Positions 1 through 39,720 of a stretch of DNA of 39,720 nucleotides are shown here, piece after piece (positions within the stretch are counted from its first letter, which is position 1; every line of letters starts with the position of its first letter). A program made the position numbers and the translations under genes. The DNA lies in IMG/VR virus record IMGVR_UViG_3300030207_003925, positions 1-39,720 of that record; one strand, 5' to 3'. Under the pieces are notes generated by a model that was not told the DNA's origin, did not search any database, and saw only the letters and a list, made by a program, of their open reading frames with translations. Source of the stretch: a virus. Lineage: Duplodnaviria; Caudoviricetes.

Positions 1-3000
1 AACTGTTAAATTGTTTATCGTAACGTCGTTGGTAAAGATTTTATTCCCGGCTATACTCTGGTTAGTTGTCAGCTTAACTGTTGTAGAATCTAGGGTGCTG
101 ATGTCAGAGTCATTACTGGTAATCTGCGTTTGTAACGTTTGCCCAGTCGTTCCTAAGTTAGTTGTAAGACTTGCAATATCACTATCGTTTGAAGTGATCT
201 GAGTTTGTAAAGTCTGACCCGTAGTTCCCAGATTACTTGTAAGCGTCGAAATATCTGAATCGTTACTAGTGATCTGTGTTTGTAAAGTTTGGCCGCTGGT
301 CCCCAAGTTAGTCGCAACCGTATTTATGTTAGTCGTGAGCGTTTGACCCGTCGTGACTAAGTTGGATGTTAAAGTTGAAATGTCAGAATCATTGCTGGTA
401 ATCTGCGTTTGCAAGGTCTGACCTGTCGTGCCGACATTTGTTGTAAGCGTGGATATATCACTGTCGTTAGAAGTGATCTGTGTCTGCAGTGTCTGTCCAG
501 TCGTTACCAAATTACTCGTAAGAGTAGTAATATCTCCATCGTTAGATGTTATCTGAGTTTGAAGCGTTTGCCCTGTTGTAATCAGATTAGTAGTATTTGC
601 ATCGGTGCTAGTTTTTAAAACGCCGGTAGCGCTTCTCAAAGCTGCTATGTCAGCGTCATTGTCTGTGATTAAACCTGACACCGTGGTAATATCAGTCGTT
701 AATGTCTGACCCGTGGTAATCAGATTAGACGTTAAAGTACTAATGTCAGAATCATTACTTGTAATTTGAGTCTGGAGTGTCTGGCCCGTGGTCCCCAAAT
801 TAGTAGTTAGGGTAGAAATATCTCCGTCATTCGATGTGATTTGGGTCTGTAAGGTTTGACCCGTCGTGATTAAGTTGGCCGCATTACTATCCGTGCTTGT
901 CTTAAGAACTCCTGTCGCAGTTTTTAAAGCCGTTATGTCTCCGTCATTATCAACTATTAGCCCAGAAACTGTGGTTATGTCTGTAGTTAAGGTTTGCCCA
1001 GTGGTTACTAGATTAGAAGTAAGACTGGTAATGTCAGAATCGTTTGACGTTATCTGAGTTTGTAGTGTCTGACCAGTAGTAATTAAGTTTCCGCTTAATG
1101 TATCTACTTTGCCGCTTAAAGCTTCGTCGCTAGCATTTTCAGCTATTCCAGAAACAATAGCTATTTCAGAAGTTAAAGTTTGACCTGTAGTTACTAAATT
1201 TGAAGTAAGGGTAGATATGTCGGAATCATTACTTGTGATTTGCGTTTGCAGTGTCTGCCCAGTTGTGGCTAAATTAGATGTGATCGTCGAGATATCAGAG
1301 TCGTTACTCGTGATTTGAGTCTGCAGAGTTTGCCCCGTAACGCCCAAATTACTCGTGAGAGTAGATATATCAGAATCATTTGATGTTATTTGTGTTTGTA
1401 AAGTTTGACCTGTAGTAATTAAGTTTCCGCTAATATCATCAACTCTAGACCCAGTAGAAACAAGGTTAGAAGAAACGGTGTTGACGTTGTCTGTTAAAGT
1501 TTTTCCTGTTGCTATTAGGTTCGAGCTAACTGTATTTATACTTGTGGTGAGCGTCTGACCTGTAGTTATAAGATTACCACTTAACGTATCAACTTTGCCG
1601 CTTAAAGCAGGATCAGAACTAGAGCCTGTAGTTAATCCGGAAACAATAGCTATCTCTTCTGTAAGATACTGCCCTGTAGTTATTAAATTGCCACTTAAAG
1701 TGTTAAAGTCTTCCCCTCCTGCGAGGCCTGAAACTATTGCTATTTCTGAAGTAAGGGTTTGTCCGGTAGTGATTAAGTTCCCACTTAAAGTATCAAAATC
1801 TTGCCCTCCGGCTATACCTGAAACTGTAGCTATATCATCACTTAAATTCTTCCCTGTTGTTATTAAATTAGAAGAGACAGTATTGATATTTGTAGTTAAA
1901 GTCTGTCCAGTATTTACAAGATCTCCTATTATCCCCGCTATTTGTCCATCATTACTAGTTATCTGGCCCTGTAAATTATTCCCCGTAGAAATTAAATTAT
2001 TAGTATTAGTAATGGTTAACCCAGAGACAATACCAATTTCGTTAGTTAATGTTTGACCAGTAGCAATAAGATTGCCGCTAATTATATCGGCAGCAACACC
2101 GCCAGTAGTCATTCCTGATACTGTATTTATCTCGTCTGTAAGATATTGACCAGTAGAAATTAAATTCCCTGAAATAGTATCAGCATTACCACTGATATCA
2201 TCTACCGCAAATCCAGTTTCAATTAAATAATTTCTACTAGTTACGCCAGTCTGCTTTAAATCTTCAGTTAAAGCAAAAATGTCAGAATCATTATTAGTTA
2301 TTTGTGTTTGTAATGTTTGGCCAGTAACTATTAAATTGCCGCTTAACGAGTCAGTCCTCGAGCCAGTAATCCTTAAATTTGAAGTCAGGCTAGATATATC
2401 AGAATCATTACTTGTAATCTGGACCTGAAGAGTTTGACCTGTAGTTATCAAATTTCCACTTAAGCCATCTATATCACTAGCCTCTTGATTAATTAATCCT
2501 GATACGACAGATATTTCTGAAGTAAGGGTCTGGCCTGTAGTTATTAAATCTCCACTTAGTTCGTCAAAAGTGCTACCTCCAGCTATACCTGAAACAACAG
2601 CTATTTCATCTGTTAAAAACTGACCTGTACTAATTAAATTCGAATCAGTAGTATTCGATTGAACTTTTAATTCACCCGTAGCCGATTCTAAGTTGGTAAT
2701 ATCAGTATCATTCGAGGTAATTTGAGTTTGTAGATTTTGTATATCAGAGTCAGTTGCGTAAACTCCCGTCTGACTTGACGTAACTACATTACTACCCTGA
2801 ACGGCTATTGGAAAATTAAACTCAAACTTATCATTATTTTCGTTAAAAAGTATATCTGCATCAGGCAAAGTGCCCCTATCTATAACAATACCACCTGAAC
2901 GAACTGCTATTCCTGCATCAGTCTCGCCGCTATTAATTATTATAATATTATCTTTTACGGCGAGATGCTCTACATCGATGATTGTCTCTGTTCCTGTAAC

Positions 3001-4050
3001 TGTTAAATTTCTTATTGAAACATCTTCGAATACTGTAACTCCAGTAGCGTTAGAAAAATCAATACCTCCGTTAGAAGTGTGAATAGGAACATCGCCTATA
3101 AAAAGGGTATTTGCCGATACTTTTATATCATCAAAGAATCCTGTCCTAAAAGGTAAAGATTCTGACCCGAGATCCAAAGTTCCGCTGGAAGAGGGAAGTA
3201 TAACTCCAGATATAGTACCTCCTGCTTTTCCAAGTTTATATTCCTGCAGCTCTCCAGTTGCAGAGCTTAATATTCCCGTTGAGGTATTAAGGGTCGATAT
3301 ATTATTATCATTTGAAATCACCTCTCCACTTAGGGCATCAATCGTAAATCCTGTTTCCCTGAGGATATTTTGCATTTTTACCCCAGTCTCAATTAAATCG
3401 CCACTTAAACCGTCTATCTTTGGCTCAAGATTATTACCTGTAGAAATTAAATTATTAGTATTATCAACAGTAAGTCCTGATACCGTATTAATATCAGAAG
3501 TTAAAGTCTGCCCTGTGATAATTAAATTTCCACTAAGGTCGTCTAGAATATTTCCACTATTAAGTATTTGGGTTTCTAAATTATTGCCAGTAGATATTAA
3601 GTTGCTAGTAAGATCGTCTACATCCCCAGTTATCCCAGTTATAGATGCCTTTAAACTTGCTCCAGTAGCTGCCAAATTGCCGCTTAAAATATCTCGAAGA
3701 GAATCTAAATTATTACCAGAAGCAATTAGGTTTCCACTCAATGTGGATATTTGAAATTCTAAATTATTACCTGTTGAAATTACATGACCACTTAATACTC
3801 CTATCTCATCGGTAAGAGTGGTTCCAGTAACTATCAAGTTCGCGCGGAGGCTGGCTACGTCATTGGTTAAAGAGAGAATATCTCCTTCAGTAGCTAAAAT
3901 ATCTGTATTAACCCCTAGGTCAGGAACTTGGCCACTTACGTTAGTTACAGGGGGCGCTCCAGCAACAGTAGTAACGCCGTCAATACGCTTATCTACTACT
4001 GTAGTAGTAGAGCCGCTTATTACAACGTCGACTACAGTTTGGGTGCTCAT
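1..4050 (-). CDS. Long coiled-coil repeat fibre/virion protein, 3' end runs off the window (at least 1350 aa); absent from the ORF track
   Basis: ATG at 4050 (MSTQTVVDVVISGSTTT...), just after the stop of the 4055-4423 gene. The same frame reads QSIAGNKIFTNDVTINNLTV at 60-1. Many TGQTLQTQITSNDSDISTLTSNL repeats, plus a fibre-type beta segment (LDLGSESLPFRTGFFDD...NLTVTGT...LAVKDNIIIIN). The + strand ORFs here are its antisense shadows. Not every codon was checked. Confidence 0.85.
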   Translation of the reverse strand, partial: MSTQTVVDVVISGSTTTVVDKRIDGVTTVAGAPPVTNVSGQVPDLGVNTDILATEGDILSLTNDVASLRANLIVTGTTLTDEIGVLSGHVISTGNNLEFQISTLSGNLIASGNNLDSLRDILSGNLAATGASLKASITGITGDVDDLTSNLISTGNNLETQILNSGNILDDLSGNLIITGQTLTSDINTVSGLTVDNTNNLISTGNNLEPKIDGLSGDLIETGVKMQNILRETGFTIDALSGEVISNDNNISTLNTSTGILSSATGELQEYKLGKAGGTISGVILPSSSGTLDLGSESLPFRTGFFDDIKVSANTLFIGDVPIHTSNGGIDFSNATGVTVFEDVSIRNLTVTGTETIIDVEHLAVKDNIIIINSGETDAGIAVRSGGIVIDRGTLPDADILFNENNDKFEFNFPIAVQGSNVVTSSQTGVYATDSDIQNLQTQITSNDTDITNLESATGELKVQSNTTDSNLISTGQFLTDEIAVVSGIAGGSTFDELSGDLITTGQTLTSEISVVSGLINQEASDIDGLSGNLITTGQTLQVQITSNDSDISSLTSNLRITGSRTDSLSGNLIVTGQTLQTQITNNDSDIFALTEDLKQTGVTSRNYLIETGFAVDDISGNADTISGNLISTGQYLTDEINTVSGMTTGGVAADIISGNLIATGQTLTNEIGIVSGLTITNTNNLISTGNNLQGQITSNDGQIAGIIGDLVNTGQTLTTNINTVSSNLITTGKNLSDDIATVSGIAGGQDFDTLSGNLITTGQTLTSEIAIVSGLAGGEDFNTLSGNLITTGQYLTEEIAIVSGLTTGSSSDPALSGKVDTLSGNLITTGQTLTTSINTVSSNLIATGKTLTDNVNTVSSNLVSTGSRVDDISGNLITTGQTLQTQITSNDSDISTLTSNLGVTGQTLQTQITSNDSDISTITSNLATTGQTLQTQITSNDSDISTLTSNLVTTGQTLTSEIAIVSGIAENASDEALSGKVDTLSGNLITTGQTLQTQITSNDSDITSLTSNLVTTGQTLTTDITTVSGLIVDNDGDITALKTATGVLKTSTDSNAANLITTGQTLQTQITSNDGDISTLTTNLGTTGQTLQTQITSNDSDISTLTSNLITTGQTLTTDITTVSGLITDNDADIAALRSATGVLKTSTDANTTNLITTGQTLQTQITSNDGDITTLTSNLVTTGQTLQTQITSNDSDISTLTTNVGTTGQTLQTQITSNDSDISTLTSNLVTTGQTLTTNINTVATNLGTSGQTLQTQITSNDSDISTLTSNLGTTGQTLQTQITSNDSDIASLTTNLGTTGQTLQTQITSNDSDISTLDSTTVKLTTNQSIAGNKIFTNDVTINNLTV
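100..2700 (-). repeat. Degenerate in-frame coding tandem repeat, mostly 75-nt (25 aa) units with some 54-nt (18 aa) and longer units
   Basis: Recurrent + strand pattern resembling ttactngtnatntgngtttgtaangtttgnccngt. It encodes TGQTLQTQITSNDSDISTLTSNLxT with diverged third positions. A higher-order duplication lies at about 590-740 versus 875-1025 (TTDITTVSGLI.DND.DI.AL..ATGVLKTSTD.N..NLITTG). Confidence 0.9.
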
Positions 4051-4054
4051 TTTA

Positions 4055-4423
4055 TTATGTAGTTACCTGAGGATAAACAAAAAAATCTCCCGCTAAGATT
4101 TTATCTACCGCTCCTTCAGTGTTTGAAGCCCCACTAGGATATTTCTCTATGTCGTAAACGAATTGCCCAACTGGAAGACCTGAAGTTTGAGACCCACTTA
4201 AGTAAACATCTATTAGACCGCTCTGATAAGCGCTACCAGTAGTCCCAGAAACAATAGTAGGATTTAAATCAATTAAAGCATCAGTACTAGAATACCTGTA
4301 TTTAACTACTCCTCTAGCATTGTAACCGCTAAGATTTATAGCATCTCCGCTTGCATCTTTAACGTTTAACCTAACGCTTAGCTGTGACCCTTGTGTCGCG
4401 CTAAAATTATAAACCGTTGCCAT
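4055..4423 (-). CDS. Small beta-sandwich virion protein (BppU-N/baseplate-adaptor-like)
   Basis: ATQGS.L...L.VKD.SG.AINLSGY.ARG.VK...YDIE...ILAGDF.V.P.VT pattern, typical of small phage fibre-attachment proteins. It lies immediately upstream of the repeat fibre. Confidence 0.6.
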   Translation of the reverse strand: MATVYNFSATQGSQLSVRLNVKDASGDAINLSGYNARGVVKYRYSSTDALIDLNPTIVSGTTGSAYQSGLIDVYLSGSQTSGLPVGQFVYDIEKYPSGASNTEGAVDKILAGDFFVYPQVTT

Positions 4424-4431
4424 ATAGTTTT

Positions 4432-4439
4432 ATTACACT
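4432..4439 (-). promoter_or_regulatory. GTGTA motif (AGTGTAAT), putative phage late promoter, inside a 9-bp inverted repeat
   Basis: Minus strand reads CCATATAGTGTAATAAAACTATATGG, with the motif 10 nt before the ATG at 4423. Confidence 0.7.
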
Positions 4440-4462
4440 ATATGGAGGTTTTTTCTGAAATA

Positions 4463-4828
4463 TTATCTTCCTTCAGACAATATTTTCATAGCGTCCTTAC
4501 TAACTTCAGGATTTTTCTCTGGTGCAGTTGCTGGTTTTTTGTAAGCGGAGGCGTGTTTGCGAAACTCTCTGACAAGCCTTTCTCTTAACATGCTCCTATT
4601 ATCGATAGGAATTATACCTACTCTAGAAGCATGACTCTGCATATCAGACATGTTCATGTCATCCAACCTAGTCTCGTACTTTTCAACATCCAAAGTTCCA
4701 TACATTCCGGTCCCATCGTCCCCCCATATCTGGTCTAATGTGGTAGGTTCAAATTCCTTAGTCTTTCCATGCGTTTGAGACATGTTTTTCAAAGAGCTTT
4801 TCTTAGAAGATTTTCTTTTTGTTGCCAT
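4463..4828 (-). CDS. Hypothetical phage protein downstream of the major capsid gene
   Basis: 121-aa ORF with AAGGA ribosome-binding site and its own GTGTA motif. Basic N-terminus. Confidence 0.75.
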   Translation of the reverse strand: MATKRKSSKKSSLKNMSQTHGKTKEFEPTTLDQIWGDDGTGMYGTLDVEKYETRLDDMNMSDMQSHASRVGIIPIDNRSMLRERLVREFRKHASAYKKPATAPEKNPEVSKDAMKILSEGR

Positions 4829-4854
4829 AATCTTATTCCTTATAGTAGTAAAAA

Positions 4855-4861
4855 ATACACT
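4855..4861 (-). promoter_or_regulatory. GTGTA motif (AGTGTAT)
   Basis: tacac at 4856-4860, just after the capsid-operon terminator. Confidence 0.65.
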
Positions 4862-4868
4862 TTTTTTC

Positions 4869-4908
4869 CAAAAAATAGAAAACCCCGACCCTTCTCAGGG
4901 CCGGGGCT
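4869..4908 (-). terminator. Rho-independent terminator after the major capsid gene
   Basis: Minus strand CCCCGGCCCT-GAGA-AGGGTCGGGG followed by TTTTCTATTTTTT. Confidence 0.85.
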
Positions 4909-4930
4909 GCTAAATGTTATGTTTTAACGA

Positions 4931-6022
4931 TTACGGACGCTCAAAGACCAAACCGACCAAAACACGAGCATCGAGAAGAACACGTCCTTCTTCAACGCCG
5001 CCGTAGAAGCCAGTCTTGTCTTGACGAGTAGCGAACTGATCGTCCGGAAGAGCGGTGAATGTGCCACCAGTCTCGGAGTTGCGAGCAACAGGACGAACCA
5101 GAGCTTCACGAGAACGATCCACACCAACAACAACCTGATCGTTACCGGTGAATGTTCCGCCGTAGAAAGTACCAAACAATGTGTTGTACTTCTGACCGTT
5201 ACCGAGTTCGATGAGATCAATGATGTTAACACCGAAGATGCTGTTAGCACCAGCGGCCTTATACATCTCGTCCTTAACAATATCGCCAACCTGCTCAGCA
5301 GTAGTGCTAAACGGATTGTAAGCCAAAGCGCGAATGTCACCTACGATTTCAGGAGAAACGAACAAATCCGTGATTCCCTTAGAGTAAGCTTCAACCGGAG
5401 TACCGCCAGCGTAAGAAGTGTTAAGTCTCTTCATCTTGATCATCATGTCATTCAAGTAATCAAGAGTGAATGCGCTATTGGAAGAGCCAGTCTTATCGAC
5501 AACATGGTCGCCAGCAGAACCGGAACCAGTTGCGCCCTTACCCTCTGCCAAGCCTTTCAAAAGAACGGCCCAAGCATTACGATCCTGCTTCACAAGAACT
5601 TCGTTGGCCATACGCTCGACAGACTTGCTGACAACGTCCAAGCGGCTCTTACGGGCATACTTCTTAAGGAAGCTAACCGCACTATCCAACTTGTAAGTTG
5701 CAACTTTGAGTTCTGCGTTACCAGCGATTTGCGAAGAAGGAAGACCACCGGCCATATTCTGCGACCAAACAGTCACATAATTGTCGGTACCGCGTTGATC
5801 ATAAAACAAATCAAGCGGATAGCTAGGATTGTCATCCTCGTCGTATTCTACGTCAGTATAAACGTAAGCAGCAGTATTGGCCTGATCAAGAACTTGCTGG
5901 ACAACTGGCCCGATAAAAGCAGCAAAAGCTTCTGTTGCCGGACGAGAAATCTCAGGATTCTTAGAACCCATAGCCTTAATCAATTCAACCTGCTCTGGAG
6001 TATTTTTAAGTTTTAATTTCAT
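4931..6022 (-). CDS. Major capsid protein (HK97-like fold inferred)
   Basis: 363 aa with a strong AAGGAG ribosome-binding site and strongly biased codons. It follows the scaffold and decoration genes and precedes a terminator. Segments KYARKSRLDVVSKSVERMANEVLVKQD and KTGFYGGVEEGRVLLD fit HK97-type capsid proteins. Confidence 0.85.
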   Translation of the reverse strand: MKLKLKNTPEQVELIKAMGSKNPEISRPATEAFAAFIGPVVQQVLDQANTAAYVYTDVEYDEDDNPSYPLDLFYDQRGTDNYVTVWSQNMAGGLPSSQIAGNAELKVATYKLDSAVSFLKKYARKSRLDVVSKSVERMANEVLVKQDRNAWAVLLKGLAEGKGATGSGSAGDHVVDKTGSSNSAFTLDYLNDMMIKMKRLNTSYAGGTPVEAYSKGITDLFVSPEIVGDIRALAYNPFSTTAEQVGDIVKDEMYKAAGANSIFGVNIIDLIELGNGQKYNTLFGTFYGGTFTGNDQVVVGVDRSREALVRPVARNSETGGTFTALPDDQFATRQDKTGFYGGVEEGRVLLDARVLVGLVFERP

Positions 6023-6044
6023 ATTAGTTTTTCTCCTTTATATA

Positions 6045-6632
6045 TTAACCTTGAGTGAAGTCGAATTTAACCAACACAGAACCATCGGCGTCAGCGCCGC
6101 CCAAAGTTCTACCGATTACGTTATTAACGGCTTTAGCACCAAGAGTGGTAATTTTGCCGTCACCAGTAGCGAAAACATCCATGTTGATAGCAACATTTGC
6201 GGAGGTGTCCCAAGAACCGGTCGCCATGAGGAAAAGACCTCTGGTAGCAATCGGAACAGCTTGACCACTCAAACTAGCTTGAAGTTCAGCCTGCTTACGC
6301 GGATTGAATTTCAAAGCTTCGCCGTTTTCGTCATATTCCCGAACGTCATAAAGAGTAATACCGAGAGCAGCTTCATCAGCTCCTCCATCAGTAAACTCAA
6401 CGTCCGCCGATACACCGTAGCGTTGAGAAACGGTGTTGTTGAAACCTGCACCAACATTACCAAGAAATTGCGTTTCGTCAGTATTGCTCCAGCCAGTCTT
6501 AACCTTAACACATGATCCAGCATAAACTACATCACTGGTGCTAAGAGCCTGAGCTGTATCACCAAACGCAAACAAGTTAATAACATCGTGCTCACTATAA
6601 TCCCTAAAGGGCTTTAATCTTTCATTTGCCAT
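6045..6632 (-). CDS. Probable capsid decoration/cement protein
   Basis: 195 aa between scaffold and capsid genes, AGGAG ribosome-binding site. ALGITLYDV...GQAVPIATRG...G.G.IT...IGRTL pattern, as in beta-tulip/RecA-like cement proteins. Confidence 0.7.
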   Translation of the reverse strand: MANERLKPFRDYSEHDVINLFAFGDTAQALSTSDVVYAGSCVKVKTGWSNTDETQFLGNVGAGFNNTVSQRYGVSADVEFTDGGADEAALGITLYDVREYDENGEALKFNPRKQAELQASLSGQAVPIATRGLFLMATGSWDTSANVAINMDVFATGDGKITTLGAKAVNNVIGRTLGGADADGSVLVKFDFTQG

Positions 6633-6649
6633 AATAATTATCTCCTATA

Positions 6650-8167
6650 TTATTTTGTAAACACAAATCCATCCATAGCAAAAGCTTTGCTATACTTTTC
6701 AATAATTGTTGGTTCTTCAGCAGGTGCAGAAGCCGGAATGTTTACGGTTTCCGATTTTGCGTTATCTACTGCGCTCTCAACAACTTCCTTAACTGCAGAA
6801 GCCTGAGCTTCCGCAGGTGCCGCCTCTTCAGTAGCGGGAGCTTCTTCGGCTGGGGCAGCAGCAGGTGCTGGAGCCTCTTCCGCAGCAGCTTCCTCCTCTT
6901 CGCCGGTGTTAGCCTTAGAAGAAAGAAGTACTGAAAGAGTTTTGTCCAATTCGGCAAAAGCTTCTTCGTCGAGGTCTCTAATCTGAGCTGCGATAACCTT
7001 GCGGTCCTCGTCAGTCAGATTGAAACGTTCGTCATAAGAAGCCATTCGCTGATTGAATGCCTCTAATTTTTGAGCTTCGGCTTTTTCAACCTCAAGCTTT
7101 TCTAATTGAGCCTTAATGTCTTCTAACTGCGCCCTCAAGGAATCGTGTTCCTTCGAGAGCGTCTCGTGCTGTTCACGAGCGTCTTTCAGGGATTCCTCTT
7201 TTTCTGCATTCTGAGTGCTAAACTCTTCAGACGCTTTCTTAAGGCTTTCCTGAATAAACTCATGAATAGCAGAAGCAGTTAGTGTCTGCAAAGACTCATC
7301 CGATATGTCATTTAGATGTTCTATTTTCATAGCTTCTACTTTCTTTGTTTTTACAGTGTTTTTTGGATTTTGGGAAATTGTTTCTTTTTCAAGAGACTCC
7401 TTCGCCAAAGCTTTATGTTCTTCGGTTCCTTTATCGGTAAGTACTCCTTGTACGTCCGCAGCTGGATTAGCTGTTAAGCCAATTCCCAAAGGAACTACGT
7501 TATTGATAACTTTTCTATATATATTAGAGTTATCGTCAAATTTTCCTTCGCCTCCAAAACCTTTTAGTTTAGAAGCGTACTTTTCTACCTCTGCTGGATC
7601 AGAAATTTCCAATGCGTTTTCTATATTCTTTTCGTCGGCCTCTAAAACGACTAAATTATATTCATTAAAACCTAATTCCCAGCTTGCGCTAATGCCCATA
7701 TAGTCCTCACTTGTAGGGTCGCTGGAACTTTCAATCTTATCTGCTAGATTTTGATCAACTACCTTCCACACAACTCCGCCAAGAGTAACATTAAAAGGCT
7801 CTTTAAGATCTTTGACCTCATCTTTAGTTAATGGCTCATCGCTTCCAAAACGAGAAAAACCCGCAGTAAGTATAGTACCAACTACGGATTTCCTATTGTG
7901 TTCAATGTTAATTGGTTTATTTTTAAAGTTGTCATACATAGCGATAGCTGTATCGGTATCGACAACGTCGCCATTCTTGTTAACTCTATTAGCTACAAAA
8001 GCGTTAAAAGCAACGGGAAGTAGGTCAACATTTTTTTCTACATCCACATCAGGTAAAAACTTTTCAAGCTCTACCATTGAAGCCAATGCTAAATATTTAT
8101 CTTTTTCTTCCGAGACGACCGGTTTTATAACCGAACTAAATGTAGTGGTATATTTCCAGTTTTTCAT
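6650..8167 (-). CDS. Prohead protease fused to a scaffolding coiled coil
   Basis: N-domain NKNGD...KPINIEH...SASWE...GIGLTANPAA, the HK97/herpes-type protease pattern. It is followed by an acidic coiled coil and an Ala/Glu/Pro linker. Start is ATG 8167, just after the upstream stop (8185 is the alternative). Confidence 0.8.
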   Translation of the reverse strand: MKNWKYTTTFSSVIKPVVSEEKDKYLALASMVELEKFLPDVDVEKNVDLLPVAFNAFVANRVNKNGDVVDTDTAIAMYDNFKNKPINIEHNRKSVVGTILTAGFSRFGSDEPLTKDEVKDLKEPFNVTLGGVVWKVVDQNLADKIESSSDPTSEDYMGISASWELGFNEYNLVVLEADEKNIENALEISDPAEVEKYASKLKGFGGEGKFDDNSNIYRKVINNVVPLGIGLTANPAADVQGVLTDKGTEEHKALAKESLEKETISQNPKNTVKTKKVEAMKIEHLNDISDESLQTLTASAIHEFIQESLKKASEEFSTQNAEKEESLKDAREQHETLSKEHDSLRAQLEDIKAQLEKLEVEKAEAQKLEAFNQRMASYDERFNLTDEDRKVIAAQIRDLDEEAFAELDKTLSVLLSSKANTGEEEEAAAEEAPAPAAAPAEEAPATEEAAPAEAQASAVKEVVESAVDNAKSETVNIPASAPAEEPTIIEKYSKAFAMDGFVFTK

Positions 8168-8169
8168 TT

Positions 8170-8640
8170 TTAAATTTCCATCCAATGAGAAGCTATAGCG
8201 TTATTAATTGCTTCTTTTCTTGTTTCTATATATAGTTGATCTACCGAATCAAAAGCTACTTCAAGTCCGCGCTCAATTAAATCTTGTCTAGCTACCTTAA
8301 TATCTAATATAAAATCTTTTCCTTCGGCGATACTTAAAAAACGGTTAACATGAGCCATGCACCATTCCCCTAAAGTGCAATTTAATTCTTTATTGTAAGT
8401 TCCTCCCGCATCTTTATACGTAGCAATTAATGAATCTACCCTTAATCGTTCAGGGCTATTTTTAACTTTATTTTTAAAGCAATCTATTAAAGCGGCCGAA
8501 AAAGATATAAATTTATCCTCCTCTTTTTGTGCGGCTGTAACTTCAACATCTCTAGCATAGACGTCTATCAAATTAGCCTTCTCTGAAGAGAAGCTCGTAT
8601 CGTAAGATACATCGAAATCTAATTTGTTTAAATTGTCCAT
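8170..8640 (-). CDS. Hypothetical head-associated protein
   Basis: 156 aa. GEWCMAHVNRFL resembles the W.MARVN.FL motif seen in phage head-module proteins. First gene of the head operon. Confidence 0.6.
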   Translation of the reverse strand: MDNLNKLDFDVSYDTSFSSEKANLIDVYARDVEVTAAQKEEDKFISFSAALIDCFKNKVKNSPERLRVDSLIATYKDAGGTYNKELNCTLGEWCMAHVNRFLSIAEGKDFILDIKVARQDLIERGLEVAFDSVDQLYIETRKEAINNAIASHWMEI

Positions 8641-8656
8641 TTGTTACTATATATTC

Positions 8657-8664
8657 TACACACT
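8657..8664 (-). promoter_or_regulatory. GTGTA motif (AGTGTGTAG) heading the capsid operon
   Basis: tacac at 8657-8661, 16 nt before ATG 8640, directly after a terminator. Confidence 0.6.
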
Positions 8665-8679
8665 TTTTTACAAAAATGG

Positions 8680-8715
8680 AAAAAAGAAAGCCCTAGACCC
8701 TAAGGCCCAGAGCTT
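8680..8715 (-). terminator. Rho-independent terminator after the lysis cassette
   Basis: Minus-strand RNA AGCUCUGGGCC-UUAG-GGUCUAGGGCU (G-U pairs work only on this strand) followed by UUCUUUUUU. Confidence 0.75.
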
Positions 8716-8738
8716 CCTCATAAGTAATTTGTATAAGA

Positions 8739-9041
8739 TTACTTCTTACCGATAGTAACCTTCTTTTCCCCCCTACCGACAGAGACACCGGGAAACTCCC
8801 AGTCAAACTTAAAATAAGGCAGTTTAAAGGTCACGCCATTCTTGGTGCATTTAAGGTCAAAAGATGCAGAAACATCCTTGCCAGCGCAAACAGTAGGCAA
8901 CGGAGCTTTAACTCCAAGAAACGGAATAGTGATATTAGGGTCAGGCTTAACACCTACTCCAAACCACTTCTCCTTCTTTTCTCCTGCGTTGACGCTGGTA
9001 GCCAGCCCAAGCAGTACGATCATTACAATAATGTTCTTCAT
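8739..9041 (-). CDS. Small exported beta-rich protein
   Basis: Signal peptide MKNIIVMIVLLGLATSVNA, two Cys, alternating hydrophobic pattern. Confidence 0.7.
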   Translation of the reverse strand: MKNIIVMIVLLGLATSVNAGEKKEKWFGVGVKPDPNITIPFLGVKAPLPTVCAGKDVSASFDLKCTKNGVTFKLPYFKFDWEFPGVSVGRGEKKVTIGKK

Positions 9042-9043
9042 GA

Positions 9044-9274
9044 TTAGTTATTAGTTATGTTTTTCAATTCAAGCTGTGCAGCTTGATCTGAAATTGTTTT
9101 TAAAACATCTCGCGTGAATTCTGGAGCATGTTCCCAAGCTTGGTCAATTTGAGGATGAGTCATCATTCTCTGAACAATGTTTTGGGGAACTTCAGGAATT
9201 GATATAGCTTCAGTTTTTGTCGTCCTGCACCCGTTGGCGAGACTTAGCAAACTTAAAAGCACGATCAATTTCAT
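9044..9274 (-). CDS. Lipoprotein, candidate o-spanin (Rz1-like)
   Basis: ATG 9274, MKLIVLLSLLSLANG-C lipobox-like signal. It starts inside the 3' end of the 9210-9422 gene in another frame. Confidence 0.55.
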   Translation of the reverse strand: MKLIVLLSLLSLANGCRTTKTEAISIPEVPQNIVQRMMTHPQIDQAWEHAPEFTRDVLKTISDQAAQLELKNITNN

Positions 9275-9422
9275 CCTGAGTACTTTTCCAGTCATTCTTT
9301 ACTTGTTGTTTCTCTTCTCTTTTTATTCTTTGTATTTTCTCCTCTTCCGTCAATGTTTTTTTATTTAAATAACTAAACAAGGACTTTAGGATTTCAAGAA
9401 TAGAAGAGATCCAACTCATCAC
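9210..9422 (-). CDS. Small amphipathic/coiled-coil protein, candidate i-spanin (Rz-like)
   Basis: N-terminal amphipathic helix followed by a charged coiled coil. It overlaps the holin stop and the lipoprotein start. Confidence 0.45.
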   Translation of the reverse strand: MMSWISSILEILKSLFSYLNKKTLTEEEKIQRIKREEKQQVKNDWKSTQDEIDRAFKFAKSRQRVQDDKN

Positions 9423-9613
9423 TCAGGGGACTTTTCGGCAGCTTTTGCGGCCTCGGAAGTAACTCCTTTCCTAAGAAAAACTACCATAAGGGCTGCAAAA
9501 CAGCTTTGAATGGTTACTGCAAGATCTACCTCTCCAGCGAAATAAGCGCCGAGAGCCGTCAGTACCGCTGCACCAGCGGTGAAGTAGGTTTTTTTACCTG
9601 AAAGTGCTTTCAT
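9419..9613 (-). CDS. Probable holin (two TM segments)
   Basis: 64 aa: GKKTY, two hydrophobic segments, FLRKGV and a charged tail. Confidence 0.6.
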   Translation of the reverse strand: MKALSGKKTYFTAGAAVLTALGAYFAGEVDLAVTIQSCFAALMVVFLRKGVTSEAAKAAEKSPE

Positions 9614-9623
9614 ATCATATCTT

Positions 9624-9631
9624 ATTACACT
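9624..9631 (-). promoter_or_regulatory. GTGTA motif (AGTGTAAT) heading the lysis cassette
   Basis: tacac at 9626-9630, 12 nt before ATG 9613. Confidence 0.7.
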
Positions 9632-9637
9632 AATAAA

Positions 9638-10144
9638 TCAATCCATCCACTTTTTTTTGATCTTATCGATATACTCATAACTGTCAGAAACTGCCTCAAC
9701 ATACTCCTTTCCTTTCGCTTCCATAAAGCTATCCATTGTATATTTTAAAACTTTATGAATTTGAGGGGTAGACATTTGAGCTGCCATATCTTCTGGAAAA
9801 AAAGAAGCTAAAGTAAAAAAATATTGAGCATTTTCTTCAGTTTTCTTTCTCGGAATTTTAGTTTTTATTCTATCCGCCATCATTATCCTAGGATAAAAAA
9901 CGCCTACAAAATCAGAAATATAATTTTTATGTTTTTGATCTAGGCTTTTAGCTTCTTTATTTATCAAGAGCTTTATAAAAATAGGGAAAGATAATTCGAG
10001 CAATTCTTTTCTTGTAAGTCTTTTGCTACCTATCTGTTCGAGAACCAAGTCCCCATCCCCTTTTTCCTCAAAAAGGAGATGGGTCTTTTCTTCTGTCAAC
10101 TTTGTTTTCCTACAAAGAAAACTTATGTCGCTGATTGTCAGCAT
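9638..10144 (-). CDS. Hypothetical alpha-helical protein (168 aa)
   Basis: ATG 10144 (MLTISDISFL) is preferred over the TTG at 10225, because the extension falls in a structured GC-rich segment. Confidence 0.65.
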   Translation of the reverse strand: MLTISDISFLCRKTKLTEEKTHLLFEEKGDGDLVLEQIGSKRLTRKELLELSFPIFIKLLINKEAKSLDQKHKNYISDFVGVFYPRIMMADRIKTKIPRKKTEENAQYFFTLASFFPEDMAAQMSTPQIHKVLKYTMDSFMEAKGKEYVEAVSDSYEYIDKIKKKWMD

Positions 10145-10146
10145 AA

Positions 10147-10286
10147 TAAAGTGGCTCACCCTTTTGTTTTTTTTGTTACCATCGCCGCCGACTGGGTGAG
10201 GCTCTACTCGCTCGCCATGAGCCAAGTAGTAAATATGTTGCGTCAGCTTTGATTAAAGGTAACTCAAGTTGCAACTACTTACTTTA
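10147..10286 (-). ncRNA. Candidate structured ncRNA or 5' leader with pseudoknot
   Basis: Non-coding 140 nt directly after a GTGTA motif. Complementary pairs 10155-10161/10194-10200, 10200-10204/10219-10223, 10237-10241/10271-10275, 10175-10180/10258-10263 and 10147-10152/10281-10286. Confidence 0.45.
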
Positions 10287-10287
10287 A

Positions 10288-10295
10288 ATTACACT
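10288..10295 (-). promoter_or_regulatory. GTGTA motif (AGTGTAAT)
   Basis: tacac at 10290-10294. The only copy not within about 27 nt of an ATG. Confidence 0.65.
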
Positions 10296-10300
10296 AATGT

Positions 10301-10329
10301 TTGACGAATTTCTAATTTACCATTAAAAT
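10301..10329 (+). promoter_or_regulatory. Sigma70-type promoter
   Basis: TTGACG (10301-10306), 17-nt spacer, TAAAAT (10324-10329), 11 nt before ATG 10341. Confidence 0.7.
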
Positions 10330-10340
10330 ATTTTGCGCAT

Positions 10341-10994
10341 ATGAAGAATATCATTTTTGCAATTCCCGGTAGAGAGTTCTCAGGAAACTTTTTAAATTGT
10401 TGGACCGACACTTTACTTAAGTGCATCAAAAACGGAATCAACCCACTGCTTTCCAACAAGTATTCTTCGATGGTAAGTTATGCAAGATGCCTATGTCTTG
10501 GTGCCGATGTGCGACGAGGTATCCACCAAGCTCCCTTTGATGGTAAAATCGATTACGAATATATAATGTGGATCGATTCAGATATTGTTTTTAGCTTTGA
10601 ACAAATACAAAGATTAATGTCTTACGATCAAGATATTGTTTCTGGAATTTACAAAACTGAGAACGGGCAAAACTTCGCCTGCGTTAAGGACTGGGATCAA
10701 GAGTATTATAAAAAGAACGGCTCATTTTATTTCTTACAACAACAAGACGTTGCTAACCATAAAGGTTTGATGGAAGTTGATTATAACGGCATGGGTTTCA
10801 TGCTAATTAAAAAGGGAGTGTTTGAAAAAGTTGAATACCCTTGGTTCTGTCAGCTTAAAAAACAGATCGGCGATTTAGAAGATTACTGTTCCGAAGATGT
10901 TGCATTCTGCCACCTTGCAAAAAAATCTGGATTTAAAATCTTTATTGACCCGCAGGTTGTTGTTGGTCATGAGAAAATGAGGATATTAACTTAG
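10341..10994 (+). CDS. GT-A fold (GT2-like) glycosyltransferase
   Basis: YIMWIDSDIVF (DxD), EVDYNGMGFMLIKKGVFE, SEDVAFC and VGHEK motifs. Confidence 0.85.
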   Translation: MKNIIFAIPGREFSGNFLNCWTDTLLKCIKNGINPLLSNKYSSMVSYARCLCLGADVRRGIHQAPFDGKIDYEYIMWIDSDIVFSFEQIQRLMSYDQDIVSGIYKTENGQNFACVKDWDQEYYKKNGSFYFLQQQDVANHKGLMEVDYNGMGFMLIKKGVFEKVEYPWFCQLKKQIGDLEDYCSEDVAFCHLAKKSGFKIFIDPQVVVGHEKMRILT

Positions 10995-12093
10995 TAATCT
11001 TTTCCTTAACCATTTCGAAAGTTATCTCGCGAGAACATTCGTGCTGCCTTGATGTACCGTAATGCTTAGGGCAGTAGAAGGGATCCTCTATACCGCTTTT
11101 AAATCTCCAAACAACTCCTTCTGAGTTTTTTATAAACCTATCTATCACTTCTTCATGTTCGTGCTTGCCCCAGCAACCATGACAAACATCTTTGTTTATA
11201 ACTCTATAAGGGTTTTCAAATTCACATTCTTCATCGGTGAACCCCGCTATCATAACAACAGGTTTACCAACAGCCCAAGCTAACCAAGACAAACCCGAGC
11301 TAAGACCTATAAAAAAATCACAGAAATGTAGGTCGTTGACTCTTTCAGAAAGCGGTCTGTACCCCGTCCTTTTTATACAGCCGTTAGGTACGTTCATTTT
11401 TACCAACCTATAGTCAACTACATCATCACCATCTATACAAAGAACTTCGTAACCCAGCTCTTTAAGGTATTTTATTATATCGTTCCATCCGTTCTTTCGC
11501 AGCCAGTATTTATGATATGAACTAGCGTGAGTAGCAATACAAACATATTTCTTTTCAATATTTCTTTTGAGTTTTGGTCTATCTATCTTTGGGCGTAGTT
11601 CTTCTTTTTCTAAATTAAGTATTGTAGCGGGCCATTGAAGCATAGGTACTCCCCCTAGTACAATATTTGCCTGCACCTGCACATCTACCTTCTCTAAGTT
11701 CTGACCCTTTTTAAGAAAAGTGATATTAGGATAACTTTTTTCAAATAACTCAGGGTATTTTACTTTTACATAAATTTTGCATTTATATTTCTTCCTGAAC
11801 TTCTCAATATATTCAGGCCATACAATAGCATCGCCTAGAGCGACATTAGCAAATCTAATGAATACTATTTGGCCTTCTAATTTATATTGGTAGTTGAAAA
11901 CTTTTTTATCACCGTTAAAAGCTTCGATGATCCATTCTCTGAGAACAGGTACCTTGAGGCTAACGGTTCCTTTTTTTATTTTTTGCTCTGTGTAATATTC
12001 GCCAGACTCTTCACGGATTTTTACAAGCAGCTCCTTTTCAGAATCAACTTTTACCTTCGGGTAATCTATTAAATTTAATTCAATGGATGCCAC
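10942..12093 (-). CDS. TibC/Aah-like autotransporter O-heptosyltransferase homologue (GT-B, GT9-related BAHT family)
   Basis: ALGDAIVW, KYVCIA...HKYW...GW..II.YL...GY.V.CID, FFIGLSSGLSWLAWAVGKPVVMIAGFT, and four Cys in VCHGCW...YCPKH.GT.RQHEC. The GTG start overlaps the TAG of the fibre gene. Confidence 0.85.
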   Translation of the reverse strand: MASIELNLIDYPKVKVDSEKELLVKIREESGEYYTEQKIKKGTVSLKVPVLREWIIEAFNGDKKVFNYQYKLEGQIVFIRFANVALGDAIVWPEYIEKFRKKYKCKIYVKVKYPELFEKSYPNITFLKKGQNLEKVDVQVQANIVLGGVPMLQWPATILNLEKEELRPKIDRPKLKRNIEKKYVCIATHASSYHKYWLRKNGWNDIIKYLKELGYEVLCIDGDDVVDYRLVKMNVPNGCIKRTGYRPLSERVNDLHFCDFFIGLSSGLSWLAWAVGKPVVMIAGFTDEECEFENPYRVINKDVCHGCWGKHEHEEVIDRFIKNSEGVVWRFKSGIEDPFYCPKHYGTSRQHECSREITFEMVKEKITKLISSFSHDQQQPAGQ

Positions 12094-15000
12094 TAACTAC
12101 TATCTTCGAGGGCTTGAACTTTACTTTCCAATATTTCTATTTTTCTTATCGCTTCATTTAAAGCGCCCCATAAAACAGGCACGAGAGTCGTATAATTTAC
12201 CTTTTGATATATAGGTACTCCGTTTTCATCTACGCCATCTTTTTTGCCTTCTACCGCTCCATCAATACCTAAAGCTTCAAGCTCATGAGCAATAAATCCT
12301 ACTCTTCCTCCGTAAGATGCAGGACGAGGAATAGTATAATCATCCTGCATAGCTTGAGCAAATTTTTCAGCATCGAAATCAAATTTACGACAGCTAACGC
12401 TTTTAACTTTTGTCCAAGACTCAGAGTTGAAGTCCTTTATGTTTTTCTTTAACCTATAATCGGAAGATGAAGACGAGCTGAAATTAACAGTACTTCCGCT
12501 TGCAGATATACTAATGCCGCTTTGAGTAAAGCTGATACCATTAGACGAAGTCTGTGCGGTGCCAGCGCCTACAGATATGTGATTCATCGCTGTCGAGCCG
12601 TTACCGCTTGCGTTGAGGCCGCTTATGTTTAAAGTCACATCTCCACTAGTTCCGCCGCCACTTAAACCAATACCGGCTCCTACGCCAGTTATGTCTCCGC
12701 TCCCGCCGCCGCCGCTAGAATTAATAGTAACATCATTTCCACTTCTGGTAACTGTTACATTTGTTCCCGCTATTATTCTAACTAACTCTCCATTGCCTAT
12801 GTTAGCTCCCGGGGATTCAGAGTCTATACCCCAATTCCAGCTAGACATAGTACCGTAGCCCGCACCATTAGTTAGCTGATTAGTATTTGTTGGTATGGTA
12901 GTACTATTAAAAGCGTTGGAACCAAAGATTTCTGAAGATAGTTTTCTCTTTTGAGTTCCATTATCTAAAACAATAAATTCATCAGCGCTATTATCCCAAC
13001 CTTGAGTCATGTCGTCCAACTCACTGAGGTCAAGATCAATATCAATAGTCCCAGAGCTAGTAATCGGAGAGCCTGACACGTCTAGACCCGTTCCTACCGT
13101 TACAGCTACAGAAGTAACACTTCCGCCGCCACTAGTAACAGTCTGCCAAGTATTATCTCCTCTTAGGAATTTAGTATTTGTTGCGCCGCTACCTAATCTA
13201 GCGACGTTAATTGTGCCTGAGCTAATGTTTGAAGCATTTAAAGCGGTCAAGCCTGATCCATTTCCGCTTATGTTGCCAGTAGTTGTAATTGAACCTGCGC
13301 TTCCGTCTAAAGTTATAGTTGTATTAGCGCCTTGATCTTTTAGTATTAAATCTCCACCGTTTGTAGTAGTCCCTGATAAAATCGCATAACTTGTAACCCC
13401 AAGTCCTAAGCTTATTGTTCCACCACTTATGATACCTGCATAATCAACAGAATTTAATTCAACTAATTTATTAGAACCTGAATTATCAAACATTCTAATG
13501 TAACCTTGAGAATTAGAAGAAGGAGTATTAGAAATAAAAACTTCACTATTTCCACTAGCTTTTATAGTTCCAACAACATGTAATTTTTTACTAGGATCTG
13601 TAGTTCCTATACCAATATTACCACCACTAAAAACATGATGCGCGCTACCTACAGTCTCATAATTGGTATAAGTAGAATAAGCGAGAATTGTAAACCTATT
13701 TGAAGTATTACCTAATGCTAAAACAGGGTAGACTCCATTAATGGTTAAAGAAACAATATTAGTTCCAGAATAAGCCGATCCCGCTGATCCAATTTTCAGA
13801 TTTCCCGTAGTTGTATCATCGGCATCACTCCGCAAAAATGAAGTAGCTTGTAAACCGTCTAGCAAATCAGCGTCAAGACCAGAACCTGCTCCGTCATTAA
13901 CATTATCCCAAACTGTCCTCCAACCTTGTGCGTTATTATTAGCAATTAGCTGTGTTCTAATCTGACCTGCCCCAGTACCAGTCATCTGCACCGCAATGGT
14001 GTTACTGTAATAACTATACGGATTTCCATGCCCCATTCTGATAGTATTATACCAGTCTGTAGTAGGAGCTAATTTTGTATCAGTTATGCTGGCGGCTTGT
14101 TGATATTCTAAAACGCTACCGGGTGATCCTGTTGTAGCAAATGCGCTACCAGTAACCATGTTAGATTTGTCAGCAGTACCAGAGAGAGTTCCGGAGAATG
14201 TAGCTGCTGTAACTGTCCCGCTAAAATTTCCAGCTTCAGAATAAACGTTATTCCAACGATTTCCAGAGAGGCCTAAATCTTTTGTCCCGTTGGAAGTTCC
14301 CGGATAGACTGCGCCTGAAGTTATTGTCAGCATGGATGTAGCGTTAGCTTTGAAATATATAATGCCAGCACCAAAATAAATTGATTCATCAGTCGCTAAA
14401 GCACTTCCGTTATATATTCCAGAGTAGGTTGAGTCGCTATATATTTTTAATTTAGTTGCGGCAGAACCAATTATCGCATCTCCAAGGACTTCTAATTTTG
14501 CACCCGGATCAGTGGTTCCTATACCAACACTACCAGTAGGAAAGGAAACTCTATTGTTAGCTCCCCCGCCATCAGCATAAACACCCATATACTCCGCTGA
14601 AGTGGAATTATTATTAGCAACATATAAACCAAATGGGTGACCTGAATCATACCTACTACTTAAAACAGTGTAAAAAGTGCTAGGAGAAGAGCTTGTTTGT
14701 AATAACAATTGATCACTGTTATTCTGAACCGTTAAAGGTTTTGACGGACTTGCAGTACCTATACCCAAACGACCTAACTTAGAAAACGTAAATTTATTTG
14801 TCCCAGTCGCAGCGGGAGTAGTGCTTGTGGCAAAATCAATTTGTAGGTTTCTGTTACCCCCTATAGTGAGGTATGTATCTTTGCCCGAACCCTCTGCAGC
14901 TAAAAACAACGTACTATTGTAACCATCTTGCCCAACAACAGCCAACACATTGTTTTCACTGGCTCTCTCCAAGTGCAAACCAACAGACGGAGTTGCGATA

Positions 15001-16373
15001 CCTATACCAACACTACCAGTGTCAAAAAAGAAATCGCCGCTACTATAAAAGGACATGTAATCAGAATTATGGTTATAGCGTATGAGTCCTTGCGCATTAG
15101 CCGCGACATCAGCAAAAAATATTGAACCAGTTCCAGAATTTGAGTTGCAACGAATGGTCATACCAACATCCGTAGCAGCAGAAGCAATTACAAAATCATC
15201 GGCAGCAGCATGAGGTGATGCGCCAGCACTTCCTACGTGAAGGAGAGCGTCTGGAGCAACTGTTGCTATGCCGACATTGCCATCCTTAAGCACTATGTAG
15301 CGGTTGGTGTTACTGGAATCACCTATTGCTCCATAGTTTTCGTTAGCTGACAGGCGAAGTTTTTCTGCTGTTCCACACTCGAACCGTAAATGCGGTCTGT
15401 CACTTGCGCCAGAACTAATTTTAATTCCACTATCAGCACCAAATACCTCAAGCGGATTATCGGGACTAGTTGTTCCTATACCAACATTACCTTCCATACT
15501 GATCCGCATCCTCTCCGACCAATCTGTTGTATGGTCCGCCGTGCTGTTTGTATAAAAAGCTAACGCACTCCTAAAATAATTGCCTTCACCAATTTGCACT
15601 ATCCCAGCAGAGCGTTTTGAATAACCTCCATAATTTGGCTTCCAAGTAATACCGCTACCTAAAGTGTTTGAAGTAGCTGCGCTGTTACCATTAGTAGGGT
15701 CAAAATAAAGCTGAACAGTTGAACTCGTTATGTTAGAACCTCTTGTATCTACATTGCCGTTGAATACGTGAAGATTATTAATCGGATTATTTGTTCCTAT
15801 ACCAAGTCTCCCACCGGAATTTGAGCCATCCATTACGAATGTAGATGCAACGGTATTGTTAATCGTACTGAAAGCGAAACCAAAATTACATTTATGCTCT
15901 AGGGAAGTTCCTGTATAGCTTCCGAAGCTGCTAAAGCTAACAGACCCATCGCCAAAAGCTATAACGTCAATGTATACAGTAACGTTTGCATTACCAGAAG
16001 TATCAGCTTTTATTTGAACTAAGCAGTCCTCATTGTCATTTGTAATTACTTTAACATGAAGCGGAGTATAGTTTCCAGTCTGAGACTTTATAGTGATATC
16101 CTTAGAATGGTTTAATAAAACATCTACTTGGGTAGGGATAACAACGTTACCAGTTGTTCCTTTAACAAAAAATCTGAAATTTCCAGCTAGTCCGCCGGGA
16201 ACGGTATACTCAAAAATAGAAGTATAAGCGCCGCCAGTAAGAGTTATCCCCGCGCCATAGATTCTAGTCCCCGGCTCAAAAGTGTTTGAACTAGGAGAAC
16301 CCTCAAAGAAAAGGCTGCTGCTTCCTGTTACTTTTAAATCTCCATTTACAGTTGTGCTTACTAGTGATGCCAT
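12093..16373 (-). CDS. Tail fibre with C-terminal intramolecular chaperone (peptidase S74)
   Basis: About 7 G.vGIGT..P repeats, GAGSGLDADLLDG motif, Gly/Ser/Thr-rich. Ends SSDYRLKKNI...GFIAHE...VNY..LVPVL..A..E plus a coiled coil. Confidence 0.9.
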   Translation of the reverse strand: MASLVSTTVNGDLKVTGSSSLFFEGSPSSNTFEPGTRIYGAGITLTGGAYTSIFEYTVPGGLAGNFRFFVKGTTGNVVIPTQVDVLLNHSKDITIKSQTGNYTPLHVKVITNDNEDCLVQIKADTSGNANVTVYIDVIAFGDGSVSFSSFGSYTGTSLEHKCNFGFAFSTINNTVASTFVMDGSNSGGRLGIGTNNPINNLHVFNGNVDTRGSNITSSTVQLYFDPTNGNSAATSNTLGSGITWKPNYGGYSKRSAGIVQIGEGNYFRSALAFYTNSTADHTTDWSERMRISMEGNVGIGTTSPDNPLEVFGADSGIKISSGASDRPHLRFECGTAEKLRLSANENYGAIGDSSNTNRYIVLKDGNVGIATVAPDALLHVGSAGASPHAAADDFVIASAATDVGMTIRCNSNSGTGSIFFADVAANAQGLIRYNHNSDYMSFYSSGDFFFDTGSVGIGIATPSVGLHLERASENNVLAVVGQDGYNSTLFLAAEGSGKDTYLTIGGNRNLQIDFATSTTPAATGTNKFTFSKLGRLGIGTASPSKPLTVQNNSDQLLLQTSSSPSTFYTVLSSRYDSGHPFGLYVANNNSTSAEYMGVYADGGGANNRVSFPTGSVGIGTTDPGAKLEVLGDAIIGSAATKLKIYSDSTYSGIYNGSALATDESIYFGAGIIYFKANATSMLTITSGAVYPGTSNGTKDLGLSGNRWNNVYSEAGNFSGTVTAATFSGTLSGTADKSNMVTGSAFATTGSPGSVLEYQQAASITDTKLAPTTDWYNTIRMGHGNPYSYYSNTIAVQMTGTGAGQIRTQLIANNNAQGWRTVWDNVNDGAGSGLDADLLDGLQATSFLRSDADDTTTGNLKIGSAGSAYSGTNIVSLTINGVYPVLALGNTSNRFTILAYSTYTNYETVGSAHHVFSGGNIGIGTTDPSKKLHVVGTIKASGNSEVFISNTPSSNSQGYIRMFDNSGSNKLVELNSVDYAGIISGGTISLGLGVTSYAILSGTTTNGGDLILKDQGANTTITLDGSAGSITTTGNISGNGSGLTALNASNISSGTINVARLGSGATNTKFLRGDNTWQTVTSGGGSVTSVAVTVGTGLDVSGSPITSSGTIDIDLDLSELDDMTQGWDNSADEFIVLDNGTQKRKLSSEIFGSNAFNSTTIPTNTNQLTNGAGYGTMSSWNWGIDSESPGANIGNGELVRIIAGTNVTVTRSGNDVTINSSGGGGSGDITGVGAGIGLSGGGTSGDVTLNISGLNASGNGSTAMNHISVGAGTAQTSSNGISFTQSGISISASGSTVNFSSSSSSDYRLKKNIKDFNSESWTKVKSVSCRKFDFDAEKFAQAMQDDYTIPRPASYGGRVGFIAHELEALGIDGAVEGKKDGVDENGVPIYQKVNYTTLVPVLWGALNEAIRKIEILESKVQALEDSS

Positions 16374-19300
16374 TTAAATCCTTTTTTTCAATTCCTGAAC
16401 TTCTTTATATAGTTCTTTAAATCCTCCCAACAGTACAGTCACTGCTCGACTGTAATTTACACTAGAAGGATTACCTTTTTCGTCCTTCTCAACTAGTTCT
16501 GGAAAGAGTTCTGCAAGTTCTTCCGCGATTAAACCGATTTCTTTTTTCTTCTTATTTTCTTTTCTATTGTATTTTACTGGGCGGATTTTATTTATTATAT
16601 CTAAGCTTGGAGTATAGGTTTCAACATTTTCTTTTATAGCGATACTTGAAGTTTCAGTTAAGGTTCCTGTTACTGTAACTCCGTTAGTAGTAGTTTCTAG
16701 TTTTTTACTATTATCGTAATATAGGCTAACTGCTCCATTCTGGTCGCCGTCCATCATGGACTCGGTGTCACCTGCGTTTCTGATGACAAAATTAGAGGCT
16801 AATATTTTCAGAAAACCAGTACCATTATCGCTTATGTAACTGTTGCTCCCATCGTGGTAAATCTCCAGATCGTCGCTACTACCTATCTTGATTTTTGAAT
16901 TGTCGTTTAGCTTTAAAGTATTGTTGACTTGGAATCTGTCGCTCTCTACTTGGGCGGTGTAGTTAGCATTATTAACGCCCATATAAATACGGACATTGGA
17001 ATTTAGGTATGTTGTGCCAGCAGTATGTTGCAGTAGTGCATAGCTTGTAGTGGTGCTTCTGTCTCTGTGAGAAAAGCCAGCGTAATCACCATGACCAAAT
17101 CCTCCCCCAATTTTAGTCGGGCCAATTAGTGCGTAGTCTGTGTTGCCATCGTTTCCGACTTCAAGTAACTCACCCGGACTAGTTGTTCCTATTCCAACAC
17201 TACCATCTTTATTGACAATCATCGCGCAGGCATCACTGAAGTCCAACTTCAACAAATTACTACCATCACCATGTCCTTTTGCCCCGCGGTTGCCACCGTT
17301 ATATGCCCTTATCAGAGCGTGATCTCCATTCCAAGTTGAGTTATCTGCTAGATAAGATATAAAAGGAGAAGTCGCGCTATTAGTACCAACACCTAACCTT
17401 CCATAAGCTGAAAGCGTTACTGTAGCATTATTAGTACTAAAGTTGGTAAGTGTGGCGGTATTAGTTAAAGTAGTTCCCGACTCACTTAAAAAGGAAGAGT
17501 CTGTTAGGCCGTTTGCTCCCGACCATTTAGCAATTTTCCCACCAGTACCACTACCACTTACATTTCCGCCGCCGTCAGTCGTTTCTATAATGTTGCCGCT
17601 TGAGTCAACTGAAAGTTGATAGGCAGCAGTCCCTGTATGAGTTCCCGATCCGTATTTGTTTAATTTTAGTTGTCCTGTTTCGCCTGATAAATCTAACAAC
17701 CAATCGCTGGCTGAGAATGCCCCTGTACCTGCGTGCCTACCTATACTAAAGTCTGCGCCAGAAGTATTGTTACCGTTGGAATCAAGGTTGATAAAAAGCG
17801 CACCATATGTGTTAATCCTTAGATCATCAGCCGCAGCACCCGCAGAATTACGAGATGAAATAGAATGATCCGCACTACTGTTACCATAGAAAGTGATATA
17901 TTGACCGGCTGATTCAAAGTCAATATCGCCATCTACCGTGAGTAGTCCGTCAACGTAAGCAGTGCCGTCAAGCATAGTATTCCCGTTTACGTATAGCTTG
18001 TACGACCCCGGATTTGTTGTGCCTATACCAACATTACCACTACCATCTATTCTTACTTGCTCCGCATCTGAAGTCTTGAATTGTATATAAGAAGCATTAT
18101 CCCCAATGAAAATTGGCTTGTTTACATTTTGACTATTTCCAGTTGCAAAATAATAACCACTAGAATCTTGCCCTGCTAATATTTCATCATCCCCACCGAA
18201 TAGATAACTAGCAGCAGACTGTGATAATTTTACCCCGTTAGCTGTAGTCTGAAACGTCTTGGTGTCGTTATAGTAAAGTTCTACTGCGCCATTATTAGTA
18301 GCTTTAAGAGCAGTTTCTCCAGAATGAACTTTAATATATACATCACCACTTGCGCCTGCTTGTACAATAACATCACCACTTGAATTTAAATTTCTTAGAT
18401 ATAGATCCCCTGCACCATTCGCATCAATCCAATTATTACCATCGTGGTAAATTTGCAGATCGTTACTAGCTCCCATTATAATTTTTTTGTTGTCTGGGAA
18501 CTTTAATTGACCTGAGCTTAATGCCATTTGTTCATTGTCTTCAATCTGAAAGACCATCGAGCTTGAACTCTGTCGCGAGTTTATATAAATGTTTGCGTTG
18601 TTTCTTATTCGTGAAACTTGAAAACAATTAGCAGCGTCATAACCAACCCTTAAAGTTGCTCTTGATCCCCCACCGGAACCAGCGGTTTTAAAAATATTTA
18701 AATAAGAGTCGGCGGCAGCAGAATCAGTAGTACTAGAATTAATAATACTCTGTGAAGCCGCTGTTCCTGTTATGCTTAAAAGAGCATCTATTGTTACGTT
18801 CCCATTTAAATATGTAGTTCCGTTATTATATAAATCATAGCTGTTATTTGGAGATCCAATAGATAATTTACCAGCTATATCTAATCCTGACACTCCGGGT
18901 TGAGTTGATCCTATGCCAACGTTACCATTAGTATCTATAGTTAATCTTGTATTAGTACTGGAGCCAGTTCCCTTATCAATAATTTGAAAACCTACCCCTT
19001 GATCCACCAAGAAATCAAAAACTTGATTGCTGCTATCTAAATCTTCAATTCTTAAAACGGCGTCAGTTCCGCTAGATTTAATATGTAGGGCTTTTGCGGG
19101 AGTATTAGAAGCCGCGCAGTTACCCACTATTAGACTATTAATTCTGCCAGTGCCGTTAACGTGTAGTAGGTTGTAAGGACTATTTGTTCCTATACCAACA
19201 CTACCCGTTGAAAATTCATGCCGAACATCGGATTTATATGTAACGCCTGTGCTCGCGCTAACTACCACTTCGTTAGTTGAATTATTGCCCCCAGCACGTA

Positions 19301-22300
19301 CATGAGTATTATTACCAGATTTTGCACTGACATAGGTATTACCGTCAGCTGAGCTAGTGGTTCCACTTATAATCATGTAATCGCTGGCGCCGGTCATGGC
19401 ACTTGTCTTTAGGCCGGTATAATCGTTGCTTTGAGAGTATGCGGCTTCGCCCAAAAGCAATCCATGAGTTTCAGCGCCTTTTACCTGCATTGCCCCTAAA
19501 GAGGCAGTTCTTACATCAAGAATGTATCCGGGATTAGTTATTCCTATACCAACATTGCCATCTTCTAATATCCGTACTAATTCTGTGCCGCCTCCACTTG
19601 CCCCATTTGTATAAAATCCAAAATATCTATTGGTATCATCGTTATCAGTATCGATGTTGAAAGTCATATTCTCATAAGCATTAATATGAGCTGAACTGCT
19701 GTCTGCAGTTCCTATATTGACTACCCCGTATTTTATATCTAAAGTGCCGTCGGCTTGTATCCGCATCTGTTCAGTAACAGAAGTTGCGTTATTGGTCGTT
19801 AAAAATGCCAGATATCCACTAACCGCACTATTGGTATTAGACTGAACTCCTCCTCGAACTTCGGAGTAAACCATGTTAGCAGTACCATCATTATCTTTCC
19901 CTGTAAACTGAAGGTATCCCAATGGTGCACCATTAGCGGGAGAAGCGCTGTTGTTGTAAAGCTTTAATGCTGGAGCATTGTTGGTCCTCTCAAGTTTCAA
20001 AGTATCTCCAAAGACATGGAGCTTTGAGTCGGGACTATTTGTTCCTACTCCAACATCAGCCCCGCTAGGACCGAGAGCTATTTTTGACGCAGATGCACTT
20101 GTATCAATACTAAAAACCCCATCATTATCAACCCACCTTAAAAAGGCATCACTATTAAAATATAATTGCGCTCTTTTCGCAGCGGGAGCTAGTATGGATA
20201 TGCCAGCATGATCGGAGCCTTCAACTATGAGCTCGTCTGCACCGGTGAGAAAAGTTTGACTACTGGCGCCGCCGCGAACATATAATTTTGCTGTATCGGG
20301 ATTTGTTGTTCCTATACCAACCTTGCCATCAGCCCTTTTTATTGTTAATATACCGGTTTGGACGTTGTCCTCTACCTGCTCTATATAAAAATTGTTTGTT
20401 GATTCTTCGTATTTTAATTTAGTGCCGTAAGTGGATGAGCTTCCGTCTTGGAAAAAAATACCTTTAGTAGTCGAGGTGGGGACCTGAATTGATAATATAT
20501 CCGCTGGATCATTTGTTCCTATTCCAACGTTACCGTCAGATGTAAATCTAACCACTTCCTCAAGCGCTGTAGCGCCAGTATTTTCTAAAGAAAAAGCTAA
20601 GTCGGCTGCTGCATTATTATTGGCATTTCTTATAGAGGTTATTCTCGCGCCGTATCTGTTATTAGTGTTAGTAGTAGACGTCTTTAAGAATATAGAAGCT
20701 CCGTAGCCTACTGCGCTGTGAGAAAGTTGGCAGAAAATATGGTTATCACCTGCGGAATTACCTTCTCCCCTAATAGTTACTTTACCATTTAGATTTGAAT
20801 CTGTGCCTATGCCTATAGTACCATTATCAAATATATTAGAATTACCAATAGTATCGGTATCAGTCCATCTTGCGATATAGTTTGTAGTGCCGCTTCCATC
20901 TACAACTCCTGACCCTAAATTGCCCTCAATGACATTACCAGAAGAATCTACCATTAACCGATAGGCTGCGGTTCCCGTGTGAGTTCCGGAGCCGTAAGTG
21001 TTAAATTGTATAGCGCCACCATACTTAAACATTACGGCAGCTGTTGATTGGTTTGGCATGAAGGTGAAATCACCCGTACCTTCGCTATATCGTATCCGAC
21101 CCGCAACGCTTCCAACATTGTTATACCAATCGATATCCATGTTGGTAGCGTTAGTAGTATTTTCTATAACAATTCCAGCTGTATTAGTGCCTTTTATATG
21201 CAGTGGTTTATCTGGGTCAGTTTCCCCTATACCGACATTACCGTCTTCTTGGATATATAGAGCGTCTACAAGACTATCACCAGAGTTAACTGTAAACAAT
21301 AGATCGCCTGTAGCTGCGCCACCGGGAGCAGTAGCTAAAGATCTTATCCTTGCAGCAGTATTAGTAGCTGCCCCCGTACTTACGCTGCCACCCCCAAATA
21401 AAATATCTTGGTTACCGCTGGACCATGTATTTTTTAAAATTATATTAGCTCCATTGTTACCAAAAGTTCCTTGTCCTTCAACATGCAGCTTTGTACTGGG
21501 AGTTGTTGTCCCTATACCAACATTCCCACCATTATCTATCGTTACTTTAGTTGAACCTGAAATCTGAAAAGCTAATTCAGATTCGCCTGTTGCTCCATTA
21601 TTATAAATATTAGCGTTAGTATTATTAGCTGCATTTAGAAATTGCAGTTTATTGCCAGAAATTATCCTAAGCGCAACGCCAGATGAATTAGCCGTGTGAA
21701 TATCTAAAGGTGCAGAAGGGGCGGCGCCTATGCCAACACTGCCTCCCATAATGTGCATAGTTTCAGTATCACTCCCTGCTACCATAGTACTGAATGTCAA
21801 ACGGCCATCTTCTGTCCCGCCAGTATTATCAGCAATAAATGTTTCTATAGTACCGTAACGTGTGTTATTATTTCCGCTATCATTACCGTCGAAGTAAAGG
21901 AAACCAATTAAGTCGCCGTCACCATTTCTGTCTGATCGTAAGGTTAAACCTGCTTGACCAGCACCATCATTTTCAAATAGTATTTCTAAAGCAGAAGCGG
22001 AATTTTGATAAATGTGAAGCGGGGCGCCGGGACTATCTATACCTATGCCAACGCTACCATCCACAAAAAGATTCGCATTATTAACCTTAACATCACCAAC
22101 GGGGTTTAAATTAATGTCGCCTGTTCCACCGTAAATATAAGCGTGTGCAAAATTTGAATTATTTTGACCAACAATTAAGTTATTGCTGTCAGTAATACCA
22201 ACTAAAGTGGCTAGAGCTCCTCCTGAAGTATATCCGTAATGATAATTATTATTGCTAATTAAAGTACTGCCAGCGACATGTAATTTTTGAGCTGTAGTTA

Positions 22301-25300
22301 GAGTACCTATACCGACATTACCCTGTAACCCTATATGAGTTTCTCCGGTTTGTCTGATTATTACGTCGTCTCCATTCGAAGCAGCGTCAATAAAGAAGTT
22401 GCCATTCGAATCGAGCATTCCAAAGTAAGCTGTATAATTATTTGTTCCGCCAGAAGTCTTGAGGTCAATACCAGCCCAGTTACCGGTGCTATTATTTTCT
22501 AATTTTATTTGACCTAAATCAGTGACAGCCAAATGACGACCCGGACTTGTTGTCCCTATGCCAACATTGCCGTCAGATATAATTCTAACAGCCTCAACCC
22601 CATTACCTGCTTGGAACGCAAGGCTATCATCAGGATTAGTATTACCAATAGTCATAAGACTAGTGGCATCACTATATTTTATTTCGGCTCCTGTAGCATC
22701 GTTTGGAGAAGCAAAAATAATTCTGGAAGTGTTAGCTGCTGCGGTAGCAATAGTAATTCCTGCGTTTCCATTTCCTTCGACTATTAAAGTATCCGCTGTT
22801 GAATCATAAGCGAATGAGCCCGGGTTAGACTCACGAATATGCAGTTTGCCAGATGGAGCATTTGTTCCTATACCAACATTAGCTCCATTCATTCGCATTA
22901 TCTCATTATTATCAACCTTAAATATCTGAGCACTATTTGCTTGGGCGTTGCCTTCGTCAGCAGAGACAGTAACTTGGCCGTTGTCGGCAGTAATCATCGA
23001 ATAGTTGCTGGTATCTAAAGTATCTTCCAGTCTTATCCGAGGGGCTTGAGCTGCTATATGAAGAGAGGCAGCCGGAGTAGCAGTTCCTATACCAATAGCA
23101 GTACCACTTTGTGCTATAACGGAATCCCCAAGGGTATCCCCATCTTCCCACTTCGGTACATAGTTGGCTGTTCCGTTTCCGCCGACACCAGAAAGCACAT
23201 CTTCAACTAATTTCCATTGGGGGCCATCTTCTTTACTTGTTAGAACGTAACCGTCGACTCCGGTGGAATTTGTTGAGTCGTAGAGATAACCGCTGATTAT
23301 AGCGTCGCCAGCAACATGAAGCCTGTGCTCTGGTGATGCATTATTGATTCCGACATTACCATCGGTATTTATTAAAAACTGAGAACTTCCACCTTTTTGT
23401 ATTTGAAAATTATTGTCGCCGTTGCCTGCGAATGATCTATCTAGAATAAAGTTATGGTTACCATTACTATCTGAATCTTGATCTGCTACTATTTTACAAT
23501 TAAGATCGTCTACATGAAATTCTATATCTTGAGCGGTATCTCTTCCAACTACTAATCTAGCTCCGTAACTAGGAGCTGCCGTAACATCTAATATTCTAAC
23601 TTGCCCTCCGTAAACATGGAGCTTTCCGAGAGGAGCCGTTGTCCCTATGCCGACATTGCCGTCAGCATTAATTCGCATCGCTTCATCAGCTGCGCCAATT
23701 CCATCAGTTTTAAAACGAACATAATCTTTTGTGGCAAGAGTAATTCCATATCCGGTGTGAACTGCATTAATTTCAAATTGGTTAGTCCTGTCGGCTCCTC
23801 CGCCAGTAGCTCCCCAGAAATTTATATATGCTGTTTTAGGATTATTTGTTAGACTTATGGTTGGGCCAACCGCATCATTTTGCCTAATATGTAATATTGT
23901 TCCCGGAGTAACTGTTCCTATTCCAACCTTACCATCGTTTTTAATGGTCATCGCTTGGGTCGAAGTATTCACCCAGAACGACATATCTGCATTACTATAT
24001 TGTAAGAGCTTGACCTCACCACTATTTCCAAATTTTTCAATAGTAAAATAATCAGTGCCACTAAAGTCAGCTCCGTCTGCGTCCAAGAATAAACGAGCAA
24101 ACCTACTTGTCGCCGTAGCGTGACCTAAAGAACTAAATCCGCCGCCTGCTCTTTCGGAGGCGGTTGATTGATTTGTTCTAAATATGGCATGGGTATAATT
24201 AGGGCCAGCGACAGTTAAAGCAGCTTCTGGAGCATTTGTTCCCACACCAACGTTGCCATCGCTATTAATAACAAGCCTATTAGCTCCGGCTAAATCTATA
24301 CTAAATCCGGCGTTTGAAACTCCAACAATAGCGGGAATAAAGTCAACCGTGTTACCTCCGGCAAAATTGCTGTTTAGACGTAGTCCTTTTTGCCCACCGC
24401 TTGTTATATAACTCTCTAGCTTTCCCCCGGGATCAGTTGTGCCTATACCAACATTACCGTCTGCGCCATTTATAGTCATAGCGTAACTGTAAGTGCCTCC
24501 TGTCCTACTTAAAAAACGTAAATCTGTATCATTGTTAGTTGGGCCAATTAATCCATTTGTCCCGTCAGATCCTATATTAATACCATTATTGCCATCAGCA
24601 GGAGTAATACGTAAGATTTGATTGGTCATCGCTGTGCCATTAGCGCTCCCATCACTGTTTACGTGAAGAGGAGTTACTGGATCATCTGTTCCTATACCAA
24701 CACTGCCATTAAAAAAACTGGTAGCCCCTATTCTTGCATGAGTTGTTGTTAACGGTGCTGTGCCTGAATTTGTAATAGGCCCGATCTCTACATCGGTGTG
24801 ACCAAAAAATGTGCCAAGCCCATCGGAGATTACTATTGCGCCGTGATTGGAAACACTATTACCCGGCACTTTAAGGTAAAGGTAATCCCCAAGCGCTGAA
24901 TACCAGCTAGAGAGCAAAACATCGTGAGTTGTGGCATTTGTCCAAGCAGACTCATAACGTCTTAACATTGTTCCTGAGCCGAGTGTCACAATGCCATCAA
25001 AATAGCTCGTCCCATGAACATACAGACCGTAGCTACCACTATGTACGCCTCCCACACCGAGTCTGTTTAAAATATCAACATCGCCATCAGCCTTAACAAC
25101 TACACGACTTGTGCCGCCTTGGTCTAGAGTCAATAGGTCCCCAGAACCATCACCCCGCACATGAAGAATCTGACCCGTAGAAGAGGCGTGATCGGATCGG
25201 ATTGATACAGCAGCATTAGTTGCTGTCCCCGTGTGAACCTCATTTGTATAAAAATACCCTACTGCTGCGGTTGTAGATGAGCCAACTGCGTGAAACGCCC

Positions 25301-25810
25301 TTGAAGTAGAGTCTCCTTTAATAAAAAGTTTAGCGGATGGCGTAGTTGTTCCTATGCCAACATCGCCGTCATTATCTATAGTTACCTTAGTCGCTCCCGC
25401 AATTTGAAAATCTAATTGAGCTACTCCTGACGCTCCATTATTATATATACTTGAGTTAGTGTTATTAGAGCCATTTAAAAACTGCATTTTATAGCCAGCA
25501 GTCACCCTAATGCCAACACTATCCCCATTCGCAGATTGGACGTCTAGCGGGGCAGCAGGAGCAGCTGTACCTAAACCAAAATTGCCGCCATTATTTATGT
25601 AGCTGTTAGCGTCAGCCTCAGCTTCGAAAAGAACTTTTGTGGTTCCATTAAGGTCTGCTAACAATAGCTGACCATCTCCATTAGCATCAGTTCCTAATAA
25701 AGCAGAAAGACTATCGTCAGCAGCGTAAGCTCCAAAATGCTTAGAGTCCCCTTTTATAGCAAGTAACCGTTGTGGGCCAGCTGTACCTATGCCAACATTA
25801 GTTCCATTAT
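13600..25810 (-). repeat. Dispersed coding repeat GNVGIGTxxP (about 35 copies in two fibre genes)
   Basis: The + strand consensus gttcctataccaacattacc recurs near 13603, 14515, 15472, 17185, 18020, 19186, 19541, 20308, 20515, 21508, 22864, 23915, 24440, 24688, 25348 and elsewhere. Confidence 0.9.
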
Positions 25811-26291
25811 CAACTAAAACTCCCGTTGTTATAGTATCTTCATCAGACCAACGAGCTACATAATTAGCAACGCCGGAACCTCCGACGCCAGATAAAACAG
25901 ATTCAATACTTTTCCAATTAACGCCGGTTGTTCCTTCGTTGGTGAGGACCATCCCTCCCTCTCCAATGGAATTATTAGAATCATAAATGTTTCCAGATAT
26001 ACCCAGCTTGTTAACATTAAGCCTATTACCATTAGTAAAAGTTAAATCAGCATCGCCGCCGAAAGCTCCTGCATTATTAAACTGAACTTGAGTATTCGCG
26101 CCGCCGGGAGTACCTCCTCCACCTCCGCCACCAGCTAATTGATTCCACTGAGAAGTGCCACCTGCCGTTCTCCTCACCCATTGAGTCAAGTTACCCGTGT
26201 CGATTAGATACGCGCCATCCAAAACACCTGTCGGTTTTGTATCCGAGGTGTTTACCGTAAATCTATCTCCTGCGTATCTTGTAATTGCCAT
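16374..26291 (-). CDS. Giant modular tail fibre (3305 aa) with C-terminal S74 chaperone
   Basis: About 27 G.VGIGT..P repeats separating variable beta modules. Ends TSSIAIKENV...IRPVKY...IGLIAEE...PELV...VNYSR plus a coiled coil. Confidence 0.9.
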   Translation of the reverse strand: MAITRYAGDRFTVNTSDTKPTGVLDGAYLIDTGNLTQWVRRTAGGTSQWNQLAGGGGGGGTPGGANTQVQFNNAGAFGGDADLTFTNGNRLNVNKLGISGNIYDSNNSIGEGGMVLTNEGTTGVNWKSIESVLSGVGGSGVANYVARWSDEDTITTGVLVDNGTNVGIGTAGPQRLLAIKGDSKHFGAYAADDSLSALLGTDANGDGQLLLADLNGTTKVLFEAEADANSYINNGGNFGLGTAAPAAPLDVQSANGDSVGIRVTAGYKMQFLNGSNNTNSSIYNNGASGVAQLDFQIAGATKVTIDNDGDVGIGTTTPSAKLFIKGDSTSRAFHAVGSSTTAAVGYFYTNEVHTGTATNAAVSIRSDHASSTGQILHVRGDGSGDLLTLDQGGTSRVVVKADGDVDILNRLGVGGVHSGSYGLYVHGTSYFDGIVTLGSGTMLRRYESAWTNATTHDVLLSSWYSALGDYLYLKVPGNSVSNHGAIVISDGLGTFFGHTDVEIGPITNSGTAPLTTTHARIGATSFFNGSVGIGTDDPVTPLHVNSDGSANGTAMTNQILRITPADGNNGINIGSDGTNGLIGPTNNDTDLRFLSRTGGTYSYAMTINGADGNVGIGTTDPGGKLESYITSGGQKGLRLNSNFAGGNTVDFIPAIVGVSNAGFSIDLAGANRLVINSDGNVGVGTNAPEAALTVAGPNYTHAIFRTNQSTASERAGGGFSSLGHATATSRFARLFLDADGADFSGTDYFTIEKFGNSGEVKLLQYSNADMSFWVNTSTQAMTIKNDGKVGIGTVTPGTILHIRQNDAVGPTISLTNNPKTAYINFWGATGGGADRTNQFEINAVHTGYGITLATKDYVRFKTDGIGAADEAMRINADGNVGIGTTAPLGKLHVYGGQVRILDVTAAPSYGARLVVGRDTAQDIEFHVDDLNCKIVADQDSDSNGNHNFILDRSFAGNGDNNFQIQKGGSSQFLINTDGNVGINNASPEHRLHVAGDAIISGYLYDSTNSTGVDGYVLTSKEDGPQWKLVEDVLSGVGGNGTANYVPKWEDGDTLGDSVIAQSGTAIGIGTATPAASLHIAAQAPRIRLEDTLDTSNYSMITADNGQVTVSADEGNAQANSAQIFKVDNNEIMRMNGANVGIGTNAPSGKLHIRESNPGSFAYDSTADTLIVEGNGNAGITIATAAANTSRIIFASPNDATGAEIKYSDATSLMTIGNTNPDDSLAFQAGNGVEAVRIISDGNVGIGTTSPGRHLAVTDLGQIKLENNSTGNWAGIDLKTSGGTNNYTAYFGMLDSNGNFFIDAASNGDDVIIRQTGETHIGLQGNVGIGTLTTAQKLHVAGSTLISNNNYHYGYTSGGALATLVGITDSNNLIVGQNNSNFAHAYIYGGTGDINLNPVGDVKVNNANLFVDGSVGIGIDSPGAPLHIYQNSASALEILFENDGAGQAGLTLRSDRNGDGDLIGFLYFDGNDSGNNNTRYGTIETFIADNTGGTEDGRLTFSTMVAGSDTETMHIMGGSVGIGAAPSAPLDIHTANSSGVALRIISGNKLQFLNAANNTNANIYNNGATGESELAFQISGSTKVTIDNGGNVGIGTTTPSTKLHVEGQGTFGNNGANIILKNTWSSGNQDILFGGGSVSTGAATNTAARIRSLATAPGGAATGDLLFTVNSGDSLVDALYIQEDGNVGIGETDPDKPLHIKGTNTAGIVIENTTNATNMDIDWYNNVGSVAGRIRYSEGTGDFTFMPNQSTAAVMFKYGGAIQFNTYGSGTHTGTAAYRLMVDSSGNVIEGNLGSGVVDGSGTTNYIARWTDTDTIGNSNIFDNGTIGIGTDSNLNGKVTIRGEGNSAGDNHIFCQLSHSAVGYGASIFLKTSTTNTNNRYGARITSIRNANNNAAADLAFSLENTGATALEEVVRFTSDGNVGIGTNDPADILSIQVPTSTTKGIFFQDGSSSTYGTKLKYEESTNNFYIEQVEDNVQTGILTIKRADGKVGIGTTNPDTAKLYVRGGASSQTFLTGADELIVEGSDHAGISILAPAAKRAQLYFNSDAFLRWVDNDGVFSIDTSASASKIALGPSGADVGVGTNSPDSKLHVFGDTLKLERTNNAPALKLYNNSASPANGAPLGYLQFTGKDNDGTANMVYSEVRGGVQSNTNSAVSGYLAFLTTNNATSVTEQMRIQADGTLDIKYGVVNIGTADSSSAHINAYENMTFNIDTDNDDTNRYFGFYTNGASGGGTELVRILEDGNVGIGITNPGYILDVRTASLGAMQVKGAETHGLLLGEAAYSQSNDYTGLKTSAMTGASDYMIISGTTSSADGNTYVSAKSGNNTHVRAGGNNSTNEVVVSASTGVTYKSDVRHEFSTGSVGIGTNSPYNLLHVNGTGRINSLIVGNCAASNTPAKALHIKSSGTDAVLRIEDLDSSNQVFDFLVDQGVGFQIIDKGTGSSTNTRLTIDTNGNVGIGSTQPGVSGLDIAGKLSIGSPNNSYDLYNNGTTYLNGNVTIDALLSITGTAASQSIINSSTTDSAAADSYLNIFKTAGSGGGSRATLRVGYDAANCFQVSRIRNNANIYINSRQSSSSMVFQIEDNEQMALSSGQLKFPDNKKIIMGASNDLQIYHDGNNWIDANGAGDLYLRNLNSSGDVIVQAGASGDVYIKVHSGETALKATNNGAVELYYNDTKTFQTTANGVKLSQSAASYLFGGDDEILAGQDSSGYYFATGNSQNVNKPIFIGDNASYIQFKTSDAEQVRIDGSGNVGIGTTNPGSYKLYVNGNTMLDGTAYVDGLLTVDGDIDFESAGQYITFYGNSSADHSISSRNSAGAAADDLRINTYGALFINLDSNGNNTSGADFSIGRHAGTGAFSASDWLLDLSGETGQLKLNKYGSGTHTGTAAYQLSVDSSGNIIETTDGGGNVSGSGTGGKIAKWSGANGLTDSSFLSESGTTLTNTATLTNFSTNNATVTLSAYGRLGVGTNSATSPFISYLADNSTWNGDHALIRAYNGGNRGAKGHGDGSNLLKLDFSDACAMIVNKDGSVGIGTTSPGELLEVGNDGNTDYALIGPTKIGGGFGHGDYAGFSHRDRSTTTSYALLQHTAGTTYLNSNVRIYMGVNNANYTAQVESDRFQVNNTLKLNDNSKIKIGSSDDLEIYHDGSNSYISDNGTGFLKILASNFVIRNAGDTESMMDGDQNGAVSLYYDNSKKLETTTNGVTVTGTLTETSSIAIKENVETYTPSLDIINKIRPVKYNRKENKKKKEIGLIAEELAELFPELVEKDEKGNPSSVNYSRAVTVLLGGFKELYKEVQELKKRI

Positions 26292-26293
26292 AA

Positions 26294-27196
26294 CTATGAA
26301 AAGTTAAATTTAAACCCGTAAAAAGCTCCACTGTTGTACTGCCCATCATTAGTATTAAAATATATTTTTATGGTATGTTGTACTCCAGCCTCCATATTTT
26401 GCAACGGGTTAACTGGCGTAGTAAAAGTCGCTTGTCCTCCTGCTGTCGTATAAGATCTTCTATTATCTTGGTCAACCTTAGTGTTAAGTTGATTTCGATT
26501 TTCATAATTAATTGCAGGGGGGGTTTGAGCTCCGGCCGAATTGAATAACTTAACTTGATTCATGTCCCAAGGATTGTCCTCATCTCCGCCGGGGGACTGG
26601 CCCTTGCATATATGGATGTCATTTACTGCCAAATGCATTTTTTCAAAATCTGAACTATACTTCTCTCCTAAGCCAGAAACTGTGATTGATAAATTTGAAG
26701 TGGAATTTAGCGTAAAAGACCCCTCTGCGTATCCACTTTGAATAAAATGATTAAAAACGTCCTCATAATATTTTTCGCTAGGTGAATTAGGACCGCTGTA
26801 AGTATTTTCTCTGGATAAATCCAGTACAGTTGTTTGGTCAGCCTCAAAAAACAAATTTAATTCTCTTCCATCGTTTTCTACGATGAAAGGATTACCTCTA
26901 TGATAGCCTTCTAAATTATTCTGACTGTAGCCTTCTAACAACCAGCCGAAAAAAGCGTTAGAGTTATCCGCTGTCCTATTTGATAAATAGTTGAAATAAT
27001 AATCTTCGTCATTTACTGTATAAGGATGAGCGCTTTGGGCTATCGCTGAGAAAAGAGGGCCATTACTTGATATAACTTCCCCGGCCCCAATATTAGATGC
27101 AGTATTATAATATAAATAAAGATCCCAATCGATTCTGATTTCCTCATCGCTTGGATTGCTTCCTTTCCAAAAGGCAGTTGGAAAATTAACACCCAT
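26294..27196 (-). CDS. Hypothetical virion-associated protein
   Basis: 300 aa, Asn/Tyr-rich, coupled to the fibre operon. The C-terminal part looks like a beta-sandwich. Confidence 0.65.
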   Translation of the reverse strand: MGVNFPTAFWKGSNPSDEEIRIDWDLYLYYNTASNIGAGEVISSNGPLFSAIAQSAHPYTVNDEDYYFNYLSNRTADNSNAFFGWLLEGYSQNNLEGYHRGNPFIVENDGRELNLFFEADQTTVLDLSRENTYSGPNSPSEKYYEDVFNHFIQSGYAEGSFTLNSTSNLSITVSGLGEKYSSDFEKMHLAVNDIHICKGQSPGGDEDNPWDMNQVKLFNSAGAQTPPAINYENRNQLNTKVDQDNRRSYTTAGGQATFTTPVNPLQNMEAGVQHTIKIYFNTNDGQYNSGAFYGFKFNFS

Positions 27197-28134
27197 TAGA
27201 ATACGTACCCTGTGATTGCCGAAGCAAATATAACTTGATCATAACAAACGAACGTATATACGTTAGTTCTTGCGCCATCTATGTGAGGAGGACCTCCAGT
27301 CCCTCCCCACTTAACATAAGATCCCGAGGCAAATGTAGGCAGTATAGACGTTGACGAATCAGTATTTTTAATATACATAGTCAAAGTTTGACCATGGAGA
27401 GCATTAGTAAAATTATAGTTTCTATCCGTATCAATACCTACTTTCTGGATATTTGATAAGCTCCAGTTTATATTAGTTCCGCCGCCAATATCATTTACAA
27501 GATGCCTTGAAGTATTTTCTATAATTATATCTTCTACTGTTAAATCTCCTCCGGTATTAGTTAAGTTGCCCTGAACAGTAACAGGTCCATTTAAATCTAT
27601 TTCAGTAGATCCGTTTATTTCTACTTCAGGCGCCGTTAAAGATACTTTAGCGTTATTATTAACAGATATGCCTCCTGCAGCGCTCCCTATGTTCCCCCCA
27701 TCTTGAAAAGTTATCTCAGAACCAACATTACCAATATTATTGTCCTGCATGTTGATGTCACTAGCCGCGTCGTAATTCCATGGAGTAGTTGCTGAGTCGA
27801 AGGCTACTCCACTCCCAGTCACGATAAGACCGTCAGATTTTCTAACTTGAAGGTAAGGAAATGAAGCTACGTCAGTGTTTGATGCATTTACCCAATTATC
27901 GTCATTGTTATTAAAATAAATATCTTTATTAACTCCTGATAAAGTGCCCGCAGGAAAACCTACGTAGGCTGAGTTATCACCCGTAAAGATGAAATCTGCT
28001 AATTCTTTTGTGGTTATTTTCTTAGTGGTGTACGGACCAGTTGAAGACCCGGCGCCAACAGGGAGAAGATAGAAGCCACTTACAGCTTCATTTGTTCCCA
28101 TTCCTACTAATTGAGATATTTTTTTATTTGCCAT
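27196..28134 (-). CDS. Short fibre/virion structural protein
   Basis: MANKKISQL N-terminus typical of phage fibre proteins. C-terminal INW..SNIQ...F.N...GQTL...I.N...KW...P...NVYTF domain. Confidence 0.7.
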   Translation of the reverse strand: MANKKISQLVGMGTNEAVSGFYLLPVGAGSSTGPYTTKKITTKELADFIFTGDNSAYVGFPAGTLSGVNKDIYFNNNDDNWVNASNTDVASFPYLQVRKSDGLIVTGSGVAFDSATTPWNYDAASDINMQDNNIGNVGSEITFQDGGNIGSAAGGISVNNNAKVSLTAPEVEINGSTEIDLNGPVTVQGNLTNTGGDLTVEDIIIENTSRHLVNDIGGGTNINWSLSNIQKVGIDTDRNYNFTNALHGQTLTMYIKNTDSSTSILPTFASGSYVKWGGTGGPPHIDGARTNVYTFVCYDQVIFASAITGYVF

Positions 28135-28156
28135 TTCGCCTTAAACCTTATATTAA

Positions 28157-28164
28157 TATACACT
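28157..28164 (-). promoter_or_regulatory. GTGTA motif (AGTGTATA) heading the fibre operon
   Basis: tacac at 28159-28163 in a 33-nt intergenic gap. Confidence 0.7.
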
Positions 28165-28167
28165 CTT

Positions 28168-29586
28168 TTAATATGGAGGAAGTAGATTTGTTACCAATAG
28201 AGTGTTGTTTTCTTGTTGTAAATAAAATCCATCATTGCCATCTCCCTCCAAAAGGATAAAATCCTCCACTTTCTCCATACCTAAGACCCCACTAATAAAG
28301 AGGCCATTTGTTCTATCATCCGGGTTTATCTCTACATTAAAGTTCGCTGAGAAAGTTTTGTTGGGTCCAATAGACGCCCCATAAGAGAAGTTCTGTAACT
28401 TAGCCCCTTTAAAGGTATATCTTAGAGCTTCTTCTTGGGTGTTGATCGGAATTTTTCCAGCGTTAATTGGAGCTAAAGTAGGCTTTTCGCAATTTTGCGG
28501 ATCTACTTTGATAGTAAAATCATATCCGCTATTTATAGAGATCAGATCTACAAGAGTACCGCTATTACCTGATTCAACTAATGCGTCTATGGAAAGATTT
28601 GCATATATAGTACTAGTAGCCCTATTATCTACAGGGAACCTATATCCTAAATTACTTAGCTCTTGCCTATTTAAATCCATAGAGATGCTATATCCCTGTA
28701 TATGGAGTTTGTCAAAATCTACACCAAGCCCTGAAAAAGAATCAGTTGTTAGAGTTATGTCTCCGGGAGCAAGGGCAGCGTAACCTTCTTCAGCTAAAGT
28801 TTTAGGTATAACAACCTCTCTCTGGGGGCTGATAGTCCCACTTTTAGTTTCTATTCCCGGCGCTTGAAAACCGCTACCGCTCATGGTAAAAGAAGCATTA
28901 TAAGCTGTATAAGAAACTGAAGCAGAAGGCAAACCACCTACTGCAGCGCTGGTTGAATAAGAATTTAAATAACAGTTTCCAAATCCTATAACGTGATAAT
29001 CTGGCGAATTAGGATCTATAGACTGATGCTCGTCAGGCTGATTAAAGTCTTCTTTAAATTGTCTCCCGTATAAGTCATTTCCTTCTTGATTTACAACGAC
29101 ATATATATTCTTTCCGTCTCTATATCTATTTAATGGAAAGTCTTCCCAAATCTTTCTGGCCTCATCGTTCTTGTTGGGGTTAAAAAATCCCGATAAAAGA
29201 GATACTTGCTCATTGTCTGGATAGTAAGATTGACCACTAAACGGATAATTATACAAAGGGTAATTTACATTCAGTCCAAGTCGTGCCTCATTTTTGGTAC
29301 CGCACAGTAAATAATTAAAATTAACATTAACCGTGGGATGGTTAATTATAGGTCTATCAACTAGACCGCGTTGATTAATTTGAGTAATATCCGTGTGAGG
29401 AACATTGATAGAATAAGAAACAGATTGAACCCTGTCTATTGGATTCAACCTGTTAATCTTTTGAACTAAATTGGAGTCGTCGTTTACCGGTAAAGGCTCA
29501 TAATAATTAAAAAAGTTTTTACCACTTTCTGGAGCAGGTCCTAGAAATAAAGCCTGACAGTTGTAAATTACAGTTGGCTTTGCCAT
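28168..29586 (-). CDS. Structural protein, tail-tube-like
   Basis: RVQSVSYSINVPHTDITQ...PTVNVNFNY and IQGYSISMDLNRQEL..LG..FP patterns suggest duplicated tube-type beta domains. It follows the portal gene. Confidence 0.5.
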   Translation of the reverse strand: MAKPTVIYNCQALFLGPAPESGKNFFNYYEPLPVNDDSNLVQKINRLNPIDRVQSVSYSINVPHTDITQINQRGLVDRPIINHPTVNVNFNYLLCGTKNEARLGLNVNYPLYNYPFSGQSYYPDNEQVSLLSGFFNPNKNDEARKIWEDFPLNRYRDGKNIYVVVNQEGNDLYGRQFKEDFNQPDEHQSIDPNSPDYHVIGFGNCYLNSYSTSAAVGGLPSASVSYTAYNASFTMSGSGFQAPGIETKSGTISPQREVVIPKTLAEEGYAALAPGDITLTTDSFSGLGVDFDKLHIQGYSISMDLNRQELSNLGYRFPVDNRATSTIYANLSIDALVESGNSGTLVDLISINSGYDFTIKVDPQNCEKPTLAPINAGKIPINTQEEALRYTFKGAKLQNFSYGASIGPNKTFSANFNVEINPDDRTNGLFISGVLGMEKVEDFILLEGDGNDGFYLQQENNTLLVTNLLPPY

Positions 29587-31460
29587 TACGCATCTCCTTC
29601 ATAAACGCTCGCATAAAGTATTCCAGCTAAGAAGTCATCAACTTGATGTTCCAGCGCAACATCTTGAATCTTTTTAACTCTTTCGTGGTTTCTGTCTGTG
29701 GGTTCGGCTGCGTACCTTCCGGCTTTTGCCAACCAGTTCTCTGGATCTTCGTTAGCTATAACTATATTTGTTATTTCTCTAGCTACTTCTTTTTGCTGCT
29801 TGCTTAACCTTTTTCTACTATGAATCTGCCTCAATGAGGCTTCTACTTCTAAGTTTAACTTGTCTGATAAATTTAAGTTATCTTGGATTTTAGTTAAACT
29901 AAAATTAAGGGCGGCCTTAGTTCCTATGGGAGTTTTAGTATCCGTCTCTTTTGGGGTATTGCTTCCTGCAGGCCTCCCGCTCATCTGAGGACCTTTAGCG
30001 CCGCCAATAATAGGCTCATAAAGTCCTTCGTTTCTCAGCTCTTTAAATTTACGCTGAGACTCAAGCGATTCTTCTTCAGTTGGAAAGCGCCCAGATTCTA
30101 TAGCTTGAACGCCTTCTTCTGGGGTGAGAACCCCTAATTCAATAAGTCTGCTATAAACTCTTGAGTAAACTGAAGTGTCTCTCAAATCAACATCCTCAAA
30201 GTGAGCGTTGGGATAATTTTTAAAACCCATTTCCTTTGATATGCGTCTTATCTCAGGCATCAAGAAGTTCTCTAAAAATACTCTACGTGCCTGTTTTAAG
30301 CGCTCCATGAATACCTGAACCTTAATACTAGTGTTAGCAAATTTTTCATCGCTAAGAAGAATGTTATTAAGACCCATTTGTATATCTTGATTAACAACGT
30401 CGTATTTTCGGGGATCTAATATATTAGCAATATCAGGAATAACAAATTTAGCATCAGTAGTATAATCCGATATCAGGACACGACCAACGGACTCATTCTC
30501 AAATAGCTTCTGCATGGCCATGAGATTTCTTTGATTAACTCCGCCGTCTTGAGGCTTCGCCCCCATCGTAACTAACAGAATGGCTTGGTTGGTAGTACGA
30601 GCTACAGCCATATCCATTTGCTTCATTTCCTGCTTCCAGTTTATATCCTCTAGCACTGGATAACCCATCGGAACTGCAAACGGTTCATAGTCTTGCTTTT
30701 TATAGAAAACAGCTATGAGTTTATCCGTGTCCAACGGAATAGTCACCGCGCTCATACCTACGCGTTTAGTATCATTTATTAAGTCTTTCGTTTGCTGAGG
30801 TAAACTGTCAAACACTTCTTGCTGCTCCTCTGTTTGAGGATGTCTTAGAAGCTGTAGTTCGTAATCAGTCACAACTTTATAATAAACGCCTGTGCTGAAA
30901 GAAATGCTTCCTTGAAGCTGTATGTCAGAAGGGTTAAGAATAATATACTTAGAAGGTATCTGCAATTCTTCTGAGGCTTGACTCAGACCAAAAGTTTGGT
31001 TTATTTTAAATGCGTCAGACTTTTCCATCTTTGCATCAAATCTGTGCATGAATACATTTCCTGATCTGTAGTACTCTCTAAAGAATCTACTTTGAAGATC
31101 GTCAATGTTTATCTTTTTAAATAAAGTGTCAAAGAACTCTCTCGACTTCCTGCTGCCCCCCGTATAATAAAGATCGCTGATAGAGAATTCTGTCATTAGA
31201 TCTATAGTATTTCTGAATACAGAGAAATTGTAATAAGCCTTTTGACACAGAATAATTGTATCCCGAACATCAATATTAGAGTTATTGCTGACTCCATGGG
31301 AATACTTGAACGGAATCATGCCGTTATCGATATTCCTGAATCTATCTGTCCGCGGGATATCGGCAGCAGCGTTTCTGCGTCGACCTGTCTGAGAGGCTTT
31401 TGCTTCATGCATTGCCATCAGTGGTTCCGCACCTTGTTCCGTTTTCTTCCTTACAGCCAT
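29586..31460 (-). CDS. Portal protein
   Basis: 624 aa immediately after the large terminase. AYYN..VFRNTIDLM.EF and FFREYYRSGNVF are portal-like segments. Confidence 0.8.
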   Translation of the reverse strand: MAVRKKTEQGAEPLMAMHEAKASQTGRRRNAAADIPRTDRFRNIDNGMIPFKYSHGVSNNSNIDVRDTIILCQKAYYNFSVFRNTIDLMTEFSISDLYYTGGSRKSREFFDTLFKKINIDDLQSRFFREYYRSGNVFMHRFDAKMEKSDAFKINQTFGLSQASEELQIPSKYIILNPSDIQLQGSISFSTGVYYKVVTDYELQLLRHPQTEEQQEVFDSLPQQTKDLINDTKRVGMSAVTIPLDTDKLIAVFYKKQDYEPFAVPMGYPVLEDINWKQEMKQMDMAVARTTNQAILLVTMGAKPQDGGVNQRNLMAMQKLFENESVGRVLISDYTTDAKFVIPDIANILDPRKYDVVNQDIQMGLNNILLSDEKFANTSIKVQVFMERLKQARRVFLENFLMPEIRRISKEMGFKNYPNAHFEDVDLRDTSVYSRVYSRLIELGVLTPEEGVQAIESGRFPTEEESLESQRKFKELRNEGLYEPIIGGAKGPQMSGRPAGSNTPKETDTKTPIGTKAALNFSLTKIQDNLNLSDKLNLEVEASLRQIHSRKRLSKQQKEVAREITNIVIANEDPENWLAKAGRYAAEPTDRNHERVKKIQDVALEHQVDDFLAGILYASVYEGDA

Positions 31461-31473
31461 AATTTACTTTAAT

Positions 31474-31481
31474 TTTACACT
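31474..31481 (-). promoter_or_regulatory. GTGTA motif (AGTGTAAA) before the portal gene
   Basis: tacac at 31476-31480 in a 20-nt gap between terminase and portal. Confidence 0.7.
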
Positions 31482-33313
31482 TAACCTAGCATTCTGGGAG
31501 TAAAAGTGTGATTAATTTGTTCAACTTGAGTATTTTTAAGATCATTATAAGCCTTAACCGCCCAGTTTCCTAACATTAAAGTAGTGTAATTATCCTTTCT
31601 AGCACGGTTAGCGGAAGTGCTTCTTTTTAAATGCTGGGGAAGATCAAAAGTCTGAACTCCTTTCGCTGTGGTTTTAACCTCAACTAACGCGCATTGTTTT
31701 CTGGTCTGATAAATTATGTCATCTTGGAACTCAATCAAGTCTCCCTTATTTTCATAAGGCATGAGCTTGACAGGAACAGCTTGGGCCGAAGCCTTGTCAA
31801 AGAAGCTGCCGCAAGCGGCGGTTCGAGAAGCGAACCAAATCCTTTTATGATCTATGGAAGCCTGAAGATACTCATTAGCCTCGCGAAGAAAAGTACTTGA
31901 AAATAACTGCTTGAAACAAATAACGTTTTCTTTTACATTATACTGGCTTTTAGCCTTCATAAGCATTTGTTGGTAATCGTTTCCAGTCTTATCGCTATTA
32001 AAATCAAAAAACTTTAAGTTCATCTTAGCGTCTCTAAAGAGCTCTGACTCGTTCGCGCTATCTATAAATTGATATCCAGCGTTATCTATAATTAATAACT
32101 CTATTTTAAAGCTGGTCATTAAGTAAGAAAGATATTTTATATGGTCTTTCAAGTCTCCGCCTGCTACGGCATAGGCATGAACTAATGTAGATTCATTACC
32201 TTTTTCTTCATCCAGCTCCAAAACAGACATGGCAAAATAATCCGAACTTGGGCTGTTACTGAAACTCGGGTCGATAGCTAAAATATATTTTTTTTCAGGA
32301 TCTCCTTTTATTAAAGTATGCTGTTTCTCTCCGTCCGGAATAGTGCAGTCATGCATTTTCTTCGCGCTAAAATAACTATCACTTCCATCAGTGAACTGAG
32401 CGCAATACTCTCTTTGGAAAGAGGAATTCGACGAGCCTCCAGACTGCGCCTCCTCAATAACTGTGCTATCAATCATATCAGAGGGAATAGAATCGAAAGC
32501 CATCTGAGATATAAAATAATTAGACTGTTGTATATCCTCAGAGTAAATATTATTCATCCACTCTTTGTATGTTTTATACAGGTTCTCAAAACTAAAACTG
32601 GCAGAAGACAAAGCTATCATCTTGGAGTTGTTCTGAAATTGAACCCTATCTTCTTCTTTCATGTCACCTTTTTTGATTAGCTCGTCCTCCATTTCTCGTA
32701 TCTTGATACGTTCAGCCATATCTTGAGGAGCGACCAAAAAGGGCATGAGTACTGTTTTGATAGTCTCCTCTGGTAGAAGTAAGAACTCGTCAAGGACTAG
32801 AATGTTAGCGCGGAAACCACGAATCTTTTCTCCACTAAGGGGGATTGCTGTAATCGTGCCTTCATTTATTTTCCACTCAAACTGATCGTTACGTTTAGAT
32901 TTAGCTCCAAAAGCATGAGCTAACATTTGCGCCTCTTTCGATTCGACTATTTTTTCCAAGTTATTGAATATGAATCTAGCGGTACGAAAGGTAGGTCCAG
33001 CAATTAGTATCTTAGTTCTAGGCTCGAAAATACATTGTAAAAAACAATATACGGCTGCGATGAAACTCTTGCCGCATCCACGTCCCCATACGCACATGCT
33101 AAAGTTACGGTTGAAAAAAGCTTTTAGCGTTATCTCTTGATATAGGGCAAGCTTAATCCCGGAAAGAAGCTCGGTGGTAAATCCCAAATTAGCCCGCATA
33201 AATTTAGCTAAACTAATCTTAGCTTGCCGATCTGGAAGCTCTCCTTTTAGATCAAGCAGCTCTTGATTTAAATTCGGAATAGGTTTTGAATATTTTTCTG
33301 GGCAGTACCACAT
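31481..33313 (-). CDS. terL: Terminase large subunit
   Basis: Walker A GRGCGKS, IRGFRANILVLDE (Walker B), FQREYCAQF, and RNase H-like nuclease motifs LAIDPS...SDYFA...IIDNAG...RKD. Confidence 0.93.
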   Translation of the reverse strand: MWYCPEKYSKPIPNLNQELLDLKGELPDRQAKISLAKFMRANLGFTTELLSGIKLALYQEITLKAFFNRNFSMCVWGRGCGKSFIAAVYCFLQCIFEPRTKILIAGPTFRTARFIFNNLEKIVESKEAQMLAHAFGAKSKRNDQFEWKINEGTITAIPLSGEKIRGFRANILVLDEFLLLPEETIKTVLMPFLVAPQDMAERIKIREMEDELIKKGDMKEEDRVQFQNNSKMIALSSASFSFENLYKTYKEWMNNIYSEDIQQSNYFISQMAFDSIPSDMIDSTVIEEAQSGGSSNSSFQREYCAQFTDGSDSYFSAKKMHDCTIPDGEKQHTLIKGDPEKKYILAIDPSFSNSPSSDYFAMSVLELDEEKGNESTLVHAYAVAGGDLKDHIKYLSYLMTSFKIELLIIDNAGYQFIDSANESELFRDAKMNLKFFDFNSDKTGNDYQQMLMKAKSQYNVKENVICFKQLFSSTFLREANEYLQASIDHKRIWFASRTAACGSFFDKASAQAVPVKLMPYENKGDLIEFQDDIIYQTRKQCALVEVKTTAKGVQTFDLPQHLKRSTSANRARKDNYTTLMLGNWAVKAYNDLKNTQVEQINHTFTPRMLG

Positions 33314-34251
33314 TATAATAATTTTAGATCATAAGCAAGCTGGAGGTCGTGCTTTTCTTTCAATACGTCTGACAATAAAAGTTTTTTTATGATCCTCACG
33401 CACTCTTTTCTACCGTTAACGAAAAGAAACTGTATATGAGGAAACTCTTGGATCAAATCTCTTACATTGTGAAAAATAAAATCAGGAGTCACTCTAGTGT
33501 TCTTCTTGTAGACATAAGGAAGTCTGTTAAAAGCTAGACACTCATCAAGCTTCCTTTCTACTAATATTACCATATAAGCATTTTCTTCTGCGGCTCTATT
33601 TATTTCATTTTTAAATCTTTCTAAGCCGGAGCTTAGAGTGCCTATCAAATCGGGAACAGATTTTCTCTCAATATATGTATTATGAGTTTTTTCCTTGTCG
33701 TTTAAACAGTAGTCTCCAAACTTCAGACCTTTGACTTCGGTTGGAAAATCATTTATCTTCAATGGGTTCTGCTCTCGAGAGTCTATATAAATTAAATGCT
33801 CACTTGAAAAAGTCTCTTCATACTCTTTTTTAATGGGGATGTTTTTAAACTTATTCTTATAGCCTATCTGTTCGCAAAGCTTATAATAGCTGTCAAAAAT
33901 AACTTCATAGTAAGATATAGGAGGTATAGGAAGAGTTCTAAGCTCAACTTGGGTAGGAGTGTATTTTAAATTTTTTTCAGTTTTTCTTTTCTCAAGGATA
34001 TCTCTACAATATTCCTGAGCCTTTTCTATAGGAATTCTTTTCAACCAGTTCTTTAAATTTCCTTTGCTGTTAAAATCGGAAGCAAAGTACTGGTCTTTAT
34101 TTTTAAATTTTATTAAATGTCCTGTATGTAAATCTTTCCTTGGGTAATGCTTATGGTAATAGTCAGCGATAGACAATTTATGAGCCTTCAGATGAAGATG
34201 AAGACCTTTATCTTTTTCAAATTCTTTCCCACATTCTTGACACTTAACCAT
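33313..34251 (-). CDS. C2H2 zinc finger plus ERCC4 (XPF/Mus81-type) nuclease
   Basis: N-terminal CQEC...HLKAH. C-terminal IDSREQ...GDY...IERKSVPD matches the ERCC4 GDx(n)ERKx3D motif. Confidence 0.85.
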   Translation of the reverse strand: MVKCQECGKEFEKDKGLHLHLKAHKLSIADYYHKHYPRKDLHTGHLIKFKNKDQYFASDFNSKGNLKNWLKRIPIEKAQEYCRDILEKRKTEKNLKYTPTQVELRTLPIPPISYYEVIFDSYYKLCEQIGYKNKFKNIPIKKEYEETFSSEHLIYIDSREQNPLKINDFPTEVKGLKFGDYCLNDKEKTHNTYIERKSVPDLIGTLSSGLERFKNEINRAAEENAYMVILVERKLDECLAFNRLPYVYKKNTRVTPDFIFHNVRDLIQEFPHIQFLFVNGRKECVRIIKKLLLSDVLKEKHDLQLAYDLKLL

Positions 34252-35353
34252 TTAAAACTTCTTCTTCGCTGATGCCCATAATACGCGATTTTATATCCTC
34301 CATAGAGCTTAATCTCTCAATCTCCGCGGATACATTTTTCTTCCGTATCTCTGCGATCTTTATCATTTTATTCCTAGATTCTTCATCTTTCCAAAGTTCT
34401 ACAAGGTTTAGTATGGAGGCAGATTCTTGTAAAACCTTACTGAGCCTTTGACTTCTTTTTTCTTTCAACTCATTAAGGAGTTTAGTCTGTCTATTAACGC
34501 ATTGATTGTATTCGGTTTGCGCGGTGTTGATTGCCTCTACTAAACTCATAGCCATCCTGCGCCCCTCGGTATCTTCCGCGTTTTGATCTAGTAGGGTTTG
34601 CAACCTTTCCACTCTCCTTTGTATATTTGAGGCTATAACTACCTCCGCAGAGAGTACTATGTACTGATCAACCTCCTCTTGAGAAAGGTCGGACTTGTCC
34701 CAAGTATATCTAACAAAGCTACTCTCAAATAACTCGCGATCCGTCTCGATTGCATAGGTACTAATTTGATGTAAGAACCTGAACGTATGCATATAAGCAA
34801 TTAAGGTGTTCATGTTCTTTTTTATCTTAGGGGTTATTTTTTCTTTATCTATACCGTTGTGTACGTATTTATTAACCCTTACTATCGCTCTGGATTCTGA
34901 CTTAGGCGGAGCGTACCCTCCATCTACGGGGACTTCGTCATTAGTATCTGAGTACTTAATTTGATTAGGAAGTTCGTTAATATATTCTGCGACTACCTTG
35001 TACCTTAAATCTAGAGCTGCTATTTTATTATCTTCAAAAATTAAACGGGCCATATCCATAGGTTTCATGGCGCTACAATTATTATCTATAAATTCTTTTT
35101 GGTCTTCTGTCAGCTCGACTTTTTCTTTTGGGTAATACTTGTGAGAAACTTTTGCGTTTAAGCTCTTCTCGGCTAAAAACTTTTTTACTGCTCTTCCGTA
35201 TTTAGATCTACCGTCTACCATCTCCTCTGGTATATCGGGAAATACAAGTTTTATTAGTTCCTTAATGTAAGGGGGGTCATCAGTTCTTTTATTCCACTCT
35301 TCTAGAATGGCTAACTGCTGGCCTTCGCTAAGATCTATATTTTTAGACTTCAT
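34244..35353 (-). CDS. Conserved helical protein, possible terminase small subunit
   Basis: 369 aa with an HTH-like segment and a long C-terminal coiled coil, two genes upstream of terL. Function is inferred from position only. Confidence 0.45.
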   Translation of the reverse strand: MKSKNIDLSEGQQLAILEEWNKRTDDPPYIKELIKLVFPDIPEEMVDGRSKYGRAVKKFLAEKSLNAKVSHKYYPKEKVELTEDQKEFIDNNCSAMKPMDMARLIFEDNKIAALDLRYKVVAEYINELPNQIKYSDTNDEVPVDGGYAPPKSESRAIVRVNKYVHNGIDKEKITPKIKKNMNTLIAYMHTFRFLHQISTYAIETDRELFESSFVRYTWDKSDLSQEEVDQYIVLSAEVVIASNIQRRVERLQTLLDQNAEDTEGRRMAMSLVEAINTAQTEYNQCVNRQTKLLNELKEKRSQRLSKVLQESASILNLVELWKDEESRNKMIKIAEIRKKNVSAEIERLSSMEDIKSRIMGISEEEVLNG

Positions 35354-36033
35354 ATTATTTCAACCTCGCCGCTGTGTATTATTTTTTTTACTTTTTGTAT
35401 TATGGCCTTTTTGACATTTTTAATTTGTTTATACCCCGGAACTCTATTTTTCTCATTAGTCTTATAACCCATTAGAGTGGCAGCTTTTTCCTCTGAAAGA
35501 TTGTCTATGTATAAAGCTTTGTATATTTTCCATTCCGCAGGTTTTAAAATTTCTTTCATTTTTGTATTCAACTTATTCATGAGTGACATTATATCTATAT
35601 CGCTATATTCTGCTGAATTTATTTCATACTCATGATCATTTATGGATACTGGAAGTTTGGCATCATAAGCTTGCTTTCTAGTCCTCACCCAATTCGCAAA
35701 TAGTGGACAAGCTTCGGATTGCTTGCCGTAAATGTAACATAGATCCCCAGACTCGGCCGCTGCACATTTCAAACATGGACGACAGTAATTCCCGTAATTG
35801 TTACGTATCAGATTTTTTATTTGATTGGATATAATCCTATTGATCCAAGGATTAAGAGGTTTTTTAGGGTCATAAAGATGCCATTTTCTAAAAATATGAA
35901 TTCTTAGAATCTGCGAGACATCGTCGAAATCCATCCAAGCAAGAGCCGTCAAGTTCCACTTAGACTTTCTTTTTTTTATTTCGACATCTATCTGTTCTAT
36001 AAAGTCTTCAAACTGAGGTTTACGTTTGGGCAT
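35350..36033 (-). CDS. ECF/sigma70-family sigma-factor-like protein with Cys-rich insertion
   Basis: Region 2-like DFDDVSQ...YDPKKPLNPWINRIISNQIKNLIR. Region 4-like LKPAEWKIY..LY..NLSEEKAATLMG. Insert CRPCLKC...C...C. Confidence 0.75.
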   Translation of the reverse strand: MPKRKPQFEDFIEQIDVEIKKRKSKWNLTALAWMDFDDVSQILRIHIFRKWHLYDPKKPLNPWINRIISNQIKNLIRNNYGNYCRPCLKCAAAESGDLCYIYGKQSEACPLFANWVRTRKQAYDAKLPVSINDHEYEINSAEYSDIDIMSLMNKLNTKMKEILKPAEWKIYKALYIDNLSEEKAATLMGYKTNEKNRVPGYKQIKNVKKAIIQKVKKIIHSGEVEII

Positions 36034-36409
36034 CGTTAAAGCGGGATGACCCAGCGTCTCTTAGAAAATCTTGCGCAATAGTTTCTTTTGAATAGCTTGA
36101 GTCTACCTCCCTCTGATAGCCGTCGTCTATACTGTTTGGATTTGACCCCGCAATGTCTTCCAGTCTAGTCGGCCGCACCCTTCTCTCTCCTTGAATTTCG
36201 AAATCTAATTTACTCATATTCGTAGAAAAGTACTCCTCTTCTTCTTCCTCAATTTCTACTCTTGCTACACTGGGTACGGGTTTAAATACTTTCTTAGCTG
36301 GAGCTGCGCTAGCCGTAGAAGTAAATGAACTGCCGCAGCTAGCACAAAACTTTGGCTTGTTCAAAGAATATTCAGTACCAGAACCACAAGATAGACAATA
36401 CATTTTCAT
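36020..36409 (-). CDS. Zinc-ribbon protein with acidic tail
   Basis: YCLSCG...PKFCASCG followed by a poly-Glu tract. Confidence 0.75.
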   Translation of the reverse strand: MKMYCLSCGSGTEYSLNKPKFCASCGSSFTSTASAAPAKKVFKPVPSVARVEIEEEEEEYFSTNMSKLDFEIQGERRVRPTRLEDIAGSNPNSIDDGYQREVDSSYSKETIAQDFLRDAGSSRFNDAQT

Positions 36410-36416
36410 AAATATG

Positions 36417-36467
36417 ATTACACAAAATATATTATTAAAAAATAAAGGTTTTTCAAAAAAAGTGTAT
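36417..36467. promoter_or_regulatory. Divergent pair of GTGTA motifs
   Basis: tacac 36419-36423 (9 nt before minus ATG 36409) and gtgta 36462-36466 (13 nt before plus ATG 36480). Confidence 0.7.
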
Positions 36468-36479
36468 TACATAATAGGT

Positions 36480-36764
36480 ATGCAGGATTCCAAATTCACT
36501 AATGCGGACGGCGTAGAATACGAATTATTATGGAAAAAACCGCATTATAAATATAACGCAGAGGGACTTTGCTGTTCTCCTGAAGCAGAAAACCCCCAAA
36601 TACTAATAGACCCCAACTTAAAAGATCGGCGCAAAATGAGCGTCTTAATAGAAGAAATAACTCACGCCTTCTTTTGGGAAAAAAGCGAAAGGGAAGTAAG
36701 GAAGTTCTCCTCTACGTTATCTAAATTAATTCAAAAAAATATCAATAAGTCTCGTTCTCGTTAA
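36480..36764 (+). CDS. Small zincin-like (metallopeptidase-fold) protein with variant EExxH motif
   Basis: ATG 36480 after a GTGTA motif. G.C...I.IDP.L...VLIEEITHA resembles HExxH minimal zincins, with the first His replaced by Glu. Confidence 0.6.
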   Translation: MQDSKFTNADGVEYELLWKKPHYKYNAEGLCCSPEAENPQILIDPNLKDRRKMSVLIEEITHAFFWEKSEREVRKFSSTLSKLIQKNINKSRSR

Positions 36765-37503
36765 TTTTTGTAACTATAAATTTAGTTAGTTCTGACCTTA
36801 CGATATCTTCTTCGTTGAACTCAAAAGTATGAATACCCATTTTCTTACTCTCTTCGTCATCGAAAATATCAAAGAGTTTTAAAAATCCTCCTCTATTACC
36901 ATTTTTTAAATCAGTCTGCATAGGATCGGCCATAATAAAGCATCTAGAATATTTGCCTATTCTGGTTAGTACTGTAACTATTTCCCTGAAAGAACTATTT
37001 TGAGCTTCGTCTAATAAAATAGCCTTACCGTTCCAACTCATTCCTCTGGCAAAATTAACGGGATGTATAGAAACTCTTTTTTCTTTTTGTAGCTTTTTTA
37101 CAGTTTCCTCGCTTAGAAGTTCATCCAACTTGTCCATAAACGGCAAGTTGTAATAATGAAGTTTTTCATCTGCGTCTCCGGGAAGAAAACCTAATCGAGA
37201 ATCAGAACTTTCTACTGCGGAGCGCATATAAATGACATCAGATACTTTTGAGTTGTTTAGTAATTGAAGCGCCGAATAAACAGCAGTTAGAGTTTTTGAG
37301 CTTCCTGCTGGACCTTTACATAATATTAACCTTGTAGATCTATCTAAAGAAATGTCTATGAAACGTTTTTGTTTTTCTGTCCAAGGCAGCTCATCTATGT
37401 AAAAATTATCCCTAGGCTTTATTGGATCCCTTTGATGAATTTTAATCCGTCCGTCCGCAATATCGAGAGAATCAAAATCTCCCGTACTCTTTACTTTTGA
37501 CAT
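36742..37503 (-). CDS. phoH: PhoH-family ATPase
   Basis: GPAGSSKT, LGFLPGDADEK, RGMSW, ILLDEAQN, LTRIG, D..Q.DL and DIVRS motifs. Start corrected to ATG 37503. Confidence 0.93.
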   Translation of the reverse strand: MSKVKSTGDFDSLDIADGRIKIHQRDPIKPRDNFYIDELPWTEKQKRFIDISLDRSTRLILCKGPAGSSKTLTAVYSALQLLNNSKVSDVIYMRSAVESSDSRLGFLPGDADEKLHYYNLPFMDKLDELLSEETVKKLQKEKRVSIHPVNFARGMSWNGKAILLDEAQNSSFREIVTVLTRIGKYSRCFIMADPMQTDLKNGNRGGFLKLFDIFDDEESKKMGIHTFEFNEEDIVRSELTKFIVTKINENETY

Positions 37504-37512
37504 CACAATCAT

Positions 37513-37534
37513 TTTACACTGAAAAAAGTGTAAT
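37513..37534. promoter_or_regulatory. Back-to-back GTGTA motifs (ttacact-gaaaaa-agtgtaa)
   Basis: tacac 37515-37519 and gtgta 37528-37532, between divergent phoH and mscS-like genes. Confidence 0.7.
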
Positions 37535-37548
37535 AAACAAAGAAACTT

Positions 37549-38061
37549 ATGAGTGACATTTCTCAAATAGCGCCAGAGGTGATGAATGTGGCTACTAACT
37601 TAGCCGATTTATCTCAAGGTCAAATGGACAAACAGAAAGTGGAAGGTTTTTTGGAGAGCCTTATCGGGGAATATGGATGGCTATTGTTAATAGCTATTAT
37701 GACTATAATGGCGAAAGATATGATAATGAATTTCGCTCAAGGGATTCTTGTATTTATGGGGAGTAACTTTAACAACGATGACATTATCTATATTTCTGGC
37801 CGTCAAGCGCGTATAGTTCGCGTCGGAATTCGTAATACGGTTTTTTACATGACGGACCGCAAAACTAAGATGTTGGTGCCAAATGAGCAGTTAAAACAGC
37901 TTACTATTGAAAAGACTTTACCTAAAAATGGCGGAGAGCCTTATTTACCAAAAGCTAGTGATCCCAGTTTTATTGGTTGGGAGGAAGTTCCAATAAATCC
38001 TCCGCCTATGCAGGTTGAAGTGGTAGAAAAACCTACCAGAAGGACAAGAAGTAAAAAATGA
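37549..38061 (+). CDS. Truncated MscS-like membrane protein
   Basis: A TM segment, then KDMIMNFAQGILVF...FNNDDIIYISG..ARIVRVGIRNT...VPNEQL, matching MscS TM3b and the middle beta domain. The C-terminal cage domain is absent. Confidence 0.7.
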   Translation: MSDISQIAPEVMNVATNLADLSQGQMDKQKVEGFLESLIGEYGWLLLIAIMTIMAKDMIMNFAQGILVFMGSNFNNDDIIYISGRQARIVRVGIRNTVFYMTDRKTKMLVPNEQLKQLTIEKTLPKNGGEPYLPKASDPSFIGWEEVPINPPPMQVEVVEKPTRRTRSKK

Positions 38062-38345
38062 AAAAAACATTATTCTTATGTATAATATTTATAAGCTGGG
38101 GCGCAAAAGGCTGCATGTCAGTTGACAAAAAAGGTAGGTTAGAAAAAGTTAGGTTTTCTGTCCCTGCTTTTTTTCAAGTGGAAATGGATTATTACAAAGA
38201 TAAGGAGAATATAGGCAGGCCAATTATTAAGACTAATGCCCCGGGAGCAGTCTTGTTAAAACCTGAGAATTTATCTGTTAGAACCAACGCTCCAATAAGT
38301 CTATGGGAGCCTGCTGGAAAATTAATGGAAATGACCGAAAAATAA
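38058..38345 (+). CDS. Probable lipoprotein
   Basis: MKKTLFLCIIFISWGAKG-C signal. ATGA overlap with the upstream gene. Confidence 0.6.
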   Translation: MKKTLFLCIIFISWGAKGCMSVDKKGRLEKVRFSVPAFFQVEMDYYKDKENIGRPIIKTNAPGAVLLKPENLSVRTNAPISLWEPAGKLMEMTEK

Positions 38346-38352
38346 GTGTAAA
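38345..38352 (+). promoter_or_regulatory. GTGTA motif (AGTGTAAA)
   Basis: gtgta 38346-38350, 15 nt before ATG 38366. Confidence 0.7.
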
Positions 38353-38365
38353 AGAAAATAGAGAA

Positions 38366-38929
38366 ATGAAAGAAATAGATTTCACTGAACAAATTGTTAA
38401 ATGGCGCGAAGAGCAGGAAGCCGCCATGTCCAAGAAACAGTACGAGAAAATCGATACTAAAGAGTTGAAACGTGACGATAAAAAAGAAAAAAAGGAACAC
38501 GAAAAAGACGCTCTCAAAGATGACGATAGTAAAATCAAAAAACTTAAGAAGGGTAAACCTTCTGAAAAGAAAAGCGTAGAAGTTCATGATATAAAGAAGG
38601 ACGAAAAATATGATAAGAAAAAGCTCAAACAAATGAAGAGCGCGGTCCTTTCTACTAAAAATAAAAATGACCTACCCGATTCAGATTTTGCTTATATCGA
38701 ACCGGGAGGAGAAAAAGACTCTGAGGGAAAAACTGTACCTCGTTCATTGCGTCACCTTCCAATTAATGATGCTGCTCATGTGCGTAATGCACTAGCTAGG
38801 TTAAATCAAACCAAAATCAGTGAAGAGGCCAAAAAAGCAGCCCTGAAAAAAATTAAAGCTGCGGCTAAGAAGTTTGGAATTAAAGTCAGTGAAGCATCGG
38901 CTTCTATAGACTACTCCGAACTATATTAA
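38366..38929 (+). CDS. Lys/Asp/Glu-rich protein with DUF6582-like C-terminal domain
   Basis: LPDSDFAY...RHLPINDAAHVRNALARLNQ...KIKAAAKKFGIKV motif. Start corrected to ATG 38366. Confidence 0.75.
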   Translation: MKEIDFTEQIVKWREEQEAAMSKKQYEKIDTKELKRDDKKEKKEHEKDALKDDDSKIKKLKKGKPSEKKSVEVHDIKKDEKYDKKKLKQMKSAVLSTKNKNDLPDSDFAYIEPGGEKDSEGKTVPRSLRHLPINDAAHVRNALARLNQTKISEEAKKAALKKIKAAAKKFGIKVSEASASIDYSELY

Positions 38930-38944
38930 TCGTTCTATAGAAAT

Positions 38945-38978
38945 GAAAAAGCCCCGCGCAATGCGGGGCTTTATTTTT
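38945..38978. terminator. Bidirectional rho-independent terminator
   Basis: AAAAAGCCCCGC-GCAAT-GCGGGGCTTTATTTTT between convergent genes. Confidence 0.9.
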
Positions 38979-38989
38979 ATATAGACAAT

Positions 38990-39376
38990 TTATTCTCCGG
39001 GTTTATTCTCGTCAATAACTTTATCCCTCTTATTGGCAAACTCTTTTTTTATGCCTTCCATTCTTTTCTTCATTTCTTCTCGATGCTTCTTTCTTAACTC
39101 GTGCAACTCCTTATGGAGCTCCTTCATCTTTTCCCGAAGCTCATTTAATTCTTCGCTATCTATTTTCTTACCTTTCCAATGATGTCGGCGTTTTTTGCTT
39201 TCGATATGCTTTTTTCTTTTTTCTGCCGCTGCTTTGAATCTTTCTTTGATTTTTTCCTTGTCAACTTTTTCTGGGCGGGGTTTCCCTTTATGTTTACTTG
39301 GTTTAGCTTCGGCTGTTGTTAACACTGATGCTATAATTGCTATCAGTCCATACTTGAAAATATTTTTTACCACCAT
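38990..39376 (-). CDS. Exported, very basic coiled-coil protein
   Basis: Signal peptide ...YGLIAIIASVLTTAEA followed by K/E/R/H-rich helices. Confidence 0.7.
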   Translation of the reverse strand: MVVKNIFKYGLIAIIASVLTTAEAKPSKHKGKPRPEKVDKEKIKERFKAAAEKRKKHIESKKRRHHWKGKKIDSEELNELREKMKELHKELHELRKKHREEMKKRMEGIKKEFANKRDKVIDENKPGE

Positions 39377-39389
39377 GGTGCTAGTTTAA

Positions 39390-39410
39390 TATACACCTTT
39401 CATGTGTAAT
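39390..39410. promoter_or_regulatory. Back-to-back GTGTA motifs
   Basis: tacac 39392-39396 and gtgta 39404-39408, between divergent ATGs 39376 and 39418. Confidence 0.7.
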
Positions 39411-39417
39411 AAGTTTT

Positions 39418-39630
39418 ATGAAAAAGAAAGATGTTCTAATAATCGCTCTAGGAGTCTCTGTGCTGGTTTTTGTCATCTGGATGCTGCAGGGAGAGGAAAT
39501 CAAAGAAAAAGTCGCTGAGAACGCAAAGGAGGCAGCAAAAGAGGCAATTGTAGAGAAGGTGGTAGACAGTGCTGCCGAAAAAGCGAAGGAAAAGCTAAAA
39601 GAAGAAGTACTTGACAAATTGATCCCGTGA
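39418..39630 (+). CDS. Small single-TM membrane protein with charged helical tail
   Basis: MKKKDVLIIALGVSVLVFVIWML followed by an E/K/A-rich helix. Confidence 0.7.
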   Translation: MKKKDVLIIALGVSVLVFVIWMLQGEEIKEKVAENAKEAAKEAIVEKVVDSAAEKAKEKLKEEVLDKLIP

Positions 39631-39720
39631 ACCAGTTTCACACATACCTTAAAGAATTAAGGTTGAGAAAGTTTGACAATATAACAAAATTATGCAAACT
39701 TTTAAAAGTAGATTATCAAG

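Follow-up and report, generated by a model that had tools for sequence, protein, structure and literature searches.

A TibC-type glycosyltransferase gene that swaps jointly with the S74-chaperoned tip of a marine phage fibre

Results

Organisation of the fibre locus

We analysed a window of 39,720 nucleotides from a tailed phage (Caudoviricetes; IMG/VR record IMGVR_UViG_3300030207_003925). Its structural operon, encoded on the minus strand, ends with two fibre genes and, as its last member, a gene for a stand-alone 383-aa enzyme (10942..12093). Two variable genes of unknown family, p300 and p312, lie upstream of the fibres (26294..28134, minus strand) and overlap by one base. The giant first fibre (3305 aa; 16374..26291, minus strand) contains GNVGIG repeats and its own S74 domain; its gene abuts that of the last fibre (1426 aa; 12093..16373, minus strand), whose body is mosaic. 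On the plus strand, a 217-aa gene (10341..10994) is convergent to the enzyme gene, overlaps its 3' end and occurs both with and without it. This gene encodes a candidate GT-A-like glycosyltransferase (phrog_1574, with weak matches to glycosyltransferase PHROGs).

The first-pass annotation had treated the 17 kb of giant-fibre genes as one system with the enzyme. Because the 3305-aa fibre, p300 and p312 are all present in enzyme-negative relatives, we regard the giant fibre as context rather than as part of a cassette and reduce the unit to about 2 kb. The GTG start codon of the enzyme gene overlaps the TAG stop of the 1426-aa fibre by one base (TAGTG), as originally noticed. Closely packed genes are the rule in this operon, so this overlap alone says little, and it loses the weight it had been given as a sign of translational coupling. 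A 254-nt contig from one RNA run falls inside the enzyme gene, but such libraries can contain DNA and we do not count it as evidence of transcription.

Both fibres match phage tail-fibre families and carry C-terminal Peptidase_S74 domains, with PF13884 above its cut-off at residues 1304-1368 of the 1426-aa fibre and 3215-3267 of the 3305-aa fibre. In the last fibre, this intramolecular chaperone extends from residue 1304 (12093..12464, minus strand) and is directly preceded by a Ser-rich tip of 60 aa (12465..12644, minus strand), the putative acceptor. Serine makes up 20.8% of 15 distinct tips versus 12.3% of 65 unrelated S74 tips, a contrast that is not independent because the tips are related. 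Whole-fibre serine contents are alike in enzyme-positive (9.5-12.3%) and enzyme-negative phages (10.2-10.5%). The tip is modelled as short strands linked by two-residue loops, at low confidence (pLDDT 45 for the fibre-end monomer).

The substrate had initially been envisaged as an AIDA-type beta-repeat fibre, which does not fit these S74-terminated tail fibres. An AIDA-like SGG repeat was not found (SGG occurs 4.2 and 1.5 times per 1000 aa in the fibres, whereas two AIDA-I passengers reach 34 and 28), and no autotransporter family was matched among the window proteins scanned. A collagen-like acceptor was likewise not found in the clade: no Gly-X-Y run exceeds 4 triplets in the window, the complete relative G001, the relative G002 or 75 clade loci. 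Gly-Ser/Thr-Ser collagen runs occur close to a TibC-like domain in 8 of 81 distant loci.

A TibC-type enzyme with conserved catalytic and metal-binding residues

A family profile, a PDB match, a structural model and a residue comparison place the 383-aa protein among the TibC/Aah-type GT9 glycosyltransferases, in agreement with the first-pass annotation. All of the motifs listed there (LGD..W, KYW, GLSSGLSWLAWA, CHGC, CPKH and HEC) are present in the translation. The TIGR04414 profile scored 280.6 bits (E 1.8e-83; cut-off 200) and the sequence matched TibC (PDB 4RAP) with an E value of 2.2e-47; profiles of the lipopolysaccharide (LPS) heptosyltransferases WaaC, WaaF and WaaQ reached 20.7-29.3 bits, against cut-offs of 170-467. 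TibC was also the top Foldseek match of the AlphaFold model (pLDDT 88.9), with a TM score of 0.85 over 389 columns (E 1.5e-36) versus 0.38-0.49 for WaaC and WaaF. The model predicts an N-terminal beta-barrel, with five strands within residues 3-69, followed by a GT-B catalytic domain. The GT-B core matches Pfam PF01075, which is common to WaaC, WaaF and WaaQ, GT9 enzymes that are without the barrel and the iron finger; a search of the enzyme with PF21129 gave no match. The marine phage enzyme is a true relative of the adhesin-glycosylating TibC, at a level of family similarity far beyond chance.

In TibC, Asp110 is catalytic and Lys230, Arg286, Trp305 and Thr226 contact the donor (PMC4358343). 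The phage enzyme has identical residues at the first four positions (D88, K195, R251 and W270), and by alignment C304, C307, C341 and C353 would form the four-Cys iron finger. Every clade sequence covering the relevant positions keeps the equivalents of D110, K230 and R286, and 31 of 32 keep that of W305 and the four Cys. Other positions have changed: S191 replaces T226 (Ser is found there in 23 of 74 bacterial homologues), S265 occupies the position of P300, which is implicated in stereoselectivity (27 of the 32 clade sequences have Gly there), and H351 replaces F368, a thumb contact (His in 31 of 32). At the other thumb contacts, F265 and V266, the enzyme has L230 and V231, but 11 of the 32 carry Arg, Ser or Lys in place of F265. 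The thumb segment measures 24 aa in 32/32 clade, 73/74 bacterial and 62/81 other sequences; by these counts, a thumb loss suspected in other phage copies is an alignment artefact.

Joint exchange of the enzyme and the fibre tip

Linkage of the enzyme to fibre genes, as proposed at first, holds in close relatives but not beyond the clade. In all 23 close loci that have its 5' end, although these are not all independent, the enzyme gene stands behind a gene for an S74-chaperoned fibre and overlaps it by an identical TAGTG; the junction stays fixed while the fibre bodies are mosaic. Of 35 IMG/VR loci, 1 showed this layout, and none of 79 unrelated S74 loci had the enzyme. Within the clade, neither of two outcomes that would have spoken against the first interpretation was seen, namely a WaaC/WaaF-type closest structural match without the Cys4 site and missing linkage to fibre genes.

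Two relatives, L114 and L118, lack the enzyme. They share the fibre stem and the downstream DNA with enzyme-positive phages, but in between they have a different head domain followed by a 123-aa ORF, so the tip, the chaperone and the enzyme are replaced jointly. Through the 217-aa gene as far as its 3' end, L118 and the enzyme-positive L168 are 96% identical; their sequences become similar again in the fibre stem. From blastn breakpoints and protein ends, the exchanged block spans approximately 10993..13104 (minus strand). Gain or loss thus affects the enzyme, the tip and the S74 chaperone of the last fibre as a unit, here in about one exchange event, since L114 and L118 are the only enzyme-negative loci showing the fibre end and are nearly identical in the slot. 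A wider search for enzyme-negative members recovered only these two, and a search of IMG/VR for this S74 type recovered only G001.

Divergence patterns follow the same block. Across 15 loci, Mantel correlations of the enzyme (rho) were 0.83 with the S74 domain, 0.45 with the tip and 0.20 with the stem; across 10 loci, they were 0.88 with the S74 domain, 0.20 with the downstream 217-aa gene and 0.04 with p195. The S74 domain is therefore the part of the fibre that covaries most with the enzyme.

Phylogeny, sugar supply and host

Sequences of this phage clade and bacterial autotransporter heptosyltransferases (BAHT) form separate groups, each with 100/100 support, on an unresolved backbone, and a joint clade of the two is not rejected (p-AU 0.74). 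A phage-encoded heptose pathway was considered and rejected. No GmhA-type isomerase was found in G001, and of the four genomes searched for a SIS_2 isomerase G005 had one, whereas G001, G002 and G003 did not. The 140-aa nucleotidyltransferase of G001 scored 49.5 versus 181.5 for RfaE II, is without the HENase motif and is also present in enzyme-negative G002. In the search for a host, the terminase had no close cultured relative (at most 28% identity among the 20 of 107 records listed), and GTDB yielded no locus. Moraphages were rejected as this lineage, being larger than 200 kb with contractile tails (PMC12619734).

Discussion

We propose that the enzyme probably O-glycosylates the Ser-rich tip of the last fibre, possibly with a heptose, because related phages have or lack the enzyme and the Ser-rich tip as one block. 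Enzyme and fibre would be produced together late in infection. By analogy with Aah, for which the strand-loop-strand motif matters and not a particular sequence (PMC3835316), the enzyme may read the short strand-loop-strand turns of the tip; short peptides are modified by TibC (PMC4358343). Modification would take place in the host cytoplasm, before or during S74-guided trimer folding, with a host nucleotide-sugar as donor. It also fits that the slot houses other sugar-modifying genes in relatives, of which a GT34 and a sulfotransferase-like ORF would lengthen or cap the sugar. The sugar may aid folding or tune tip binding, and phages with the other head domain would manage without it. If the tip is the acceptor, ADP-heptose is slightly favoured as donor; it can be proposed but not read from the enzyme, because the phage clade does not fall within bacterial BAHT and the stereoselectivity position is mostly Gly. 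These two features, together with the His at the F368 position, also count against tip glycosylation, as does the fact that co-exchange is expected from physical linkage or from a receptor-masking gene.

As the main alternative, the enzyme could modify, instead of the fibre, the host surface molecule bound by the tip (LPS core or an adhesin), blocking superinfection or the trapping of progeny. Such receptor masking predicts an identical co-exchange with the tip, and T5 llp, which travels with pb5, is a parallel for a masking gene linked to a tip. GT9 includes the LPS heptosyltransferases, to which the enzyme shows weak RfaQ/WaaC matches, and published accounts generally interpret phage sugar genes as host modifiers (PMC12801897, PMC10747093). 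We nevertheless consider masking unlikely, given that the fold, with its N-terminal barrel and iron finger, is that of TibC rather than of WaaF or WaaC, that the gene closes a structural operon and that the linked tip is itself Ser-rich.

About equally improbable is an acceptor elsewhere in the virion, such as other fibres, capsid proteins or a glycan initiated by the conserved 217-aa transferase or by a separate sugar island, with the slot serving general glycan tailoring. In relatives the slot holds a GT34, a sulfotransferase-like ORF or a GT6 with a methyltransferase and a GT4; sugar islands containing Gmd, GT4 and GT11 genes occur in both G001 and G002; and in 22 of 34 other IMG/VR loci the TibC-like domain lies in an ORF of at least 600 aa, often a multi-enzyme fusion. 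The enzyme, however, tracks the S74 domain and tip rather than the 217-aa gene, is missing where the tip is replaced and the remaining structural genes are unchanged, and belongs to a family whose characterised members target protein serines. Hitchhiking of a single insertion behind the fibre is very improbable: neighbouring DNA recombines jointly, the gene is split in two pieces in L167 and some relatives lack it, but enzymes that are 66-92% identical retain the catalytic and metal residues, the junction is constant in all 23 loci and the overlapping downstream gene does not covary.

The systems closest to our proposal for the tip are TibC-TibA and Aah-AIDA-I of E. coli (TIGR04414; PDB 4RAP, 4RB4; PMC4358343). 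They share with the phage enzyme the whole-chain fold, the catalytic Asp, the residues contacting ADP, phosphate and heptose (R286, K230, W305), the four-Cys iron finger, an equal thumb length and a gene that abuts that of a large beta-rich protein. They differ in that an autotransporter lies downstream, whereas here an S74-chaperoned fibre lies upstream; the phage side has no SGG repeat or PF21129 match, forms its own clade and shows F368 to His, T226 to Ser and P300 to Gly or Ser. The same catalytic and Cys pattern occurs in Microcystis phage Mel-JY01 (WWT39291, annotated as an FkbM methyltransferase) and other large aquatic phages, in which TibC-like domains are mostly fused to GT4, GT2 or FkbM domains in sugar islands, in contrast to the stand-alone enzyme here. 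The fibre C-terminus and the following gene also swap together in T-even phages (gp37/gp38), lambda (Stf/Tfa) and T5 (pb5/llp); there the partner is a chaperone, adhesin or lipoprotein, here a glycosyltransferase.

Mycobacteriophage virion proteins carry glycans, with capsid and tail-tube C-termini as acceptors (Freeman et al. 2023, as cited in PMC12619734). The proposal made here likewise concerns the phage's own virion proteins, but with a TibC-type GT9 enzyme linked to the tip of a fibre. The mycobacteriophage transferases reportedly belong to other families. Our literature search found no description of a phage TibC.

A broader picture, which we offer as speculative and on balance doubtful, is that these marine siphoviruses switch by one recombination between a C1q-like head with a small partner and an S74-folded tip that is O-heptosylated by its own TibC-type enzyme, sometimes extended or capped, with the sugar in the binding surface. 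In that case, the heptosyltransferases of bacterial adhesins would represent a single branch within a largely viral family of enzymes that glycosylate fibres.

The stand-alone 383-aa enzyme and its 60-aa candidate acceptor form a tractable system, in which enzyme-negative relatives are natural controls and laboratory E. coli makes ADP-heptose. Among tailed phages, glycosylated virion proteins are described from the capsid and tail tube of mycobacteriophages, whereas sugar genes of phages tend to be dismissed as LPS modifiers of the host. If our reading of the tip is correct, phage fibres would join the targets of protein O-glycosylation, which would be connected with the switching of tips, and the enzyme would add a new acceptor, and possibly a new donor specificity, to a structurally solved family.

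Genome context

The virus record consists of the 39.7-kb window alone, and the sequencing runs containing this stretch carry marine or seawater metagenome labels. The minus strand encodes, in order, PhoH, a sigma factor, an ERCC4 nuclease, terminase, portal (a weak match), p472, p312, p300, a 3305-aa fibre, a 1426-aa fibre (12093-16373) and a 383-aa TibC/Aah-type enzyme (10942-12093). Past the enzyme, a 217-aa glycosyltransferase-like gene runs convergently; beyond it is a gene with motifs that we take to be those of a prohead protease and scaffold. The 217-aa protein (10341-10994, plus strand) is GT-A-like (phrog_1574, a group with no assigned function), antisense to the structural operon and 85-100% identical within the clade (enzyme-positive close relatives and their enzyme-negative kin), and is also found in many unrelated phages. 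An MscS-like mechanosensitive channel domain (37549-38061, plus strand) adjoins PhoH.

G001, a 170-kb relative rated complete, encodes an enzyme 91% identical to that of the window. Its lambda-like tail-tip genes point to a siphovirus. It also has a separate sugar island, an FtsZ/tubulin-like gene between RecA and DnaB (L095:9811-11115) and a DnaE polymerase. Two paralogues (26-27%) of p472 (28168-29586, minus strand; no family match) occur in the G001 tail region (L092), and we presume that p472, placed beside the portal, may be a tail-tube-like protein.

Identity of the enzyme

The sequence contains the ORF, a GTG start that overlaps the fibre TAG, and every motif named in the first-pass annotation, and the proposed TibC/Aah-type identity holds. 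The enzyme scores 280.6 bits against TIGR04414 (cut-off 200) and 20.7-29.3 bits against LPS heptosyltransferase models (cut-offs 170-467). By sequence, TibC 4RAP and 4RB4 are its sole matches in the PDB. An AlphaFold model built from 84 sequences (pLDDT 88.9) resembles TibC (TM 0.85) more closely than WaaF/WaaC (0.38-0.49). Following residue roles given in PMC4358343, the enzyme retains TibC D110, K230, R286, W305 and all four iron cysteines; Ser replaces T226, His occupies the F368 position, and the P300 position is Ser, as in Aah. The iron finger carries a 21-aa insertion (11090-11156, minus strand; low model confidence) shared with the 91-92% relatives and missing from the 70-75% relatives. 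In one relative (L167:504-1573) the gene is split in two, reflecting assembly error or decay.

Both clade and bacterial enzymes form 100/100 groups on an unresolved backbone (38 rows from 241, sampling skewed to phage sequences), and their joint grouping is not rejected (p-AU 0.74). The ADP, phosphate and O4 contacts are retained. As 27 of the 32 clade sequences carry Gly at the position reading the heptose side chain, and G001 has neither a GmhA-type gene nor, in its nucleotidyltransferase, the HENase motif (as defined in PMC11461863), host ADP-heptose is only a plausible donor. The sugar island of G002, an enzyme-negative relative, includes an HddA-like sugar kinase (L102:512-1468), whose best NCBIfam match, heptose-7-phosphate kinase, is far below cut-off.

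Linkage to the S74 fibre

Peptidase_S74 fibres fold as trimers and then shed the chaperone. Both window fibres have this terminal chaperone and tail-fibre PHROG matches. A metagenome scan yielded 25 loci with enzymes 66-92% identical. The TAGTG junction follows the S74 tail in 23 of 23 loci (the 22 with a 5' end, plus L001), several being near-duplicates (L146 repeats L001), and the fibre bodies are mosaic. The suggested enzyme-fibre linkage is therefore upheld within the clade, and was not seen outside it: the layout occurs in 1 of 35 IMG/VR loci, and the enzyme in 0 of 79 unrelated S74 loci, within the flanks covered. The overlap, offered earlier as a sign of translational coupling, is real, but is weak evidence alone because tight junctions run throughout the operon.

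The TibC-like family has many members: 721 clusters reach E 1e-30 or better. In 22 of the 34 other IMG/VR loci the domain lies within an ORF of at least 600 aa; those scanned are fusions to GT4, GT2 or FkbM domains. Other large phages (L016, L005, L028, L029, L177, L192 and others) often have a second GT9 paralogue fused in tandem to the TibC-like domain; this paralogue has Arg for K230, His for W305 and no iron-finger cysteines. Collagen-like (Gly-X-Y) runs occur near 8 of 81 distant TibC-like loci and nowhere in the clade. Cultured Microcystis phage Mel-JY01 encodes a TibC-like domain fused to GT4 (L036:4750-8430), annotated only as FkbM methyltransferase, and its locus has a 149-triplet Gly-X-Y run.

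Two clade members lack the enzyme at the locus (G002, the same as L118; and L064, the same as L088 and L114), with terminases 93% identical to the window's; the G002 record contains no enzyme anywhere. Being nearly identical across the slot where others have the enzyme, they count as about one event. Their last fibres share the common stem and then switch to another head, about 190 aa long and lacking S74 (C1q is a weak lead, from 12% of one Atlas cluster); behind this fibre lies a 123-aa ORF with no assigned family. L118 and enzyme-positive L168 are 96% identical until the 217-aa gene reaches its 3' end, and likeness returns in the fibre stem; in the window the exchange spans about 2.1 kb. 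Elsewhere this slot holds the enzyme with a 222-aa gene (6 loci; both scanned are GT34), the enzyme with a sulfotransferase-like ORF (L156), or GT6, methyltransferase and GT4 genes (L115, fibre end outside the locus sequence).

Candidate acceptors

The idea that the fibres resemble AIDA-type autotransporter adhesins was rejected: per 1000 aa they have 4.2 and 1.5 SGG, and two AIDA-I passengers have 34 and 28. Whole-fibre Ser content is similar in enzyme-positive and enzyme-negative phages. Ser makes up 20.8% of the 60-aa tip before S74 (15 distinct sequences) and 12.3% of 65 unrelated S74 tips; the p value of this contrast is overstated since the tips are mutually related. In a poor model (pLDDT 45) the tip comprises four short strands with two-residue loops; this predicted pattern agrees with the strand-loop-strand motif that PMC3835316 reports for Aah, and proves nothing.

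Across 15 loci (nine short, broken or duplicate loci, L144-L146, L151, L155, L156, L159, L164 and L167, were excluded), enzyme identity follows S74 identity (rho 0.83) more than that of the tip (0.45) or stem (0.20, p 0.08). The S74 correlation is 0.84 for the N-half of the enzyme and 0.46 for the C-half. In the 10 loci with downstream genes, the values are 0.88 for S74, 0.20 for the overlapping 217-aa gene and 0.04 for p195. Linkage would make correlation fall off with distance, and does not obviously predict the observed asymmetry.

Some linkage is expected under all four explanations considered. The enzyme might mask a host receptor, which we judge unlikely, and we give equally little credence to another virion acceptor or glycan as its target. 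Another possible acceptor is a giant ORF cut by the window end (1-4050, minus strand; more than 1350 aa, 19% Thr) with many copies of a Thr/Ser/Asn-rich repeat of about 25 aa; it continues into GNVGIG-type fibre sequence in relatives, and occurs in enzyme-positive and enzyme-negative phages. Hitchhiking of the gene is very improbable.

Virion glycosylation is reportedly known in mycobacteriophages. We found no published description of a phage TibC/Aah enzyme in the main texts of a full-text collection with few subscription journals; supplementary annotation tables could list such genes. PMC10747093 reads a huge-phage gene labelled heptosyltransferase I as LPS modification, and passages of PMC12014285, PMC12801897 and PMC9529941 contain no further case. 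The TibC-type enzyme in this phage is real and in a new setting, where it probably, on our somewhat favourable assessment, O-glycosylates serines of the fibre tip; these would receive sugar at the time of S74-guided folding.
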